A DNA stretch of 64,000 bases from an uncultured Kiritimatiellota bacterium. Lineage in GTDB: Bacteria > Verrucomicrobiota > Kiritimatiellia > RFP12 > UBA1067. The position numbers and the translations under genes were made by a program. The DNA is taken from NCBI GenBank assembly GCA_934635225.1, contig CAKTYZ010000003.1, positions 99,210 to 163,209 on the forward strand. Reading direction: 5' to 3'. The number at the start of each line of letters is the position of its first letter. Positions within the stretch are counted from its first letter, which is position 1. Shown here in pieces: positions 1-64,000 of this stretch. The notes under the pieces were generated by a model that ran no database searches, had not been told where the DNA came from, and saw only the letters and a list, made by a program, of their open reading frames with translations.

Positions 1-404
1 CGGAACGTCATTTCGCCTTGGGTCAGCGTCACCTCGCCCTCGGCCCAGCCGCTCTTGGTCTGGCGGTCAATGACACAGCTCTCCGCCTCCAGAAGAAAAT
101 CCAACGACTTGTCCGCCTTGAACGCATGCACCGTCACGCCCCCGGCCCAGACAAGACCCGTATTCAGGAAATACTGGACCTTCTTCGCCTGCACGGAGAC
201 TTTCACCGCACCGTCCGGAAACGTCTCGACCGGCAGAACCACGTCTTCGGCCGGCGTCTGAAGGTCTCGCAGACACTGCTGGTAGGCTTTGCGAAGGCGC
301 GTGACTTCCTGGGAGAGGTCTTCGCGCCGTTCAAGCCATGCCGTCGAGTCGAACGCGCATGCGCTCGTCGTCAGGAGAAGCGGAACTATGGCGAGAAACC
401 TCAC
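1..404 (-). CDS. hypothetical lipoprotein, 3' partial; apparent GTG start overlapping the kdsA stop
   Basis: My own minus-strand translation of 404->1 is open with no stops: (V/M)RFLAIVPLLLTTSAC AFDSTAWLERREDLSQEVTRLRKAYQQC...GEVTLTQGEMTF. LLLTTSAC is a lipobox-like signal. GTG at 404-402 overlaps the kdsA TGA (GTGA). It is absent from the ORF track because there is no ATG and it runs off the window edge. Confidence 0.3.
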   Translation of the reverse strand, partial: MRFLAIVPLLLTTSACAFDSTAWLERREDLSQEVTRLRKAYQQCLRDLQTPAEDVVLPVETFPDGAVKVSVQAKKVQYFLNTGLVWAGGVTVHAFKADKSLDFLLEAESCVIDRQTKSGWAEGEVTLTQGEMTF

Positions 405-1219
405 GAATGGACAACCTCATGCAACGCCAAGAGCTTTTTCCAAAGAGCCTCGACCTCAGCGAAGCGAATCGCATTTGCCGCGTCGCTCTTGGCAACCTTC
501 GGATTGACGTGCGTCTCCATGAAAACACCGTCCACGCCCGTCGCAACCGCCGCGCGAGCCAATGCCGGCGCGTACTTGCCGTCACCGCCCGACCCTGTTC
601 CAAGGCCACCCGGACGCTGCACCGCATGCGTCGCGTCCATGACGACCGGATAGCCCAGTTCGCGCATGATCAGCAACGAACGCATATCGGCGACCAGATT
701 GCGATAACCAAAGGAACTGCCGCGTTCACACAAGACGATGCGGCGGTTTCCCGTCGATTCGATCTTGCGAACGACTTGTGCCATATCCTCCGGCGCCATG
801 AACTGGCCTTTCTTCACGTTTACGACAGCCCCCGTCTCGCCCGCCGCGACAACGAGATCCGTCTGGCGCGCCAGAAACGCGGGAATCTGAAGGACGTCGC
901 AGACCTCTGCGGCCCGTGCGCACTGCCAAGGCTCGTGGACATCCGTAAGGACGGGAACGTCAAACTTCTCGCGGATCTCGGCAAGAACCTCAAGCCCCTT
1001 GTCGATCCCCGGGCCTCGAAAGGAGTCCACGCTCGTGCGGTTCGCCTTGTCAAAACTCGCCTTGAAGACATAACCGACCTTCAACTTTGCCGCCAAGGCC
1101 GTCAAACGCTTCGCGAGATCGAGAGCCTGCGCACGCGATTCAATCACGCACGGGCCCGCAATGAACGTGAGCCTCCCGTCACCGAATACGATGCCTTTAT
1201 CGACTTGAACTTTCCTCAT
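401..1219 (-). CDS. kdsA: 3-deoxy-8-phosphooctulonate synthase (KDO8P synthase)
   Basis: 272 aa. Carries the KdsA hallmark LTFIAGPCVIES, then KLKVGYVFKASFDKANRTS and TDVHE. Full-length with a plausible start. Confidence 0.9.
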   Translation of the reverse strand: MRKVQVDKGIVFGDGRLTFIAGPCVIESRAQALDLAKRLTALAAKLKVGYVFKASFDKANRTSVDSFRGPGIDKGLEVLAEIREKFDVPVLTDVHEPWQCARAAEVCDVLQIPAFLARQTDLVVAAGETGAVVNVKKGQFMAPEDMAQVVRKIESTGNRRIVLCERGSSFGYRNLVADMRSLLIMRELGYPVVMDATHAVQRPGGLGTGSGGDGKYAPALARAAVATGVDGVFMETHVNPKVAKSDAANAIRFAEVEALWKKLLALHEVVHS

Positions 1220-1252
1220 GCCGAAGATTATACCAAAACCCCTGAGAAAATA

Positions 1253-2164
1253 CTATGCCGACACCAAATTGCCCGTCAATTCGGAAACCGTCGAAAAACC
1301 ATGGCGCTCGCAATAGGCGACGATGCCGTCATGGACAGCCGCGACAACCCCCGGATCGGTGAAGACGGCCGTTCCAACTGCGACTGCCGTCGCGCCCGCC
1401 AGCAGAAACTCTATCGCGTCCTGAGCCGAATAAACGCCACCCATTGCCAGAATCGGAAGTTTCGAGACCTGATGCGCGTCATAGACAAGTTTCACCGCCG
1501 CCGGATGGACGCCTCGCCCCGAAAGTCCGCCCGTCCGATTCGCCAGGACGGGCACGCGCCGCTCGATGTCAATGACCATCGCTGGAATCGTGTTGATCAT
1601 CGAAAGCGCGTCCGCACCTGCGTCCTCGCACGCCTTCACGTAGGGTACGATGCTCGGCACATTCGGCGCCAACTTCACCAGAAGCGGCAGTTTCGTCGCC
1701 CGCCGGACGGCCGAGACGACCTCGAACAGGACCTTCGGATCCTGTCCGAAGGCATGACCGCCTGCCTTCACGTTCGGACACGAGACATTCATTTCCAACG
1801 CGTCAACCTGATTGCCCAACCGCGCGGCGACAGCCGCATATTCGTCAATCGAGCCGCCCCAGATATTGGCAATCAGCGGCACCTTGGACACTTGGCGATA
1901 CGCCGGCAACGTTTTCGTCAGAAAAAACTCAACGCCCGTTCCCTGCAAGCCGATTGCGTTGACCAGCCCGCCCGGGACTTCCGCGTGGCGCGGCATCGGG
2001 TTGCCCGGCCATGGATCAACGCGAATGCCCTTGGCCGTGACAGCACCCAGCTTCGCATAGTCTACGATGCCAACATACTCCGTCCCGTAGCCGAAGGTTC
2101 CGCTCGCAGTCGCCACGGGCGTCGGCATTTTCAACCCTCCCAAGACAACCTCTGTCTTCACCAT
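1253..2164 (-). CDS. pyrD: dihydroorotate dehydrogenase, class 1B catalytic subunit
   Basis: Internal start MVKTEVVLGG.. gives 304 aa. Motifs LPLLVKLAPN, MINTIP and GLSGRGV are class-1 DHOD FMN-site motifs. It lies directly downstream of pyrK with a 7-nt overlap. Confidence 0.85.
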   Translation of the reverse strand: MVKTEVVLGGLKMPTPVATASGTFGYGTEYVGIVDYAKLGAVTAKGIRVDPWPGNPMPRHAEVPGGLVNAIGLQGTGVEFFLTKTLPAYRQVSKVPLIANIWGGSIDEYAAVAARLGNQVDALEMNVSCPNVKAGGHAFGQDPKVLFEVVSAVRRATKLPLLVKLAPNVPSIVPYVKACEDAGADALSMINTIPAMVIDIERRVPVLANRTGGLSGRGVHPAAVKLVYDAHQVSKLPILAMGGVYSAQDAIEFLLAGATAVAVGTAVFTDPGVVAAVHDGIVAYCERHGFSTVSELTGNLVSA

Positions 2165-2937
2165 ACCAAATCCTCCGCGCGGAACACGGGACCGTCCACA
2201 CAACAGCGCGTATTGCCCTTCACTGTCTTCTGGATGCACGCATAGCACGCGCCAACGCCGCAGATCATGTGGCGGTCTGTCGAAATCCACCCCGGCGCGC
2301 CCAGCGAGACGGCCCGCTCGGACACCGCCTTCAAGAGACCGTCCGGGCCACATGCGAACAGTTCAAACGGCTCGCCCGACGCCCGCAAGCGTTTGAGGTC
2401 TTCGTCCAACGGCACGACGGCAAACCCTTTCGTTCCGTACGACCCGTCGTTCGTCGTGGCAAAGACCTCGACGCCCAGCGCGGCAAACCGATCCAAGGCC
2501 AGCAAATCCTCCCGCGTGCGTCCTCCGACGAAGAGCCTGGGGGGGAGAGATCCTGCCTTGAGGAGTCGTCGCGCAAGGAAATAGAGCGGCGCAACGCCAT
2601 AGCCCCCGCCTACAAGCAGAGCTGCGCCCGAACAAGTCTCCGGGAAGCCCTTTCCGAGAGGCCCCAGAACCTCGACTGTCTCGCCTGGCTTCACGGCGTT
2701 CAACGCAGCCGTGCCGCGGCCAACCGTCTTGTAGAGAAGTTCAAGCCGCCCGTCTTCGGCATTGAAGATCGAAAACGGACGTCGCAAGGCGCTCGTCTCC
2801 AGCGCGGGGACTTTCACGTGCACAAACTGTCCCGGGTGCGCATCAGCCGCAATCTGCGGCGCCGCGAGAACCAACAGCCGATAGCCAGGGCCGCAATCCT
2901 CATGAAGAATGACTTTTGTCGATTCGTTGCCTCTCAT
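2158..2937 (-). CDS. pyrK: dihydroorotate dehydrogenase electron-transfer subunit
   Basis: FAD/NAD-binding ferredoxin-reductase fold (RRPFSI, GPLGKGF, LLVGGGYGVAPL). C-terminal CGVGACYAC...C is the 2Fe-2S ligand motif. Start taken at M9 (MRGNESTK) because an AAGGA SD sits 9 nt upstream; M1 at 2961 is the alternative. Confidence 0.8.
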   Translation of the reverse strand: MRGNESTKVILHEDCGPGYRLLVLAAPQIAADAHPGQFVHVKVPALETSALRRPFSIFNAEDGRLELLYKTVGRGTAALNAVKPGETVEVLGPLGKGFPETCSGAALLVGGGYGVAPLYFLARRLLKAGSLPPRLFVGGRTREDLLALDRFAALGVEVFATTNDGSYGTKGFAVVPLDEDLKRLRASGEPFELFACGPDGLLKAVSERAVSLGAPGWISTDRHMICGVGACYACIQKTVKGNTRCCVDGPVFRAEDLVW

Positions 2938-2941
2938 GTTT

Positions 2942-3547
2942 TCAGTCCTTGATTCGGACACGCTGCATCACAGTCTTCAACGCAAGCCACATATCCTGCT
3001 TGACCTTCTTGAGAGCCGGCGTCACAGTCGAAAAGCGAACAATCTCTTCAGGAGACTTCACGAACAGGACGTCCTTGCCCTTCGGCGACTTCAGCCAATG
3101 GTTTTCCTCTCCACGAAGCCCCGGCATGTACTTCGCGAGCGCAGTCCGCCCGAGGAAGACGAAAAACCGCGCATTCGGAATCGGCGGCGTGACGACAATC
3201 GGCGCCGTCTCAGGCGACTTTCCCATCGCTGGGATGATCTTCGCCATCATTTCGGTGGCTTTTGGCGAAAGGGGCCTGTCCGCGATGAAAACAAAGTCCA
3301 GCAGGGCTTTTGTCCCGACGGGTCCTTGCATTTCTGCAACTCGCGCCTTATCCATCCCGCGCGGCGACGACTTCGGCGGCTTAACCGCCCCCATCGGCGA
3401 AGGATCCTTCCGCTCCGCCGTCTCAAGCCTCGGAGCCGGCTCCAGCAACATGCGGTCGATTTCGACCGTCCGGATGCCAAGTTCGCGCACGAGCCCAAGG
3501 TAATCCTCGAGCCCGTCGAGCACGAACCTCAGCACCTCGTCGTTCAT
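2942..3547 (-). CDS. uracil-DNA glycosylase superfamily (family-4-like) protein, putative
   Basis: About 200 aa. Loose resemblance to UDG family 4 (FVFIADRP.. block, C-terminal TVTPAL..). Weak, and the catalytic motifs are non-canonical. Start at MNDEVL, just after the galE stop. Confidence 0.35.
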   Translation of the reverse strand: MNDEVLRFVLDGLEDYLGLVRELGIRTVEIDRMLLEPAPRLETAERKDPSPMGAVKPPKSSPRGMDKARVAEMQGPVGTKALLDFVFIADRPLSPKATEMMAKIIPAMGKSPETAPIVVTPPIPNARFFVFLGRTALAKYMPGLRGEENHWLKSPKGKDVLFVKSPEEIVRFSTVTPALKKVKQDMWLALKTVMQRVRIKD

Positions 3548-4581
3548 CCTTCTTTCGGTCTGCTGTAGCCGTACGGATTCTTTTCCTGCCAGCGCCAAGC
3601 ATCGGCGCACATCTCGTCAATGCCGCGCTCGGCCTTCCAGCCAAGTTCCTTGAGCGCGAGCGCCGGATCCGCCCAGCACTCCGCAATGTCACCCGGACGA
3701 CGCGGACAGATCTTGTACGGGACGGGACGACCCGAAGCCTTCTCGAAGGCTTTCACGACCTGAAGGACCGAATAGCCGTTCCCCGTGCCGAGGTTGTAGA
3801 CCTTAAGTCCAAGTTTCGGCTCCTTCTCAAGCTTCTCAATCGCCTTCAAGTGGCCAATCGCCAGATCAACGACATGGATGTAGTCGCGCACGCCCGTGCC
3901 GTCCGGCGTCGGGTAGTCATTTCCGAAGACATTGAGTTCGGGACGACGGCCGACAGCAACCTGCGCAACATACGGCAAAAGGTTGTTCGGGATGCCCGTC
4001 GGATCTTCACCGATGAGACCCGAGGCATGTGCGCCAATCGGGTTGAAGTAGCGCAACAGAATCACGTTCCACGCGGAATCGGCCTTCTGAACGTCTTTGA
4101 AGACCTGCTCCATCATGAGCTTCGTCCACCCATAGGGATTCGTGCAACCCGGCGTCGGGAAGTCTTCGCGAATCGGCACAGACTTCGGTTCGCCGTAAAC
4201 AGTCGCTGACGACGAAAAGACGATGTTCTTGCAGTTGTGGTCCGACAGGCACTTCAACAGCGTGAACGTTCCGCCAAGGTTGTTGTTGTAGTACTTGAGA
4301 GGTATCTTCGTCGATTCTCCGACAGCCTTCAGGGCCGCGAAGTGAATCGTCGCCTGAAACGGAGCTTCCTTGTCCAAAATGGCATTGAGCTTCTTCTCGT
4401 CCCGAATGTCAGCCTTGTAGAAGGCCGGGGACTTGCCGGCAATGCGCTTGACGCGTGCCAACGACTTGCGCGAACTGTTGCAGAGATTGTCAACGACGAC
4501 AACCTCATGCCCCGCATTCAAGAGTTCGACAACCGTGTGGCTGCCAATGTATCCGGCGCCGCCTGTAACCAGAATCTTCAT
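3544..4581 (-). CDS. galE: UDP-glucose 4-epimerase
   Basis: MKILVTGGAGYIGSH (Rossmann) and the YxxxK region (PYGWTKLMME), with GalE-like length and motifs. Start preceded by the SD AAGGAAAGGAAGGG. Confidence 0.85.
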   Translation of the reverse strand: MKILVTGGAGYIGSHTVVELLNAGHEVVVVDNLCNSSRKSLARVKRIAGKSPAFYKADIRDEKKLNAILDKEAPFQATIHFAALKAVGESTKIPLKYYNNNLGGTFTLLKCLSDHNCKNIVFSSSATVYGEPKSVPIREDFPTPGCTNPYGWTKLMMEQVFKDVQKADSAWNVILLRYFNPIGAHASGLIGEDPTGIPNNLLPYVAQVAVGRRPELNVFGNDYPTPDGTGVRDYIHVVDLAIGHLKAIEKLEKEPKLGLKVYNLGTGNGYSVLQVVKAFEKASGRPVPYKICPRRPGDIAECWADPALALKELGWKAERGIDEMCADAWRWQEKNPYGYSRPKEG

Positions 4582-4652
4582 GACCAACCCTTCCTTTCCT
4601 TGATAAGGTTCTTGGATTATACCATATTTAGCTGCCGCATAGGCAACCCCGG

Positions 4653-6734
4653 TCAAGACTTCATCTTGCCGAAGATGTTGCCGTAGCGGTTGACGTTCAA
4701 GGCCTCGACGAACGAGGCGATCTTCGTCACCGTCGAACACGGGTCAATCGATACGTCCATGCAATCGCCCTCCAGCGTGAGAAGCGGCACGTTGATCGAA
4801 TCAAGCTCTTCGCGCAGGTGCTTCGAAAGCGCACGGTCTGCGAGCGAGCAACGCCCGAAGCCATGCGTATAGAGAATGACGCCGTTAAACTGTCCAGCCG
4901 GGACGGCGCGCTTGACGTACTCGACACGAAGTTCGGGATCCAGAAAACCAGACTGCAGAAGCTTCTTTGCCAGTGAACGATACGGATCTTTCGGGTTCAA
5001 CGGCTCCCAGCCAACGAAGTTCGTCTCCTCAAAGACAATCGGCGCGTTGCACGTCGTCTCGATGTAGTCAAGATGCCGCGTGTCATAAAACGGCGGCAGG
5101 TGAAGCCAGAGAAGACGATGCGTGTCACCGATCGAATAGCGCTTCTCGGCCCATTCCTTCTTCATCTGCAACTCTTCCAGATACGCCTTCTGGATGTCCA
5201 CGAGCTCCTGCCGTCCCCAAAGCTGAGAAAAGACAATCGCGTTGTAGACCGCCTCGCTGCCTCGCACAAGCGGCGGCGACGTGAAGCGGAGCTCCTGGCA
5301 TTTCTTCGCGAGCGTAGCGGCCTCGTTTGAGAGGACGCACGCCTCTTCGAGCCGTGCCGGATCAAGCTTGCGGCCAAACGCCCTCTCCATTTCGGAGACG
5401 GCTTCAGCCAACCCGTCCGCCATCATCTCGACAGCGTTGCGCGAATGCGCGTTGATCGGCGTCTGAAGCGAATAGAGCCTGTTCGTAATCTTGTGTTCGC
5501 GCGCGAGATCGGCGAAAACGCGCTCTGCCTGCTGGCAGGGCTGGACGGTCGAGACAATGTAATCGGGCTTTTCAAGATCCATGCCCTCCAGCATGCGCAG
5601 GAACGAGCATGTCTGCCCGTCGAACCCCTTCTGCGCGGCACGTCCGAGAGCTTCCTTCACCTTGTCCGCCCGGCGCCCAAAGAGCGCGGCATACGTCTCC
5701 AGCGTGCGGACACGGCAGTCCATTGCGTTCAGGATCTCCGTCGGGAAGAAGAGGTTCCGCCAAACCAGGGGTTTTGTCGTGTCCTTTGAGAAGAAATCAT
5801 GCTTGGTCGATTTGATGCGCAGGAGAACCGACTTGCCGCGCGTCGGCTCATATTCGACCTTTGCGAGGTCGAGATGCCCGGACTTCTTGAGGCTCTCCAG
5901 CTGCTTCGCGATAACCGCCGCGCCGAGGGCTCCCATCACCTCGTGATATTGCGGAATGATGATTTCGCTGCCCGTCAGCTTGCCAAGGAAGTAGGCCACC
6001 GCCTTGTTGAACGCAACACCTCCCTGAAAGAGGATCTTCCGCCCCGGGGCGTTCAGGAGAAGCTGCCCGACCGAATTCAAGATCGTCCTCGCCTGTGCCT
6101 TGCACGCACCCGCAAGGAGGTCCCCGATCGGCACACGATTCTTGAACTTGTTGATTGACGTCGCCGAAAGAACGGCACAGACGGAGCTGAATTCCGTCTT
6201 CGAGTCGTAGTTCACGTGTTCGGCGACCTCTTCAATCTTGACGCCAAGCTTCTGGGCGACGGAATCGAGGAAACTCCCCGTGCCCGCCGCGCAAACGCCG
6301 CTCATCATGCTCGTCCAGAGATTCATCGGCGGATTGTAGACCATGCATTTTGAATCCTGTCCGCCGCAGTCAATGATTGCGTCCACATCCGGGTGCAGGA
6401 ACTTCGCACCCGCGACATGCGCTGTCACTTCACTGACCTGAAAGTCGTAAGGGATGAACTTCTTCGTATCCTCGACGATCTGGCTGCCAGTAACGACGAT
6501 TGCGGCAATCTGGTCGAAACTCGTGCCCGCGACTTTGAGGAACTCAAGCGCAAGGCGCTTGACCGCGCCACCGGAACACCGTCCGCAAGCATTGCATTGT
6601 CCCGTACAAGAGACTTTCCCGGACTCGACAGGTTGCGTGCGCTTGTAAACAGAGCGGAGAACCTTGCCGTCTTCTGCGAGAAGAACGGCCTTGAAGGTCG
6701 TGGAGCCAATGTCGATGCCAAGATAGGTTTTCAT
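4653..6734 (-). CDS. fusion protein: BadF/BadG/BcrA/BcrD-type ATPase (acyl-CoA dehydratase activase) N-domain plus 2-hydroxyglutaryl-CoA dehydratase D-component (HgdB)-like C-domain
   Basis: 693 aa. N-terminal MKTYLGIDIGSTTFKAVL sugar-kinase/HSP70-fold ATPase with Cys-rich cluster ligands. The C-terminal roughly 400 aa resemble the HgdB/YjiM family. SD AAGGA upstream. Confidence 0.6.
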   Translation of the reverse strand: MKTYLGIDIGSTTFKAVLLAEDGKVLRSVYKRTQPVESGKVSCTGQCNACGRCSGGAVKRLALEFLKVAGTSFDQIAAIVVTGSQIVEDTKKFIPYDFQVSEVTAHVAGAKFLHPDVDAIIDCGGQDSKCMVYNPPMNLWTSMMSGVCAAGTGSFLDSVAQKLGVKIEEVAEHVNYDSKTEFSSVCAVLSATSINKFKNRVPIGDLLAGACKAQARTILNSVGQLLLNAPGRKILFQGGVAFNKAVAYFLGKLTGSEIIIPQYHEVMGALGAAVIAKQLESLKKSGHLDLAKVEYEPTRGKSVLLRIKSTKHDFFSKDTTKPLVWRNLFFPTEILNAMDCRVRTLETYAALFGRRADKVKEALGRAAQKGFDGQTCSFLRMLEGMDLEKPDYIVSTVQPCQQAERVFADLAREHKITNRLYSLQTPINAHSRNAVEMMADGLAEAVSEMERAFGRKLDPARLEEACVLSNEAATLAKKCQELRFTSPPLVRGSEAVYNAIVFSQLWGRQELVDIQKAYLEELQMKKEWAEKRYSIGDTHRLLWLHLPPFYDTRHLDYIETTCNAPIVFEETNFVGWEPLNPKDPYRSLAKKLLQSGFLDPELRVEYVKRAVPAGQFNGVILYTHGFGRCSLADRALSKHLREELDSINVPLLTLEGDCMDVSIDPCSTVTKIASFVEALNVNRYGNIFGKMKS

Positions 6735-6888
6735 GAAGCCGATTCCTTAAATGAGCGCGTATTATAACATAATTTAGCGGAAAGCGTCTTCCGTTCGTCC
6801 AAACTCAACATTCGACACGGCATCTCGGCGTCAAGATGTCCGACATTGCGGCGCCCGTCACAAAGGCGCAGGAGACGCGCTTCCCCCG

Positions 6889-8379
6889 TCAGTCCTTCTG
6901 CGGACGGTAGACGGGCGCGAGCGCGTCGTGAATGCGGCGATAGCAAGTAAAGAGATGATCGTATCGCGCCACTGCCTCAGGATCGGGTCGAATCGTGCGA
7001 TCGATATGCAGGCATTTCGCGACGGCATCCTTCACGTCCGCAAAAAGACCGATTCCCGTCCCAGCCAAGAGGCAGGCTCCAAAACTCGCGTCTCCGGGCG
7101 TCGGGACGGCAACTTCACAGTTGAAAACATTCGTGACGATCTCGCTCCAAAGCGTCGAGCGTGCGCCGCCGCCAATCAGGAAGATGCGCTTCACGGCAAG
7201 ACGCATCTCTTCCAGCGTTCGGTAGCAGTCCCTGAGCGAATAGGCGACGCCTTCCATCAACGCGCGCGAAAAGTCACCACGCGTTGAAGAGATCGAGACA
7301 CCCGTAAACGAGGCGCGCAAGTTCGAGTCCCAGTAGGGGCATCGCTCGCCCTGAAGATAGGGGTGAAAGAAGATGCCGTTCGCGCCAATCGGAGAGTTCT
7401 TCGCCTCCGCGCCCATCACTTCCCAGACGTTCCGCCCGTCAAGGGACTCTTTGTAGAAGTTGTCACGAAACCACCGCTGGCAGAGGGCCGCTGAGTTCGT
7501 CGCGCTGACCGAGTACCACATGCCCGGAACGATGTGCGAATAGGTGAGCGTCTTCGGATGCGGATGAGCCTCGGCCGTCATGGCATTGACGTTCCCCGCC
7601 GTCGCGAGCTTGATGATGAGGTCACCCGGCTCGACGGCACCCGCACCATAGTCTTCGACCGCGCTGTCGGACGAGCCACAGACAACTGGCATCCCCTCAG
7701 GAAGCCCCGTCGCGGCAGCCGCCTCAGCCGTCACGCCGCCCACGACATCCGTCGGATTCACTAGAGGCGGCAATGCAGACATCTTCAGCCCAGCAAGCGC
7801 AACCAGCTCAGGGCTCCAACACGCCTTCTTCATATCCCAGAAAAGCGTACCCTGCGCCTCGATGCCATCCGTCGCGACATGTCCTGTCAGCAGATAGCGC
7901 ACATAATCCTTCACAAAAAGGACATGCTCCGTCTTCTTGAGGACATCCGGCTCGTTCGCCTTCAGCCACATCATCTGAGGGAGCGTCCATGTCGGCGCGG
8001 GCATCTGGTAGCACGTTGAGAAGACCTTCTCGCCCCATCCCGCCTTCAACGCCGCGCATTCTGACGTCGCCCGCTGGTCCGTCCACATGATTGTCCGCCG
8101 GACGGGCTTCAATGCCGCGTCGAGCAACACGGCGTTGTGCGTCGAGCCGTCCAGCGCACAAGCCGCGACAGACTTGAGGTCAACGCCCTTCTCCGCAAGC
8201 TTCCCAAGGGATGCGCAAAGCGCCGCCCACCAATCGGACGGCGTCTGCTCGCTCCATCCCGGATGCTCGTGGAAAGTCGCAAATTCCGTTGATGCCTCGC
8301 CGACAAAACGTCCCTTCTCGTCAAGAACCGTCGTCTTACACCCACCGGTGCCGTAGTCAATGCCCAAAAGTAGTTTCAT
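6889..8379 (-). CDS. FGGY-family carbohydrate kinase (xylulokinase/glycerol-kinase-like)
   Basis: 496 aa. MKLLLGIDYGTGGCKT N-terminal FGGY motif. A C-terminal FGGY_C-like region (GGGARS..W) is present. SD AAGGGAG. Confidence 0.75.
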   Translation of the reverse strand: MKLLLGIDYGTGGCKTTVLDEKGRFVGEASTEFATFHEHPGWSEQTPSDWWAALCASLGKLAEKGVDLKSVAACALDGSTHNAVLLDAALKPVRRTIMWTDQRATSECAALKAGWGEKVFSTCYQMPAPTWTLPQMMWLKANEPDVLKKTEHVLFVKDYVRYLLTGHVATDGIEAQGTLFWDMKKACWSPELVALAGLKMSALPPLVNPTDVVGGVTAEAAAATGLPEGMPVVCGSSDSAVEDYGAGAVEPGDLIIKLATAGNVNAMTAEAHPHPKTLTYSHIVPGMWYSVSATNSAALCQRWFRDNFYKESLDGRNVWEVMGAEAKNSPIGANGIFFHPYLQGERCPYWDSNLRASFTGVSISSTRGDFSRALMEGVAYSLRDCYRTLEEMRLAVKRIFLIGGGARSTLWSEIVTNVFNCEVAVPTPGDASFGACLLAGTGIGLFADVKDAVAKCLHIDRTIRPDPEAVARYDHLFTCYRRIHDALAPVYRPQKD

Positions 8380-8391
8380 TCTGCTCCCTTT

Positions 8392-9006
8392 TTAGAACAA
8401 TTTGTCCTCAATGGCCGCACAAAGCGCATGATAAACAGGCAAATGCAGTTCCTGGACTCTGTACGTCTCCCGTTCGGGCACGCCGATCACGGCATCCGCC
8501 AGTGCTCCCAGTTGCCCTCCGCCCGCGCCTGTCAAGGCTATGACCTTCAGTCCCTTCGCATGGGCAACACGCGCGGCATTCACGCAGTTCACGCTGTTGC
8601 CGCTCGTGGAAAGAGCAATCAGCACGTCTCCCGGACAGCCAAGGCCCAAGACCTGCTGGGCAAACGCCGTCTCCCAGGAAACGTCATTGGCAAACGCCGT
8701 CAGGATCCCGCACATCGACACGAGCGAAACCGCCGGCAGAGACCCTTCGAGCCGACCGACGAGATCCGACGGCAGATGCGCCGCAAGGTCCGGCGGAATG
8801 CTGCGGCGCTTGCGGAACTTCTTCAGGAGTTCGCCCACGATGTGGTCGGAATCCGACGCGCTCCCGCCATTTCCACAGGTCAACACCTTGCGCCCTGAGC
8901 GAAAACACGTCAACAAAAGATCAAAGGCTTTGACGATCTCGCCTTGACAAACTGCCAACTGCGGATAGCGTTCAATGAGCTCGGAGAGGGTATCGTCCAT
9001 AAGCAT
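8392..9006 (-). CDS. SIS-domain sugar-phosphate isomerase (GmhA / phosphoheptose isomerase-like)
   Basis: 204 aa. VLTCGNGGSASDSDH and LIALSTSGNS are SIS / GmhA motifs. Confidence 0.7.
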   Translation of the reverse strand: MLMDDTLSELIERYPQLAVCQGEIVKAFDLLLTCFRSGRKVLTCGNGGSASDSDHIVGELLKKFRKRRSIPPDLAAHLPSDLVGRLEGSLPAVSLVSMCGILTAFANDVSWETAFAQQVLGLGCPGDVLIALSTSGNSVNCVNAARVAHAKGLKVIALTGAGGGQLGALADAVIGVPERETYRVQELHLPVYHALCAAIEDKLF

Positions 9007-9008
9007 GC

Positions 9009-9941
9009 TTATTTCTCCAGATTTGCCACGGCAAGCGCCGCATAATCACCGATGTTCTCCGAAAGTCCCGCCGGGACGATCCGACAGACTTGGCGGGCAA
9101 GCGGCAACGCCTCCCGTTCAAGAATCGGCTGCACCTCGCGCAAGAAACGCGCGGACTGACGCATGAAGACACCGCCCAAAACAATCATTTCAGGATTAAG
9201 AACGTCAATCACATACGCGAGAATCATTCCAAGATGCGCAGCCGATTCCCTGAAGACTTCCGTACAGAACGCATCACCTGCATCCATACGAAGAAACAGT
9301 TCCTTTGCGCTGAAGCCCTCCGGCAAGTCAAGCCCCTTCTCTTGCGCCCGAATCCGCGCGAGCTTCGCCATCCCCGCGCCTGAACAGAACCCCTCGGCGC
9401 TGCCGGCCTTGTTGTAGCCAACTGGCCCCGTCGGCGCGAGGCGAATGTGCCCGATTTCGCCGGCATTGTCGTTCGTGCCGGCATAAAGCCGTCCATTCAG
9501 GATGAGACCCGCCCCAAGCCCTGTTCCAAACGTCATGAACACCATGTTTCGCGTGCCTCGTCCCGCACCGAACTTCCATTCCGCGTATGCGCAGGCATTC
9601 GCGTCATTTTGGAGATGGACCGGGACCGTGTAGCGATCCGCAAAGAACTGCACGACAGGCACCTCGTCCCAACCCGGCAGGTTCGGCGGGGAGAGGATGA
9701 CACCGCGCGCCGAGTCCAACGGTCCGCCGCAGGAGACCCCGACGTTCGCAATCCGATGCGCCGCGCCCGCAAAGTAGGCGTCAATCCGCTGACGAAACGA
9801 CTCCAGGACCGTCTGCCACGCAAGTCCTGCCGTCGGGAACTCCTCACGGTGCAGAATCTTCACCGAATCCGTCGTACAGTCGCCGATGGACAACGCGCAC
9901 TTCGTTCCTCCAATGTCTACGCCAACAGATACGTCGCTCAT
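9009..9941 (-). CDS. ROK-family sugar kinase (glucokinase / N-acetylglucosamine kinase-like)
   Basis: 310 aa. VGVDIGGTK, then a GAGLGAGLIL-type Gly-rich loop and the ROK Cys/His cluster region. Confidence 0.8.
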   Translation of the reverse strand: MSDVSVGVDIGGTKCALSIGDCTTDSVKILHREEFPTAGLAWQTVLESFRQRIDAYFAGAAHRIANVGVSCGGPLDSARGVILSPPNLPGWDEVPVVQFFADRYTVPVHLQNDANACAYAEWKFGAGRGTRNMVFMTFGTGLGAGLILNGRLYAGTNDNAGEIGHIRLAPTGPVGYNKAGSAEGFCSGAGMAKLARIRAQEKGLDLPEGFSAKELFLRMDAGDAFCTEVFRESAAHLGMILAYVIDVLNPEMIVLGGVFMRQSARFLREVQPILEREALPLARQVCRIVPAGLSENIGDYAALAVANLEK

Positions 9942-9951
9942 TCGCCTCCTT

Positions 9952-12900
9952 TTAAATGGCCGTCACATCCCATTTCTCGGTCGTGGGCCTCGCCTCAAGC
10001 TTGAAACCCTGCACATCCTTCAGGCGAAGTTCGGGATGAAGTTCCTCCGCCTTCCACAGGCGCAAAACCGGACCGTCCACGCCTTCGGCGCGCACATCAC
10101 GCAAGTCAAGAAGCCGAACATAGGCCCCGCGCATGAATTCCCGCACAGGGTCCCGAAACGCCATTTCGCAAGCATTCAGGCGCAACACCAGCGGCACACG
10201 CGCATCCGCCCAGACGTTGAGCGGCTGACCGATGTTCCGAGCCTTGACTCGACAGAAGGCGATGTCCGCCAACGGTGCGCCCTTCTGCCAGATTTCATTG
10301 CCGGAAAAATTGTAATGGAGAAAACGGTCCGCTCCGTCAATCTCGCAGTCTTCGACGACGATATCACCCGGAGGATTGCGAATCGGCTGAAGGAAATCAG
10401 CGAAATAGGTCCAGAACGAAAGCAAATTGTGACGTCCGATTCCCTGGCAGTCGTTCCCGGCAATCTGATCTGCACGCGGCAGGGTATTGCGAATCGGCCA
10501 CTCACCCGGCCCCCAGACCTTGACCCGCCGCACACGCACATGCGTGCCGCCGAAACGAAAGGCGCTGCATGCCGTGTTGAGACGGCAGTCCTCAACCAGC
10601 ACATCCGTGTTGTCATACCCCGCGATGCAGTCGTCTCCGCACCGGATGTCGCAATTCCGAACCGTCACGCGATCGCACCCGCGCATATGGACACCGTCAT
10701 GTCCGCCACGTATGGTCAAGTTCTCGAAACAGAGGTCCGCGCACGTATTGAAGTGATTCGCCCAGTTCCCCGTGCGCCGAAGCTCGATGCCGCGCACCAA
10801 GACGTTCGTCGATCCAAACGCATTGATGCCATGCGCCCCCCGAAAGCCCTCCTCGCCCTGCGGATCGAAAGAGTTGTTTCCGTCGATCACACTTCCGCGC
10901 TCGCCGAGAATCACCACGTTCGTCGCCGCAACAAGACGGATGACGCCGCGATTCCAACGCGCTGCAGGATTCGTGAGCGGATGCCGATAGTCCTTCGAAC
11001 GCTTGGCGATGGGGAGCCACAACGCCTGCCGCGCCGAAGCGAGGACTCCCGGCGGCAGAGGCTCAACCTCGTCGGCCTCGAGAATGTCATACGCATCCAA
11101 ATCCCGCGAAGCGGAGAGGACGGCATTCTCGAGCAAATGAAGCGTCACGTTCGACCGCACACGCAAAGACGAGATCCTGTGGACTCCCGGCGCAATCTCG
11201 ACTGTTCCGCCTCCCTGCCGCCACACCGCATCAATCTGGCCCTGAATCTCCGCCGTTTCATCGGTCAGCGCGTCCGGAAGCCATTTCTTGACCCGTTTCC
11301 AGTCGAACGGCGGTTCACCATAAAGGAAGTGATTCACATAAGGCTTGCCATCCAGCGTCGCATCGATCTGGATGACGCCCTGACCTGAAAACGCTACAGA
11401 GCCCAATTCGACCTTGCCATTCGCAGGAATCCGGAAGGTCTTCTCCAGCAAGACCGTCTCCGTCTCCAAGTCCGTCAAGCGCGCCGTGCCTTCTATCGGA
11501 CGACGCGCGTCATTCACCGCCCACGCCTTGTGGTCATCGGTCACGCAGACGATTTGGTCGCGCTGGGCGTTCTTGAGCGCGAAGTAGGCGCGCTTCTTGC
11601 CGCCATACCAGTCCACGACCGCGTCCGAGATGACCGGCCAGCCGTCTCGCACGTTCCACCAGATCAGCCCATTTGAGCGCGTGAACTTACGGCTGCGGAA
11701 GAGTTCGCAGAACGTCTTCATCGCCTCGGCTTGAACGAACTGGCTCTGCGCAATGAACGTGTCGAGATCCGTCTCGACACCGCCAAACATCAAACGGACC
11801 TGATTCGTCATGAGCGAATTGCGACGCTGTCCAAACGAGCCGACACGCCAATCAACCGCCTTGAAAACCCACTCGTCGTTCCAGCGAAGTTCCGAAGGAT
11901 TCTTGAGAAACGACGCCGACGCGGTCACCCATGGATAGACATTCGACGCGGTCATCATCCGTTCGAGAGACGCGCGATTCGGGCATCCATGATACCCCAT
12001 CTCGGAGACGAACCACGCGGGGCTATTCGTGTAGTAGTCCGTCTTGTACGCGCCACGTGCCCCCCAAAGATGGTCCTCGGACGGCTGGGCGCGCCTCGCG
12101 AAGACATCCGGCGAGACATACGGCGAACTCGGCAGATAGGGCCGCGTCACGTCGAACTCGTAGATGACATCCGCCAGCGTGCGACGACTGTTGCGGTCAC
12201 CATTCGGGTCGCGTCCCAAAGCCCCGAGCTGCCACGACGCCGCCTGGTCGTTCTCGTTGTTGCCGCTCCACAAGACAAGCGACGCGCGGTTGCGCAAACG
12301 CAATATGACCGACCGCGCCTCGGCCTCCGTCTGCTTCGCGTAGTCGTCCCCCTGCGGGAAGACGCTGCACCCGGTCATGAAGTCCTGCCAGACCATAAGG
12401 CCGTTCGCGTCACACCAATCGAAAAACGCATCCGGCTCATACACGCCACCGCCCCAAACACGGACCATGTTGCAGTTCAGGTCCTTAAAGAGTTCCAGCG
12501 TCTCGACAATCCGGTCTTTCTGCCGCGACGGAATCGCGTCAAGCGGAACCCAGTTCGACCCTCGGACATAGCAGGGCTCGCCGTTGATCTTGAAGAGGAA
12601 CTGTCCGGGACGCTCGGGGCCGTAGACGTCTTCGCGCACAAGCTCAACCGTCCGCACGCCAATCTTCTCCGCATGCGAGGCCAGAACACGCCCGTCATCG
12701 CCCTGCACCTCAAAACGCGCTTCATACAGCGCGGGTTCGCCAGAGCCGCGCGGCCACCAAAGATCAGGGCGGTCCAGACGAAGCCGCAAATTAGGGAAAT
12801 GCCCCGTCAGCGTCTGTTCGGCCTTCGCCGCGAGCCTGCCGTTCCGCGTCAGCGTCGCGACAATCTTCGCATGGTCCAGCGTGGAAAACGGCGACCGCAC

Positions 12901-13605
12901 GCGACAGCGCGCAATCAGATCGGCGAAAGCCCTTTTCGCGTCAAGAGAACGGACGATCCACGCCGTTTGGTCAATCTGCACGGGGCCTTCGACCCTCAGC
13001 GAAACATCGCGCCAAAGGCCGCTGACAAAGGCCCGAGGCAGAATGTCCCAGCCGCCCATGTGCCCCGCCTTCCGGAACGGCTCCCCGTCCGCACCGCCAC
13101 TCATCGAATAGCCGAGTTCGCCCAATGTCGCGTCCTGCGCCTCGCACATCACGCTCCGCAACAGGACCTGTACCGTGTTCATGCCATCACGCAACCGCGA
13201 CGTTATGTCAAAGCGATGTGGGATCAACATATTAGAGGACCCACCGATCTTTTCGCCGTTCAGGAAGTAGTCCGCCAACGTATCAACACCGTCAAAACAC
13301 AACAGAACGCGTCCGCCCGGTGGGATGGACGGCTTCTCGAATGCCCGCGCATAAAGCCACTGGTAACCTTCATACGGACGCAACAGACGGGCGTTAAGGC
13401 CGACCTCTGGCACGGGCAAGTCACCCGCTCGCACAAGATCAAGTTCACAATTTCCGGGAACAGTCGCCGTGACGGTTCTCACCTGAAGTCCCGAGGGCAA
13501 GGGAAGGGACCGAACGGCCCCTGCGTCCGGCTGGGGAAATGCGTCAAGACGCCAGTCGCCGTTCAACGACAGAACAGCGGCAATCACACAAAGGGCATTT
13601 ATCAT
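9952..13605 (-). CDS. secreted bifunctional glycoside hydrolase: GH2 (beta-mannosidase-like) N-terminal module fused to a GH28-like right-handed beta-helix module
   Basis: 1217 aa with a signal peptide. GH2 blocks: LCFDGVDTLADYFLNGEKIG, NCNMVRVWGGGVYEP..NGLMVWQDFM and WSGNNEN (beta-mannosidase-type). C-terminal about 430 aa carry NCDIRCGDDCIAGYDN and repeated NxTI(R/L) beta-helix turns typical of GH28. Confidence 0.7.
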   Translation of the reverse strand: MINALCVIAAVLSLNGDWRLDAFPQPDAGAVRSLPLPSGLQVRTVTATVPGNCELDLVRAGDLPVPEVGLNARLLRPYEGYQWLYARAFEKPSIPPGGRVLLCFDGVDTLADYFLNGEKIGGSSNMLIPHRFDITSRLRDGMNTVQVLLRSVMCEAQDATLGELGYSMSGGADGEPFRKAGHMGGWDILPRAFVSGLWRDVSLRVEGPVQIDQTAWIVRSLDAKRAFADLIARCRVRSPFSTLDHAKIVATLTRNGRLAAKAEQTLTGHFPNLRLRLDRPDLWWPRGSGEPALYEARFEVQGDDGRVLASHAEKIGVRTVELVREDVYGPERPGQFLFKINGEPCYVRGSNWVPLDAIPSRQKDRIVETLELFKDLNCNMVRVWGGGVYEPDAFFDWCDANGLMVWQDFMTGCSVFPQGDDYAKQTEAEARSVILRLRNRASLVLWSGNNENDQAASWQLGALGRDPNGDRNSRRTLADVIYEFDVTRPYLPSSPYVSPDVFARRAQPSEDHLWGARGAYKTDYYTNSPAWFVSEMGYHGCPNRASLERMMTASNVYPWVTASASFLKNPSELRWNDEWVFKAVDWRVGSFGQRRNSLMTNQVRLMFGGVETDLDTFIAQSQFVQAEAMKTFCELFRSRKFTRSNGLIWWNVRDGWPVISDAVVDWYGGKKRAYFALKNAQRDQIVCVTDDHKAWAVNDARRPIEGTARLTDLETETVLLEKTFRIPANGKVELGSVAFSGQGVIQIDATLDGKPYVNHFLYGEPPFDWKRVKKWLPDALTDETAEIQGQIDAVWRQGGGTVEIAPGVHRISSLRVRSNVTLHLLENAVLSASRDLDAYDILEADEVEPLPPGVLASARQALWLPIAKRSKDYRHPLTNPAARWNRGVIRLVAATNVVILGERGSVIDGNNSFDPQGEEGFRGAHGINAFGSTNVLVRGIELRRTGNWANHFNTCADLCFENLTIRGGHDGVHMRGCDRVTVRNCDIRCGDDCIAGYDNTDVLVEDCRLNTACSAFRFGGTHVRVRRVKVWGPGEWPIRNTLPRADQIAGNDCQGIGRHNLLSFWTYFADFLQPIRNPPGDIVVEDCEIDGADRFLHYNFSGNEIWQKGAPLADIAFCRVKARNIGQPLNVWADARVPLVLRLNACEMAFRDPVREFMRGAYVRLLDLRDVRAEGVDGPVLRLWKAEELHPELRLKDVQGFKLEARPTTEKWDVTAI

Positions 13606-13696
13606 GCGAGATCCTTCCTACTTTGTCATTATCCCGATTCAAGGTAATGGGAATTATAGCAAATCTCCCATCCCCTCTGCAAACTGCGGCAGAAGA

Positions 13697-13898
13697 CGAA
13701 AATGGTACCAAAATGGTAATATCTAACGGGTCAGCAAAGAAGAGAGGCAGGCCATGGGGATCGACAAGGAGAGAAAGCGAACAACGCCACCCCATAGATG
13801 CCGGGGACGGCCCGGAACGGATGCTTCAACCGATGCGGATGGAAGGGGCGTCTCCATGCGGATGGATGAGCCGCCTCCATGCGGATGGGCCGTGGGGA
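13697..13898. repeat. copy 1 of a duplicated ~200-bp intergenic element ending in tandem 22-bp CCATGCGGATGG-containing units
   Basis: Direct sequence comparison with 55935-56136. They share an exact 36-mer AAAATGGTAATATCTAACGGGTCAGCAAAGAAGAGA, then about 130 nt at roughly 85-90% identity, then 2 (here) or 3 (copy 2) tandem units CCATGCGGATGG(A/G)TGAGCC.CC.C. Confidence 0.7.
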
Positions 13899-13981
13899 GC
13901 CTGTCCCTGCCGGGACGCGACGCGTTTCAAGAGCGCATCCCCTCGTCAGAAGGCCTGAAGCAAGGCCGAGTCACAAGTCGT

Positions 13982-14343
13982 TCATTCGCCGCGCAGCCGC
14001 CAGCCGAGCGGCGCGACCGCCAAGCCGTCCGGCAGGGCGTAGGGCCTGTCCGCATAGTTGACGACGATCTCCGTTCCGTCCGACCAGCGCGTCGCGTAGA
14101 CGCCCTCGGCTCGCGGTCCTCGTAGGCGCGAAAGATCCGTTGGACGCCCTCCTTCAGCGCTGCGTTCGAGAGGCCCGTCTCAGGATCGCTCACGTCCGTC
14201 CGCCACTTCCATTCGAGGTAGAGCGGCATGTTCGTGAGCGTGGCGGCGGGCGACGCCTTACGCTGGGGCACGACCCACTCCTCGCCGCGTCCGGACGCGC
14301 CAAAAGCCGCAAGCGCGACAAGAATTCCGCAGATGATTCTCAT
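13982..14343 (-). CDS. small secreted hypothetical protein with an apparent -1 frameshift near 14110
   Basis: Signal peptide MRIICGILVALAAFGASG. The frame is sensible to ..QRIFRAYEDREP, then turns Arg-rich. My translation of the -1 frame continues plausibly (EGVYATRWSDGTEIVVNYADRPYALPDGLAVAPLGWRLRGE*) to a stop at 13982-13984. Confidence 0.3.
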
Positions 14344-14359
14344 TTATGCGCCTCCTTCA

Positions 14360-15832
14360 TCACTTCTCATTTGGACCGGACATCGCAGCGTCCGACGCGA
14401 CAGGGACAACAACGAATCCCCACGGGCCGAGGTCGAACGACCGCGCGCCCGTGCGCCGTGCGTCACGCACGAGGAGGGGCGTATCCGCGAGGTGGCCCTT
14501 CACGTCGCGGTCGGTGTCATCCGCCGCAAGATAGCTGGGACGGTCGGCCTTTAAGACGGCAAACGAGACGTCACAGACCACCTTCTCGTCGCTCCAGTTC
14601 TGGACGACCAGAACCGTCTCGCCCTTCCCGCGCCGGACGAACGCCGTCACCTGCTCCGGCGCGGTCGTGTCGAGCCAGACGAGGCCGTCGATCCCGTTCG
14701 CCGCCGTGAAGGCGGGATGCGCGCGGCGCAGGGCCGCCAGCCGCTTCACGAAGGCATGACGAGACTTCCCGACGCCGCGTGCGAGCTGCGACCAGTCCAT
14801 CGGCGTCTTGCCGAACATCGAGTGGCGCGGGTCCGCGTCGGCGATCTCGTTGCCCTGGAACAGCATCGGGACGCCGTCGACCGTGAACATCCAGACGAGC
14901 ACCTGCTCGACCTTCCGCGCGCCCCAGGCGGCCTCGCAACGCGGCCGCGCGTCCGTGGCGATGTCGTGGTTCTCGTAGTGGTTCACGAACCGCGCCCCGC
15001 GCGGACACTCGGCCTCGCGCGACGTCCAGGACGCGCGCACCTTCTGCGCCGAGAAGCCGGGGAATCCGCCGTAGTCCGCGTCAAAGCCCTTGTACTGGTC
15101 GCAGATCGTGAAGCCCTCGCACAGCAGCACCGCCTCGCCAGACGAGACCGCGTCCATCATGTCGTGCGCGTCGCACCAGAAGTCGAGCGGAATGCCGTCG
15201 CCGACGTCGCACCGGAAACCGTCGCAGCCGTACCGGGTCATCAGGTGCCGCATGTTGCCCATCAGGTACTTCCGCAGCGCCGGCTCGGCGAAGTTCAGCT
15301 TCGGAAAGCGCCACGGCCCCTTCTTCACGGTGCCGTCCGCGTTCCACCACGTGAACTCCAGATGCTCCTTCAGGAACGGGGCCGTCGGGCCGCAGTGGAG
15401 GTAGACGAGATCGAAGAGGACCTTCAGGCCCAGCGCGTGCGCCCATGCGCAGAAGTCCGCGAGATCCCGGTCCGTGCCGTACTCCTCGTCCACGTGGAAG
15501 TAGTCGGCGATGCGGTACTGGTTCTTCGGATTCTCGAATCCGCTGCGAATCTGCCGGGGGCTCCAGAACGACTTGTCCATCGACGTGTCCATCTTCATGA
15601 CAGGCACGAGGTAGACGATCGTCACGCCGAGATCCTTCAGGTACGGCAGCTTTTGCGCGATCGTCTTCAGCGTGCCCTCCGGCGTGAACGCGCGCGGCTG
15701 GATCTGGTACATGACGCCCTCCGTAAACCACGCGGGCGTCTTGCGCGCCTCCTGCATCCAGGCATTGGCGCCCAAGCCCACACGGGACAAGACCGCAAGC
15801 GACAGAATCATCAAAAGCTTTTTCATCGGCAT
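14360..15832 (-). CDS. secreted GH13-family alpha-amylase
   Basis: Signal peptide MPMKKLLMILSLAV. GH13 regions: DLVYLHCG, GFRCDVGDGIP (region II with catalytic Asp), FVNHYENHD (region IV). Strong SD GGAGAAAGGA. Confidence 0.8.
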   Translation of the reverse strand: MPMKKLLMILSLAVLSRVGLGANAWMQEARKTPAWFTEGVMYQIQPRAFTPEGTLKTIAQKLPYLKDLGVTIVYLVPVMKMDTSMDKSFWSPRQIRSGFENPKNQYRIADYFHVDEEYGTDRDLADFCAWAHALGLKVLFDLVYLHCGPTAPFLKEHLEFTWWNADGTVKKGPWRFPKLNFAEPALRKYLMGNMRHLMTRYGCDGFRCDVGDGIPLDFWCDAHDMMDAVSSGEAVLLCEGFTICDQYKGFDADYGGFPGFSAQKVRASWTSREAECPRGARFVNHYENHDIATDARPRCEAAWGARKVEQVLVWMFTVDGVPMLFQGNEIADADPRHSMFGKTPMDWSQLARGVGKSRHAFVKRLAALRRAHPAFTAANGIDGLVWLDTTAPEQVTAFVRRGKGETVLVVQNWSDEKVVCDVSFAVLKADRPSYLAADDTDRDVKGHLADTPLLVRDARRTGARSFDLGPWGFVVVPVASDAAMSGPNEK

Positions 15833-15843
15833 TTCCTTTCTCC

Positions 15844-17949
15844 TCACCGCGCCGCCGCCGGTGCTGTGTCTGCCACGGCGTCGCACAGTCCGCGGTAGTA
15901 GCCGAACGACTCGGCAAGCGGCAGTTCGTTGTCCTCGAAGTCCTTCTCGTACTCAATGAGGCAATAGCCGTCAAAGCCGACCTCGGCCAGCGCGGCGAAA
16001 ACGCCTTTCAGGTCGATGACGCCGCGCGGCCCTTCCTTGGCGCCGCCGCTCCGGTCGGCGGCGGAGATGTTCTTGAGATGGACTTCGCAAATGCGCTTGC
16101 CGTGCCGACGGATGAACGCGACAGGATCACGTCCCGCCCGAAGCTCGTGCCCGATGTCAAGGCAGACGCCGATGCGCACGTCCCGTTCGCCAATGCGCGC
16201 CAAAGCGGCCTCGCCCGTCGGATAGCACTGCGGCAGGTCTGGCCCGTGGTTGTGGATGGCCGCCCGGATGTCGTAGCGCTTGACGTATTTCTCGATGATG
16301 TCCAGCGCCTGATCAGACTCGACACGCACAGGCTTTCCGTCGACGACCGCGTCTTCATAGGGGACGCACGAGATGTACTTCATGCCGCAGCGCGCGGCGA
16401 AGGCGAAGAGCCGCGCGATTTCCGCCTCGCCCTTGCAGTAGGTCGGCCCGCACGAGACAAGCGTGACGCCCTGTGCGGCAAGCTTCGCCTTGTACGCGGC
16501 GATCTCGTCCGCCGTCGCGTCAAAATCCAGCGTCCCCTCCTTCAGCCCCATGTAATGGCAGTCGATCCGGTTCATGAACGCCAGCGCCCGGTCGAGATCC
16601 GTCTTCCAGAACGTGAAGCGCGCCATGCCCAGCCTGAACGGCAGGCGCCACGTCCGTGCGGACGGGCTTTCGACCGTGCGGATCGGCGGTTGCGTCACGC
16701 GCGTCAGCGAAAGCCGCCACGCGACGGGGTGCACGGCGGCGATCTGCGCATGCAGCGCGTCCGCCCGCGCCGACAGCTCGCGCCGCGCCGGATAGAGCTT
16801 CTCGAACGTGTCGAACATGCGGTTGCGCCAACCGCCCCACGCGAGAGACTTTGACTTCGGACGTTCGCCCTTGATCCAATTCGCCACGGCCGCCGCGTCC
16901 TCGCTGTCGATCTTGTCTTCGGCCATCCACGAGAGAACCTGCCCGAACACGCGGCGGTCCTGCGCCAGCCGCGCCAGCTGCCGCGTCGTCTCCAGTGTCC
17001 GGCGCGAACGGACCTGGTTCGGCGTCTCGCGTTCGGCGAGATTGACGCCCGCCGCCAAGTCCATCGCCGTGAACGAGCCGAGCGACGCGCCGTCCGCCTT
17101 CAGCTCGTACAGGCCGGACGCGAGGTTCTTCACGACCAGCGTCTCGGTGTTCAGCCGCGAGGCGACGGGATAGACGGCGGCCAACTTGCGGTAGTCGGCA
17201 TCCACCGCGCACGGCAGCCCCTGCGGCGTATAGGACGCCTCAAGCGATGACGCACCCGCCGCGTCAAGTTCGACGCGCGAGAACTCGCCCTTCTCGCCCG
17301 TCGCCGACCAGATGAACGAGGCCATCAGCATATGACCCGCGAAGTCGGGGTGGATGCGGTCGTTGTTGAACCAGCGGTCGGGGTTGTCCTGGTAGATCTT
17401 GCGCATCGGCCCCATCAGGTCGACGAGCGGCAGTGCCTTCTCCTCGGCCAGCTTGCGCACCGCTTCCGCACAGGCGGACAGCTTCTCGTCGCTTCGCTCC
17501 AGCGGCTTGGGCTGATGTCCCCAGACGTCGTAGGGCGAGGGCGTGAGCAGCGTGACCGCCTTCCCGTCCGCCTGAAGCCGCCGGACGATTTCGCGCATCG
17601 CCTGCGGATACCTCTCCGCGCAGGCGTCGCTGCCGATGTCGTTCATGCCGAACATGACGAAGACGCGATCGACGTCCTTCGCGGCGGGCTCTTTCGCCCA
17701 CCGAGCCGCGCCGCCCCAGCTCGTGTCTCCGCTCTTGCCCATGTTCTCGAAGCGCGCGCCCTGTCCCGGATGGCGGATCGCCGTCAGGTACTCGAGATAG
17801 AACGCCTGGTTCCCGGCCTCGGAGATCGAGTCGCCGAAGAGGCCGATCCGCTCGTCCGCGCGAAACGGCGTCGGCGCCGTCGCCGCCATCGCCACTGTAG
17901 AAACGGTCATTGCGACCGCAAACAACAGTTCAGTTAGCTTCATTTTCAT
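15844..17949 (-). CDS. secreted fusion of an SGNH/GDSL hydrolase domain and a xylose-isomerase-like TIM-barrel (sugar-phosphate isomerase/epimerase) domain
   Basis: 701 aa. Signal peptide, GLFGDSISEAG (GDSL block I), MFGMNDIG (block III) and DRIHP (block V). The C-terminal roughly 280 aa match the AP-endonuclease-2 / xylose-isomerase-like TIM fold (..HNHGPD.., CLDIGHE, GYCLIEYE). Confidence 0.65.
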   Translation of the reverse strand: MKMKLTELLFAVAMTVSTVAMAATAPTPFRADERIGLFGDSISEAGNQAFYLEYLTAIRHPGQGARFENMGKSGDTSWGGAARWAKEPAAKDVDRVFVMFGMNDIGSDACAERYPQAMREIVRRLQADGKAVTLLTPSPYDVWGHQPKPLERSDEKLSACAEAVRKLAEEKALPLVDLMGPMRKIYQDNPDRWFNNDRIHPDFAGHMLMASFIWSATGEKGEFSRVELDAAGASSLEASYTPQGLPCAVDADYRKLAAVYPVASRLNTETLVVKNLASGLYELKADGASLGSFTAMDLAAGVNLAERETPNQVRSRRTLETTRQLARLAQDRRVFGQVLSWMAEDKIDSEDAAAVANWIKGERPKSKSLAWGGWRNRMFDTFEKLYPARRELSARADALHAQIAAVHPVAWRLSLTRVTQPPIRTVESPSARTWRLPFRLGMARFTFWKTDLDRALAFMNRIDCHYMGLKEGTLDFDATADEIAAYKAKLAAQGVTLVSCGPTYCKGEAEIARLFAFAARCGMKYISCVPYEDAVVDGKPVRVESDQALDIIEKYVKRYDIRAAIHNHGPDLPQCYPTGEAALARIGERDVRIGVCLDIGHELRAGRDPVAFIRRHGKRICEVHLKNISAADRSGGAKEGPRGVIDLKGVFAALAEVGFDGYCLIEYEKDFEDNELPLAESFGYYRGLCDAVADTAPAAAR

Positions 17950-18260
17950 TTTGCTGTTTTCCTGTTTGGCTTATTTTGGATTTTAGAAGTCTTTGAGGGA
18001 AGGCTCTTGAATCAAGGCGCTTCGCGCAGACACGAAACGCCGCCGCTCGCGCGTCCTCATATCAACAGTCTCACGCAGAGCCGCAGAGAACGCAGAGATT
18101 CGCCGGACGCCCCTACGCGCTCTGCGCGAACCCTTGAAACAACACCGAATCAAGGCGTCGAGAAGAACCGCGAAGCCTTTTCGTGTTTCGACGTAAGGCT
18201 TGTTCGGCTTTCGTGGTCTGCGTCGCAGACGCCACCCTCTGACGCCATTGCGCCATTCCG

Positions 18261-21056
18261 CTATCTTTCCACCACATAATGGAACGTCGCCTGGCCGTCG
18301 CGGCCGGCCGTCGAGGCCGTGAAGCGCAACGCCCCGTCTTCGTGTCGCGCCGGAACCGCATAGCGGACACGCCCCTCTTCCGACAGCGCGGACACCCTCC
18401 ACGCGCCCTCCGGCACGGACAGCGCGACATCCGCCGATGCCTTGCGCACGAGCTGCGGCGCCTTGCCCCAGTCGAAGAGGATCTTCCGCGACGCGTCCGT
18501 GAACGTGATGCCCGTGTTGACCGTATCGACCAGATGCACGAGCAGAAGCCGCCGCGACGCGGCGATCTCCGCGCCGTCCAGTGCGCTGACCCAGAGCGCC
18601 GTCGGCTCGCGGTCGCCGGTCCGCACGCGCAGCGGCCCCGCCGCAAACGCGCCGCCCGGCACGTGGCCGCCGCACGTGCGCGGCGTCTCGACGACGAACG
18701 TCCCCTTCTCCGCGTCGATGCGCACCGCCCCGCCGCACGCGGACGGCAGCGGATCGTCCGCGCCAAGGCCGAGCGCGCGCCGCCGCACGGCGTCCAGGCT
18801 CTTGTGCGCGTAGTCGTCCGGGTAGCGGAAGACTTCGCGCACGCCGTCGGGCAGGGCGTCCGCCGCCGTCGCCGTGCCGACCTTGCCGTGCCACGTGAGC
18901 CAGTTGAGGTGATGCCACGTGTCCTCGGACGGCCCGACGTCCGCCGGACGCGCGAAGACGTCCTTCGGGACGACGTTCGCGAACTTCTTTCGCGCCTCCG
19001 GGAGGTCGCCGCGCAGGTAGAGGCAGACGGCGGCCAGGTCTGCCGCGCGCATCACGGGGTCGCCTGCCATGACGAACGCCCCGAGCGCCGCCGAGGCCGG
19101 GTCGGCATACTGCGTGCGGTCGCCCGCGAAGTCGAAGTGCCACAGCCCGCCCCAGCCCTGGAACGCCGCCGCCGCGCCGACGAACAGGCCCTGCCCCACG
19201 CGATACGGGTTGGGCGCGCAGTAGTTCCACTCCGTGACCGTGAACGGCTTTCCCCACTCCTTGGCGAACGAAGGGAAAACCGCGCCCATCGCGTTCTGCA
19301 CGGGGTTGCCCGTCCCCGCCGTGGACGGCGGCTTCCAGTTCTGCCCGAGGAAGTTCGGATGGTCCTGGTAGAAATGCCCGTCCACGTAGTCGTAGGGCTT
19401 CACGCGCGCCAGCCGCGTGTGCATCGGATGGAACACGCCGTTCATGTCGCAGAGAAGCGCCTTGCACCCCAGCTCCTCGCGCAGGAACTGCCGCGTCCGC
19501 CGGGCGAAGCGCCGTTCGGCGTCCGAGAGGAACAGCTTGAAGGCGACGGCGTGCCGCGTCGGCGCCATGACGTTTTCGGGGAAGTTCTCCGGGATGTCCG
19601 CGTAGTCGGCGGGCGACGTCTCCCGCTTGACGGCCAGCCACCGCTTCCACGCCGTCCGCCAGGCCTCGAAGCCTTCGAGGCGCGCCGTGTCGGCGCCGAG
19701 GCAGCCCTCGTTCACGAGCGAGATCCAGCCGAGCGCCGGCTCCTCCGCGAGCGACCGCCCCGTATAGACGTTCCTGTGCGCGAGGAAGTTCCGCGCGAAC
19801 GCCAGGTAGTTGGAGTAGACGCCTTCATGGACCTGCACGAGGGCCTTGAAGTCCCCCATCCCGATCAGCCCGTTGCGGTCGAAGCCGACGCTCCGCCACG
19901 TGATGTTCCAGCTGCGCGAGCAGAAGAGGTCGGTCGTGAGGTAGAGCCCGTTCGCGACGCACGCGGCGACGAGCGCGTCGAAGCGCGCCATCTTCACGGG
20001 GTCGGGCGTGATGCCGTCCGGCGCGCGCTCCAGCAGCTCCGACTCCTGATGGTGGATGCGCACGGCGTTGTAACCCATCCGCGCGAGGCGCACGGCGAGC
20101 GCATCCGCCTCGGTCTTCGTCTCGGGACAGAGCGCGCGCGTGCAGAGGTTGACGCCGTAGAAGCGCGCCGGCACGCCCGGACGCCCCTCGAACGCGAAGT
20201 CGTCCCCCTTCGCGACGATCCGCCCCCATTTCCCAGCGGGGGCGCCCGTCGGGCGCATCGCCGAGAAGTCGAGCGGCGAACCGGCGAGAACCGTCTTCGC
20301 GGGCTTGAACGGCACCCAGCCCTTCCCGCCGGAGATGACGTAGTTGCCGTCCGGCCCGACCGTGAGGCCGCCCGGCGCGGAAACCGACAGGGCCACCGCC
20401 GCCGTCACGCCCGGCGCGGGACGACCCGCAATCGACACGCACAGGATCAGCTTGCCGCCGATCTTCGGGTCGCCGGACATCTCCACACCGACGGGACGCG
20501 GCGCGCCGAAGTCGACAGTCATCCGCTCCTGTCCGTGCACGTCAACGAGCGTCAGGACACGGACCTTCCTGTCGAAGCAGCGCGACTTCGGGTTCACGAC
20601 GGGAATCTCGATTCGCGCGCCGTCCGCGACGAGCGCGCCGCCCGCGTAGTCTTCAAGCGGAAGCGTGCCGCGCAGCTCCAGCGAGACGCACGCCGCCTTC
20701 TCCTGCGGCGTCAGCGACCACTCGGCCCGTACGGCACCGTCCGCGTCGCGGAACGAGCAGATTCCGTCCACGTCGCCCTGCGCCCCCGCCCACAGCGGAA
20801 TGAAGCACTTTCGGTTGCCGTCCTTATCCGGCTTGAGGCCGTCCGCCGCCTCCCGCACCTCCCATGTGCCGTTCTTCACGACGTAGGCGCGCGGACGGAA
20901 CTCAACCCCTGCGTACGGCACGCGCAGAATCGCCCCGTAGGCGGGGCGCGCCTCATGGACGGCGCGCGGGGACGCGTCCGCAAACGCGCCCCATGCAGCC
21001 AAAGCCAACAGCCCCAACAGGCCGTTCGCCGAGCAGATTCCTTTCTTCAGCAACAT
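18261..21056 (-). CDS. secreted clan GH-A (GH5-like) TIM-barrel glycoside hydrolase, large multidomain
   Basis: 931 aa with a signal peptide. Candidate acid/base SLVNEG and nucleophile FTVTEWN have the spacing typical of clan GH-A. Family assignment is uncertain. Confidence 0.45.
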   Translation of the reverse strand: MLLKKGICSANGLLGLLALAAWGAFADASPRAVHEARPAYGAILRVPYAGVEFRPRAYVVKNGTWEVREAADGLKPDKDGNRKCFIPLWAGAQGDVDGICSFRDADGAVRAEWSLTPQEKAACVSLELRGTLPLEDYAGGALVADGARIEIPVVNPKSRCFDRKVRVLTLVDVHGQERMTVDFGAPRPVGVEMSGDPKIGGKLILCVSIAGRPAPGVTAAVALSVSAPGGLTVGPDGNYVISGGKGWVPFKPAKTVLAGSPLDFSAMRPTGAPAGKWGRIVAKGDDFAFEGRPGVPARFYGVNLCTRALCPETKTEADALAVRLARMGYNAVRIHHQESELLERAPDGITPDPVKMARFDALVAACVANGLYLTTDLFCSRSWNITWRSVGFDRNGLIGMGDFKALVQVHEGVYSNYLAFARNFLAHRNVYTGRSLAEEPALGWISLVNEGCLGADTARLEGFEAWRTAWKRWLAVKRETSPADYADIPENFPENVMAPTRHAVAFKLFLSDAERRFARRTRQFLREELGCKALLCDMNGVFHPMHTRLARVKPYDYVDGHFYQDHPNFLGQNWKPPSTAGTGNPVQNAMGAVFPSFAKEWGKPFTVTEWNYCAPNPYRVGQGLFVGAAAAFQGWGGLWHFDFAGDRTQYADPASAALGAFVMAGDPVMRAADLAAVCLYLRGDLPEARKKFANVVPKDVFARPADVGPSEDTWHHLNWLTWHGKVGTATAADALPDGVREVFRYPDDYAHKSLDAVRRRALGLGADDPLPSACGGAVRIDAEKGTFVVETPRTCGGHVPGGAFAAGPLRVRTGDREPTALWVSALDGAEIAASRRLLLVHLVDTVNTGITFTDASRKILFDWGKAPQLVRKASADVALSVPEGAWRVSALSEEGRVRYAVPARHEDGALRFTASTAGRDGQATFHYVVER

Positions 21057-21065
21057 GTCCTCACC

Positions 21066-23939
21066 TCACTTGATCAGGAGCAGCAAGCCGCGCCGCACCT
21101 TTGCGAGAACGGTGCTGCCCTTGATCTTAAACGTCACCTTGTCCGTCGCGGTTCCGTTCAATTGGCACGTCCACTCCGACAGGTCTGTCGCACCCGTCAA
21201 TGACGTGGCCCGCGCGACGACATAGGAACGCCGCGTGTCCGCAAGCAGTGCCTCCTCCGTCTCGGCGAAGCACACCGTCGCGACCGCCGGCAGGGTCAGC
21301 GTCCCCGTCATGTCAATGGCCGGCGTGTCCTGCGTGCAGTTGAGGACGGCGTTCTCGGCGAGCGCCAACGCGCCCGGCCCGAAGACCGTGCCCGTGAAGC
21401 CCGAAGCCGATGCCGCCCGGATCGCACCGCTGACGGAAGCGAAGACCTCGCCCGCGCCCGCAATCCCCGCCACGGACGTCGGCGACTGAAGACGAAGCGC
21501 GGCCCCGGCCTCGACGACGACGGTCGAGCCGTCCAGCACGCCCGGCACGGCGCCCGTCTCCAGCGACTGCACGAGGCGGCGAACCTGCGCGGCGGCCAAC
21601 GCCTCGGCGAAGACCTGCACATCGTCGAGCTTGCACTCGAAGTGGCTAGGCTTGGCCGGGTTGTAGGCGATGTAGACCGTGCCGTTCGCGTCGATGTCGG
21701 GCGTCACGTTCGATTCGCTGTTGACCCTGTACCCGTCCTGATAGCACGTCAACGTCTTCGCGTCCGCGTCGTAGACAAACGTGCTCGTCACGTAGCTGTT
21801 CGCGAGAATGCCATCCGACGTCTGCTTCTCAGAATCCCCGGACGTGCTGCTCTTCCACGCATAGCCCAGACGGCGCGGGTAGTTCCCGTTGCCGATGCGG
21901 AAGAACTTCCCCGCCGTCGTGACGTCGCCCATCGAGAACAGGTCGAGGCCCTGACCGCCGCCCGTACCGGACAGGCGGACGTTGACCGTGAACGACGCGC
22001 TGCCGGACGGGAAGTTCGCGGGCAGACCCGCGCCGTTCCATTTCAAGTAGGCGCCGTCCTTCGTGAATCGCGCGGCATGGCCGTAGTCGTCCGCGTCCGA
22101 CGTCAGGCTCAGCGTCCCGCCGACGGACTCAAGGTCGTAGCCGTTGCTGCTCGTGTCCTTGCCCGGATTCTCCGCGTCGTTGAACGCCCAGCGCGCAACC
22201 GGCGCGGGAACCGCCGCAGCCTCCGCCGTCGGCGCCGGGAACGGCTCGTCGTGAAGCGCTTTCACTTCCTCCGCCGAAAGGGCCCGGTTGAACACCAACA
22301 GCTCGTCGTAGTCGGCGACAGTTCTCCTGCCAAGGGAGATGGGCGTATTCCCGACATTCCAATCCTTTGTCTTGGTCACGGGATTCTGCCCGTTCGTGTA
22401 AAGCGTCAGCTCGGCACCGTCAAACGTGAGCGCGTACTGACGCCAGTGCCCGTCCTGCCACGGGCTTTGCCAGACATAGTTTCCCTGAAGGGTCATAAGG
22501 GTGCCCGGCGCGTATCCGTCTACGGACGTGGCGCCCAAGATGACGTCGGTTGCATGGCTCTCCGTCGTGTAATTCCCCAGCTCCAGGAACCGTCCGCCAT
22601 TCGTCCAGGTGTCCTTCGAGTCCGTGCGCACCCAGAACGAGATCGTGAACGGCGTCTTTCCCTTGATGAAGGTGCTCGCCGTCGTCTGCATCTGCGCCGC
22701 GCCATCGAAGCGGACGGCGCGCGAGCCGCCCAAGCCGTCCGCGACGGAAGTCGGCGTCCCGGACGCCACCTTCAGGTCGTTCGCGCCCATGTCGTCCGTC
22801 GTGAGGTCGCCGTCGAACGAGTAGCGGCTGACGAGACCCGCCGGATAGCCCGAAAGCGCCGTGCCGGCCGTGTCGGCGGCAACGAGCGTGCCGGACTTGA
22901 CGCGCACCGTCCCCTTTAGCGCGTTCGCGCCCGACAGCGTCAGCGCCTTGCCGGGCGCGTCCAGCACGAGCGTCCCCGCGCCCGACAACCGCGCGCCGTA
23001 CGCACCGCCGTCCGTCACCGTCAGCGTCTTGCCGTCGGCGATCTCGATGCCGCCGACGGCCGCGTTGCCGGACACGTCCGCAACCGTCTGGTCGCGCGCG
23101 ACGACGAGCGTCCCCGTCTCCTCATTGACGATCTTCGCCTGTGGGCCGAGCGACCCCGTCACGTTCACCCGCGTCTCGCGCAGTCGAATCGTCCCGGAGA
23201 AATCGGGCGAATCACCGGACAGCGTCCACGTCTCCCCGCCGCGCAGGGTGAACGACCCCGCACCCGACAGCGCGCCCGCGAACGTCCCCGCCGCACGCTT
23301 GACCGTCGCCGTCACGCCGCTGCCCAACGCGAGGCGGTCCGCCGCGCTTTCGGACGTGAGACGGCACGTCGTGAACGACTTCTCGGCCGTGGCCCGTGCA
23401 CCGTTCTTCAAGGCGAGTTCGCCCGACCCGTTCGCGTTCAGGCCGACTTTCAGGGCGGCGGCCACGCCGTCCAAGGTCAGCTTGCCGCCGCTGTAATCGC
23501 CCCTCCACACGTCATTCAGCCACAGCGTCCCGCGGCCCGTGACAGTGACGCGCCAACCGTCAAATCCCCAATGATCGCCGACCTTGAATCGCGCATCCAC
23601 TGTCGTTCCGGTCGGGATCTCGATCGTCCCGGACGCGGGCTTGACCGTCTTGTCCGCCGTCCAGACGATCGTTCCCTTGTCCGCACCGAATGTGACGGCA
23701 CCGAACGTCGTCGTCGCGTCGTTGTGGATTGTCGCGCCGTCCGCGAGCACCGTGAAGTCGAGGTCGTTTGCCACCGACCAGTCGGGCGTTGCGTTCCAGT
23801 TGGCGTCATCGCTCCATTTGGTGCCGTCACCGCCGCCCGTCCAGACCAATTGCCCGGCTTCAAGGCCGCCCATGGCCAGCCCCGCCACCAGCGCGATCCA
23901 ACACCGACTCATCTGCCGCTTCATTTTCAGTCTTTTCAT
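21066..23939 (-). CDS. giant secreted LamG (concanavalin-A-like) domain protein with autotransporter-associated beta-strand (PATR-like) repeats
   Basis: 957 aa. Signal peptide, Gly/Thr-rich repeated beta-strand units (GxGTLxL.., SGAG) and two LamG-like modules (FTISFWVRTDSKD.. and FTVNVRLSG..). Confidence 0.5.
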   Translation of the reverse strand: MKRLKMKRQMSRCWIALVAGLAMGGLEAGQLVWTGGGDGTKWSDDANWNATPDWSVANDLDFTVLADGATIHNDATTTFGAVTFGADKGTIVWTADKTVKPASGTIEIPTGTTVDARFKVGDHWGFDGWRVTVTGRGTLWLNDVWRGDYSGGKLTLDGVAAALKVGLNANGSGELALKNGARATAEKSFTTCRLTSESAADRLALGSGVTATVKRAAGTFAGALSGAGSFTLRGGETWTLSGDSPDFSGTIRLRETRVNVTGSLGPQAKIVNEETGTLVVARDQTVADVSGNAAVGGIEIADGKTLTVTDGGAYGARLSGAGTLVLDAPGKALTLSGANALKGTVRVKSGTLVAADTAGTALSGYPAGLVSRYSFDGDLTTDDMGANDLKVASGTPTSVADGLGGSRAVRFDGAAQMQTTASTFIKGKTPFTISFWVRTDSKDTWTNGGRFLELGNYTTESHATDVILGATSVDGYAPGTLMTLQGNYVWQSPWQDGHWRQYALTFDGAELTLYTNGQNPVTKTKDWNVGNTPISLGRRTVADYDELLVFNRALSAEEVKALHDEPFPAPTAEAAAVPAPVARWAFNDAENPGKDTSSNGYDLESVGGTLSLTSDADDYGHAARFTKDGAYLKWNGAGLPANFPSGSASFTVNVRLSGTGGGQGLDLFSMGDVTTAGKFFRIGNGNYPRRLGYAWKSSTSGDSEKQTSDGILANSYVTSTFVYDADAKTLTCYQDGYRVNSESNVTPDIDANGTVYIAYNPAKPSHFECKLDDVQVFAEALAAAQVRRLVQSLETGAVPGVLDGSTVVVEAGAALRLQSPTSVAGIAGAGEVFASVSGAIRAASASGFTGTVFGPGALALAENAVLNCTQDTPAIDMTGTLTLPAVATVCFAETEEALLADTRRSYVVARATSLTGATDLSEWTCQLNGTATDKVTFKIKGSTVLAKVRRGLLLLIK

Positions 23940-24000
23940 TTCTTGCTTCCTTGTCGTTATTTCGTCAGTGAACAGAAATCAGATTGCCAAGGACAGTCAA

Positions 24001-24065
24001 TCTCACACGGAGTGACGGAGGCACGGCGACTTGAACGCTCCGTTTCTCCGTGGCTCCGTGTGAGA
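24001..24065 (-). promoter_or_regulatory. long imperfect hairpin (12-bp outer stem TCTCACACGGAG / CTCCGTGTGAGA) in the 5' region of the LamG-protein gene
   Basis: Inverted repeat seen directly at 24001-24012 and 24054-24065, with a nested inner stem (GACGGAG / CTCCGT). Two smaller hairpins follow at 24077-24125. Located 60-170 nt upstream of the 23939 start. Confidence 0.3.
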
Positions 24066-24167
24066 CTAAACCCTGTCTCAGCGAGACAGAATCCTGTCGC
24101 ACAGCAGGCGCACAGCGCAAGCGCACGCAGGGCCATCAGGCGGCCCTCAGCGGCCTCAGCTAAAGGC

Positions 24168-24178
24168 GGGGGGGGGGG
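24168..24178. repeat. G11 homopolymer tract preceded by AGCTAAA
   Basis: 11 consecutive G counted on the plus strand (C11 on the coding minus strand), about 230 nt upstream of the LamG-protein gene. The context AGCTAAAGGC-G11-TA parallels the second tract at 56312-56322. Confidence 0.6.
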
Positions 24179-24337
24179 TATTGGAACCGTGCGCGAACAC
24201 GCCTGCGTGGCCTCTGCCGCGCCTCACGAGGGCTCTCCGCCCCATGTTCTCGAACGCCCTCCTCACCATTACGGCTGGCATGATACCAAATTTCGCTTCT
24301 CCACGCAACTCCCTCATGTGGGCGAAGCAGGACCGCG

Positions 24338-26731
24338 TCACCGTGCGCAGCTGAACTTTGGATCCATCGCCCGCAAGACCGTCCAGGCCGCGAGCGCACG
24401 GACGTAGTGGTGCCCGCACTCGGCCTCGTCGAACGGGTTGCGCTTGCGCCCGTCGTAGCGGTCGCGGACGTCGCGGACAACCCGTTCGGCCTCCGCCCGG
24501 TCGTCGTTCCACGCCAGGAGCGCGGCAACGACATACTCGAACCCCGTCATCGTCTCGCGGTAGTACGGGAACGGCGAACGCGGGAAGCGGGCATCAGGAT
24601 ACCACGCCATCTTCAGCGAAACCTCGTCGCCGAGCGCGTAGGAGCGCATCGGATTGAACGTCGCGTCACTCCGCTGGCGGCAACGCGCCACGACCGTCGC
24701 GAGAGCCTTTCTCGCGTGCGCGCGGTCGGCGACTGGAGCTATCCCGGCGGCCTGTGCGGAGAAGTCGCCCAGCAGCTGGTCAATGAGGCAGCCGGCGCCC
24801 AGCTGGAAGTCCGGTTCGGACAGCTCTTCCGCCGTCCGCGCGTGCACCTGCAGGCCGTCGGCCACCGGGCCCTGAGGCGGCGTCACGCGCTGTTCGTAGT
24901 AGACGCCGTTGAACAGGTTCCTCTCCGTCCACGCCGCCCCGCGTCGCTTCAGTTCGCGGCAGGTCTCCGCAAACGCACGGTCGTCGCACATCTCAGACAT
25001 CTGCACGGAGGCCTCCAGCGCGGCCAAGTAAACGAATTCCATCTGCGGATTCGGTCCGTAGTATTCGACGTCCATCGTGTTGTGCTGGCATCCCTCCATG
25101 ACGCCGTCCCGGTCAGCGTCCCAGCCTCCAGAGATCCACGCGAAGGCGAGCGCACGGCGGATGGCCGGCCACGTCTTCCGCAGCCAATCGCGGTCGCCCG
25201 TCTTCCGCACATATTCGAGCGCCTTGACGACGCACTGCATCTGCCCGTCGGCGCACGCGACGCCGAGATCCTTCGCATTGTCCGCCAGCGGCAGTCGAAC
25301 GCGGAAGCGCATGTGGCCGTTCGCCGCGAGCTGGGCGCCGAAGGCGTTGTCCAGCATTGATCGCGCGAGTTCCGGCCACAAATCGACAAGGGCATGTTCG
25401 TAGCCCCACACGTGCGTGCAGTTGCCGTAGCAACTGCCCTCGCCGTCCAGGCACCCCTCCCAGCCGTAGAAGTTGCCGTCCGCCGTCCGAAAGCACGTCT
25501 CCGTGCGCAGCGTCGAGAGGTTGAAGAGCGCCGCCTCCTTCACGACGGCGGGGGCGTCCGCCGCAAGGACACGCCGGACAAACGCGACGGTTCCCGCCTC
25601 CAGTTCCGGCAAGTCGCGCACAAACGCGGCGGCGGCCTCCGCCGCCGAGGCGAACTTCGTCGCGTACCAGTTGCCCAGCACATGGTCAGCGACGTCCTCC
25701 TCATGATTCCACTCCCAGCCGAAGCGGTTGGGGAACCGCCACGCGAGAATGAACGGCACGGCCTTCGTCTCGCCGGGCGCGAGCTCCACCGCGACGGCGA
25801 GCTGGGCGAGCGGCAACTTCTTCGTCGCCGAGGCGTCCTGCGCGTCCGTGTCCGCCACGTCGCCCCGCGCGACAAAGCGTGACCAGAACCGATCCATGCC
25901 AACGCCCCAGCCGGGCTCGCGGACGTCCGTCGCCGTCGAGACCGCACCGACCCCATCCGGCACGAACAGACCGAACTCGCCATCCGCCGCGTTGGCGATT
26001 TCGCCGCCCAGCAGCCGGAACTTCCGCGTGTCGACCTGCCGCCCCGACAGGCAGACGCCCGTAAGACCGCCCTTCTCGACACGGCGCTCGTCGCGGACGA
26101 CGGGCGTCTTGCGGTCGGCGAAACGCGGCGCGCGCCCGCAGCAATTGACCAGCGTGCCGACGACAGACGCCTTGACACGCGACGGCGAGCGGTTCGTCAG
26201 CCGCCAGCGCAGAAGAATGACGGGAAGGCCGCTCTTGAGCGTGTCGCCGGGCACCAGCGGATTCATCGCCTCCAACGTGACGTCCACGGGCATCCCGCCG
26301 TCCGAGAGCTCGACCTGCGCAAGCGGATAGGCGGCCTTGAAGATGGCCTTGCCGAAGCGCGGATAGCCTTGGTTGACGGCGCGCGACCCGACATCGCCCT
26401 CGTATTCCGAAAGCGGCACGGGGCCTTCCAGCAGCCGCGCGACGCGGCGGCCGTCCGCCGTCTCGCACCGCAGGGCGAACGCCGGCTGATAGATCGGCGG
26501 CCAAAGGTAGCTTGTCGACGGAACGAAGCCTTTCGCTGGCTCGTTGAAAATCTCCCAGTCCACGAGTCCGCCTCGACCGGAGAGTGAGATCGTCCCGGTG
26601 CCGATTCCGCCCAGCGGCATCTTCACCTTTTCGAGATTCGCCCCCTCGTAGGTCTTCAGCACAGGCCAGTCCGCCGCGCACAGATGGGCGGCCACAGTTA
26701 GGCAAACGAAACTCAACGCGACTTTTCTCAT
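24338..26731 (-). CDS. GH116-family beta-glucosidase (GBA2-type, non-lysosomal glucosylceramidase-like)
   Basis: Signal peptide MRKVALSFVCLTVAAHLCA. The N-domain hallmark KMPLGGIGTGTISLSGRGG matches the GBA2 PLGGIGGGTI motif. Long catalytic (alpha/alpha)6-type C-region. Start set at M17 because the upstream codons overlap the conserved promoter motif. Confidence 0.6.
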   Translation of the reverse strand: MRKVALSFVCLTVAAHLCAADWPVLKTYEGANLEKVKMPLGGIGTGTISLSGRGGLVDWEIFNEPAKGFVPSTSYLWPPIYQPAFALRCETADGRRVARLLEGPVPLSEYEGDVGSRAVNQGYPRFGKAIFKAAYPLAQVELSDGGMPVDVTLEAMNPLVPGDTLKSGLPVILLRWRLTNRSPSRVKASVVGTLVNCCGRAPRFADRKTPVVRDERRVEKGGLTGVCLSGRQVDTRKFRLLGGEIANAADGEFGLFVPDGVGAVSTATDVREPGWGVGMDRFWSRFVARGDVADTDAQDASATKKLPLAQLAVAVELAPGETKAVPFILAWRFPNRFGWEWNHEEDVADHVLGNWYATKFASAAEAAAAFVRDLPELEAGTVAFVRRVLAADAPAVVKEAALFNLSTLRTETCFRTADGNFYGWEGCLDGEGSCYGNCTHVWGYEHALVDLWPELARSMLDNAFGAQLAANGHMRFRVRLPLADNAKDLGVACADGQMQCVVKALEYVRKTGDRDWLRKTWPAIRRALAFAWISGGWDADRDGVMEGCQHNTMDVEYYGPNPQMEFVYLAALEASVQMSEMCDDRAFAETCRELKRRGAAWTERNLFNGVYYEQRVTPPQGPVADGLQVHARTAEELSEPDFQLGAGCLIDQLLGDFSAQAAGIAPVADRAHARKALATVVARCRQRSDATFNPMRSYALGDEVSLKMAWYPDARFPRSPFPYYRETMTGFEYVVAALLAWNDDRAEAERVVRDVRDRYDGRKRNPFDEAECGHHYVRALAAWTVLRAMDPKFSCAR

Positions 26732-26739
26732 TTCGCCCC

Positions 26740-26790
26740 GTAGTATAGCATCCTCGCCGCGCCAAGGTCCACTACTCAAATGAGTAGTGC
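26740..26790 (-). promoter_or_regulatory. conserved 30-bp palindrome-containing motif plus TATACTAC -10 box (copy 2 of 3) upstream of the GH116 gene
   Basis: On the minus strand: GCACTACTCATTTGAGTAGTGGACCTTGGC, 13 nt, TATACTAC, 8 nt, ATG(26731). The 30-mer is identical at 35972-36001 and 42472-42501. Confidence 0.55.
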
Positions 26791-28151
26791 GTCGTCTGCG
26801 CGGCAGTTGGTGCTTGGACTACTGACCCGACAGTTCGCGCGTCGGAGACCGTGTCCATCGTCTTTGACAACGAACACAGCAAACTCATCCAATCCGGGAT
26901 GTAGTCACCCGCTCCTTCGATTCTAATCACATTCTCCACCTTGCCAGAAATCTCCGGGAGAGAAGACAGCGTGCCGACGATGATGACCTGCTCGGCGTCC
27001 AGCCTCAGATCCATTCGCTTCGGCGAAAGCCAGATCGTCTTTTGCCGTCCCCTTCGTCCGGCATCGTCCGCCTCTCCACAGACAACAACGACCTCCGCCT
27101 CGTCTAGGATTTGCCGTGCGTCTTGCACAATCACAAATGAAGCCGTCGGGAAACCTGTCAAGAACTCGCGTATTTCTCGCGGATACATTTCACCGCCAAG
27201 AACTTTTGAATCCGGCACAAGCCAGAACAATGGGTTCGTTCGCCCAACTTGGATGCCGTAATTTCGCTTCCTGATCAGCGGCGAACCGTCTTCGCCCTGC
27301 AATACAAGTGCCGCACTCGCCACACATCCAAGAAATCCCGTCAGGCCAATTCCCCAAAACAGTGCAAGTCTCAAAAAACTCCACCGCAGAGAAACAAGCA
27401 CACAAACAAGCGTCATTAAAGGAATTACCCACAAACACCAACTTTCACAGACCGAACTAAACAGAGCCGCCACAAAAAGTGCAACCCATTCCGCCCAGCA
27501 CAGCCAAGCTCCCTGCCGACGTCCGACAATAAAACCAAATGGCAGTACAACACTCCACCCCAACAGCCAGACAACGCCTCCGACAATGCCCGTTTCGACA
27601 ATCCACGTCAAGTGGCTGTTAACCAGAGTCCGATAGCGTTCCTTGCGATCCAAAGGCTGATACCACTGCATATAAGCCTCGCCTGAGTTCCCGATCCCCC
27701 AGCCGAACGGTGCGTCCAACATCATACGAGGTGCTGTCTGCCAAAGTTCAAGACGATTGCCGACAGAGCGATCTTCACGCAAGAACTCAGGTGCCAATCG
27801 TCCGACAACCCCCATCTGAATGGACAGCAGGCAGAACCCCACCACAACCGTCAAGAGGCTCGCCTTGACAAGCGTTCTCATGCTTTTCATGCGACGCAAA
27901 ACCACAAGTGCCAATGGAACAGAGGCAACTGCCAGTGCAACAATTCCACCTCGTGAGAACGTGTGCAGAAGAATGTACAGAGAACCCACAGCAAGCGCAG
28001 CTCCAAGAATACGGGCAAATCGACGAGCGGAACATGCCAAAGCCAATCCGATCAGAACCAGTTCGACAGCCAACACAGCCAGCTTGTTCGGATTGTCGAA
28101 CCCGAACTGCCAACGCACAATGCCATTGTAAAAGAAAGAGGCCAACAGCAT
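26772..28151 (-). CDS. O-antigen ligase / Wzy_C-family polytopic membrane protein
   Basis: 459 aa with multiple TM helices. Periplasmic-loop motif FGWGIGNSGEAYMQWYQ...RTLVNSHLTWIVETGIVGG matches the Wzy_C / WaaL signature (GxGxGN ... HNsyL..ETG). The last 6 codons run into the 30-bp motif. Confidence 0.55.
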   Translation of the reverse strand: MLLASFFYNGIVRWQFGFDNPNKLAVLAVELVLIGLALACSARRFARILGAALAVGSLYILLHTFSRGGIVALAVASVPLALVVLRRMKSMRTLVKASLLTVVVGFCLLSIQMGVVGRLAPEFLREDRSVGNRLELWQTAPRMMLDAPFGWGIGNSGEAYMQWYQPLDRKERYRTLVNSHLTWIVETGIVGGVVWLLGWSVVLPFGFIVGRRQGAWLCWAEWVALFVAALFSSVCESWCLWVIPLMTLVCVLVSLRWSFLRLALFWGIGLTGFLGCVASAALVLQGEDGSPLIRKRNYGIQVGRTNPLFWLVPDSKVLGGEMYPREIREFLTGFPTASFVIVQDARQILDEAEVVVVCGEADDAGRRGRQKTIWLSPKRMDLRLDAEQVIIVGTLSSLPEISGKVENVIRIEGAGDYIPDWMSLLCSLSKTMDTVSDARTVGSVVQAPTAAQTTHYSFE

Positions 28152-28157
28152 ATGCGA

Positions 28158-29861
28158 TTACTCGGCCTTCCACAATTCCGCTATCGGGCGGCTGGGCAGC
28201 ATCACGCGATAGGCATCGGGAATCTCATCGCCTTGCGCACGTGCGACACAGCGCAGATTCACAACATCACCAACCAGCGGAGCCGAATCAAATAACGTGC
28301 GCCAATTGACCGCTGCCGAACGCCGCGTTCTGTCTAGCGCCAACTGAAACACGGCCCGTCCCAACCGTTCTGCCGCGCCACACCCCGAATGGCCAAGCCC
28401 CGGATAGGCTCGATAGAGAATCGGGTATTCCTTATCTTTAGCCGCCTTGAAGAACGCAAGGGAGCGTTCGTAACCACATTCATTCTCACCCGTCGTGAGG
28501 CACCAGAGGATAGATGCGCCTCCGCTCGTCGGCTCATCGAAACTGCTTGGAATGTGAATGTGAACGGCCAAAAACCGCTCAGGCTTGCGCAAGGCCAGAC
28601 GCTGTGCATACTGCGCGGCGCCCGAATACCCCCAAAGCAAAAACCGCACATCAGGAATTCTTTCTTCCCGGACAAGACCATCTACACACTTTGACCACGC
28701 TTCAGAAACCTGATCAAACGCACGATCTGCCGTGCGCGCCTCTTGTCGCGTGAGATCCGTCCAGTTCTTGCGCGGATTCCACAGATGCCGCGCGGAGCCC
28801 CAGGCGACGACTGCAAGCTTGTTGCTCTCGGCAAAGGCGACCATGCGCCCGACCTCAGAGGCAATATTCCCCGTGACAATCTTCGCAGGGATGTCGTCCG
28901 GACTGTTCGCAAGCAGGCTCAGGCAAAGCACGCCTCGCGGGATCTCGTTTCTTCGTGTGCGCAGAAAGACTGTCAGGACAGGCTGAGCCGTCGGCTTTGC
29001 CCTCATAGTCCGACGGAGAATTTCAATCTTGTCGCGCCTCGTCAAGCTTCGCCAACGCAGCAACAACTCTTCCGACGGAAGCCAAAACGAATTGACGTCC
29101 TCCGCTTTTGGTAGACGATTCCCTCGTGTGCCCGTGATGGCATTCGCCCAAACGCCCCCTTCTGCACGGCGACGTCCTTGCAGTTTTAAGATCTCAAGAA
29201 AATAGGCTCGCACAAAATCTTCTAAAACCGCACTACGACTGTGACCAAGCCCCGGAACATCCACCCATGTCCACCGTCGAGCGGCTGCGCGCCCATCATG
29301 AAAGTGCGACAGGCAAGTACCATAACGAAAATCTTCCGTTCCGCAGGCTACAATGCCCGGCGGCCTTTCGCCCCCAATCTGCGACAGACCCTGCCACCAA
29401 CCAGCGGAAGCTGCGCACCACGCCGTGACACGTGAAGGGAACTGTTCAGCGAAACTTGCGGCAAAATGCGCGCCGCCGGAAAACCCGTAAACAAACAGCG
29501 GCAACCGTCCCAATCCGACGGAATCAAGAAACGTCAACAATTTCAGGCCGGATCCTGACCGCGCATCGTAGTAGCCATGTCCCTGTTTCAAATCCGCAAC
29601 AGGGGAACGGAAGGTGACGGCAACCAGTGCTATCGCGTTTGACTGCGCGAACGAAACCCACGCCTTTTCTTTGAGATACACCGAGGCATCGCCATTTGCG
29701 CCCGCAAGCACCACCATGACCGCGCGACAATTCTTCACCTCGCAGACAGGATGGATCAGTGCCTCGAAATGCACTTCTTGCGGCTGATCCTCCGCACGGA
29801 TCGTCACACAGAAGATTGCCGCAAACGCGGACACGAGCAACATGAAAGACGCAGGCTTCAT
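28158..29861 (-). CDS. secreted tandem alpha/beta-hydrolase (two esterase domains)
   Basis: 567 aa with a signal peptide. Two nucleophile elbows, GFSGGA and GYSGAAQ (GxSxG), each followed by a His near the domain end (GLGHS.. twice). Confidence 0.55.
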   Translation of the reverse strand: MKPASFMLLVSAFAAIFCVTIRAEDQPQEVHFEALIHPVCEVKNCRAVMVVLAGANGDASVYLKEKAWVSFAQSNAIALVAVTFRSPVADLKQGHGYYDARSGSGLKLLTFLDSVGLGRLPLFVYGFSGGAHFAASFAEQFPSRVTAWCAASAGWWQGLSQIGGERPPGIVACGTEDFRYGTCLSHFHDGRAAARRWTWVDVPGLGHSRSAVLEDFVRAYFLEILKLQGRRRAEGGVWANAITGTRGNRLPKAEDVNSFWLPSEELLLRWRSLTRRDKIEILRRTMRAKPTAQPVLTVFLRTRRNEIPRGVLCLSLLANSPDDIPAKIVTGNIASEVGRMVAFAESNKLAVVAWGSARHLWNPRKNWTDLTRQEARTADRAFDQVSEAWSKCVDGLVREERIPDVRFLLWGYSGAAQYAQRLALRKPERFLAVHIHIPSSFDEPTSGGASILWCLTTGENECGYERSLAFFKAAKDKEYPILYRAYPGLGHSGCGAAERLGRAVFQLALDRTRRSAAVNWRTLFDSAPLVGDVVNLRCVARAQGDEIPDAYRVMLPSRPIAELWKAE

Positions 29862-32170
29862 TTTCTCAGGACAAGATCCGGTGCATAGATGATGTTATCC
29901 TCGCTTTTCGGAAGTTCAGGCTGAACCTCTCTGGTCACAAGTTCCCGCGTCCGCCTATCCAGCAAGTTCCGCTTGCTTCGCAAAAGCGCAATCACCTCCC
30001 TGACCGGTTTGGCGTTCCGCTCGGAGATCAACTTGACTTCAGTCCGCGTCCCATCCGTTGTCTCAGACGAAAACGTGTCGGCTCCTTCATACAGGCCACC
30101 TGAACGCATCTCGCCGAAATCGCCACGCGAGAAATAGGACATGAGCGAATGAACCCTGACCGGCGGAAGGTGTTCAAACCGATACCGCCCCGCACTGTCG
30201 GTTTTCGTCCACCGTTCAGGATACGTCACAAGTTCAAGTCCTGGCAAGAAAGTCCCCTTGATCCGAACGCCGCCCTGCGGACGTCCACGCTCATCGACAA
30301 CTCGCCCCGAAACAGTGACCATCATGGACGCGGGGAACACCTCAACGGCAAGATGCACGTCATTCGATCCCTTTGTAAAACGTCCGTCAGGCAGAATCCG
30401 AAAACGCAAGCCATCAAGACGCTCCATGAGCAGCACGTTCTGCTGATCGACTCTCCAGTCTCCCGGTTCAAGATCCACTCCACGCTCCTTGATGCAATCG
30501 ATTTCCAGATGATGTGCCTGTCCACCAGATCCAACGACATCAATCCCATACTTCTCTGTTGGCGGAGGACACATTCGTTCGTAAAACCGCGCCAACGCCA
30601 CAGACATCTTTTCGGGCGTATCCGCAACTTTCAATTCCGCCAAATCAAACGCCGTCACGTCGGGATGCACAACGAACCCATAGAAACTCGTATTTCGAGC
30701 CGCCTCCCTGGTCACTTCCTCCTGAGTCTTAATCTGCGGCTCAGGCCGTTTGACTCCTTTCTTCACATCTTCATGCCATTTCACGAACTCTTCCGCGTTT
30801 GGGACAAAGCGATTGACAATCTTGCCATTTCGTACGCTGGCAACCTGTTTTCCTGTTGACGTATACAGGTAGTCGCAATCGCTCTTCTCGTCTCCGCCGC
30901 TCCGAGTCCGCAACAGTCTTCCATTCTTGACGTCAAACCAGAACTCGACAGAAAGACCTGTTTTTGGCATGATTTTGCAATAGGTCAAGCGACCTGTTTC
31001 CATGTATCGGCTCTCGGTTGTCGTGCCGGATTTCCGATCCGTCTCCAGCGTCATGGACAACGCGCCCTTTTCGTCATAGGCGTATTCAGTCCGACTGCCA
31101 TATCCCTGCGAATATGTCGTTTCCAGCCATCGCTTCTTGCCGCGAAGATTCTTGCCCGATGTGAACACGCGCCAGACACGCCGACATTCTTTCCGTTCGC
31201 TGACTCTCATGCCCGTTTCGAGATTCGCGTACTCCTCCTCCGTCTCGCCATCTGGTCGCTTGCGGAGAATGTGCGCATTTCGCCGCTTCGCATCGACTTT
31301 CGTGATGACATAAGTCCAGTCGTTCAGCGAAAGGATCTGCCGCGTCCCTAAGTCATACGCATAGTTCCGCTCTCCATCCGAGAAAGTCGCCCGCCCTTTC
31401 TTTGCCAAGCCATGGACAATCCGATACGTCCGTCCGCCAGACTTCAACTGGACAACGGACATCCGCTCTTTCTGAAGCCCCCACTGTCCATTCGCATTCA
31501 GACCTCCGACACGCACGGGTGCCAAAAGGACTTCAGCCCTTCCGCCATCCGTAAACGCAATCGTCCGCATTTGGCCGCTCTCCCTGCCGCCCGTTTCCAT
31601 CCGGCACAAGACCTTGCCGCCACAGACCATCTGCTCGAAAGTCCCGTCCGCCGAATAGCGGAACTCGACCGACAGCCCTCGCGTGTTCATTCTCACGAGC
31701 CGACCGTTCCTGAAAACGAGGTCGGGGAGCTTCTTCTCCAATCGCCAATAGAAGCGAGTCTCGCCGCCGTTCGTCACGCAACCGGAACCACGGCGTCCGC
31801 GCCACAGGTTCGGGCGTTCCTCCTTCCTGAGCCAGAACTTCCGCACAATTCCGTCCGGGCTGTGCATCACAAGACAGTCCCGACTGACAGGATAGATTCG
31901 CGACTCAAACCAGGGGATGCGCCAACCGTAGCCCAGAGTCGTCTTGCCACTCGGCTCTTCGGACGACCAGTAGGCATAGACCGTGCATTTCTTCGGCCCG
32001 AACGACAACGTACCCAACGGATATTCGGCGATTGCGTGACCAATGGCATCCGTCCCCTCAATTGCACTGTCCGCCAACGCCGCTCCACTGTGGAGCGGCA
32101 TCCTCATCCGCCCACCCTGCGACACACAGCCGACGCAAGCAAAACCAACGGCTAAGACAATGCGTTTCAT
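29858..32170 (-). CDS. lipoprotein with C-terminal CarboxypepD_reg-like (transthyretin-fold) domain and conserved ..NIIYAPDLVLRK tail (paralog 1)
   Basis: 770 aa. Lipobox LAVGFACVGC. Near the C-terminus VTVSGRVVDERGRPQGGVRIKG..YRF is a CarboxypepD_reg-like beta-sandwich. The tail is shared with 32177-33094 and 33559-34482. Confidence 0.4.
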   Translation of the reverse strand: MKRIVLAVGFACVGCVSQGGRMRMPLHSGAALADSAIEGTDAIGHAIAEYPLGTLSFGPKKCTVYAYWSSEEPSGKTTLGYGWRIPWFESRIYPVSRDCLVMHSPDGIVRKFWLRKEERPNLWRGRRGSGCVTNGGETRFYWRLEKKLPDLVFRNGRLVRMNTRGLSVEFRYSADGTFEQMVCGGKVLCRMETGGRESGQMRTIAFTDGGRAEVLLAPVRVGGLNANGQWGLQKERMSVVQLKSGGRTYRIVHGLAKKGRATFSDGERNYAYDLGTRQILSLNDWTYVITKVDAKRRNAHILRKRPDGETEEEYANLETGMRVSERKECRRVWRVFTSGKNLRGKKRWLETTYSQGYGSRTEYAYDEKGALSMTLETDRKSGTTTESRYMETGRLTYCKIMPKTGLSVEFWFDVKNGRLLRTRSGGDEKSDCDYLYTSTGKQVASVRNGKIVNRFVPNAEEFVKWHEDVKKGVKRPEPQIKTQEEVTREAARNTSFYGFVVHPDVTAFDLAELKVADTPEKMSVALARFYERMCPPPTEKYGIDVVGSGGQAHHLEIDCIKERGVDLEPGDWRVDQQNVLLMERLDGLRFRILPDGRFTKGSNDVHLAVEVFPASMMVTVSGRVVDERGRPQGGVRIKGTFLPGLELVTYPERWTKTDSAGRYRFEHLPPVRVHSLMSYFSRGDFGEMRSGGLYEGADTFSSETTDGTRTEVKLISERNAKPVREVIALLRSKRNLLDRRTRELVTREVQPELPKSEDNIIYAPDLVLRK

Positions 32171-32176
32171 CTATAT

Positions 32177-33094
32177 TTACGGCAAGGCGATATCTGGCAC
32201 ATAGATAACGTTGTTCGTGCTCACGGGAAATCCTCTAATTGGCGCTTTCAGAGGATAAGGCTTTCCTTTCTTTCTCTCATAGGCAGACACGATTCTCTCT
32301 GCAGATGTCCTCAGGGACGCTGTAAGTGTCAAGACTTCAACTTCTTTCACCTGTAGGTCTCGCTCAATCCCCTCTCGAATCCCTATACGTACGGAAAGAG
32401 GGGAATCCTCAAAACACGTTCGTCTCAACATATTCGTATTCGCCATAAAGACCGCCGCATCATTCAACGACGGCAATCTTAACCCCTCACAACTCCAATA
32501 GCCATCTTGTCTTGACACTGTGAACATTGCGGAGACTTTTTTCAGATTCTCATTCTCTGAATATGGAAATTGCATAATTTCAATTTGTCTCCCCGCAACG
32601 GGATTCCCATTCTTGTCTACGCAGCGTCCCTGTAGTGTCAGATTTTCTCGGTACAATTCCACGTAACAACTTTTTTCTAAAGGCATCTTTGATGCCATCC
32701 CAAAGTAGCGAATCTCCTTATCTTTTATAATCTCCACAAAGTCTGCAACAACCCAATACATTGAAGAGGATACGTCTGGCATTACGATGGAGAACCATCC
32801 TTTCTGATCGGAACTTCCCCTCGCAACAACTTTGCCATCGGGAAACGACAGAACTTGCACATTGGCGGAAACCACACGACGACGAAAGCCATTTCTCTTT
32901 GAGAATCGTTTTTGAGCCTCATTCTCAATAACAACTCGCAAGGACTCCTCGGCCGATTGGTCGTATGCGGCTGCAATCTCATTTGCCGTCAACTCATCGA
33001 CTCGCCATACTTCACCTTCTATCTTTGTTGCGCGACAGATGTAGACACCACAAAAAAGCAACATCATCGTAACACAAAATTTTTTAAAAAGCAT
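32177..33094 (-). CDS. lipoprotein, CarboxypepD_reg-like domain, conserved ..FPVSTNNVIYVPDIALP tail (paralog 2)
   Basis: 305 aa. Signal/lipobox MLFKKFCVTMMLLFCGVYIC. LQGRCVDKNGNPVAGRQIEI motif. Lower-GC DNA. Confidence 0.4.
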   Translation of the reverse strand: MLFKKFCVTMMLLFCGVYICRATKIEGEVWRVDELTANEIAAAYDQSAEESLRVVIENEAQKRFSKRNGFRRRVVSANVQVLSFPDGKVVARGSSDQKGWFSIVMPDVSSSMYWVVADFVEIIKDKEIRYFGMASKMPLEKSCYVELYRENLTLQGRCVDKNGNPVAGRQIEIMQFPYSENENLKKVSAMFTVSRQDGYWSCEGLRLPSLNDAAVFMANTNMLRRTCFEDSPLSVRIGIREGIERDLQVKEVEVLTLTASLRTSAERIVSAYERKKGKPYPLKAPIRGFPVSTNNVIYVPDIALP

Positions 33095-33111
33095 ATCACA
33101 TACTTCCTAAT

Positions 33112-33543
33112 TTATTCAACAGTATCACCTTGTAAACAAGCATCAGATGCTTCGCAGACATCTTCTGTTCCGCACGAATCATTCTCACGACACAGATCTT
33201 CTTCTTCACATCTATCTTGAAGACAGGGCTCATCACCAGCAGGCATTGACAGAAGGCAAGAATCTGCATTTGCACGACCACCAGGACAATCATCGGAATA
33301 CTTCAGTTCTGGTAAACAAACGTCTTCCGTGTCTCGACCACCTGGGCAGGTGTCGGATTCTTCACTCTCTGAGGTTGCTGGTTGACAGAAGTCCTGGCTG
33401 TGTCCACCTCCAGGACAGAGAGGTGGCAGAAATGGAGAATCTGTCGCCAGCACTGTGTCCGTGAAGGTAAAGTGTGCGAATCCACCAGCCATCAAAATTT
33501 GAAAAAGTCGATGCGCGAACTGACGACAAGAGATATTCTGCAT
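33112..33543 (-). CDS. Cys/Asp-rich repeat peptide (candidate RiPP precursor or secreted metal-binding peptide)
   Basis: 143 aa (start uncertain). Three D-x-C-P-G-G repeats (LCPGGGHSQDFC, DTCPGGRDTEDVC, DDCPGGRANADSC), then five hexads DRCEEE DLCREN DSCGTE DVCEAS DACLQG D, i.e. (DxCxxx)5, which is CxxxD spacing. Fifteen nt downstream of a gene and 17 nt upstream of the next one in the same operon as a radical-SAM/SPASM gene. Confidence 0.45.
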   Translation of the reverse strand: MQNISCRQFAHRLFQILMAGGFAHFTFTDTVLATDSPFLPPLCPGGGHSQDFCQPATSESEESDTCPGGRDTEDVCLPELKYSDDCPGGRANADSCLLSMPAGDEPCLQDRCEEEDLCRENDSCGTEDVCEASDACLQGDTVE

Positions 33544-33558
33544 TGTAAGTATTCCTTT

Positions 33559-34482
33559 TTATTGCAGAACCAGATCCGGCACATAGATGACATTGTTCGT
33601 GCTGACTGGAAAATTCGTCATCGGATTCAAACGTTTCATTTTCTTCCCCGATTTACGTTCCGTGGCGGCAATGGTCTTTTCTACCGCCCTGTGGTTCTCA
33701 TCCGTGACATTGGGGACAACCCGTTCAGCATCATATGAACCAAAAGGTTTGCGCCGCGCATATATCCCCAATTGCAAAGGATAGTGACTGACCTGCCAAT
33801 TGTCCACGATATTCGTATAACAGATGTAGGACATCAAAGGGATGATCGGAGGAGAGGCAAGCCCGTCTACACGCCATCTTCCAAGCGTATCCGTCACCGC
33901 CAGTTGTGTTGGACAAAGACGGCATTCCTCCTCCGTTTCTCCAGACGTAATCGGATGCACATAAACAAAAACGCCCTGTGCCGGAGTACCGTCTTTCTGC
34001 ACACACCTTCCCATTGCTGAAGCATATGAACGCATCATGGTTATGTTCGCTTCATAATATGCCGCATTACGCCTCTTATATGTCCGGGACACCCCAACAT
34101 ACAAGACAGGTCTACCAAACTCCTCACGGACAACCTTACTATAGGCTCGCCATAACGAATCTTTCCCAGGCATTACAACAGAATAATTTCCATCCTGATC
34201 GACCTTTCCGCGACCAACAACCTTGAAGTCGGGAAGCGTCTGTATCTCAACCGTCGCACCAACGGGAATGGTCATATATTTGATGCCTTGAGCATTTTGT
34301 CGCTCCATGATTTGCCGTGCGGCAAGTTCAGGGATACGTGCACCCGTTGTCGCATATTCCTCAGCGACTTCCGCAATGCTCGGCGTCGCCTCAAGTCGCA
34401 CCCAGCCCTTGACAACATCTCCACTTGCATTTACAGCAACTAATAAAGATGCAACCGTTCCCATCAATTTCCGTGCTTTCAT
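33559..34482 (-). CDS. secreted protein, CarboxypepD_reg-like domain, conserved ..FPVSTNNVIYVPDLVLQ tail (paralog 3)
   Basis: 308 aa. The ORF track fuses this with the upstream radical-SAM reading frame. The real start MKARKLMGTVASLLVAVNA (ATG 34482) lies 13 nt after the radical-SAM stop. AMGRCVQKDGTPAQG motif. Confidence 0.45.
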   Translation of the reverse strand: MKARKLMGTVASLLVAVNASGDVVKGWVRLEATPSIAEVAEEYATTGARIPELAARQIMERQNAQGIKYMTIPVGATVEIQTLPDFKVVGRGKVDQDGNYSVVMPGKDSLWRAYSKVVREEFGRPVLYVGVSRTYKRRNAAYYEANITMMRSYASAMGRCVQKDGTPAQGVFVYVHPITSGETEEECRLCPTQLAVTDTLGRWRVDGLASPPIIPLMSYICYTNIVDNWQVSHYPLQLGIYARRKPFGSYDAERVVPNVTDENHRAVEKTIAATERKSGKKMKRLNPMTNFPVSTNNVIYVPDLVLQ

Positions 34483-34495
34483 GATTCTATTCCTT

Positions 34496-35610
34496 TCATT
34501 GTTTTGCGTACAAGGACGCAAACCATGCCTCCTGCATAATCCAACGTTTTGAATCCTCACAATTCCGCTCAGACAGGGCAAATGTTCCGTCCGGACGAGC
34601 GACCTCCCACGGGCATGGGCCTTTGCAAAACGGGTAGGCCCAGCATCCGAAGCAATGTCCTTTGACAAGCTCGCGATACTTACGCCAAAACGTCTGACAC
34701 TTTTCAACGTCAGGGCCATCCAAGACAGATCCAACAACCCAGTTCTCCATGCCGACAAAACGGTGACATGGATAGGGCGTTCCGTTCGCCCCGACCGTCG
34801 TCGTCCCGCGACAGGCGCCGCATCGAAAGGGTGAAATCGGCTCTGCCTCCAGTTTCTTCGCGCCATCAGCCTTTTGATTCCTGCAACGGCCAGATCAAAC
34901 GACCCCGTTCCCGTGCGCGTCGGGCACTGCCCGTCATGGCGTTCCTTCGGCCCGTCCAGACTGACCATCAGACCAAAGTTGTATCTCTTGATGACAGAGA
35001 TCACGTCATCGTCAATGAGCGTTCCATTCGTCGTCATCGAATAGAACACCTTCTTGCCATGAAGCTTCGCCAACCGCTGACTGTATGCCACCGCGAACAG
35101 CAAGACCTTCTTGTTCATCAGCGGCTCACCACCAAAGAACGTGATCCCAACCTCCTTTGAACGTCCGCTGACGGCGAACAGCCAGTTGATGGCCGCACGG
35201 GCAATCGTCTCGCTCATTCGGCCTTGATTTGGCACTTCATCGCGACACGTCCCGCAATAGCAATACCGACACGCGAGATTGCAGACCTCTGATAGGGCAA
35301 GCTCTAATTTTGTCCACGGAGCCTCATAGCGAAGTCGCAACAGTCGATCAAATTCCGCATCCGTCGGAATCGGCTGTTCACACGGCTCAAAAAAGCCCGA
35401 CTCCTCCAAGGCTGATATTTCACGCCTCAACCCTTCGTTCTCAGGCGACGCCTGTTCACCTGCCGCTCGCCGTTCCAAATGGGACTTTGCTTCTTGCGAG
35501 ATTTTCAACGGGCGTTTCAGCCCCCTATGCGCGACGAACGAATCGCCCTGATATGAAAAGACATGATAGGGAACTTCCTCAAGAATCCGTTCCATAAATT
35601 CAACCTCCAT
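34496..35610 (-). pseudogene. radical SAM / SPASM-domain enzyme (peptide-maturase-like) with an apparent frameshift near 34850-34895 and a shortened core; possibly a pseudogene or assembly indel
   Basis: Frame A carries ..LELALSEVCNLACRYCYCG (CX3CX2C), GITFFGGEPLM and SLDGPKERHDGQCPTRTGTGSFDLAVAGIKRLMA (an anSME/SPASM-subfamily block). It then becomes Arg-rich nonsense. Frame +2 opens at 34894 and reads KKLEAEPISPFRCGACRG..(x14)..C ... KGHCFGCWAYPFCKGPC ... C, i.e. SPASM CX2CX5CX3C clusters, ending at 34496. There are about 110 aa ahead of the CX3CX2C, which could be an RRE-type N-domain. The core-to-SPASM spacing looks about 50-90 aa shorter than in anSME/PqqE-type enzymes. Confidence 0.55.
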
Positions 35611-35971
35611 ATGCTCGCGCCAACACTCCAACTGAAGACGAGAACCACACAGATATCGCCACATATGCAATAACATGGAAAAGTATACCTTATTTTCATT
35701 TGGCTTGTCAATCATGCGACCATGACAAATTAGAAACCACGACAGTAGATGCAAGTCTCCGCAGGTGTGGCATCGCGCGGAGGGGCGGGAAGTGGCGCGA
35801 GTGAGGAGCGAGGGTTTGCAGACGTCGAAGGGGTCTCGCCCGCAGCCCGTGGTCTCGCCGAGGCATGGCAGGCTGAAGCCGGACGGTTGTCTTCAGAAAG
35901 AAGCGCAACCCCGAACGATGAGACCGAGCGAACAGCTTCCCGCTCCGACGCGCGCACTGTCAAGCCGACAT

Positions 35972-36038
35972 GCCAAGGTCCACTACTCAAATGAGTAGTG
36001 CCGCGCACGACATCAACAACGCCACAGTTTGGTATACT
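35972..36038 (+). promoter_or_regulatory. conserved 30-bp motif (copy 1 of 3) plus TATACTAC -10 box upstream of the sensor-kinase gene (near-leaderless start)
   Basis: Plus strand: GCCAAGGTCCACTACTCAAATGAGTAGTGC (35972-36001), 31 nt, TATACT (36033-36038), 7 nt, ATG 36046. The motif orientation is inverted relative to the two minus-strand copies. The same motif could also serve the divergent radical-SAM operon. Confidence 0.5.
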
Positions 36039-36045
36039 ACACGCC

Positions 36046-36978
36046 ATGAGACGATGCGTTTACCTTCTGCTGGCCGGCCTCGCGCTGTTGCCGTCCGCCC
36101 TGCTGTCGGCGCCGCCCGAGCTGACAGGCGTCGGCGGCGACGGACGCCTCGACGCCGACAGCGTCTTCGTGCGGTCACCGTGGTGGCTACACACGGAACT
36201 CCTCGTCATCATCGGCGTCCTGCTCGTCGTCCTCGTCGCCGTGAGCGCCTGGAACCGCTCGATCCGCATCGTCGCCCGGCGGCAGGCGCACCGGCTCGCA
36301 GAAGAGGCGCGGCGGCTCGCGCAGGAAGAGACCGCCCATGCGCGCACGCGGCTGAAGGTCGAGGAGCGCACCGAGCTGGCCGTCGAGATCCACGACTCCG
36401 TCTCGCAGGCCCTGACCGGCATCGCCCTCCAGCTCGAAGCCGCCCTCGCCACCAGTCGGCAAGACCCCGCGCGCGCGGAAAAAAGCCTCATGACGGCGAG
36501 TCAGATGCTGGCCTCCTGCCGGCATGAACTGCGCGGCTGCCTCTGGGACCTCCGCACGCGCACCTTCGAGGAGCGCGACCTGACCGAAGCCCTCGTCCAG
36601 ACGCTCGCCCCGCATCTCAAGGACGTCCGCGCGCACGTGCGCTTCAACGTCTCGCGCAACCGCCTGTCCGAAAGCACGACACACGCGATCCTCAAGATCG
36701 TGCGCGAGCTGACGGTCAACGCCATCCGGCACGGACGAGCCACGACCCTCCGCATCGCCGGCGAAATGTCCGACGGTGCCATCCAGTTCTCCGTCACAGA
36801 CAACGGCTGCGGGTTCGATGCGGCGACCGCACCAGGCCCGCGGGACGGGCATTTCGGCCTGCAGGGAATTCGCGAACGTCTCCGCAAATGCAAGGGCACG
36901 CTGACCTTCGATTCCGGCCCGTCCGGGACGCGCGTCGCCGTCACGATGCCGCAGGACCTCGAAGAGGAGGATCCATGA
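36046..36978 (+). CDS. sensor histidine kinase, NarL/LuxR-partner type (HisKA_3 + HATPase_c)
   Basis: Signal/TM segment, second TM, then EIHDSVSQALTGI (HisKA_3 H-box) and the N/G boxes (NAIRHG, DNGCGF, GLQGIRER). Stop overlaps the response-regulator start (ATGA). Confidence 0.8.
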   Translation: MRRCVYLLLAGLALLPSALLSAPPELTGVGGDGRLDADSVFVRSPWWLHTELLVIIGVLLVVLVAVSAWNRSIRIVARRQAHRLAEEARRLAQEETAHARTRLKVEERTELAVEIHDSVSQALTGIALQLEAALATSRQDPARAEKSLMTASQMLASCRHELRGCLWDLRTRTFEERDLTEALVQTLAPHLKDVRAHVRFNVSRNRLSESTTHAILKIVRELTVNAIRHGRATTLRIAGEMSDGAIQFSVTDNGCGFDAATAPGPRDGHFGLQGIRERLRKCKGTLTFDSGPSGTRVAVTMPQDLEEEDP

Positions 36979-37613
36979 GCCCCTCCGCCGCGCCAAAGAA
37001 AATCCGCATCCTGCTGGCGGACGACCACCTGATCGTCCGCATGGGCCTCGCCACCATCATCGCCCTCGAACCAGACCTGGAGATCGTCGGCGAGGCTGAA
37101 GACGGCTCCGAGGCCGTCCGCCTCGCAGACGCACTCGCGCCAGACGTCATCGTGATGGACATCATGATGCCGAACGTGGACGGGGCGGAGGCGACACGGC
37201 AGATCCTGTCTCGGCATCCGACGGCGAAGATCCTGTTGCTGACAACGTTCAGCAAGGCGGCGGAGATTCGCACTGCCCTCGGACACGGCGCACGCGGCGC
37301 CCTGCTGAAAGACGCCTCCCGACGGACGTTCGTCGAAGCCATCCGCCGTACGGTGGACGGACGACAGACGATCAGCCCTGAAATCGAACGCGAGATCGTG
37401 CTGGCCCAAAGCCTTCCGCCGCTCTCCGTTCGGCAGAAGACGATCCTCGGCTATGTCGCCAAGGGCTTCAGCAACCGGGAAATCGCGCGATTCGAGAACA
37501 TTTCCGTTGACGGTGTCCGTGCGCACCTGAAGACCATCTTCGCGCGTCTCGGAGTCGCCTCCAGAACGGAAGCGGCAACGACAGCCCTCGAGCTGAAACT
37601 GATCGACGCTTAA
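36975..37613 (+). CDS. NarL/LuxR-family response regulator
   Basis: KIRILLADDHLIVRMGL receiver domain with the phospho-acceptor Asp context VIVMDIMMP, and a C-terminal LuxR HTH (LSVRQKTILGYVAKGFSNREIA). Confidence 0.85.
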   Translation: MSPSAAPKKIRILLADDHLIVRMGLATIIALEPDLEIVGEAEDGSEAVRLADALAPDVIVMDIMMPNVDGAEATRQILSRHPTAKILLLTTFSKAAEIRTALGHGARGALLKDASRRTFVEAIRRTVDGRQTISPEIEREIVLAQSLPPLSVRQKTILGYVAKGFSNREIARFENISVDGVRAHLKTIFARLGVASRTEAATTALELKLIDA

Positions 37614-37694
37614 ACGACGGAACGCATCAACCGCGAAACCTCGCCTTGCCGCCGGCTATTCACGCAGACGACAGATCGCGCAGGAGCGGGCAAC

Positions 37695-40600
37695 TCACCG
37701 ACCGTCCGAGGCGTTGCGCGACCAGCCGGCTTTCAGGACGTCTAGCAGCGTCTCATTGATCGGGAAATCCGTTCCGTCCCTGCGCATGGCGTGAAGCGCC
37801 ATGGTATTCGGCGCAGTCGTCTCTCGGAAATTCCAGTAGGTCCAACTGAACCCGTATTCCTCAAACAGGCCGATGCGCCAACCCGTGTCCTTCGCCTGCT
37901 GCCGTCCGTCCCCGACCTTCTCGACGGCGAACTCGCCGACTAACAGCGGCACCTTGTGCTTCCGTTGAAAGGCCACCACCGGCTGAAGGGCTTCGCGCAA
38001 GCTTTCCGGCGTGCTGACCGGCGTGCCGAAGACAGCGGCGGCAGCATAAGAGTCGCCCGTCGCGTTTTCCAGTCGCATCCAGCCGCGCAGACGCCAAGAC
38101 ACGGCACGACCCGGCAATTTGATCCGCGGTCCAACCCAACCGTTAAAGGAGCCTGTCCCCGTGACGCGCAACGCACCCGGACGCGCGTGCCCGACCGTCT
38201 GGTCGTAAGCGACGACCGAGACGGGTTCGCGCTCCGCCACGAAGCCTTCGGCATCGGCGTCAAACCCATACTGCGCAACGACTCGCCCACGCTCGTCAAC
38301 CAACTCAATGTCATCGAACCACGCCGTGCCCGCGTTGGCGGACGACCGCAGCAACACGGCAAGTTCAGAATCCAACTCGCCGAACGTCAGGACCCGCTCA
38401 ACCGGCATCCAGCCGCACGTGCCGCGCGCACCCGCGCCTTCTCCCTCGTTGCGCAACCAACCGCCGTTCACCCCGCCACCCTCGTAGAAGTGAAAGGTGT
38501 AAATGAGGTTGCGTTCCGCCAGGACGTTTCCATCCCCCAGGCTCGTGGCGTTGGAGAAACTGTCGCCCGACACGACGATCACCTTGTCCGGATCGACCTC
38601 GCGAATCTCGGCAAGAGCCTTGCGCTGAAGTGTGACAAGCACATCAGGGCTTCCCTGCTGCGTGTCGGGCTCATTCAGCAATTCGTACGCGGCCAACACG
38701 TTCCGCCCCCGATAGCGTGTCGCCAACGCGCGCCAAAGAGACAAGAAACGGGCTTGGCACGCCCGACTGTGCCAAAGCTCGTTCTTGCCGCCGCGCGTGT
38801 GGGCAAAGAGATTCTGCCCGCCCGGCGCAACGTGCAAGTCCAAAATGACGTATTGCCCATATCTCTCAGCCCACGACAAGACCTCGTCGATGTCCCGAAC
38901 CCCTTGCTCCCTTAAGGCTCCCAGCCGATTTGGATCTTCAATTTGCTCGCAGGAAACGGCCAAACGCAAGACATTGGCACCCCACTCCGCCTGTCGTCGC
39001 ATATCGCTCTCCGTGTAGACCGTGCCGTCCGCCTGCCACCAGCCCCAGTTGATTCCCCGCAACACAATCGGACGATTGCCCGCCCAAAGGCGTTCGCCCT
39101 CGACGCGAACCGGCGGCAGGGCCACGACATCCGGTCCCAGATACTGCGTGTGCACGTTGTAGACCTTGACGCGTCCGCAGTTCCGGATCGTGTACAGCGG
39201 CGGCGGATCGGCTGGCGCGTCCGCGTGGAAAAAGACAAACGCCTCACGCAGGATCACGTTGTCGCAGTCCTCAAAGACGAAGAGCGTCTGCGGCTTCGCG
39301 ACATGGCACTTCCCCCAACCGAGATGGACAACGGTGTTCGTCAGGCCTCGGATACGAATGGGCAGCTCCTCGTTCTCCAGACTGTAGGGCGCAAACGTGA
39401 ATGGCACAAGCGCCAGGTCATATTCCTCCGGGTGGTCGCCCAGCATCCACCGATCGCCTTCGCCGATCGGTGGCAACGGCAATCTTTCGCGACTCTTGAT
39501 CGTCGGGCCAATGCCAGGGAACGGCTTCTCAGAGATTTGCGTCTGCTCCGCCGCCGAATAACGTGTCCCCGCCAGCGGCGGCGGATTCCAGTTCGGACGA
39601 AAGGCGTCCGGCACAGGTTTCCTTCGTCGGACGACAATCCATTCCTTTCCGGCGGCGTCCCGTTCAAAGTGCCCGCCGCCCCGCACCACGTTCTCTCGCA
39701 TCAGCTTCTCGCACACACGAAAAAGGTCGTCCAGCCGGTAGTCGCTGTATGAGAACGTGCGGCTGTCGTCAAGAACCGAGACATAGTCGGGCGCAATCGC
39801 CCGTGTGCCGCGCGACGTCAGAAGGACGCCCGCCGCACTGGACGGATTGCAGTCCGAGTCCCAGCCGCACTGCATGGCGACCTTGATTGTCCGCGCGAGG
39901 TCGCCCCCGCCATAGAGGAGACCCATCAGCAGAAAGGCGCCGTTCGGCTTGACGTCAGAGCCCTTCTGGTCGATCCGCCCGCGATGATAGGCGGGATCGT
40001 CGACGTATTTCGCCTCGACCTTCCGCCAGCACGCCCGCCAGTCATCCGGGAGCGCGCGATGCCACGCACGGACATCACGCACCATCTCCGCGTACTGCGA
40101 TTCCGGCGGCACGCACGCGAGTCCGGCATCAATAATCGCGTCAATGTCGCGGGTGAAGAACGCCTCGGCGTACATGCCGCCCATGAACGCCCCGGCCCAA
40201 ACGCCGTCGCCGCTGTTCACAAGCGTGCCGAAGAGCCGCGAGAGCTCGATCGCGCGCTGCGGCAGCCCTGGCGAGATGAGCCCCGCGTAGTCACTCTCGA
40301 TCTGGTAGTCGATGTTGTCCGCGCAGGCGTTGTAGCGCGGATGCCCGCAGTCGGGCGGCGCGATGCCGCGCCGCAGGTTGTCGCGCCCGGCCCAGTTAGC
40401 CGCGCACAGGCCGAACTTCGTGTTGGCGAAGTCCAGCCCGGCCTGACGCGGCGAGACGTCGAAGCCATGCTGTTCCAAGGTCCGAAGGAAGGTCATCTCC
40501 ACGAACAGGTCGTCGTTGTCAAAGCCGCCGTTGATCATCTCAGGCTCCCAGACTGGAACCTTCTCGTCGGGAATCGGCTCGCCCTGGTACCTGAATTCCG

Positions 40601-40760
40601 TTGGCAGCCCCCACTGGACGCCGATCATCTGCCCCAGCCATCCGGCCTTCATCCTGTCGCGCCAGTCTTTCACGGACAGCCGACGCACGTCTGCATCGTC
40701 CGCGCCCGCACAGCAAGCCGAGCCCGCGAGCAGTCCCGCCGCGAGAAACGCGTTCATCAT
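37695..40760 (-). CDS. secreted multidomain protein: ADP-ribosylglycohydrolase (ARH)-like N-domain fused to a GH5 cellulase-family domain and a C-terminal beta-sandwich (CBM-like) region
   Basis: Signal peptide MMNAFLAAGLLAGSAC. The ARH-like blocks GWLGQMIGVQWGLPTEF and C-terminal GGGDLARTIKVAMQCGWDSDCNPSSAAG are degenerate versions of GxAxGDALG and GGDTDT. GH5 carries the acid/base LLNEP and nucleophile region LLVGEFAV. SD AAAGGA before MMNAF (40760). Confidence 0.6.
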   Translation of the reverse strand: MMNAFLAAGLLAGSACCAGADDADVRRLSVKDWRDRMKAGWLGQMIGVQWGLPTEFRYQGEPIPDEKVPVWEPEMINGGFDNDDLFVEMTFLRTLEQHGFDVSPRQAGLDFANTKFGLCAANWAGRDNLRRGIAPPDCGHPRYNACADNIDYQIESDYAGLISPGLPQRAIELSRLFGTLVNSGDGVWAGAFMGGMYAEAFFTRDIDAIIDAGLACVPPESQYAEMVRDVRAWHRALPDDWRACWRKVEAKYVDDPAYHRGRIDQKGSDVKPNGAFLLMGLLYGGGDLARTIKVAMQCGWDSDCNPSSAAGVLLTSRGTRAIAPDYVSVLDDSRTFSYSDYRLDDLFRVCEKLMRENVVRGGGHFERDAAGKEWIVVRRRKPVPDAFRPNWNPPPLAGTRYSAAEQTQISEKPFPGIGPTIKSRERLPLPPIGEGDRWMLGDHPEEYDLALVPFTFAPYSLENEELPIRIRGLTNTVVHLGWGKCHVAKPQTLFVFEDCDNVILREAFVFFHADAPADPPPLYTIRNCGRVKVYNVHTQYLGPDVVALPPVRVEGERLWAGNRPIVLRGINWGWWQADGTVYTESDMRRQAEWGANVLRLAVSCEQIEDPNRLGALREQGVRDIDEVLSWAERYGQYVILDLHVAPGGQNLFAHTRGGKNELWHSRACQARFLSLWRALATRYRGRNVLAAYELLNEPDTQQGSPDVLVTLQRKALAEIREVDPDKVIVVSGDSFSNATSLGDGNVLAERNLIYTFHFYEGGGVNGGWLRNEGEGAGARGTCGWMPVERVLTFGELDSELAVLLRSSANAGTAWFDDIELVDERGRVVAQYGFDADAEGFVAEREPVSVVAYDQTVGHARPGALRVTGTGSFNGWVGPRIKLPGRAVSWRLRGWMRLENATGDSYAAAAVFGTPVSTPESLREALQPVVAFQRKHKVPLLVGEFAVEKVGDGRQQAKDTGWRIGLFEEYGFSWTYWNFRETTAPNTMALHAMRRDGTDFPINETLLDVLKAGWSRNASDGR

Positions 40761-40791
40761 CGTCCTGTGTCCTTTCACTCGCACGCACCCG

Positions 40792-42123
40792 TCACTCGGC
40801 CGCCACGGGACAGACTACGCGAAGCCCGAAGAAGTTCTTCTGCAGTTCGTCCGGCAGCGTCAGGTTGATGCCCCACCGCACGCTCAGGCGGCAGAAGAAC
40901 GCCTTGTTGCACCAGCTACCGCCGCGCACAGCGGCAAATCCGTTGTCCGCAATCGCCGCACCATCCGCATGGGCGAGGTTGTCGTCTACATATCCGCCGA
41001 GGCACCATTCCCAGACGTTGCCGGCCATGTCGTAAAGCCCCCAGTGGTTCGGCGCGTAAGACCCGACGACGGCCGTTCCGTTCTCCGCCGAGCAGTCCTG
41101 TGCCGGCTCCGCACCGTCGATGAAGCCGCCGTTCGCGAGGTAGCGCCCCGGCAAGTTCGCGTCCGGCGCATCGTCCTGACCGGCGACGACGAGAACCGCC
41201 GCGCCGTTCCCCCAGCGCCCGTCGATGTCGCCCGCACGGGCCGCGTATTCCCACTGCGCCTCCGTCGGCAGGTCAAACGCCAGACCCGTGCGCGTCCGCA
41301 GCATGCCGAGATAGGAAGTCCCTGCAGGATCGGCAGGATAGTCGGCGGTCGCATCGTTCCAGTTCCCGGCCGCCTTGCGGATCATGTAGTAACTCACGCG
41401 CTCGACTGGCCGCATCGCGTAGTCCTGCACGTTGTTGAAATACGCACACCTGAAATTGCCGTTGTCGTTGTCCTTTTCTGGGATCTCCCATTGGCGCTGC
41501 GTGATGGGGAAGACGCCGATGTAGTAGCTGTCGGACATCGTCACCTTGTGCGTCTTTTCCGTGTTGCCCCAGTTGGCGCTTCCCATCGTCCACGTGACGT
41601 CCTTGGCCATGATCTTGCGCAGCACGAGGGATGTCGTGCGGTAGTCGGCGTTCGCGAGCAGACCTCCCGGCAGGAAGTCTTCGGACGGATAGTAGCGCTG
41701 CGTCTTCGGCTGCGCACCGCTCGAGATATCGACAACCATGTAATCGGGCGGATTGTCCAGTGCCCACGCCTTGACGACGGCCCGCGCACCGCCGTTCGCT
41801 ACCTTGTGCCCAGGCCAGTCCGCGCTCGGATCCCAACGGATCGTGTGTGCACCGACATCGGACTTCTTCCAGCAGTCGCCCGTGACGCGCTGAATGTGCG
41901 TACCTCCGATGGACGACCAGACGCCGTTCGCGTCGTTCGTCTGGATGTCCAGCGTGATGATGGCTGGCGCGACGGCAAGCTCGTAGTCAACCGTGACCCT
42001 GCGATGGCTATCCTGCCGCATCGCCACGGACACAATTTCAGGGGGTGGCTCAGCCATCGCGCAAGATGTGCCAACCACGCCGACGATGACGCCACACAGG
42101 CAAGCGAACTGACTTCTGTTCAT
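40792..42123 (-). CDS. secreted formylglycine-generating-enzyme (FGE)-sulfatase domain protein (SUMF1/EgtB/PvdO superfamily)
   Basis: Signal peptide. C-terminal hallmark NHWGLYDMAGNVWEW...RGGSW of the FGE-sulfatase fold, and an earlier YRLPTEAEWEYAARAG-like block (LPTEAQWEYAARAG). Confidence 0.75.
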   Translation of the reverse strand: MNRSQFACLCGVIVGVVGTSCAMAEPPPEIVSVAMRQDSHRRVTVDYELAVAPAIITLDIQTNDANGVWSSIGGTHIQRVTGDCWKKSDVGAHTIRWDPSADWPGHKVANGGARAVVKAWALDNPPDYMVVDISSGAQPKTQRYYPSEDFLPGGLLANADYRTTSLVLRKIMAKDVTWTMGSANWGNTEKTHKVTMSDSYYIGVFPITQRQWEIPEKDNDNGNFRCAYFNNVQDYAMRPVERVSYYMIRKAAGNWNDATADYPADPAGTSYLGMLRTRTGLAFDLPTEAQWEYAARAGDIDGRWGNGAAVLVVAGQDDAPDANLPGRYLANGGFIDGAEPAQDCSAENGTAVVGSYAPNHWGLYDMAGNVWEWCLGGYVDDNLAHADGAAIADNGFAAVRGGSWCNKAFFCRLSVRWGINLTLPDELQKNFFGLRVVCPVAAE

Positions 42124-42163
42124 GGGACGGTTCCTTTCGTCTTGTGTTTTTCGTTTGTGCTTG

Positions 42164-42421
42164 TTAGCGAATGATGTAGAAGAAGCCTGGCATCAGCGTC
42201 GGATCGATGCCGATGCCCTCCGACCACAGCCATGTGCAGAACCTGGCTTCCAAGGCCCCCGCCGTCGTGCAGACGGACACGCCGCCAGAGTCGAGTCCAC
42301 CCACGGCGCATCTCTCCGCGATGGGAACCGACACGGTGTTTCCGCTGACAATGCAACTGTCAGCTTCGCCAAACGACGCGCACGCGACGGCGCATGCCAG
42401 ACAAGCCAGTAGTCTCTTCAT
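42164..42421 (-). CDS. small secreted Cys-rich hypothetical protein (85 aa)
   Basis: MKRLLACLACAVACASFG signal peptide. The mature part has 5 Cys. RBS AGAGGA. Directly downstream of motif/promoter copy 3. Confidence 0.35.
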   Translation of the reverse strand: MKRLLACLACAVACASFGEADSCIVSGNTVSVPIAERCAVGGLDSGGVSVCTTAGALEARFCTWLWSEGIGIDPTLMPGFFYIIR

Positions 42422-42450
42422 GGCAGATGGTTTCCTCTTTCATTCCGCCA

Positions 42451-42501
42451 ATAGTATAACACGCACGTCGCGCCAAGGTCCACTACTCAAATGAGTAGTG
42501 C
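42451..42501 (-). promoter_or_regulatory. conserved 30-bp motif plus TATACTAT -10 box (copy 3 of 3)
   Basis: Minus strand: GCACTACTCATTTGAGTAGTGGACCTTGGC, 13 nt, TATACTAT, 29-nt leader with AGAGGA SD, ATG(42421). Sits between the clpB 3' end and the small Cys-protein gene. Confidence 0.55.
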
Positions 42502-42528
42502 CCTCCACGGTGATCAATCCTGTCGTCG

Positions 42529-44619
42529 TCAGAGGACGATCCGCCCGTCTTTGCCGGTGACCTTTATGTGCGTGCCCGGCAAGTACTTGCCGGCGACGAT
42601 GAGCTTTGCGATCGGATTCTCCAGATCTCGCTGAATCGCCCGCTTGACGGGACGTGCGCCATACGCCGGATCGTAGCCGTCCGCAACCAACACATCCATC
42701 GCCTTGTCATCGACTTCAAGCGTGAACTCTTGGTCAGCAAGCCGTCTGGTGAGATCCTTCAGCTGAAGTTTCACGATTTCGCGGATTTGGTCTTTCGTCA
42801 GCGAATCGAACTCCAAAACCTCATCCAGTCGGTTCAGGAACTCGGGACGGAAGATGTCCTTCAACGCCTCCTTCGACGCGTTCGAGGTCATGATGACGAC
42901 CGTGTTCTTGAACGAAACCGTCCGCCCGTGGCTGTCCGTGAGACGACCGTCGTCCAGCACCTGCAAAAGCAAGTTGAAGACATCCGGATGTGCCTTCTCG
43001 ATCTCGTCCAACAGGACGACCGAGAACTGTTTGCGGCGCACGGCTTCCGTGAGTTGGCCGCCATCCTCGAAGCCCACATAGCCCGGAGGTGCGCCGACGA
43101 GACGCGAGACGGCAAACTTCTCCATGTATTCGGACATGTCGAGGCGTACCATCGCGTTTTCATCGTCGAAGAGCTCCTGCGCGAGGGCCTTGGCGAGTTC
43201 CGTCTTGCCGACACCCGTCGGGCCGAGGAACAGGAACGCGCCAATCGGGCGATTCCGGTTCTTGATGCCTGCGCGCGAACGAATGACCGCGTCTGCAACG
43301 GCATCCACGGCCTTGTCCTGACCGATGACGCGCTGGTGCAGCGTATCCGCAAGACGCACGAGCTTCTCACGTTCGCCCTCGACGAGCTTCGTCACGGGGA
43401 TGCCGCTCCAGCGCGAGACGACCTCTGCGATTTCGTCCGCCGTCACCTCTTCGCGCAGGAGAGCCGAGCCGGCATTCTTGCGCAGATCCTCCTCATGGAC
43501 CTTGAGCTTCTTCTCCAGTTCGGGAATAAGACCGTATTTCAAGCGCGAGGCCTCGTTGAAGTCGCCTTCGCTCTCAGCGCGCTCGTAACGGTGCTTCTCC
43601 TCTTCGAGACGCGTACGGACGCGGCGCACGTCTTCAAGAGCGCGCTTCTCCTCCTTCCATTGTGCCGTCATCGCGTCAGACTTCACCTTCAGGGCCTTGA
43701 GTTCGTCCTGAAGTTCTACAAGCCGTTTTTTCGAATTCTCGTCCTTCTCCTTCTTCAGGGCGATCTCCTCGATTTCCAGACGGCGCACGTGACGCGAGAT
43801 CTCATCCAGTTCCTGCGGGCAGGAGTCCATCTCCGTACGAATGCGGGCACACGCCTCGTCAAGGAGGTCGATCGCCTTGTCCGGCAGGAAACGATCCTGA
43901 ATGTAGCGCGAACTGAGCGTGACAGCCGAGACAAGCGCCTCATCGCGGATGTGCACATTATGGTACTTCTCAAAGCGCTCCTTAATGCCGCGAAGGATTG
44001 AGATTGCGTCCTCTTCGCTCGGCGGATCGACCTGTACGGGCTGGAACCGACGCTCCAGCGCGGCATCCTTTTCCATGTACTTGCGGTACTCGTCCAAGGT
44101 CGTCGCGCCAACGCAATGCAGTTCGCCGCGCGCAAGCATCGGCTTGAGCATATTGCCCGCATCGGAAGAGCCCTCGGTCTTGCCTGCTCCGACAATGGTG
44201 TGAATCTCGTCGATGAAGAGAATGATCTTCCCTTCTGACTCCTTGATCTTCTTCAGGACCGCTTTCAAGCGTTCCTCGAACTGGCCTCGATACGACGCGC
44301 CCGCCATGAGAGCAGTCATGTCGAGGGAGAAGACCATGCGGTCACGCAAACCTTCGGGGACATCGCCGCGAACGATTCGCTGGGCAAGGCCCTCGACAAT
44401 CGCCGTCTTGCCGACACCCGGCTCACCAATCAAGACAGGATTGTTCTTCGTCTTTCGGGACAAGATGCGCACGACGTCACGAATCTCGGTATCACGCCCG
44501 ATTACGGGGTCGAGCTTGCCGGCTTTCGCAAGAGCGGTCAAGTCCGTGCCATATTTTTCAAGACAGTTCTGCGTGTCTCCTGCTGGATCAAAACTTGCGT
44601 TCATATTCAAAACCTCCAA
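42529..44619 (-). CDS. clpB: ClpB-type AAA+ disaggregase lacking the N-terminal domain
   Basis: 696 aa. Starts about 10 aa before LEKYGTDLT (the NBD1 linker). Walker A GEPGVGKT twice, middle coiled-coil domain, and NBD2 with [15 protein letters not shown] and the sensor-2 GARP motif. Only 257 nt of upstream intergenic DNA, so the N-domain (about 145 aa) is not encoded here. Confidence 0.8.
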
Positions 44620-44876
44620 TCACGCCAATGGTCTTGCAAAGCCCGTGCCAAGCCCGTGCGAGACCGATTGCAGCCCGTCTCCGCGCCATTTTGTCCCAGC
44701 GCATCTGTTCACGGCACAGTCTCGCCCGCTTGAAATCGGACGGTAAGAGTCTCCTCCGTGTCAGCGTGCGCATCTTCCAGCGCGAACCATCAGAACAGAA
44801 CCGCGCGACGGAAGATTCCCTCCCGCCGCGCAGCAACCAAACGTCAGACTTTCGTCTGACCGCTCACTCTGACAAC

Positions 44877-46877
44877 TTATTTCGTGAACTTCATGATGAA
44901 GCCACCGCCCTTCGCCATGTGGAAATCCAGCTTCTCGCCGGCCTTGACGGACTTCGTCTCGCGAACATACCGTTCCGGCTTCACATCGGCATCTGCCGCG
45001 TCACGGAAGATCTCCACCTTCCATTCGCCGTCGCCAAGAAAGCCCGTCTCGACCGTGAAGTCACGCGCCTCGGCGTTCGTCATGCCCGCAGCATACCAGC
45101 TGCCGTCCCTTGTCTGACGCGCACAGGCGACCAGCGTTTCGGGATCGCCCCCAAGGCCAATCGTCTTCGCCCACACGACCGGAACTTTCGCCATGAACGC
45201 AAACGACTCACTATTCTTCTCGTAGTTCGTCGGCGAATCGCTCAACATCTGGAGCGGAGCCTCGTAGAGAGCCATCATCGCCATCTGACGGCAACGCGTG
45301 CCTTCCGAACCTGGGAAGACATACATGTTCGGAGCCCCCGGATCACCCTTCTTCGGATAGCCGCCGACAGGATAATTGATCATCGCGCCCGGCGTATAGT
45401 CCATCGGACCCGCTGTCTGGCGCAAGAAGAACGCCATAACGTCGTTCGACATCATGTCCTCACGATGAAAGAACTTCATTTGCTCCAGCCCGTGTACGCC
45501 TTCATAGTTGAGGACGTTCGGGTATGCGCGGCTCATGCCCGTCGGACGATGCGCACCATGGTAGTCCACCAGCATCTTGTGCTTCGCGCACGCATCCGCG
45601 AACTTCCAGAGAAAGCGTTCGACGTCCGCGTCACCACGGTCCATGAAATCGACCTTGAAGCCCTTAGCACCAAGCTTCGCGAAATGCGCAGCGACCTTCT
45701 CCTCCTCACCGACAATCTGCGCCCAAGCCATCCAGAGGATGATCCCAACGCCCTTTTCGTTGCCGTAGCGAATGATTTCGGGCACATCCACATCCGGATG
45801 GAACTTCCAGATGTTCAGCGTCTCGCTCCAACCCTCGTCAAGGATAACATACTCGACGCCCGTCTTCGCGGCAAAGTCGATGAACCGCCTGTAAGTCTTC
45901 GTGTTGCAACCCTCATTGCCCTGATTGTCGAAACAACTCCACCAATCCCAAGCGACCTTGCCCGGCTTTACCCACGAGAAGTCCACACCCTTCGCGGCCG
46001 GACGCGCCAACGCATTGACGATGTCGGCCTCGCAGAATTTCACAGGCGTGTCAGCCAGTACGAACACGCGCCAAGGGAACGTACGCGTACCAGACGTTTT
46101 CACGAGGAAATCATCATGTTCGGCAACGGCAACCCAACGCCCGCCTTTCTCGACCGACTTAGAGTGATTCCACCCGCCCGCGCGATAAGTGCGCTTCGGA
46201 AAGCCCGCGAACGTCGACGAAAGCGCGCCGTCTTTCTTCTCGAAGTTGAGAATCGGGTAGTCATAGACGTCCGACTCTGTGATTGCGACAGCCTTGCCGC
46301 CAACGCGCGCGGCGAACGGCAGATAGGCAAACCTCTTGCCGAAGTCAAGCGTCGCGAAGTCGCCGGCCTGCGGCAGCGTCTCCTCGCACCCGAAACGGTC
46401 GGTCGTGTTGTACCAGCAACGCGCATCGCCCGCCAACGCGACCGTCGCCTTCTCGCAGTTCACGACAGTCGAACCGTCCTTCGCCGAGTAAAAGCGATAG
46501 GCCACGCCGTCGTTGCGCGCGGCAAGCTCAACGCCCCATGAACCAAAGTCGGCCTTCGCGAACGCGCCCGAAAGATCCAGCGCAGACTTCTTGTAGACTG
46601 GCGACGGCTCAACGCCTTTCGCAATCCAGTTTGAGACTTTCGGAGACTTGCCCTTCGAGGCCTCCGTCACGCACCGGCCGTCCAGCTTCAGGCCGATTTC
46701 GCTCTTCGCGACGATCTCGACGCCATCACGCGAGACAGCATACGCGAGCGGACTTGTCCACAAGCGGATTTCGTTGCGCCCATCTGGCGAAAGAACCGTC
46801 ACGTTGGGCTTGTTGGTGTCAAAAAGGCAGCAACAACCAGCTGCTGCAGCACACAGGACCAATGTTATCTTTTTCAT
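44877..46877 (-). CDS. secreted GH97-family glycoside hydrolase (SusB-like alpha-glucosidase)
   Basis: 666 aa with a lipoprotein-like signal. GH97 N-domain (LSPDGRNEIRLW), catalytic TIM-barrel blocks (YVILDEGW, KGFKVDFMDR) and a C-terminal beta-sandwich. Confidence 0.6.
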   Translation of the reverse strand: MKKITLVLCAAAAGCCCLFDTNKPNVTVLSPDGRNEIRLWTSPLAYAVSRDGVEIVAKSEIGLKLDGRCVTEASKGKSPKVSNWIAKGVEPSPVYKKSALDLSGAFAKADFGSWGVELAARNDGVAYRFYSAKDGSTVVNCEKATVALAGDARCWYNTTDRFGCEETLPQAGDFATLDFGKRFAYLPFAARVGGKAVAITESDVYDYPILNFEKKDGALSSTFAGFPKRTYRAGGWNHSKSVEKGGRWVAVAEHDDFLVKTSGTRTFPWRVFVLADTPVKFCEADIVNALARPAAKGVDFSWVKPGKVAWDWWSCFDNQGNEGCNTKTYRRFIDFAAKTGVEYVILDEGWSETLNIWKFHPDVDVPEIIRYGNEKGVGIILWMAWAQIVGEEEKVAAHFAKLGAKGFKVDFMDRGDADVERFLWKFADACAKHKMLVDYHGAHRPTGMSRAYPNVLNYEGVHGLEQMKFFHREDMMSNDVMAFFLRQTAGPMDYTPGAMINYPVGGYPKKGDPGAPNMYVFPGSEGTRCRQMAMMALYEAPLQMLSDSPTNYEKNSESFAFMAKVPVVWAKTIGLGGDPETLVACARQTRDGSWYAAGMTNAEARDFTVETGFLGDGEWKVEIFRDAADADVKPERYVRETKSVKAGEKLDFHMAKGGGFIMKFTK

Positions 46878-46899
46878 AGTTTGAACATTATACCAAAAA

Positions 46900-48123
46900 T
46901 CAGATCGCCTGAGCGAGAAGTCTGCCGAATTCCGAGCATTTCACCTCCGTCGCGCCTTCCATCTGGCGGGCGAAGTCATAGGTGACGGTCTTCGCGGCAA
47001 TCACCTTGTCCATCGCGGCGATGATCTTGTCGGCGGCTTCGGTCCAGCCCATGTAGCGCAGCATCATCTCACCCGAGAGAATGAGAGAGCCAGGATTCAC
47101 CTTGTCGAGGTTCGCGTACTTCGGCGCCGTGCCGTGAGTCGCCTCGAAGACTGCGACACCCGTCTGGTAGTTGATGTTCGCACCGGGCGCGATGCCGATG
47201 CCGCCCACGGTTGCAGCCAGCGCGTCGGACACGTAATCGCCGTTCAGGTTCAGCGTCGCGATGACATCATATTCCGCCGGGCGCGTCAGGATCTGCTGGA
47301 GGAACGCGTCGCAGATGCAGTCCTTCACCACGATGTCACGGCCCGTTTTCGGATTTCTGAAGGTACACCAAGGCCCCTTGTCAATCAGGACCGCGCCATA
47401 TTCGCGTCGGGCGAGCGCATAGCCCCAGTCACGGAACGCGCCCTCGGTGAACTTCTGGATATTGCCCTTGTGGACGAGCGTGACGGACTTGCGGTCGTTC
47501 GCAATCGCATAGTCCAGCGCGGCGCGGACGAGCCGCTCCGTCCCTTCAAGCGAAACCGGCTTGATGCCAATCGAGGCCGTCTTCGGGAAACGAATCTTCT
47601 TCACGCCCATCTCGCCGAGGAGAAACGCCTTCACCTTCTCGACCTCGGGCGTCCCGTTCATCCACTCGATGCCCGCGTAGATGTCCTCCGTATTCTCGCG
47701 AAAGATGACCATGTCCGTCAAGTCGGGCCGTTTCACTGGAGACGGCACGCCCTTGAAGTAGCGCACGGGACGAAGGCAGACGTAAAGGTCCAGCTCCTGG
47801 CGCATCGCGACATTGATGGAGCGGATGCCGCCACCGACTGGGGTCGTGAGCGGTCCCTTGATCGAGACGAGACAGTCGCGGCAGACGTCCAAGGTCTCCT
47901 GCGGCAGCCATTCGCCCGTCTGGTTAAAGGCCTTCTCGCCCGCAAGAACTTCGCGCCAGTCAATCCTGCGCTGTCCGCCGTAGGTCTTTTCGACCGCCGC
48001 GTTCCAGACGGTCATTGCCGCCTTCGTGATGTCGGGGCCTGTGCCGTCACCCTCAATGAAGGGAATGATTGGGTTCTCGGGAACGTTCAGTTTCCCGTCC
48101 TGCAAAGTGATTTTCTCGCTCAT
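46900..48123 (-). CDS. icd: NADP-dependent isocitrate dehydrogenase
   Basis: Start [15 protein letters not shown] (the track ORF has a spurious upstream extension). Carries Icd hallmarks [23 protein letters not shown] and [21 protein letters not shown]. Confidence 0.9.
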
Positions 48124-48199
48124 GCCGAGTATTATACCATACTCCGACGGCTCTGAGTTCCTCTCGGTCGAGACTTCCGAGCCTCCTGCAAGACTCCGG

Positions 48200-49192
48200 T
48201 CAATCCGAGGAAGCTCCCAAGGCCGCATCGGCAAAGTCAACGGCGTACGCAAAGGCGGACGGCTGTCCTTTGACGGTAACGAAAAGATGCGTGCTGCCGG
48301 GCAACACCTCTGCGCGCACGGAATGCCCGAGCGACTCAAGCCGTCGCGCAAAACGCCGTCCCTGATCGCGCAAGACATCGCGATCCGCACCCAAGATGTG
48401 GACGGGCGGGAGGCCGCGCAACTGATCATCCGTCGCAAAGGCCGGTGAGACGAGCGGATCTGCCGCATCATGTCCATTCAGGTAAGCGACGAGGCAAACG
48501 TCCATGAACGCCGCGTCCATGCCGTAACCCGTCGCAAACGTGTGCCACGACTTCGAACCGTCCGCTCTCGCCTCCGTGACAGGGTAGTAAAGGACAAGCG
48601 CATGCGGCACAAGCCTTTCTTTCTGCAAGACAAGCGCCGCCGCGAGCGCCAGGTTTCCTCCAGACGAATCGCCGCCTATCGACAATCGCGTCGGATCTGC
48701 ACAATAACGAGTCGGATCAGACGCAACCGCGCGAAAGGTCGCACAGACATCGTTGAGCGCGAACGGGAACGGATGCTCGGGCGCGAGCGAATAGTCAAGA
48801 GCAAGAACGGCATGACCTTTCGCTGCGACCGCGCCGCAGAATGCCGAACAGCTCGCGAGGCTGCCGATAACCCAACCGCCACCGTGCAGATAGACAAGAA
48901 GCGGCAGGTTCCGCCCGCCTTTGGGGCGATAGAGGCGCAAGGTCGGCGACACCGCCTCGGCCTCAACGCCCGCCGGAAGGGATGCCCATGTGTTTCGTGC
49001 CGTCCGAACGGCCTTGAGATCGTTCGTCTCGCCCGCCGTCGCGCGACGAATGGCCGCAATCTGCGTGGCCTGCACACGGCTGTCGCGCACCGCAAGGAAG
49101 GCCGCCGCCTCTTGGGCATAGATGTCAACCTGCGGCATCGTCGCGCCAGCCATCCATGGGACCAATCCCACAATCAGCATCAGTTTCTTCAT
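48200..49192 (-). CDS. secreted alpha/beta-hydrolase esterase/lipase (Abhydrolase_3 / HSL-like)
   Basis: Signal peptide. Oxyanion HGGGW, nucleophile GDSSGGNLA, and a C-terminal Asp/His region (DVLRD, GSTHLF). Confidence 0.65.
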
Positions 49193-49304
49193 AAGGGAGC
49201 GGATTATACCATTTTCTTCGCAAATCCCGCTTGCATCCCCGCCGACTCAGACGGCCACTGAATCGACGGCTTCGTCCGGCCACAACTTTTCCCCAAACAC
49301 CCCC

Positions 49305-49334
49305 TTGCGCGGCATTCTTACATTATGATATAAT
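49305..49334 (+). promoter_or_regulatory. sigma70-like promoter of the tRNA-Cys gene (-35 TTGCGC, 18-nt spacer, -10 TATAAT)
   Basis: TTGCGC at 49305-49310 and TATAAT at 49329-49334. The tRNA 5' end is at 49354. Confidence 0.5.
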
Positions 49335-49353
49335 ATGCGCCGTTTCCACGAAT

Positions 49354-49429
49354 GGGGAAGTAGCTCAGTTGGTAGAGCATCACGTTCGCAACGTGGGGGT
49401 CGAGAGTTCGAATCTCTTCTTCTCCACCA
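49354..49429 (+). tRNA. tRNA-Cys (anticodon GCA), CCA-encoded
   Basis: Manual fold: acceptor GGGGAAG/CTTCTCC; D-arm GCTC-AGTTGGTA-GAGC; anticodon stem TCACG/CGTGG with loop TTGCAAA read as TT-GCA-AA; T-arm GAGAG-TTCGAAT-CTCTT; then ACCA. Confidence 0.9.
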
Positions 49430-49446
49430 TTTCGCAAGAAACGACG

Positions 49447-49490
49447 AAACCCGCTTTCGGCTGATGATTTAGGCCGCGCGGGGTTTTTTG
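49447..49490 (+). terminator. putative intrinsic terminator after tRNA-Cys (imperfect hairpin AAACCCGC...GCGGGG followed by TTTTTTG)
   Basis: GC-rich inverted repeat ending in GCGGGGTTTTTTG at 49478-49490. The loop is long (about 23 nt), so strength is uncertain. It could also act on the convergent trmB. Confidence 0.35.
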
Positions 49491-49537
49491 TTGCCTTCGT
49501 TTTAGGGGACGATGCGCAACGGGTCATCCGTCACGCA

Positions 49538-50194
49538 TCAACGCTTCACTTGCAGACGGCGCTCGATACCCTCACGCGGCTCCTGCTCGGGCGGAATCGT
49601 CAGCGGCGCAAGAGGCGAATCATCCGCAGGGAGTGCCTCCCATGCGGCCGAATAGATGGGCAACCCCTGCTCACGAAACATCGTCTCGAACTCCGTCCAG
49701 ACTTCTTGAGGACGCGGCATTGGCTCGACACGGCGGAAACGAGCGTCCTCGGCGAAGCCCGCACAGACTTCGCCATAGTATTCCGCATGATCGGTCGCGA
49801 ATTCGATCTTTCCGCCGATTTCCAGACGTTTCCACAGTGCCGCACGAAAGAGAGGCCCAAACAAACGGTGCGAATGATGTTTCTTCTTCGGCCAAGGGTC
49901 GGGGAAAAAGACATAGACACGCCGTGCGTGGTGCGCAGGCAACAAGTAATGGAAGGTGTAGAGAGCTTCCAGTCGAAGCACGCTCGCGTTGGCAATCCCT
50001 CCGCGTCGGCACTTGCCGTCAAAGAGACGGACGCGCTCCAGCATGCGCTCAATCCCAAGGAAGTCGCAGCCCGGAATCTCCTTCGCGCGACGCGTGAGAA
50101 ACTGGCCTTTCCCGCAACCGACCTCAACCTCAAGCGGACGCGAGAGATCGAAATCCAGCGGACGACACGGATCGGAGACGCGGATTACGCCCAA
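49538..50194 (-). CDS. trmB: tRNA (guanine46-N7)-methyltransferase
   Basis: EVGCGKGQFL SAM-binding motif and the TrmB hallmark VFFPDPWPKKKHH.RL. Confidence 0.85.
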   Translation of the reverse strand: MGVIRVSDPCRPLDFDLSRPLEVEVGCGKGQFLTRRAKEIPGCDFLGIERMLERVRLFDGKCRRGGIANASVLRLEALYTFHYLLPAHHARRVYVFFPDPWPKKKHHSHRLFGPLFRAALWKRLEIGGKIEFATDHAEYYGEVCAGFAEDARFRRVEPMPRPQEVWTEFETMFREQGLPIYSAAWEALPADDSPLAPLTIPPEQEPREGIERRLQVKR

Positions 50195-50487
50195 AGCTTC
50201 TCCAGCGCGTAGTAGGCGCGGGCCTCAGGTGAAAAGACATGGACGACGACGTCGATATAGTCTGCGACAATCCAACCGGAGTCGGGATCTCCCGAAACCC
50301 GGTATGCCTTCGGAAGGGCCTTCACAAGCGCCTTCAAGTGCGGCGCAGCCGCACCCGTCGCCACAACGAAGAAATCGGTCAAGCCCGATTTGCCGCGAAC
50401 GTCATAGGTTTTGATGTCCTGCGCTTTCGTATCGACAAGCGCCTGCGTAATGGTTGCTGTAAGTTCTTCTTCTGTCATAGTCTTCAA
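50185..50487 (-). CDS. rsfS: ribosomal silencing factor RsfS (Iojap family)
   Basis: 100 aa. TDFFVVATGAAAPHLKAL and DYIDVVVHVF are RsfS/Iojap conserved blocks. Confidence 0.8.
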   Translation of the reverse strand: MKTMTEEELTATITQALVDTKAQDIKTYDVRGKSGLTDFFVVATGAAAPHLKALVKALPKAYRVSGDPDSGWIVADYIDVVVHVFSPEARAYYALEKLWA

Positions 50488-51998
50488 TCAGGCATGCGCT
50501 TGACAAGAGGACGGTCAAGCATGCGTTCGTAGAGTTTGATGTATTCCTTCGCACACGTCTCGTGATTGAAGCGCGCCAGCGATTCCGTCATGATACGCGC
50601 GATTTCGCGTTCGCGGACCTCCTGCGGGCGGTGGAAGAAGTCCATCGCCTGATCCATCGCCCAGAAAAGCCCGTTCGAGTCGTAGGTGTCAAAGAGAAAG
50701 CCGTTACCGCGCGCATTCTCAACATCCAGCGCCTCAACGGTATCGTGCAACCCACCCGTGTTGTGCGCCACGGCGAGAGACCCGTAAATCGGCGCTTGCA
50801 TCTGAGGCAGGCCGCACGGCTCGAACAGAGACGGCATGAGCGTAAAGTCACTCGCCGCAAAACCAAGTTGAGAAAGACGCCCGTCGAAGTTGCTGACCGC
50901 CAAGCGCGACTGAATCTGATGGAAAGCACGAATGTCCCAGAACGGCTGCTGATACGGACCATTGGCGATGACCGCGATCTGCGCGTCCGGATGCTTGTCC
51001 AGGAAGCGGAAGGTAATGTCCGTCAAGAGCTGAGGCCCCTTTTGAATGGGATCCAGACGGCTCGGCCAGAAGAAGAGAGCCCGGTCGGCGTTCTCTTCCA
51101 GTCCCAGCGCGTGCTGAAGAGCAAGCTTGTTCTGTCGCTTCGCCTCGCGATGGTCTGACGGCCCGTATTTGAACGGTATCTTGTCGTCAATCGCGGGATT
51201 GTCCGCCGCATCCGGCGCGTTCAGGATGCCTTCCGCACAACCCGCATAGTACTTGCTGCGAATCTCATTGCGAATCGAATCCGGAATGAACGAATGCCAG
51301 CCGTTGACAATCTCCGTAAGAAAAGTCGGCGAGACCGTGTTGATGAAGTGCGCGGCAAAGCACCCAGACGCCTGAAGGTCAATCGGGTTGTTGTTGCGCG
51401 ACTCCTCGTAGTTGTATGGCGGATAGGCGTAATAGAGGTTTGTCCAGAACTCAGCCGCGTCAATGCCCGCGTCCTCGACGCGCGCAAGGCTCAGTTTCTG
51501 CGTGTGGATGTTGTGGACGGTGAAAAGGCAGGGGATGCCCATCCGGCGCGCAGCGGCTGGGACGAGCCCTGTCATCCAGTCATTGCAGTGGATGAGGTCA
51601 GGCTGGACATGAGGGATGATGTTGTTGATCACCTCGCGCTGAAAGGCAAGGGCCAGCTTCACGTTCCCGTCGCCTCGGTCATAGACCGTGTCGCGGTAGT
51701 AGAAGCAGCGATCCTCGGCAAGGTGTATGCGCTCGTCGGACAGGTGGCTCTTGTACTTGCGAAGTTCATCCGCAACGAGCTGGGCCGTCTCGACATGGAA
51801 CATCCGCCGATAGTGCGGCAAGGCGACATGGACATCCGCACCAAGTCCGTAGAGAGCCTGGACGAGCGAAGCGGAAACGTCCGCCATGCCGCCGGCTTTC
51901 GCCGACATCTTTCCCGCGAGGTTGCCCATGCCCTCCGGAAGATAGGTAATCTCCGGCGTGACAATCAGGATTCGCGGGTTCTTCTTCGCTCGTGCCAT
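50484..51998 (-). CDS. glgA: glycogen (starch) synthase, GT5
   Basis: Start MARAKKNPRILIVTPEI. KAGGMADVSASL is the GlgA KxGGL-like motif, with a C-terminal GT-B domain. The track ORF carries a spurious 48-aa upstream extension. Confidence 0.85.
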   Translation of the reverse strand: MARAKKNPRILIVTPEITYLPEGMGNLAGKMSAKAGGMADVSASLVQALYGLGADVHVALPHYRRMFHVETAQLVADELRKYKSHLSDERIHLAEDRCFYYRDTVYDRGDGNVKLALAFQREVINNIIPHVQPDLIHCNDWMTGLVPAAARRMGIPCLFTVHNIHTQKLSLARVEDAGIDAAEFWTNLYYAYPPYNYEESRNNNPIDLQASGCFAAHFINTVSPTFLTEIVNGWHSFIPDSIRNEIRSKYYAGCAEGILNAPDAADNPAIDDKIPFKYGPSDHREAKRQNKLALQHALGLEENADRALFFWPSRLDPIQKGPQLLTDITFRFLDKHPDAQIAVIANGPYQQPFWDIRAFHQIQSRLAVSNFDGRLSQLGFAASDFTLMPSLFEPCGLPQMQAPIYGSLAVAHNTGGLHDTVEALDVENARGNGFLFDTYDSNGLFWAMDQAMDFFHRPQEVREREIARIMTESLARFNHETCAKEYIKLYERMLDRPLVKRMPD

Positions 51999-52018
51999 GT
52001 CTGCCCTTTCTTTGTTCG

Positions 52019-53722
52019 TCAGCCGATCGTCGCGAGGACCTGCCCTTTCTGGACGGGCTTGCCGTGTTCGACAAGGAAGGTGATCTTGCCGGCTGCCGAG
52101 GCCTTGATCGGATTGAAGAGCTTCATCGCCTCGACGACGCAAACCGCATCCCCCGCCTTCACGGACGCGCCATCCGTCGCCATCTGCGGCTTGCCCGGCG
52201 CATCGCTACGGTAAAAAGTGCCGTTCAGCGGCGCGAGAAGCGGCGTGCCCGAGACGGACTCGCGAGCCGCTCCCGAAACCGCATGCGACCGTTGGGGCGT
52301 CTTCTCATCGACTCCACCTGAATCTGTCGCCTTTTTCTCCTCTTCATCCGCCGGAATCGGTCCGCCCTCCTTGCGCCACTTGAAATAGCCGAGGGCGACT
52401 TCCGGAAAGAGCGCGTAAGAGAGGATGTCCTCTTCAGCTTGAATCGTATTCGGAGGCAGTTCGTTCGCCGCCGAGACAAGACCCGGCTTCAGCAGGTCTG
52501 CCGGGCGGCAGTCAATGGGCTTCAGCTTGCCGATCAGCTTCTTCCGGAGCTTCGGATCAATCGGCGCCGGCGTCTCGCCATAGTAGCCCGCCGCATAGCG
52601 CTTCGTCTCGTCCGTGACCATCGAATAGCGCTTGCCGGAGAGGACATTCAAGACCGACTGCACGCCGACGATCTGCGAAGTCGGCGTGACGAGCGGCGGA
52701 TAACCGAGATCGGCACGCGTTTTCGGCAACTCCTCCAGCACTTCGTCGAGGCGGTCGAGAGCGTCCTGCTGGGCGAGCTGCGAACGGAGGTTCGAGATCA
52801 TGCCGCCCGGTATCGCGTGGACCAGCACGCCCGCATCAACTGGCTCGACCTTCGACGAACTCATTGGCTGGCGCCTCTTCTTCAGCTCCTTGAAGTAGGC
52901 GTTGATCTTCGTCAGCGCCGCACGGTCAAGGCCGCAGTCAAAGCCTTCCGACTCGAGAATCGAGACGACGGACTCCGTCGGCGGCTGGGACGAGAACGAC
53001 GAAAGCGTCGATATCGCGCAGTCGAAACAGCCCGCACCCGCCTCGGCGGCCGCCATGTACATAGCGGCCGCCATGCCGCTCGTCATGTGCGAATGGACCT
53101 GAATCGGCATCTTGGGCATCGCCTTCTTCAGCGCGGCAACGAGTTCACGTGCGGCACCCGGCGTGAGGATGCCCGCCATGTCCTTGATCGCGAGCGAGTC
53201 TATGCCCATCGCCTCTTGGCGCTTGGCGAGCTTCACGTAGTTCGCGACCGTGTGGACAGGCGACGTCGTGTAGCAAATCGTACCCTGCGCGTGACCGCCG
53301 TACTTCTTGACGCAACGGATAGCCGTCTCAAGGTTGCGCGGATCGTTGAGCGCGTCAAAGACACGGAAAATGTCCATCCCGTTCTCACAGGCCAGCGCCG
53401 TGAAACGCTCGACGATGTCATCGGGATAGTGCTTGTAGCCGAGGATGTTCTGCCCGCGGAAAAGCATCTGAAGAGGCGTCTTCTTGCAGACCTTCTTGAT
53501 TTCGCGCAAACGCTGCCACGGATTCTCGCGCAAGAAGCGCATGCACACGTCGAACGTCGCGCCGCCCCAACACTCAAGCGAGTAGAAGCCGGCATTGTCC
53601 ATCGTTTCGGCGATCTTCAGAATGTCGTCCGTCCGCATCCGCGTCGCCCAAAGGGACTGGTGCGCGTCACGAAGCGTTGTATCTGTGATGCGAATGTGAT
53701 TCTTCGTCTTCATATTCATCAT
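52019..53722 (-). CDS. biotin-dependent carboxyltransferase 5S subunit with C-terminal biotinyl domain (oxaloacetate decarboxylase alpha / pyruvate carboxylase subunit B-like)
   Basis: HIRITDTTLRDAHQS (HMGL-like TIM barrel), HxH metal site (QVHSHMTSGMA) and a C-terminal biotin-attachment motif (VVEAMKLFNPI). Confidence 0.8.
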   Translation of the reverse strand: MMNMKTKNHIRITDTTLRDAHQSLWATRMRTDDILKIAETMDNAGFYSLECWGGATFDVCMRFLRENPWQRLREIKKVCKKTPLQMLFRGQNILGYKHYPDDIVERFTALACENGMDIFRVFDALNDPRNLETAIRCVKKYGGHAQGTICYTTSPVHTVANYVKLAKRQEAMGIDSLAIKDMAGILTPGAARELVAALKKAMPKMPIQVHSHMTSGMAAAMYMAAAEAGAGCFDCAISTLSSFSSQPPTESVVSILESEGFDCGLDRAALTKINAYFKELKKRRQPMSSSKVEPVDAGVLVHAIPGGMISNLRSQLAQQDALDRLDEVLEELPKTRADLGYPPLVTPTSQIVGVQSVLNVLSGKRYSMVTDETKRYAAGYYGETPAPIDPKLRKKLIGKLKPIDCRPADLLKPGLVSAANELPPNTIQAEEDILSYALFPEVALGYFKWRKEGGPIPADEEEKKATDSGGVDEKTPQRSHAVSGAARESVSGTPLLAPLNGTFYRSDAPGKPQMATDGASVKAGDAVCVVEAMKLFNPIKASAAGKITFLVEHGKPVQKGQVLATIG

Positions 53723-53755
53723 GTCGCTTATTATATCACATTTTGGGACCGACTG

Positions 53756-55039
53756 TCAGTCCTCACGCCACTTAAGGTAGCGGACCGTCTTGTCCTTCAC
53801 ATAGCATTCGCAGTTGACCTCATGCTTCATGCCCATTGACTCGGAGATGATCTTCATCTTGAAGACGGTATTCTCGTCCGCCGTGTAGCAAAGATACTGG
53901 TTGGCGTCCGAACCGATTTCGACGTTCGCGTTGTCTGAAACGCGCTTGCAGAGGTCTTGCCAGTCTTTATAAGGCCACCAGTCTCGCGTCTCGTCCACAT
54001 TGCCGTCATCCGGCATGACCGTGCGCGTCTCAACGATGGCCCGCGCGATCTCTTCTGACTCCCCCGTGTCGCCGTCGTTCGTCGCGTCCTCGTTAAAGAC
54101 GCCTGGAACGGTCAGAAGCTGTTCGACCGTGCAATCGTTCACGTTGACCTTCGCGCTGCCGGACGTGCCGAAGACATTGACGATGCCTTTGAGGCGCGGA
54201 TTCTCCTCCGACTCGTCCTCGTCCGGATACAGCAACCCGCCCGTCAGGACCGCAGGGAAGTCGCGGAACCCTCTCACTGAGGCAAGTTCCTTGATGTCCG
54301 GAATGGACCCATTGCGCGGACGACGACGCTCCTCCTTTGCGGCGTTTCGTGCCGCTTTTCCGTGCGCCGCATCCTCTGTCCGCTCGTCCGCCTCCGCATA
54401 CCATGCTGACTCGGCGCCATCATCTTCCTCCGGGCGACAGTCTGACAAAGGTCCTTTCGATACCGTGTCATCCTCGTCGCGCCAGTCATTCCAACTGGCG
54501 ATCAGGAGGTTCATAAGGTTGTGCCGCTTCATGCCGCGTCCGTCAGCCTCCTTGACGTCAACCTCCAGATCCTCGTCAATTCCGGCGGACTTCAGGATCA
54601 TCTGCCAACGCAACGCGTAGTTCTTGTCGCCTCCCGAATAAAGTTCATTGATGTTGATGCCATTCTCGCTGCCTGAGTTCGCGAGCTGGATTTCGACCGT
54701 GACCGTGCCCGACGATTCGTCTTCCTCGTCCAGCAGGATCGGCCCGATCGTGCACTTTGACTCGAATTTGAGGGACCGCTTTTCCAAGTAAAACCGATCC
54801 TCCTCGTCCAGTTCCTTCGCGTTTTCGTTCTCACTCCATTCCTTCGCCTCCGAAAAGCCCAGCAAGACAACCTCGCCCAGAATGCGTCCGGGTTCCACCA
54901 GCCGCGTCACGCGATTGCGCTCGCGGACATAGACGTTAATGCCCGCCTGCTGATGCGCTTCAAAGGCGAACGAGAACACCATGACCGACAGTACGGCGAT
55001 GATCCAAAGCGCAACGATCAATGCGCTGCCGCGTCTCAT
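53756..55039 (-). CDS. type II secretion system minor pseudopilin GspK-like
   Basis: N-terminus MRRGSALIVALWIIAVLSVMVFSFAFE is typical of GspK (no prepilin-peptidase site). Large periplasmic domain with an HhH-like CTVEQLLTVPGV. Confidence 0.55.
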   Translation of the reverse strand: MRRGSALIVALWIIAVLSVMVFSFAFEAHQQAGINVYVRERNRVTRLVEPGRILGEVVLLGFSEAKEWSENENAKELDEEDRFYLEKRSLKFESKCTIGPILLDEEDESSGTVTVEIQLANSGSENGININELYSGGDKNYALRWQMILKSAGIDEDLEVDVKEADGRGMKRHNLMNLLIASWNDWRDEDDTVSKGPLSDCRPEEDDGAESAWYAEADERTEDAAHGKAARNAAKEERRRPRNGSIPDIKELASVRGFRDFPAVLTGGLLYPDEDESEENPRLKGIVNVFGTSGSAKVNVNDCTVEQLLTVPGVFNEDATNDGDTGESEEIARAIVETRTVMPDDGNVDETRDWWPYKDWQDLCKRVSDNANVEIGSDANQYLCYTADENTVFKMKIISESMGMKHEVNCECYVKDKTVRYLKWRED

Positions 55040-55869
55040 TTCTTCTTCTCTCCCTTCTTGTCATCGCCGCCCGGCGGCGTCGCGCCATCCAGCGACTGCT
55101 CGTGAATCGGGATGCGAACAATGCGGACCATCGGCGCACGGTCCGTTCGTGAACGGAAGTTCTCGTCCGGCTTCTCGATATGGAACGTCAACTCGACCTT
55201 GTAGGGGACGGCATTCGATTCGGAGAACTCGTCCTTGAAGTTGCGCTTGTCGTTCTCGCCTTCGTTCTTCGCCGAACCACTCGCCTCCTCCGCCTTCGCC
55301 AAAACGCGGCAGTTGAAGCCCGAGACGCCGTCCGCGATGAGAATCGGCTGATAAAGTTCGACATTGCCGAAGGTATAGTCCGTGTCATCGGCATCGTCCT
55401 TCGGGATGAGCGCGGCATCTCCGCAGAGACGTGCGTAGAGTCCCGTCCTCTGAATCGGCTCGGCGTAGTCGTTGTTTCCCTCTTCGAGAACCATCACCTG
55501 CACGCGATGCACCGTGTCGGCAAGCGCGTTCTTCGTGCCGACAATCGCCGGCCCCGTCTTTGACCACGTGATCACGTCCGAGCGGTCCGGGCTCTCGCCC
55601 TTGCCGCGATCCTCCAGCACGAAGCCATAGTCGGCGTTCTGCTTGCCGTCGTGCGGATAATGCATCGAGCGCAGCCCCGCGATGACTTGGTTCAACGCAT
55701 AGTCCGTGCGCTGCATCTTGTCCAGATAGTCCGCCGAGACCTGCCAGCCGCGCGAGACGGATTGGAATGTCATGACGCTCAATGCCGTAAGAACGCCCAC
55801 CAAGAGCGTCGCCAGCAGCATCTCGATGAGCGTAAAGCCCCAACGGCTCGACTTGATCGACTTATTCCC
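55036..55869 (-). CDS. prepilin-type N-terminal cleavage/methylation-domain pseudopilin (GspJ-like)
   Basis: Real start MGNKSIKSSRWGFTLIEMLLATLLVGVL (G-F-T-L-I-E class-III signal). The track ORF extends upstream through the repeat element. 4-nt overlap with the gspK-like gene. Confidence 0.55.
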   Translation of the reverse strand, partial: GNKSIKSSRWGFTLIEMLLATLLVGVLTALSVMTFQSVSRGWQVSADYLDKMQRTDYALNQVIAGLRSMHYPHDGKQNADYGFVLEDRGKGESPDRSDVITWSKTGPAIVGTKNALADTVHRVQVMVLEEGNNDYAEPIQRTGLYARLCGDAALIPKDDADDTDYTFGNVELYQPILIADGVSGFNCRVLAKAEEASGSAKNEGENDKRNFKDEFSESNAVPYKVELTFHIEKPDENFRSRTDRAPMVRIVRIPIHEQSLDGATPPGGDDKKGEKKK

Positions 55870-55934
55870 CATGAGGGATAGTATAGCAAAAAGGCCATTA
55901 CCCCATCCAGTCGGCGGAGATGGCCGCTCCGGAC

Positions 55935-56136
55935 CGAAAATGGTAATATCTAACGGGTCAGCAAAGAAGAGAGACCGGCCAGGGGGCTCAACCAAAGAAG
56001 AAAAGCGAACAACGCCACCCCATAGATGCCGGGGACGCCCTTGAACGGATGCGTCAACCGATGCGGATGGATGAGCCACCCCCATGCGGATGGGTGAGGT
56101 ACCCCCATGCGGATGGGTGAGCCACCCCCATGGGGG
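55935..56136. repeat. copy 2 of the duplicated ~200-bp intergenic element with three tandem 22-bp CCATGCGGATGG units
   Basis: See the copy-1 entry. Here it is inserted between the gspI-like and gspJ-like genes of the pseudopilin operon. Confidence 0.7.
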
Positions 56137-56311
56137 CATGGCAGAGGAAGCATGCCATAGACAAGGCACCCGACGATCCGAGCTCGGCCATCTCGAGATG
56201 GACACCGTCGTCGGTTCAGGCGGGCTGCTGGCCCTTCTCGACCGCCGCGAGGCGGCCTCGCATCGCGCAGACGGCCTCAGGAAGGCCCTTTGAGACGTTA
56301 GCTAAAAAGCA

Positions 56312-56322
56312 GGGGGGGGGGG
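56312..56322. repeat. G11 homopolymer tract preceded by AGCTAAAAAGCA
   Basis: 11 consecutive G counted. Located between the gspI-like stop (56354) and the ~200-bp repeat. The context parallels the tract at 24168-24178. Confidence 0.6.
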
Positions 56323-56353
56323 TAAGAATCTTGAGTGCGCGTGCGCAGACAAT

Positions 56354-56809
56354 TCAACGCACCGGCTTGCGCCAGAGCGTGACATAGCTCTCCTGCTCCT
56401 TCTTGCCGCGTCCCTGCCCGCGCATGCCCCACGTGACCGTGATTCGCACGCGATGGAGGTTGTTCATGCGCTTGACGTCGTCATCTGACGGGTTCCTGTC
56501 GAGGTTCTCCCGCTCCCACGTGAACCCATGGAATTTCTCCTGCTGTTCGCGCGTCAATCGTTCGTCGGAGACGAGACCCCATAATTCCGTGGCGCGCGTC
56601 TCGCGAACATCGAGATCGCCCTCCTCCTTGACATCTTCAAGAGGATACGCCATCTCGCCAAGGTCCATCACCTCCTGTGCCGTCTCCAATTCAGTCTGCG
56701 AAAGCATCATCTTCTGAGACTGCGACATCGACATGAGAATGCCCGTCAGGCCAAATCCGAGAAGAATCGCCGCCAACAGGACTTCCAACAGCGTAAAGCC
56801 CGGCTTCAT
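56354..56809 (-). CDS. pseudopilin GspI-like
   Basis: 151 aa. MKPGFTLLEVLLAAILLGFGL prepilin-type N-terminus. Confidence 0.55.
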   Translation of the reverse strand: MKPGFTLLEVLLAAILLGFGLTGILMSMSQSQKMMLSQTELETAQEVMDLGEMAYPLEDVKEEGDLDVRETRATELWGLVSDERLTREQQEKFHGFTWERENLDRNPSDDDVKRMNNLHRVRITVTWGMRGQGRGKKEQESYVTLWRKPVR

Positions 56810-57597
56810 TCGTCATCCTCCCGTCCATCGCCCGAAAGGACCTTCGCCGCGCCGAACCGGTCAATGCGAATGGAAAGTCCGCTCTCCGGCGTCTGGCCAT
56901 CTGCATAAACCCAGACCTGATGTGGATCGACGCGCCCGTTCGTCTCCCAGACGACGGACACCGGTTCCTGCCGTTCCTCGGTCTTCGCATCCTTCGGGTC
57001 CACAGACTCTTTTGCGTCGGATGTTCCGGACTTGTCCGACGAGGCCTTCGCCTCTTTGTATTTTCCCAGCAGATAATCTACGTTTGAGAAAACCGAGAGA
57101 CGAGGCTTTCGCGTCTCGCCCGACCACGTCGATTCATCATCATTCAGCACGACCTTCAGACGCATGCCTTTGACGACATCTTCCTTGATGGGCGCAAACA
57201 GGACGTCTTGGACAAGGGAGCCTCCATCATCCGCTTTCTCGGCAGGATCGGTCTCGGCCGACTTGGGCATCGGCAACGAATCACCAGCCAATGTCCGGAT
57301 TTTGCTGCGCTCAACCTCGTCCGCAAAAAGCTTGGCGGACGTCATCTCTATCTTCGCCAACGACTCGCCATCGACCTCTTCGGTCGAATAGGTGATGATG
57401 ACAGGCTTCTGCGAGACGAGCGCCTGCGAACGCGCATGGCGAATCGCGGCAAAGATGTCGCGCGTCGCCCCTTTGACGCGCGCGGCACCCTGTCCCGCGC
57501 GGACGCTGACGACGCCAACACCGGCCATCGCGCAGATGATCGCGACAATCACCAGCAGTTCAATGAGCGTAAAGCCATGTCCTGCCCGCCGGGTCAC
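56806..57597 (-). CDS. pseudopilin GspH-like (probable GTG start)
   Basis: Prepilin motif GHGFTLIELLVIVAIICAMAG. The first ATG (57687) would give a 36-aa leader. GTG at 57597 gives a typical 8-aa leader (VTRRAGHG|FTLIE). Confidence 0.5.
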   Translation of the reverse strand: MTRRAGHGFTLIELLVIVAIICAMAGVGVVSVRAGQGAARVKGATRDIFAAIRHARSQALVSQKPVIITYSTEEVDGESLAKIEMTSAKLFADEVERSKIRTLAGDSLPMPKSAETDPAEKADDGGSLVQDVLFAPIKEDVVKGMRLKVVLNDDESTWSGETRKPRLSVFSNVDYLLGKYKEAKASSDKSGTSDAKESVDPKDAKTEERQEPVSVVWETNGRVDPHQVWVYADGQTPESGLSIRIDRFGAAKVLSGDGREDDE

Positions 57598-57610
57598 AAG
57601 TTCGCCGCCT

Positions 57611-59326
57611 TTAGTCGAGCGCAGCGAGGATTGCCGCGACGGCCTCACCCGCCGGAACAACCTTCGTCTGTGACTTGTCCTGATCACGGCGCTTCACTTC
57701 GACGCCACCGTTCGCGAGACCCTTCGCGCCCACGACAACGCGCACGGGGAAGCCTATAAGATCCGCGTCCTTGAACTTGACGCCCGGACGTTCGGCGCGG
57801 TCATCGACAATCACGTCAACGCCCTTCGCCTCCAACGCGGCCTCCAGCTCGTCCGCAACCTGCGTGACCTCGGGCTTGTCCGGGTCAAGGTTCTCGACGA
57901 CGACCCGATACGGCGCGACGGACGCCGGCCAGACGATGCCGTCGGCATCGTGGCACTGCTCAATGACGGCTTGCACGGTGCGGCTCACGCCAATGCCATA
58001 GCACCCCATCACCATGACCTTCTCCTGAAGTTCCGCGTTCTTGAACGTCGCCTTGAACGCATCCGTATATTTCGTGCCGAGCTTGAAGACGTGACCGACT
58101 TCAATGCCGCGTCTGATGACCATCGGCTTGCCGCAGGTTGCGCAGATGTCACCGTCGCGGACGATGACGAGATCGGCATAGTCTTCTGCTGCAATCGCGC
58201 AGTCACGGTCCAGATCGACATTCTTGATGTGGTGATCGTCTTTGTTCGCGCCGACAATGACGCCCTTCGCGCCCTTCAGCTCCTGATCGCAGACAATGCG
58301 GAGGGACGCGTCTGCCGGCTTTACCGGACCGACCGAACCCGCGTTCGCGCCCGATGCCTTGAGAACCGTCTCATAGTCCGCCAACTCGACCTTTTTCGCG
58401 TTGAGGAAATGACGAAGCTTGACCTCGTTCACATCACGATCGCCGGGAACGCAGACCATGACGGGCTTTCCGTCCGCCGAATAGACGAGAGACTTCACGA
58501 ACGCCGAGCCGGGAACGCCCATGAACGCCGAGACCTCGTCGATCGTCTTCGCGCCTGGAGTCGGAAGGACTTCCAACGGTCCGCACGCCGCGTCCGTGCG
58601 CGACAAGACCTTGCGCCCCGCTTTCTCAAGATTCGCCGCATAGCCGCAGGCTTCGCAAAACGCAATGCCGTCTTCGCCCGCATCGGCGAGAACATGGAAC
58701 TCATGCGAGAACTTGCCGCCGATGTCGCCCGTATCGGCCTCGACCGGATGCGCCTTCAGCCCGCAACGCGCAAAGACGCGCTTGTAGGCCTCGAACATCG
58801 CCATGTAACTCGCGTCCGCAGCCTCCAGCGAGGTGTCGAACGAATAGGCGTCCTTCATCAGGAACTCCTTCGATCGCATAAGCCCGAAGCGCGGACGGAT
58901 CTCGTCGCGGAACTTCCACTGGATCTGGTACACCGTGACGGGAAGCTGGCGGTAGGACGAGACGATGCCGTTGACGACATCCGTCACCACCTCCTCCGCC
59001 GTCGGCGAAAGGGCGTAGTCATGAGCCGCGCGGTCTTTGAGCCGGAACATGCCCGGGCCCATTGAGACCCAACGTCCGGACGTCTGCCAAAGTTCAGCGG
59101 GCTGAAGGATCGGCATCACGATTTCCTGCGCACCTGCGCGGTCCATCTCCTCGCGGACGATGTTCGCGACCTTGTTGAGAACGCGCATGCCAAGCGGCAG
59201 ATAGGTGTAGAGACCGCCGGCGACCTTCTTCATGAGGCCCGCACGAATCATCAGCTTGTGAGAGTCAATTTCGGCGTCACCGGGGTTCTCCCGGAGCGTC
59301 TGGATGAGTGATTTAGTCCATTTCAT
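57611..59326 (-). CDS. proS: proline--tRNA ligase (bacterial type with INS editing domain)
   Basis: 571 aa. Class-II aaRS motifs (FRDEIRPRFGLMRSKEF, GCYGIGVSR), an inserted editing domain and a C-terminal anticodon-binding domain. Confidence 0.9.
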   Translation of the reverse strand: MKWTKSLIQTLRENPGDAEIDSHKLMIRAGLMKKVAGGLYTYLPLGMRVLNKVANIVREEMDRAGAQEIVMPILQPAELWQTSGRWVSMGPGMFRLKDRAAHDYALSPTAEEVVTDVVNGIVSSYRQLPVTVYQIQWKFRDEIRPRFGLMRSKEFLMKDAYSFDTSLEAADASYMAMFEAYKRVFARCGLKAHPVEADTGDIGGKFSHEFHVLADAGEDGIAFCEACGYAANLEKAGRKVLSRTDAACGPLEVLPTPGAKTIDEVSAFMGVPGSAFVKSLVYSADGKPVMVCVPGDRDVNEVKLRHFLNAKKVELADYETVLKASGANAGSVGPVKPADASLRIVCDQELKGAKGVIVGANKDDHHIKNVDLDRDCAIAAEDYADLVIVRDGDICATCGKPMVIRRGIEVGHVFKLGTKYTDAFKATFKNAELQEKVMVMGCYGIGVSRTVQAVIEQCHDADGIVWPASVAPYRVVVENLDPDKPEVTQVADELEAALEAKGVDVIVDDRAERPGVKFKDADLIGFPVRVVVGAKGLANGGVEVKRRDQDKSQTKVVPAGEAVAAILAALD

Positions 59327-59370
59327 GGGAAAATAATCGGATAAGTCGAATGCTTTGATTGATAGCCGAA

Positions 59371-61827
59371 TTAGGCGAACTTGATTGGCTCAACGTGCCA
59401 GATGTTCTTCGCATACTCCATCACCGCACGATCAGACGAAAACCGTCCCGAGCGTGCGATGTTGACGAGAGACATCTTGTTCCACTTCTTTGCGTCACGA
59501 TACGTCTTGTCAACAAGATCCTGTGCGCGGCAGTAGTCCTTGAGGTCCGCCAAGAGCATGTAGTAGTCATTATAATCCAGCAGACTCCGCAGAATCGGCT
59601 CAAACAGGCCCGGATCCAAAAGCGAGAAGACATTTTCCTTGATCATGTCCAGCGCAAGCTTGATTTCGGGATCCTTCTTGTAGTAGTCGCGCGAGACATA
59701 GGTCGGACGCAATTTCGCGACGTCTTCGGTCCGAAGGCCGAAGAGGAACATGTTCGCATCGCCAACCTCCTGGTTGATCTCGACATTCGCGCCATCGTAA
59801 GTGCCGAGAGTCAACGCGCCGTTCATCATGAACTTCATGTTGCCCGTGCCCGACGCCTCCATGCCCGCAAGCGAGATCTGCTCGGAGACCTCCGACGCCG
59901 GCATGATCTTCTCCGCCAGCGAGACACGGTAGTCAGGAAGAAACGCGACCTGCAGACGGTCGCGCGTCCGCGGATTCGCGTTGACGACCCCCGCAATGCC
60001 ATGGATGAGGCGGATGATGAGCTTCGCCATGAAGTAGCCTGGCGCAGCCTTGGCCGCGAAGATGAACTGGCGCGGCATCGGATCATAGGTCGGGTCGCCG
60101 AGAAGGCGGTTGTAGAAGACGATGATGTAAAGCGCCAGCAGAAGCTGCCGCTTGTACTCGTGCAGACGCTTGACCTGAACGTCAAAGATCGCATCGGGAT
60201 TCAGCGGAATGTCGAGGTTCTTCTTCGTCCACGCGGCCAGCTGTCCCTTGTTGGACTTCTTGATCTTCGCAAGCGCGTCAAGGAAGTTCGCGTCATTCGC
60301 AAACTTCTCGATTTCCCTGAGTTCGTCAAGGTGCGTGATCCAGCGGTCGCCAATTGTCTCGGAGATGAGCTGCGAGAGCATCGGATTCGCCTTGAGAAGC
60401 CAACGGCGCGGCGTGATGCCGTTCGTCACGTTGTGGAACTTCTCGGGCCAGATCTCGTAGAAATCCTTGAACAGGCTCTCCTTCAGAATCTTCGAGTGCA
60501 ACTCGGCAACGCCATTGACGGACGAAGTGCCGACAAGGCAGAGGTTCGCCATGCGGACGTAGCGCGAGCCGCTTTCGTCGATGAGGGACATGCGCTGGAG
60601 CTTCGGGATGTCGCCCGGATAAAGCGCACTCACCTGCTGGAGAAAGCGGCCGTTGATTTCGTAGATGATCTGCAGGTGCCGCGGCAAGAGGCGTTCCATC
60701 ATCGGCACGGCCCACTTCTCCAGAGCTTCCTGAAGAATCGTGTGATTCGTGTAGCCCGTCGAACGGCGCGTCAGATCCCATGCCTTGTCCCAGTCAAGCC
60801 CCTCAAGGTCAATGAGAATGCGCATCAACTCGGGAATGACGAGCGTCGGATGCGTGTCGTTGAGGTGGATGAACACCTTGTCGGGAAGCGCATCCCACGT
60901 CTCGTTGTGACGGCGGTAGCGGCGCAGGATGTCCTGCAGCGAGCAACAGACGAAGAAATACTCCTGACGAAGGCGAAGCTCCTTTCCGGCAAGCGTGTTG
61001 TCGTTCGGATAAAGGACCTTCGTCAAGTTCTCGGCCAGCACCTTCGTCTCGACGGCCTTGACGTAATCGCCCTTGTTGAAGTTCTCAAGCGCGAAATCGT
61101 CCACAGCCCTTGCGGACCAAAGCCGGAGGGAGTTCACCGCATTGCAGTAGCCGACGACAGGCAGGTCATACGGAACGCCTTGCACCGTCTCGCTCGGCAC
61201 CCAATGCCAAGTCTGGCGGCCCTCGTCATTGCGACATTCGACATGCCCGCCGAAATGGACATGTTGCGAATACTCGGGACGCGCCATTTCCCACGGATAG
61301 CCGTCCTTCAACCAGTGGTCCGGCTCCTCGACCTGACAGCCGTTGACGATGCGCTGACGGAAGATGCCATAGTCGTAACGAAGTCCGTAGCCCATGCCCG
61401 CAAGGTCCAGCGTCGACATCGAATCGAGGTAACACGCCGCAAGACGCCCGAGGCCGCCATTGCCAAGGCCCGCATCCGTTTCATAGTCACGCAAGTCGTT
61501 CCAGTTGATGCCAAAGTCCTTCAGCGCGTCGCGGCACAGCTGGTCGGCCTTGAGGTTGATGACATTATTGCCCAGAAGTCGCCCAATCAGGAACTCCAGC
61601 GACATGTAGTAGACGCGCTTCGTGTTCTGACGACCGTATTCCTCCTGCGTCGAGATCCAACGCTCCACGATACGGTCGCGGACGGCCGTCGCAAACGCGG
61701 TATAGCGGTCATGCGGCGTGGTGCGCGTATCGCCCTTCGCCAAGGTATAGCGCAAATGCCAGCAATAGTCTTCCTTCAGTCCTTCGACTGACATCTCGAC
61801 CCGACGGTCTTTCTTCTTCGTTGCCAT
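59371..61827 (-). CDS. glgP: glycogen/maltodextrin phosphorylase, GT35
   Basis: 818 aa. GNGGLGRLAACYLDSMSTL and the PLP-site EASGTGNMKFMMNGALTLGTYDGANVEI. Confidence 0.9.
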   Translation of the reverse strand: MATKKKDRRVEMSVEGLKEDYCWHLRYTLAKGDTRTTPHDRYTAFATAVRDRIVERWISTQEEYGRQNTKRVYYMSLEFLIGRLLGNNVINLKADQLCRDALKDFGINWNDLRDYETDAGLGNGGLGRLAACYLDSMSTLDLAGMGYGLRYDYGIFRQRIVNGCQVEEPDHWLKDGYPWEMARPEYSQHVHFGGHVECRNDEGRQTWHWVPSETVQGVPYDLPVVGYCNAVNSLRLWSARAVDDFALENFNKGDYVKAVETKVLAENLTKVLYPNDNTLAGKELRLRQEYFFVCCSLQDILRRYRRHNETWDALPDKVFIHLNDTHPTLVIPELMRILIDLEGLDWDKAWDLTRRSTGYTNHTILQEALEKWAVPMMERLLPRHLQIIYEINGRFLQQVSALYPGDIPKLQRMSLIDESGSRYVRMANLCLVGTSSVNGVAELHSKILKESLFKDFYEIWPEKFHNVTNGITPRRWLLKANPMLSQLISETIGDRWITHLDELREIEKFANDANFLDALAKIKKSNKGQLAAWTKKNLDIPLNPDAIFDVQVKRLHEYKRQLLLALYIIVFYNRLLGDPTYDPMPRQFIFAAKAAPGYFMAKLIIRLIHGIAGVVNANPRTRDRLQVAFLPDYRVSLAEKIMPASEVSEQISLAGMEASGTGNMKFMMNGALTLGTYDGANVEINQEVGDANMFLFGLRTEDVAKLRPTYVSRDYYKKDPEIKLALDMIKENVFSLLDPGLFEPILRSLLDYNDYYMLLADLKDYCRAQDLVDKTYRDAKKWNKMSLVNIARSGRFSSDRAVMEYAKNIWHVEPIKFA

Positions 61828-62018
61828 GTTCTCTTTCTTTCAGCAAAAAGTGCTTATCTTCTCCAATGGGCTTATATTATACCATATTTGCGGGCGCACC
61901 CACATCGTTGTCCGCACAAGAGGACCCGCCGTCAGCTCGACGCGATTGACTCCGTGAGTCCATGGGACGGACGGACAAAACACGCCGCAGGCCTCCGATG
62001 TCTCTCGAATCCCGGAGA

Positions 62019-62921
62019 TTAGAACTTGAACATCTTCTTGAGGGCGTCGGCCGTCTTCTTCACGTCATCGCCGACCTTCTTCATCCCTTCGTTCATCTTC
62101 TTCACGCCCTCATTCAGATTCTGTGCGCCCTGATTCACCGAATCGGCGGCGGACTGAAGGGTCTCTGAGGTCGCCTTGCCCGCGTTTTGAAGCGAAGACC
62201 CGATTTGCCCGGCCGCCGTGTTGACAAGCCCGCCAAGCGCAGCCGCACCATCCCCGACGGCCGTCGCGCTCTTGAGAATCGCGTCCCAGACCTGAAGGAG
62301 AACCTCCGCCAGCGTCGCGCCTCCGGAGTTCTTGCCGATATCGGTCAACGTCAACGTGACCGGAATGGGGATTGTCAGCATCTGCAGTTTGACGCGGACG
62401 CCCGAAACGGAGAGTCTGTCAATGACGACCTTCAGCTCTTCCGTCTCCGGCTCGGGCGTCACGTCCTTCTCCGACATCTTGCGCTGCTGTGCGGCATCAT
62501 ACTTCTCCTTGCCGCCCGCAACATTCATCTGAATCTGCGTCAGGTTGTCAACGTTGTTCTCGCCACCGTAGAGATAAGAGACAAAACAGTCCTTCAGCGT
62601 GACTTCATGGACATGGATGCAATCCGACAACACGCTCATTCCGTCCAGAACGACGACCAGACTTCCGAGACTCAGGGCGATCGGTTCGGAATAGCCCGTC
62701 GGATTGCCGACTTTCAGGTTCCCCAGCTCCAGACGTCCCGAATACGGATTGAGCGCAAGGTGTCCAAGGTTGAACTCGGTTTGCGTAATCCGAGAAGCCG
62801 CCGCGTTCGCAATCGGACGGACGACAGGCCCGACCCAAAGCGGAATCGTCGCGACAAGAAGAACAGCCAAGACCACAAGTCCCAGCAACGACCAGAGAAT
62901 GACTTTGAATGCCTTTTTCAT
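62019..62921 (-). CDS. hypothetical membrane-anchored protein (N-terminal TM helix, Gly/Ala/Gln-rich coiled C-region)
   Basis: Start MKKAFKVILWSLLGLVVLAVLLVA (the track ORF has a 60-aa spurious extension). No confident family call. Confidence 0.35.
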   Translation of the reverse strand: MKKAFKVILWSLLGLVVLAVLLVATIPLWVGPVVRPIANAAASRITQTEFNLGHLALNPYSGRLELGNLKVGNPTGYSEPIALSLGSLVVVLDGMSVLSDCIHVHEVTLKDCFVSYLYGGENNVDNLTQIQMNVAGGKEKYDAAQQRKMSEKDVTPEPETEELKVVIDRLSVSGVRVKLQMLTIPIPVTLTLTDIGKNSGGATLAEVLLQVWDAILKSATAVGDGAAALGGLVNTAAGQIGSSLQNAGKATSETLQSAADSVNQGAQNLNEGVKKMNEGMKKVGDDVKKTADALKKMFKF

Positions 62922-63499
62922 TTGAGTGTCTCCACTGTGATTTTCGTACGATGGCCGGACCCTTCGGTCTCGACCTCCAAAACGTTGGCCATCCAGCGAT
63001 CGCCGAACTTCTTCAGGCGGGCCCCCCAAAGACGACGCACGCGGCGTTCGCCCTCGAACTCTTCCGCCTGCATCAACGCACCGGTTTTGCGGTCGATCCA
63101 CACGCGAACGGTCCGCGCCCCCTTGCGCAAGACGACGACCGCGCAGACCTGCCCGTGGACCGTCTCCCCTTCGCGTTCCGCATCGTAGGAGACGTCATCC
63201 CACCAAAGGTAGTCCAGCGACAGGTCGCTCCATGTGACGTCCGTCCCGCAAATGCCGTCCTTTGCGCGCACGGCATCCACCGGCTGCGCAAAGGGCTGAC
63301 CGTCGACGGTCAGCGCGGTTTTCCCCGACGCGCGCGTGAGAACATAGTCATGTTCGGCCTTGACGATGCCTCGTCGGTTGCGGAGGACAATCCGCCCCGT
63401 GAGCTCGACATTCGCCGGAATCATCGCCCGGCAGGTCGCCACGAGCTCATGCGGCGTCGCATTGGTTGCAATCAAGGCACTGGCGAGAAGCGCGAACAT
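62918..63499 (-). CDS. hypothetical secreted protein (possibly LolA-like fold)
   Basis: Start MFALLASALIATNA (signal). About 190 aa beta-rich. Assignment is speculative. ATGA overlap with the downstream gene. Confidence 0.3.
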   Translation of the reverse strand: MFALLASALIATNATPHELVATCRAMIPANVELTGRIVLRNRRGIVKAEHDYVLTRASGKTALTVDGQPFAQPVDAVRAKDGICGTDVTWSDLSLDYLWWDDVSYDAEREGETVHGQVCAVVVLRKGARTVRVWIDRKTGALMQAEEFEGERRVRRLWGARLKKFGDRWMANVLEVETEGSGHRTKITVETLK

Positions 63500-63515
63500 T
63501 TCGTCTCCCCTTGTC

Positions 63516-64000
63516 TCACAGGCTCGCAAGAAGTCCGCCGCACAGGACAAGATGCCTTTCACGGTCGGAAAGCGCCGTCTTCACCTGGAAGGCCCCTTTC
63601 GGGCTCTTCACCTTCAGGACGCCGTCCCCTTCAATTGCCGCGCGGATACCTCTCAGTTCCAGCCTGTCGCCCGCCGCAAGCTTGCCGTAATCCGCCGGAT
63701 TGACGAACGTGAACGGCACGATGCCGAAATTGATGAGGTTCGCGCGGTGAATGCGCTCAATGGACTTCGCGATCACCGCTTTCACCCCGAGATACATCGG
63801 GCAGAGCGCCGCGTGTTCGCGCGAGGACCCCTGGCCGTAGCTCTCGCCCGCAACAATGACATTGGCGAGCCCCGCCGCCTTGTTCGCAAGGCAATTGTCA
63901 TGGAACTTCGGATCGCACGGCTCGAAGACGAACTTCGCATACTGCGGGATGTTCGAGCGATACTTCAGGCGCGCGCCCGCCGGCATGATGTGGTCTGTGG
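63516..64000 (-). CDS. acnA: aconitate hydratase, C-terminal (swivel) domain; 5' part lies outside the window
   Basis: [52 protein letters not shown] matches the aconitase/IRP C-terminal domain (GSGSSRD..A, SFERIHRSNL). The gene continues beyond 64000. Confidence 0.7.

Follow-up and report, generated by a model that had tools for sequence, protein, structure and literature searches.

The gene, its cassette and a recombination junction

The window analysed here, i.e. the whole stretch of 64,000 nucleotides, contains a minus-strand open reading frame of 143 codons rich in cysteine and aspartate, embedded in a cassette of same-strand genes. The features we assigned are as follows:

35682..35711, minus strand: TTGACA-18-TATACT (11/12), a promoter-like site some 70 nt ahead of the start of the maturase
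34852..35610, minus strand: maturase pseudogene, 5' fragment (Pfam Radical_SAM/Fer4_12; tblastn against the intact L001/L010 enzyme)
34496..34858, minus strand: maturase pseudogene, 3' fragment with the SPASM domain (frame translation; NCBIfam SPASM/PapB 241-319; tblastn)
33559..34482, minus strand: geneA, type-1 cassette gene for a 307-aa secreted CarboxypepD_reg-like protein ending NNVIYVPDLVLQ (ortholog in L096/L010)
33112..33543, minus strand: Cys/Asp-repeat ORF, 143 aa (translation, motif statistics, homologs P0001-P0003 and P0124-P0156, chimera mapping)
33445..33543, minus strand: signal/leader, residues 1-33 (alignments; leaders of homologs; TAT_signal model matches on family members)
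33256..33417, minus strand: decad-type region Cys43-Cys96, C-P-G-G / D-x-C modules 10-13 residues apart (spacing; family mode 10)
33281..33294, minus strand: recombination junction, codons D-D-C-P-G (GATGAxTGTCCTGG stretch common to both parental cassette types)
33124..33225, minus strand: C-terminal hexad region Cys107-Asp140 (one C-x2-D, then five C-x3-D units, then the T-V-E C-terminus)
32177..33094, minus strand: geneB, type-2 cassette gene for a 305-aa paralog of geneA ending NNVIYVPDIALP (ortholog in L094)
29858..32170, minus strand: 770-aa protein with a CarboxypepD_reg-like C-terminus ending NIIYAPDLVLRK
28158..29861, minus strand: 567-aa protein with two GxSxG (GFSGG, GYSGA) esterase-like halves
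26772..28151, minus strand: Wzy_C (O-antigen-ligase-like) membrane protein (Pfam PF04932, 1.9e-17)

The 143-aa frame runs from 33543 to 33112, translates exactly as an earlier note on this DNA had described, and is preceded, 8 nt upstream of its ATG, by a purine-rich, Shine-Dalgarno-like AAGGAA. The peptide contains 13 Cys, 12 of them after residue 40, with Cys-Cys spacings of 10, 13, 10, 10, 10, 11, 5, 6, 6, 6 and 6. The note had stated that every Cys past residue 40 or so has an acidic residue two positions upstream; we find this for 11 of the 12 (with Glu rather than Asp at Cys107), a count reached by none of 100,000 shuffles of residues 41-143. Of the three D-x-C-P-G-G units it had listed, two carry the Asp, while the first reads P-L-C-P-G-G. 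Its hexad periodicity over 31 residues was found as described: a strict period of six runs through the last five Cys (112-136) and through Asp110-Asp140, and since TRF detected no DNA tandem repeat in the ORF, this periodicity is maintained at the protein level. As encoded, the peptide would offer 12 Cys/acid pairs.

Two genes upstream lies a gene for a radical SAM/SPASM peptide maturase, which in the window is, from its alignment to intact enzymes, a pseudogene. Its 5' fragment, with an N-terminal leader-binding-like region and the radical SAM motif CNLACRYC, corresponds to residues 17-258 of the intact ortholog and finds its best NCBIfam matches in nif11/PapB/CcpM/QhpD/SCIFF; the 3' fragment is read in another frame and covers residues 345-463 of that ortholog. 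The radical SAM and 7-Cys SPASM motifs are both present, split by a frameshift and the deletion of residues 259-344 (about 86 codons, junction at approximately 34852-34859), and the fragments score 142.7 and 67.5 bits with the PapB model NF047865. The same lesion is found in the independent assemblies L002, L003 and L006, and different deletions occur in the maturases of L026 and L030. A 731-aa mechanical ORF in this region is an artefact that fuses the pseudogene with geneA. No second maturase and no other D-x-C gene was found within the 64-kb window. The upstream TTGACA-18-TATACT site is a candidate operon promoter, as a consensus match only, the total count of such sites not exceeding shuffle expectation.

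GeneA and geneB are 30% identical, and the geneB region shares 95% nucleotide identity with L094. In other loci, the N-terminal beta-rich domain of the 770-aa protein is encoded by a gene of its own (about 420 aa), and likewise the esterase-like halves of the 567-aa protein are two separate genes in Akkermansia and Kiritimatiellae loci. The Wzy_C protein is the last gene of the conserved PVC cassette, a position kept in L010-L013, L094 and L096.

Mapping with blastn shows the 143-aa ORF to be chimeric, with 5' and 3' parts that stem from two different cassette types: window positions 34859-33281 match the type-1 locus L096, and positions 33294-27016 match the type-2 locus L094. The parental joint falls at a D-[DE]-C-P-G repeat, with the crossover exactly in frame. 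By this mapping, residues 1 to about 88 derive from the type-1 cassette and residues from about 84 to 143 from the type-2 cassette, as after unequal crossover; over residues 91-143 the peptide is identical to the C-terminal end of P0129, a full-length homolog of 390 aa. Compared with parental proteins of about 390-400 aa, the alignments imply a loss of about 250 residues. Further lesions occur in the same species: the allele P0001 has a PGG deletion, and contigs L002-L007 (sister strains) carry an additional deletion of 6.3 kb.

A family of Asp-x-Cys proteins next to a radical SAM/SPASM maturase

Searches for homologous repeat peptides, which the earlier note had suggested, returned homologs in which the repeat region is conserved and in frame. 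The 143-aa ORF is a real gene and not an isolated oddity, and by its sequence it belongs to a rare, uncurated family that combines a twin-arginine N-terminus with Asp-x-Cys repeats. Long members have 250-450 aa and 13-37 Cys, short members 90-117 aa, and they occur in Kiritimatiellia, Verrucomicrobiota (including Akkermansia muciniphila), Planctomycetota, Lentisphaerota and Chloroflexota. Four long proteins returned by an exhaustive search (P0206, P0213, P0245 and P0278) were rejected as unrelated compositional matches (mucin-like, EGF-like, HYR/FG-GAP).

Asp occupies position -2 of 95% of the 1,358 family Cys (15% background). The exception is the first core Cys, which lacks this Asp in 67% of members, compared to 3.3% of internal Cys, so that one third of members do have it; beyond the last Cys, 72 of 78 members (92%) have a lone Asp. 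Family-wide, Cys-Cys spacing has a mode of 10 and ranges from 5 to more than 20, and an acidic residue at +4 of Cys is found in 14% of cases, i.e. is not enriched. The classical PapB C-x3-D motif is thus not the rule, and the hexads were ruled out as the motif defining the family; on these statistics, what is conserved is D-x-C, recurring in modules of about 10 residues, and the hexads are the less common variant.

Neither the peptide nor the full-length, short and Chloroflexota members could be assigned to a Pfam or NCBIfam family; the scans gave weak Tat-signal matches only. TSP_3 (PF02412) gave no Pfam match at E <= 1 for six long members and the 90-aa L023, nor at E <= 0.01 for the window peptide, and the family profile matched no PDB sequence at E <= 10. 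AlphaFold2, run on the 403-aa P0125 with an alignment of 25 sequences, returned a pLDDT of 38 and a pTM of 0.18 and predicted only the signal helix; thus no autonomous fold is predicted for P0125, as for the coil-rich QhpC (PMC7876137).

For the hydrophobic N-terminus, a Sec signal or a RiPP leader had been considered in the earlier note. Neither a plain Sec signal nor a leader only fits the homologs, whose N-termini show a twin-arginine, signal-like SRRxF region together with a conserved G-x-[FL]-[AS]-[HN]-F-x-[FL] element. Variants include SRRQF, SRRHF, SRRAF, TRRKF and DRREFLK. In the window peptide the S/T-R-R-x-F-L-K type of Tat motif is absent and a degenerate I-S-C-R-Q-F is found instead, followed by a hydrophobic region with the conserved G-G-F-A-H-F-T-F and a V-L-A cleavage-like site. 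The first Arg of the pair, nearly invariant in the family, is thereby replaced by Cys; CR instead of RR is shared by the window, L008 and L009, while both parental types have RR, and the Akkermansia protein has R-G where others have R-R. With the Tat model TIGR01409 (cutoff 16.7), L036 passes at 22.0 bits, and with PF10518 (cutoff 22.7), L027, L041 and P0229 score just under at 18.2-21.9 bits; neither model matched the PVC members or the window peptide. Comparing family leaders, the leader element is conserved far beyond the needs of a signal peptide.

We investigated the linkage of these proteins to the maturase in 30 loci whose maturases are at least 38% identical; three of them end at contig edges, leaving 27 evaluable loci. 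In 26 of the 27, an RR-signal Cys protein, homologous or analogous, is encoded directly downstream of the maturase ortholog on the same strand, whereas such an ORF was found in 0 of 50 loci with unrelated radical SAM enzymes (<= 33% identity). The downstream ORFs comprise 17 long D-x-C proteins and nine short RR-peptides. L030, the only locus from which such an ORF is truly absent, has a gutted maturase as well; L026 has kept an intact 355-aa substrate despite a broken maturase. In Chloroflexota loci only the enzyme and the D-x-C protein are consistently paired. The maturase co-occurrence on which the earlier note had let its RiPP-like reading depend is thus present, and the reading is supported at the family level; in the window itself the maturase is broken.

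The orthologs possess CxxxCxxC and the full 7-Cys SPASM motif, and the Arg of P-C-H-R-F, at the position of PapB Arg372 (PMC9413430), is invariant. Intact L010 scores highest with PapB (253.3 bits; NF047865 equivalog cutoff 340), followed by nif11 (214), SCIFF (204.8; TIGR03974 cutoff 425), QhpD (198.7; TIGR03906 cutoff 453) and anSME (111.2; TIGR03942 cutoff 349). The closest solved structure is CteB 5WGG (3e-43; anSME 1e-22). These matches place the maturase in the thioether-forming peptide-maturase clade (PapB/CteB/QhpD-like).

Proposed maturation and competing explanations

On balance, we consider it probable that the window gene is an eroded member of this family, that the proteins of intact systems are thioether-cross-linked by their maturase and exported by Tat, and that the system is decaying here. 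In the cytoplasm, the maturase would bind the conserved N-terminal element (RRxF ... G-x-[FL]-[AS]-[HN]-F-x-[FL]). Using 5'-deoxyadenosyl radical chemistry and auxiliary Fe-S clusters, it would then link the sulfur of every Cys to a side-chain carbon of the Asp that comes next downstream, two residues before the following Cys, and so build up consecutive thioether rings, for the most part C-x7-D and, in the C-terminal hexads, C-x3-D. The cross-linked, otherwise unstructured acidic protein would be exported by the Tat pathway and, in the envelope of PVC bacteria, be acted upon by the CarboxypepD_reg-like, esterase-like and Wzy_C-like proteins encoded alongside it; in Chloroflexota a C-terminal membrane anchor of its own may hold it in place.

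We infer thioether formation, its partners and its register from sequence patterns. If Cys(i) pairs with the next Asp, the two boundaries of the repeat region should show just what is seen, namely a deficit at the first Cys and a lone Asp at the end. The direction of this pairing agrees with the inability of PapB to process a transposed D-x3-C peptide (PMC9413430) and with the known Cys41-Asp49 bond of QhpC (PMC7876137). Only 67% of members follow the first-Cys rule, which speaks against the proposed register. A different chemistry or register on a true substrate, such as a link within the D-x-C unit by analogy to upstream acceptors in ranthipeptides, or another Cys/Asp modification, seems rather improbable to us: D-x-C is invariant while successive units are spaced anywhere from 5 to more than 20 apart, and a third of members have Asp at -2 of the first Cys, but such a link leaves both boundary features unexplained (67% versus 3.3%; 92%), and PapB fails on transposed Asp...Cys peptides (PMC9413430).

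Whether the family is a maturase substrate at all bears on a further explanation, namely a secreted acidic metal/Ca-binding or disulfide-rich envelope protein (thrombospondin-type-3-like), with the radical SAM enzyme acting on another target. Its high Asp/Glu/Cys/Gly/Pro content, its signal peptide and the envelope-type proteins encoded in the PVC cassette (Wzy_C, CarboxypepD_reg-like) would suit such a protein, and D-x-C-P occurs also in Ca-binding TSP type-3 repeats. We nevertheless regard it as quite improbable, given that neither TSP_3 nor another Pfam/NCBIfam family matched even at E <= 1, and that plain metal binding leaves unexplained the strict same-strand adjacency to the maturase across five phyla. 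The D-x-C protein is moreover the sole consistently common neighbour in Chloroflexota, the substrate gene of L030 was lost together with the gutting of its maturase, the leader is conserved beyond signal-peptide needs, and the maturase groups with thioether-forming enzymes. As to the window peptide itself, the intact in-frame ORF, the plausible ribosome-binding site and the existence of natural short members mean that it could still be functional, either matured in trans by another radical SAM/SPASM enzyme or active unmodified. The peptide keeps the leader element as well as 12 D/E-x-C-type sites and a C-terminus with the conserved D-x-x-E, its operon is tight, and the crossover preserved the frame. 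Against this, which we judge unlikely, stand the dedicated maturase, deleted and frameshifted in several independent assemblies, the Cys in place of a nearly invariant Arg, the additional same-species lesions, and a 64-kb window that offers no replacement enzyme or second D-x-C gene. The earlier note's 44-aa precursor from Met100 (MPAGDEPC...) does have an in-frame ATG at 33246, but was rejected because this Met is internal to a stretch, L-L-S-M-P-A-G-D-E-P-C, that runs on in frame within the 390-aa P0129; no ribosome-binding-like sequence precedes the ATG, the product would be without the conserved leader, and we hold this start to be extremely improbable.

Returning to the eroded family member, the truncated chimera, the CR leader, the broken maturase and the 6.3-kb sister deletion together point to a decaying remnant of an undescribed system, and the 143-aa peptide is probably no longer matured by its own locus.

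Relation to known systems and implications

PapA/PapB (freyrasin, a ranthipeptide), in which thioethers connect Cys-S to Asp C-beta in C-x3-D motifs, is among the nearest comparisons: of the curated families, PapB gives the intact maturase its highest score, the hexads of the window peptide form five in-line C-x3-D units, and the PapA-like precursors L059 and L060 also hold D-x-C-x3-D strings. Yet the maturase stays below the PapB cutoff, substrates of 250-450 aa with 13-37 sites contrast with a PapA of about 50 aa with 6 sites, the dominant spacing, C-x7-D, is slightly beyond the n = 0-6 for which PapB activity has been shown, the N-terminus carries a twin-arginine signal rather than a short leader, and the family is found in PVC and Chloroflexota, not in Firmicutes. 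QhpD, likewise a radical SAM/SPASM enzyme and among the top matches of the maturase, makes several Cys-to-Asp/Glu thioethers in the leader-bearing, coil-rich QhpC in the cytoplasm, before QhpC reaches the periplasm (PMC7876137). Here, the score is again below cutoff, qhpA/B/E/F/G neighbours and a CTQ Trp context are lacking, with CarboxypepD_reg-like, esterase-like and Wzy_C neighbours instead, and 13-37 predicted links with a Tat-type signal differ from the three links of QhpC and its ABC-transporter export after leader cleavage. CteB/CteA (thermocellin) and SCIFF share the thioether-forming SPASM maturase class with its N-terminal peptide-binding domain; SCIFF differs by the maturase score and by precursor architecture, its precursors (about 45 aa, six Cys) having no signal peptide, unlike the family proteins. 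SCIFF maturases link Cys to Thr, not Asp. Anaerobic sulfatase maturases resemble the system in concept, as SPASM radical SAM enzymes that modify a signal-bearing protein in the cytoplasm before export, but the score falls far short of their cutoff, and there is neither a C/S-x-P-x-R motif nor a sulfatase neighbour. A literature search joining radical SAM, SPASM or ranthipeptides with twin-arginine or PVC taxa found nothing relevant.

Tentatively, and with somewhat less than even expectation, we propose a new class of protein-scale ranthipeptides in PVC bacteria (A. muciniphila included) and Chloroflexota: unstructured acidic proteins of 250-450 residues on which one dedicated radical SAM/SPASM enzyme may install about 13-37 Cys-to-next-Asp thioether rings, whose N-terminal element may double as maturase leader and Tat signal, and which may form a component of the cell envelope, processed or attached in PVC bacteria by the co-conserved esterase-like and Wzy_C-like proteins. 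For annotation, the 731-aa ORF should be read as a pseudogene plus a separate gene, not as one protein. If the proposal is true, radical SAM thioether cross-linking, known from small antimicrobial-type peptides and the three-link QhpC subunit, would extend to whole exported proteins with dozens of links, and RiPP-style leader recognition would be coupled to export by Tat. The PVC superphylum, with the medically studied gut bacterium A. muciniphila among its members, would moreover gain a new envelope component; as the pair has named accessions in A. muciniphila (WP_215428393.1 and WP_215428394.1), the hypothesis is directly testable. In a gut Kiritimatiellia lineage, that of the window, the cassette is being dismantled repeatedly: three independent deletions hit the maturase, a repeat-mediated chimera arose and a 6.3-kb stretch was lost, so that the trait appears to be dispensable there.

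The Cys/Asp-repeat ORF and its cassette

The peptide gene belongs to a minus-strand cassette, and the mechanical 731-aa ORF upstream of it (35754 to 33559) merges three pieces.

Features of the upstream part of the cassette
35711 to 35682, minus strand: promoter-like site (sequence match)
~35610 to 34852, minus strand: radical SAM N-terminal piece with CNLACRYC, within the 731-aa ORF
34858 to 34496, minus strand: SPASM C-terminal piece in a different reading frame, within the 731-aa ORF
34482 to 33559, minus strand: geneA, a separate CarboxypepD_reg-like gene (307 aa), within the 731-aa ORF
33543 to 33112, minus strand: 143-aa Cys/Asp-repeat ORF

The 143-aa ORF encodes exactly the peptide that an earlier note had read from this DNA, with 13 Cys in total. 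That note saw an acidic residue at -2 of every Cys after about residue 40; this holds for 11 of the 12 Cys beyond residue 40, a count that never arose when residues 41-143 were shuffled 100,000 times, and fails at Cys43 (P-L-C). Likewise, the first of its three D-x-C-P-G-G units reads P-L-C-P-G-G, without Asp at -2, and at Cys107 the -2 residue is Glu rather than Asp. The C-terminal hexads stand: as the Cys-Cys spacings (10,13,10,10,10,11,5,6,6,6,6) end in 6,6,6,6, the peptide is strictly hexad-periodic from Asp110 to Asp140. TRF found no DNA tandem repeat in the peptide gene, and the periodicity is therefore maintained at the protein level. The ORF is almost certainly a member of a D-x-C-repeat family.

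Downstream follow, closely packed on the minus strand, geneB (305 aa, a paralog of geneA with 30% identity), a 770-aa protein, a 567-aa protein and a Wzy_C protein. The 567-aa protein (28158-29861) is a fusion of two esterase-like halves with GxSxG (GFSGGAHF and GYSGAAQYA), which are separate ~290-aa and ~490-aa genes in Akkermansia and Kiritimatiellae loci; it has no Pfam match and just a weak PHA-depolymerase-like match in NCBIfam. The CarboxypepD_reg-like proteins of the cassettes share a motif at their very C-terminus, [NG]-N-[VIT]-I-[YF]-[VA]-P-D-[LI]-[VA]-L, in many cases with K-K after it (33559-33600, 32177-32220 and 29858-29900 in the window; 7021-7965 and 9690-10619 in the homologous locus L012), which could act as a signal for sorting or for strand complementation. 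Directly upstream of the cassette lie divergent genes for a HisKA_3 histidine kinase and a LuxR-type response regulator (35998-37613, plus strand), which could regulate it. The cassette stretch (~27-36 kb) has a lower GC content (47-58%) than its flanks (63-69%), and this island (~27000-36000) is consistent with a mosaic, recombining history.

The maturase and its partner protein

For the radical SAM pieces of the window, the top-scoring families are thioether-forming peptide maturases (nif11-type, PapB, CcpM, QhpD, SCIFF) and not sulfatase maturase. An intact ortholog stays below the curated cutoff of each family tested.

Scores of the intact maturase ortholog (bits; curated cutoff in brackets)
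PapB: 253 (340)
nif11-type: 214 (518.7)
SCIFF: 205 (425)
QhpD: 199 (453)
anSME: 111 (349)

On these scores the enzyme is a new branch of thioether-forming SPASM maturases, outside the curated equivalogs. The nearest solved structure is CteB (5WGG, 3e-43), ahead of anSME (1e-22). The intact maturase carries CxxxCxxC and a complete SPASM motif (C-x9-G-x4-C ... C-x2-C-x5-C-x3-C ... C), and its N-terminal extension of ~100 residues aligns with the N-terminal regions of nif11, CcpM and QhpD maturases. PapB Arg372, reported to be essential (PMC9413430), corresponds to the P-C-H-R-F motif of a Paenibacillus homolog (L059), whose Arg is invariant across the window-type maturase family.

A direct search with the 143-aa peptide returned only three relatives, and the locus of one of them (56% identity) has, in order, an intact maturase (470 aa), a gene of 309 aa and the Cys-rich gene. 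The homologous repeat peptides that the earlier note had proposed to look for were indeed found, next to maturase orthologs in several phyla. Many such orthologs come from Kiritimatiellia, Verrucomicrobiota (Akkermansia muciniphila among them), Planctomycetota and Lentisphaerota (together the PVC members), and there are also some in Chloroflexota (~40% identity); the adjoining proteins have 232-450 aa and 13-37 Cys, nearly every one in a D-x-C context. We scanned species-representative genomes and obtained 30 loci with a maturase at least 38% identical. Directly downstream on the same strand, 17 carry a long D-x-C protein and nine a short Cys peptide (87-117 aa) with an RR/RK signal; a contig edge truncates the view in three (L028, L042, L043), and the last (L030) has lost the substrate gene. 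None of 50 loci with more distant radical SAM enzymes carries a long or short family ORF, and in Chloroflexota enzyme and D-x-C protein are the sole consistently shared pair. We therefore consider it likely that the two are enzyme and substrate. An exhaustive profile search (1.84 billion representatives) gave only 153 clusters with E <= 1e-3, 89 of them with E <= 1e-10. The family is covered by neither Pfam nor NCBIfam models, and all public names of its members are 'hypothetical protein'.

One Kiritimatiellae contig (L012/L014, JAQUEX010000012.1; 5880-6992, 8181-8492, 8512-9660) has two D-x-C substrate genes, the first of which, right behind the maturase, the gene caller overlooked; in front of the second lies a stray SPASM C-terminal fragment of 103 aa, which implies that a module of maturase 3' end plus substrate has been duplicated. 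A short-type member (L020, 8149-8493) has a low-complexity (K-D)n insert (KDKDKDKD...) between signal and Cys core.

Repeat unit, termini and proposed thioether register

Among 1,358 Cys in 51 long members, the -2 residue is Asp in 95% and Glu in 1% (Asp background 15%), Pro is preferred at +1 and +2 and Gly at +3, and acidic residues are not enriched at +4 (14%). The Cys-Cys spacing has its mode at 10 (587 cases), spacing 6 being a minority (46 cases); the conserved unit is thus D-x-C in decads. The hexads of the window, also seen in L010, L013/L015, L026 and P0129, are a contracted C-terminal form.

PapB requires Cys N-terminal to Asp, a transposed peptide not being processed (PMC9413430), and the Cys41-Asp49 bond of QhpC runs in the same direction (PMC7876137); for this reason we tested a register in which each Cys pairs with the next Asp. 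It predicts that the first Cys may lack the -2 Asp, as found in 52 of 78 members (internal Cys: 67/2,017), and that a lone Asp follows the last Cys, as found in 72 of 78, mostly within D-x-x-E, the conserved C-terminus of PVC members. Both predictions hold for the window peptide (Cys43 in P-L-C; Asp140 after Cys136). These patterns support, without proving, a chain of consecutive Cys-to-Asp rings that the maturase would make along the substrate. We slightly favour Cys-Asp thioether chemistry in the family, and hold this particular register as a tentative assignment, a little short of even.

Family N-termini read SRRQF, SRRHF, SRRAF or DRREFLK, and most members have a twin-arginine consensus there. 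L036 passes TIGR01409 (22.0 bits; cutoff 16.7), L027, L041 and P0229 fall slightly under the PF10518 cutoff, and PVC members have no match to Tat signal models; on balance, Tat export is somewhat favoured. Behind the RR motif, the element G-x-[FL]-[AS]-[HN]-F-x-[FL] is conserved across phyla and in long and short subtypes, beyond signal-peptide needs, and would thus double as a maturase-recognition leader. The C-terminus of Chloroflexota members, a hydrophobic helix followed by basic residues, looks like a membrane anchor. PVC members nearly always end in D-x-x-E-COOH (e.g. window 33115-33126; L010 13525-13536), and all 25 aligned sequences keep the Glu. This terminus might be the target of the esterase-like and Wzy_C-like genes, which are confined to PVC members.

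Closest in mode, by analogy, are PapB/PapA and QhpD/QhpC, SPASM radical SAM enzymes forming Cys-to-Asp/Glu thioethers. PapA-like precursors recovered from Paenibacillus loci have six C-x3-D motifs joined by D-x-C links, and the repeat region, for which AF2 gave no autonomous fold (pLDDT 38), resembles the coil-rich QhpC (PMC7876137). In contrast to the known systems, the family has larger substrates (250-450 aa against about 50-110 aa), more sites (13-37 against 3-6), C-x7-D as main spacing and an N-terminus of twin-arginine type, and comes with a conserved envelope-type cassette in PVC members. It fails the membership test for each curated family, and a literature search of incomplete coverage found no description of it. 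The D-x-C family with its maturase is a variant of thioether-forming SPASM systems for which we found no earlier description.

Decay of the system in the window and in related lineages

Residues 259-344 of the intact enzyme are missing from the window maturase, whose two halves lie in different frames. An assembly error was rejected as the source, since independent contigs from gut metagenomes, at least three of them (L002, L003, L006), show the same lesion; the gene is very likely a pseudogene. In the nearest intact relatives (L094, L096, L010) it encodes 470-471 aa, in two layouts: radical SAM gene, geneA, a ~400-aa Cys-rich protein and onward (type 1; L096, L010), or radical SAM gene, a 390-aa Cys-rich protein, geneB and onward (type 2; L094). 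Over 34859-33281 the window is 87% identical to L096 (91% in the 5' part of the peptide gene), and over 33294-27016 it is 95% identical to L094 (98% in the 3' part of that gene), the matches overlapping by 14 nt only, in a common GATGAxTGTCCTGG stretch encoding D-[DE]-C-P-G. Correspondingly, residues 1 to ~88 of the peptide are similar to P0125, residues 91-143 are identical with the P0129 C-terminus, and ~250 repeat residues are absent. With high confidence we read the ORF as a chimeric truncation. Both parental types keep the leader RR pair; in the window, L008 and L009, Cys replaces its first Arg, which is nearly invariant. Same-species contigs (L002/L003; 96-99% nucleotide identity) have a further 6.3-kb deletion (window 27041-33322). 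It runs from within the peptide gene into the Wzy_C gene and takes away the 3' part of the former, geneB, the genes for the 770-aa and 567-aa proteins, and most of the latter. No second maturase or D-x-C gene was found within the 64-kb window. The copy in the window is a decayed remnant, and its 143-aa product has probably lost its function.

In some Akkermansia muciniphila assemblies the annotation splits maturase and substrate into two partial proteins each, on a single contig (WP_343020252.1/WP_343020253.1 and WP_343015470.1/WP_343015471.1), which could be further gene decay or assembly/frameshift artefacts. The L026 maturase (8836-10015) has a deletion and frameshift centred on ~residues 174-236 beside an intact 355-aa substrate, and that of L030 (2326-3225), where the substrate gene is absent, has lost residues 204-364 in frame. 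Together with the window (34496-35610), three related gut lineages thus show three distinct internal deletions in the same maturase gene, which suggests that the trait has been lost repeatedly and independently.

Follow-up and report, generated by a model that had tools for sequence, protein, structure and literature searches.

A secreted fusion of an ADP-ribosylglycohydrolase-fold domain with a GH5 glycoside hydrolase in the Kiritimatiellota, and a possible glycosidase role for the ARH fold

The ADP-ribosylglycohydrolase (ARH) fold of Pfam family PF03747, which is represented by solved or characterised members such as ARH1, ARH3, DraG, Tri1 and MJ1187, is to our knowledge almost solely known as an intracellular eraser of ADP-ribosylation. 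ARH enzymes hold the 2''- and 3''-hydroxyls of ribose on two metal ions. We know of no classical ARH for which C-terminal beta domains or CAZyme fusion partners have been reported. Genome annotation pipelines nevertheless apply the label “ADP-ribosylglycohydrolase family protein” to many secreted proteins of the clade described below, and at least one paper has interpreted these as protein de-modifying enzymes (PMC7251102). A search of the accessible literature for a characterised member of this clade, or for a secreted ARH-like glycosidase, returned incidental mentions only. The most similar described gene neighbourhoods are the Rus loci of the Bacteroidetes, where PF03747-type genes are located among glycoside hydrolases and nucleoside hydrolases, and where the ADP-ribosylglycohydrolases are likewise biochemically uncharacterised (10.1101/574913).

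Here, we describe a gene from an uncultured Kiritimatiellota bacterium, located in a stretch of 64,000 nucleotides (the window), in which an ARH-fold domain is joined to a glycoside hydrolase of family GH5. The closest characterised relative of the GH5 part is the Geobacillus GH5_22 exo-beta-xylosidase (PDB 9ku5), and the GH5_37 enzyme CelC (PDB 1cec) was also used for comparison. The fused protein has the fold and the acidic ligand counterparts of the ARH/DraG family, but it is predicted to be secreted whereas the family members are cytoplasmic, and it differs from 9ku5 and CelC by a beta-sandwich insert between beta6 and beta7 and by an N-terminal unit of an ARH and a beta-helix domain.

Organization and conservation of the fused gene

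The features of the fused gene and of its upstream partner are all located on the minus strand:

37695..40760 (-), complete coding sequence of the ARH-GH5 fusion, 1021 aa from the ATG at 40760, stop codon TGA at 37695-37697
40701..40760 (-), signal-peptide-like N-terminal segment, aa 9-28 (MMNAFLAAGLLAGSACCAGA), read from the sequence
39585..40679 (-), ARH-fold catalytic-type domain, aa 36-400
39129..39467 (-), short right-handed beta-helix-like middle domain, aa ~440-552, from structure models
38460..39119 (-), GH5 (beta/alpha)8 barrel, first part (beta1-beta6), aa 556-775, with R607, H651, N704-E705 and H765/Y767
38025..38459 (-), inserted all-beta CBM_4_9-like module, aa 776-920, with a conserved AWFDD motif, from the split GH5 match and the model
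37698..38024 (-), GH5 barrel, second part (alpha6, beta7, beta8), aa 921-1029, with E951 and W981, from PDB alignments, invariant residues and the model
40792..42123 (-), partner gene for a secreted 443-aa protein with an FGE-sulfatase-fold domain at aa 179-437 (PF03781, E 1.5e-28)

The open reading frame list gives an uninterrupted frame at 37695..40784 (-), which encodes 1029 aa when counted from a GTG at 40784; this alternative start adds 8 residues to the protein that begins at the ATG, and residue numbers throughout follow the 1029-aa numbering. The ATG at 40760, already taken as the boundary of the gene in an earlier sequence-only reading, and the full length are kept in the orthologues L008, L006 and L007, which come from three independently assembled genomes and are 99%, 85% and 80% identical to the fused protein, with uninterrupted frames of 1015-1021 aa. 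The fusion is also present in P0121. No database record identical to the window protein was found with either start. The architecture is rare, with one other cluster among the 150 best matches in a search of 1.84 billion representatives and three species genomes, and we found no characterised example of it, in agreement with the sequence-only reading. The orthologue comparison yielded dN/dS values of 0.09-0.28 across all modules, and purifying selection thus acts on every module of the fused protein.

A hydrophobic leader precedes a conserved RRLSV motif in all aligned members of the clade, and this secretion-type leader is consistent with secretion of the fused protein. A lipoprotein leader was considered and not adopted, because C24 and C25 are not preceded by a canonical lipobox.

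The presence of a real ARH/DraG-fold domain and a real GH5 domain in one secreted protein, as originally proposed from the sequence, was borne out by Pfam and by structure models, which gave an all-alpha ARH fold for the N-terminal domain and a barrel for GH5. The PF03747 profile, on which the first assignment had been staked, matches aa 48-327 (E 1.5e-26, 94.2 bits against a cut-off of 26.2) over profile positions 2-281 of 287. PF00150 matches the GH5 part in two pieces (E 5.1e-34, 118 bits against a cut-off of 23.5), and all four motifs quoted earlier, GWLGQMIGVQWGLPTEF, GGGDLARTIKVAMQCGWDSDCNPSSAAG, LLNEP and GEFAV, were found in the protein. The arrangement of the domains had to be revised. 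GH5 does not follow directly on the ARH-like part; according to the structure models, the two are separated by a linker and a beta-helix domain of ~110 aa, for which a Pfam scan of the middle segment alone gave nothing significant. Likewise, the beta-sandwich had been placed in a C-terminal tail, whereas it is an insertion within the barrel, at aa ~776-920.

Candidate active sites of the two heads

The ARH-like head is only 10-15% identical to every solved ARH and has no HMM-level match to any of them. Because single-sequence and profile HMM searches of the PDB reached no ARH, residues were mapped by hhalign against a verified ARH3 sequence, for which a local, low-mact alignment of a 232-sequence profile was the sole usable setting. 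The domain-wide alignment is moderately confident (hhalign probability 64%).

The published ligands of ARH3 are T76/D77/D78/D316 and D314/D316/T317, together with E41 (PMC8141533 Table 2; PMC9738213). In the hhalign alignment, D91/D92 pair with ARH3 D77/D78 and D309/D311 with D314/D316. E63 was paired with ARH3 E41 and ARH1 E25 by motif position (T-E-F against W-E25-F26 of ARH1) rather than by the hhalign register, which makes this pairing less certain. The counterparts of the ARH ligands are identical in all orthologues of the fused gene, and E63, D91, D92, D309 and D311 vary little or not at all among hundreds of diverged clade sequences. The Thr/Ser hydroxyl ligands of ARH3 and ARH1 are not retained. 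The counterpart of ARH3 T76 (ARH1 S54) is N90, at a position that varies within the clade, whereas ARH3 T317 (ARH1 S305) pairs with C312, which shows no variation in A1 and a conservation of at least 90% in A2. The candidate active-site residues are thus E63, N90, D91, D92, D309, D311 and C312.

The sequence-only reading had suggested that the metal-binding Asp positions are substituted, based on the GDxxG motif of the family. The Asp of this motif (ARH3 D34, ARH1 D15) is indeed a Gln in the fused protein, but it is absent from the published ligand list (PMC8141533 Table 2; PMC9738213). The motif had also been read one G-x-x-x-G step out of register, since GDxxG aligns with G51-Q52-M-I-G55 in hhalign and not with G55-V-Q-W-G59. 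With E63, D91/D92 and D309/D311 kept, the metal site looks intact rather than degenerate.

The clade has an invariant D-S-D-C-N-P motif, and a D-x-Q-I-E-x-D motif (D159, Q161, E163 and D165) of its own that sets it apart from the ARH/DraG family. Other conserved polar residues are N130, R134, R138, H148, D193 and N281. The stretch D159-x-Q-I-E163-x-D165, plus a gap, lies opposite the GSYGNGGAMR loop of ARH3, although the alignment confidence there is near zero; we take this loop to contact ADP-ribose in ARH3. The invariant Cys at the Thr/Ser ligand position is a point against the glycosidase role proposed below.

The GH5 head contains the canonical residue set of the family, with Arg on beta2, His on beta3, Asn-Glu on beta4, His-x-Tyr on beta6, Glu on beta7 and Trp on beta8. 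The predicted acid/base E705 is located in LLNEP and the predicted nucleophile E951 in GEF, and in the PDB alignments with CelC and 9ku5 the two residues match the NEP and GEF motifs of these enzymes; H765/Y767 belong to HFYE. None of these positions (R607, H651, N704-E705, H765/Y767, E951 and W981) varies among 53 subfamily sequences or among the orthologues. With 32% identity to 9ku5, the GH5 part is too distant for its specificity to be assigned from this relative.

The inserted module sits between beta6 and alpha6/beta7, ahead of the nucleophile at aa 951, and comprises about 145-150 residues, compared to ~23 at the equivalent place in 9ku5. Its model is all-beta, with pLDDT values per 10-residue block mostly of 94-98, and of 85-89 at two blocks. 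PF02018 is recorded for several subfamily homologs that share the insert, whereas the window insert alone gave no Pfam match at E <= 10. The insert is kept in ~50 standalone GH5 homologs and marks a small GH5 subfamily.

The secreted ARH-like clade and its gene neighbourhoods

The clade of the ARH-like head comprises thousands of secreted proteins from the Planctomycetota, Verrucomicrobiota and Kiritimatiellota; at the level of clusters, which also number in the thousands, the Lentisphaerota and Armatimonadota are included. Standalone secreted proteins from the first three phyla (for example P0001-P0006 and P0063) share the invariant motifs of the fused protein, and none of those listed has a GH5 domain. 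The majority of the clade members stand alone and lack any further catalytic domain, and most have a different C-terminal beta-sandwich instead of the beta-helix, which is restricted to the subclade of the window gene and corresponds to the C-terminal domain of P0001-P0006. The clade is modular in the fashion of CAZymes: fusions to PKD, LamG, GH43, GH106, GH92, GH84, GH26, CBM96, F5/8C or esterase domains occur in 42 long members, and a fusion to GH127 in one member. In contrast to the known ARHs, this clade of the main polysaccharide-degrading phyla thus combines a retained metal site with secretion, C-terminal beta domains and shuffling among GH and CBM modules.

The genes of the closest paralogs adjoin GH16, a PIG-L-like deacetylase, GH29/GH92/GH106, or IU_nuc_hydro/GH92. 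No CAZyme clusters were found around four typical clade members of ~560 aa on long contigs, and the support from gene context is therefore limited to the beta-helix subclade.

The distance from the stop codon of the partner gene to the fused gene is 7 nt if the GTG is taken as the start and 31 nt for the ATG, and the partner gene is also found directly upstream of the fusion in L006, L007 and L008. The possibility that it encodes a true FGE, which would imply a sulfated substrate, is not supported. Its best solved relatives are the PorK/GldK lipoproteins and TvpA (E ~1e-9), which rank ahead of the true FGEs (E 4e-8 to 2e-5), and it carries GGSWCNKAFFC, with a C-x5-C spacing, whereas the catalytic cysteines of canonical FGEs are spaced as C-x4-C.

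Proposed function and alternative explanations

On balance, we lean toward the interpretation that the fused protein is a secreted, multi-modular glycan-degrading enzyme of gut and rumen Kiritimatiellota, in which the ARH head acts as a metal-dependent glycosidase beside a retaining GH5 head. By analogy with the ARH enzymes, the first head (aa 36-400), with its preserved binuclear-metal-type site of E63, D91, D92, D309, D311 and C312, would use its metals to bind the hydroxyls of a terminal sugar and would hydrolyse the glycosidic bond of that sugar. The likely target would be a sugar that caps an extracellular glycan or forms a side chain on it, rather than protein-bound ADP-ribose. This agrees with one option of the sequence-only reading, in which the domain was a ribose- or sugar-hydrolysing accessory module. 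The second head (aa 556-1029), with all canonical catalytic residues, is predicted to be a retaining GH5, where the CBM_4_9-like beta-sandwich occupies a loop close to the active-site face and is likely to shape substrate binding or to extend it. The short beta-helix domain joins the two heads, which may cooperate on one polymer.

More tentatively, the secreted ARH-fold clade as a whole could represent unrecognised metal-dependent glycoside hydrolases, a suggestion that we rate somewhat short of probable. The binuclear-metal chemistry of the ADP-ribosylhydrolases would then have been re-used on a sugar of environmental or host glycans, possibly a furanoside or another cis-diol residue, and the ARH-GH5 fusion would be a two-activity enzyme that hints at the polymer. 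If the clade members are glycosidases, they would found a new CAZy family whose two-metal mechanism is unusual, and they would account for some of the glycan degradation by PVC bacteria of the gut, the rumen, soil and the sea that is so far unassigned. Candidate substrates are narrowed by the GH5 partner, which is close to GH5_22 with its beta-linked substrates, and by the neighbouring GH29, GH92, GH106 and GH16 genes; the conserved fusion offers a practical entry point to the substrate of the clade.

We also considered the possibility that the ARH-like head truly is a ribosylhydrolase of the ADP-ribose type, active outside the cytoplasm. It would then serve ribose scavenging by acting on NAD-derived compounds, nucleotide-sugar-like conjugates or ADP-ribosylated material and setting free ribose or ADP-ribose, and the fusion with GH5 would simply co-localise two nutrient-harvesting activities. 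The PF03747 score, well over the cut-off, and the retention of residues that bind the ribose-coordinating metals are in line with this explanation, as is a gene for a secreted nucleoside hydrolase (IU_nuc_hydro) within 30 nt after a close paralog of the ARH-like half in L010. This pairing recalls the ribose-utilisation loci of the Bacteroidetes, in which ADP-ribosylglycohydrolases and nucleoside hydrolases recur among many GH families (10.1101/574913), a likeness of gene content; those loci are SusC/D-based PULs, whereas a two-gene unit is seen here. We nevertheless consider a ribosylhydrolase unlikely, given the low identity to every solved ARH, the failure of HMM searches to reach an ARH in the PDB, the replacement of the GSYGNGGAMR counterpart (aligned with low confidence) and the fusion partners of the clade, which are overwhelmingly directed at polysaccharides (GH43, GH92, GH106, GH26, GH127, GH5 and CBMs).

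Purely structural roles exist for some ARH-fold proteins, and the domain could similarly be an inert glycan-binding or structural accessory module for GH5, the former being one of the roles suggested in the sequence-only reading. We regard this as improbable. The five acidic counterparts of the active site are fully or almost fully conserved, along with further polar residues. Such a pattern is typical of catalytic pockets and favors a catalytic domain over one that solely binds glycans. Furthermore, most clade members are standalone, so the ARH-like domain must have a function of its own, and its dN/dS of 0.12-0.18 is as low as that of the GH5 barrel.

That the fusion is an artefact of mis-assembly, or of a sequencing error that erased a stop codon between adjacent genes, is hardly credible: the closest ARH-like (P0001-P0006) and GH5 (P0270-P0272) relatives are separate proteins and one database entry for the rumen orthologue (P0007) has an apparent frameshift, but the full-length frame in L006, L007 and L008, and in P0121, refutes this reading, and neither the junction nor the neighbours of the standalone relatives bear traces of two adjoining genes.

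The glycan-degrading enzyme that we favor is best explained as the product of an in-frame fusion of two families that are standalone otherwise. The N-terminal 550 aa, with the ARH and beta-helix domains, are 60-75% identical to P0001-P0006, which stop at aa ~540-557, where GH5 begins. The GH5 part, insert included, is 41-61% identical from mature N-terminus to C-terminus to the standalone proteins P0270-P0315 of the Lentisphaeria, Kiritimatiellae and Armatimonadota, which each begin with a signal peptide and lack the ARH-like part. In these relatives the signal peptide is followed by LPPLRVEG, and in the fused protein the junction is followed by LPPVRVEG; no signal-peptide remnant or intergenic spacer was found at the junction. 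An origin from adjacent genes was rejected, as the standalone relatives have no partner gene next door. No GH5 gene was called beside P0004, which is located on a short contig; the upstream neighbour of P0270 resembles the C-terminus of RecQ, and the downstream neighbours of P0002 and P0005 are a PIG-L-like deacetylase and a GH16, respectively.

Domain architecture of the fused protein

The fused gene is an uninterrupted open reading frame, and residue numbers refer to its 1029-aa version with the GTG start. The orthologues begin at the ATG at 40760, which gives 1021 aa and equals the coordinate of the sequence-only reading. Five parts come after the leader; the whole ORF, the leader and the last three of these parts are:

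37695-40784, minus strand: fused ORF, 1029 aa from GTG (ORF list)
aa 9-28: signal-peptide-like leader
aa 556-775: GH5 barrel, beta1 to beta6
aa 776-920: all-beta module
aa 921-1029: GH5 barrel, alpha6 to beta8

Two Pfam families score well over their curated thresholds: PF03747 (ADP_ribosyl_GH), matched at aa 48-327 (E 1.5e-26), and PF00150 (GH5; E 5.1e-34). The earlier claim that an ARH/DraG-like and a GH5 domain are joined in one protein is thereby confirmed as no chance resemblance, and every motif quoted for it was found. Fold and profile both place the N-terminal domain in the ARH/DraG superfamily.

A genuine GH5, closest to GH5_22, makes up the C-terminal half; it is a complete enzyme and carries an inserted module that is specific to its subfamily. 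What had been taken for a beta-sandwich tail is instead an insertion in the GH5 barrel: the GH5 match falls into two pieces in all alignments, the nucleophile of the GEF motif, E951, stands C-terminal to the module, and a model of aa 544-1029 (pLDDT 93.8) places the all-beta insert between strand beta6 and helix alpha6. The site holds about 150 residues, as compared to about 23 in the nearest structure, 9ku5. PF02018 (CBM_4_9) is recorded for several homologues with the same insert, and a Pfam scan of the fused protein's insert alone gave no match.

Metal site and proposed activity of the ARH-like domain

In ARH3, the published ligands are T76, D77, D78 and D316 for MgA and D314, D316 and T317 for MgB (PMC8141533, Table 2), and E41 is likewise given as critical (PMC9738213); none of these residues is the Asp in "GDxxG" (ARH3 D34). 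The ARH3 sequence was checked against PDB 6d36 and then aligned with clade profiles. The C-terminal motif D309-S-D311-C312 was aligned to D314-T-D316-T317 with a clade profile, and a 232-sequence profile (269 columns, E 6.6e-5, probability 64%) aligned N90-D91-D92 to T76-D77-D78 and G51-Q52-M-I-G55 to G33-D34-C-V-G37. In a 45-sequence alignment, eight residues never vary (D91, D92, D309, S310, D311, C312, N313, P314), and conservation of T62 and E63 is at least 90%; this pattern recurs in 42 far more diverged multi-domain clade members. E63 is the probable catalytic Glu because E63-F64 lies eight residues past G55, which resembles the spacing in ARH1, where we take E25-F26 to lie seven residues past G18; the assignment follows motif position and not the hhalign register.

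Compared with the ARH ligand set, only two positions really differ: T317 is replaced by an invariant Cys, and T76 by a variable residue. Since the counterparts of the ligand Asp residues are kept, the earlier premise of substituted metal-binding Asp residues was wrong, and the site appears to be intact rather than degenerate. The ARH-like domain differs from the ARH/DraG set in having Cys where Thr or Ser is expected and its ADP-binding pocket is uncertain, and for these reasons we do not class it with the ADP-ribosyl-acceptor hydrolases.

The gene thus encodes a secreted protein whose two heads both look catalytically competent. We favor, with moderate confidence, the hypothesis that these cooperate on one polymer. 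The ARH-like head would be a metal-dependent glycosidase that acts on the terminal sugar of an extracellular glycan, borrowing the two-metal, cis-diol-binding chemistry of the ARHs. The GH5 head would cut a beta-linked backbone or oligosaccharide, aided in substrate binding by the inserted CBM-like module, and the fusion would hold both activities together.

A rather unlikely alternative is that the ARH-like head serves ribose scavenging as a true hydrolase of ADP-ribose or ribosides. In its favor, an extracellular IU_nuc_hydro protein lies beside an ARH-like protein at one locus (L010), echoing the ribose-utilization (Rus) loci of the Bacteroidetes (10.1101/574913). Less probable still is an inert binding or structural module, since the conserved ligand counterparts make a purely binding role unlikely.

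Origin of the fusion and the wider clade

The whole fused protein was searched exhaustively against 1.84 billion cluster representatives. Among the best 150 of 7,770 matches, a single one (P0121, 99% identical) covers both halves, and each of the others aligns with one half alone, at aa ~30-420 or at aa ~555-1025. Nearest among the ARH-like relatives are P0001-P0006 (536-557 aa, 60-75% identical), which stop at the GH5 start; two of them were confirmed as standalone genes. Likewise, the GH5 half with its insert has standalone relatives of about 490-520 aa (41-61% identical), in which "LPPLRVEG" comes after a signal peptide. In the fused protein, the same stretch, here "LPPVRVEG", directly follows "...YLGPDVVA", so the piece lost in the fusion is precisely the GH5 signal peptide.

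Among the species-representative genomes scanned, three carry the full-length fusion:

L008: 99% identity, human-gut Kiritimatiellaeota MAG, evidently of the same species as the window
L006: 85% identity, a second Kiritimatiellaeota MAG of the human gut
L007: 80% identity, rumen MAG RUG632

For pairs of orthologues (dS 0.46-1.6), dN/dS spans 0.12-0.18 in the ARH domain, 0.11-0.25 in the middle domain, 0.09-0.20 in the barrel and 0.12-0.28 in the insert, and the catalytic residues are all identical. Given this conservation, the fusion is genuine, dates back at least to the species split and is maintained by selection in all its parts, and an artefact is effectively refuted. The fusion-bearing genomes also hold standalone ARH and beta-helix paralogues (L009, L011, L012). 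A 469-aa ENA protein (P0007), 84% identical to the fused protein up to aa ~380 and then continuing into an Arg/Gly/Pro-rich tail, looks like the rumen orthologue altered by a frameshift in the gene call or by an assembly error.

Our literature search found no characterized secreted ARH-like glycan enzyme and no paper characterizing an ARH-GH5 architecture. One study noted a high abundance of the domain among Verrucomicrobia of the rhizoplane and interpreted it as removing protein ADP-ribose (PMC7251102). The fusion itself is a rare curiosity, and the main interest lies in the ARH-fold clade, which is very large and extracellular and behaves as CAZyme families do. With the N-terminal half as query, more than 4,800 clusters were among the matches listed. 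Most members are about 560 aa long with N-terminal leaders and come, where the organism is given, from Planctomycetia, Phycisphaerae, Kiritimatiellia, Verrucomicrobiota and Armatimonadota. In most of them, the C-terminal domain is instead a beta-sandwich of another kind, and the beta-helix version marks a small subclade that includes the fused gene.

The clade is modular in the manner of CAZymes. Pfam domains fused in 42 long members include PKD (21), LamG (5), esterases (3), GH43 (2), F5/8 type C (2) and, once each, GH106, GH92, GH84, GH26, CBM96 and a GDSL lipase; GH127 is fused to a further clade protein (P0093). ARH-like domains occur as a tandem pair in P0008 and P0009 (757-760 aa), and P0122 (2390 aa) combines two with three LamG and PKD, FIVAR and CarboxypepD_reg domains.

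A second, independent fusion of the ARH and beta-helix module is present in rumen MAG RUG632 (L009 2695-7137), in frame with about 950 N-terminal residues. This partner has no Pfam match, and no stop or signal peptide separates it from the ARH-like part. At another locus (L004), the homologue of this partner is encoded on its own, with 45 nt between its end and the ARH-like gene downstream.

Genomic surroundings

Neighbors of the beta-helix subclade are carbohydrate-related, including GH16 and a PIG-L-like deacetylase, GH29, GH92 and GH106 at L012, and secreted IU_nuc_hydro and GH92 at L010. The nucleoside-hydrolase-family gene of L010 (Verrucomicrobia UBA1629, 9647-10741; PF01156, E 1e-17) begins 30 nt past the standalone ARH and beta-helix gene, with GH92 ~800 bp beyond. 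Around four typical members of the clade whose contigs are long, no CAZyme clusters were found, the neighbors being housekeeping genes or AP_endonuc_2 and GFO_IDH_MocA genes. Evidence from gene context is therefore good at the level of the subclade and weak across the whole clade.

Downstream of the fused gene in the window, and convergent with it, are genes for a HisKA_3 kinase and a LuxR-type response regulator. The other neighbors are:

40792-42123, minus strand: secreted FGE-sulfatase-fold protein, ending 7 nt before the fused gene's GTG
44877-46877: GH97
24338-26779: GH116
21066-23939: LamG_3 protein, 957 aa
18261-21056: 931-aa protein, sub-threshold GH5 match

The FGE-sulfatase-fold gene is directly upstream of the fusion in all three genomes. 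Its closest solved relatives are the PorK/GldK lipoproteins and TvpA, not true formylglycine-generating enzymes; it contains GGSWCNKAFFC, in which five residues separate the two Cys, and an N-terminal region of ~170 aa without annotation. The CAZyme genes farther away are scattered and do not form one locus. The 931-aa protein, the LamG_3 protein and the GH116 are the large secreted-looking ORFs of a block at 14000-26000 with high G+C (0.66-0.69).

A region of ~9.2 kb (26790-35972) looks like a strain-variable island. Its G+C is 0.47-0.56 versus 0.62-0.66 in the flanks, and it is missing from L008, the genome of the same species, in which the two flanks adjoin. The region encodes a Wzy_C/O-antigen-ligase-like protein, ORFs of 567, 770 and 305 aa and a 731-aa radical-SAM protein. 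A repeat of ~30 bp at its junctions matches L008 6259-6289, which is collinear with roughly 42470-42500 of the window.
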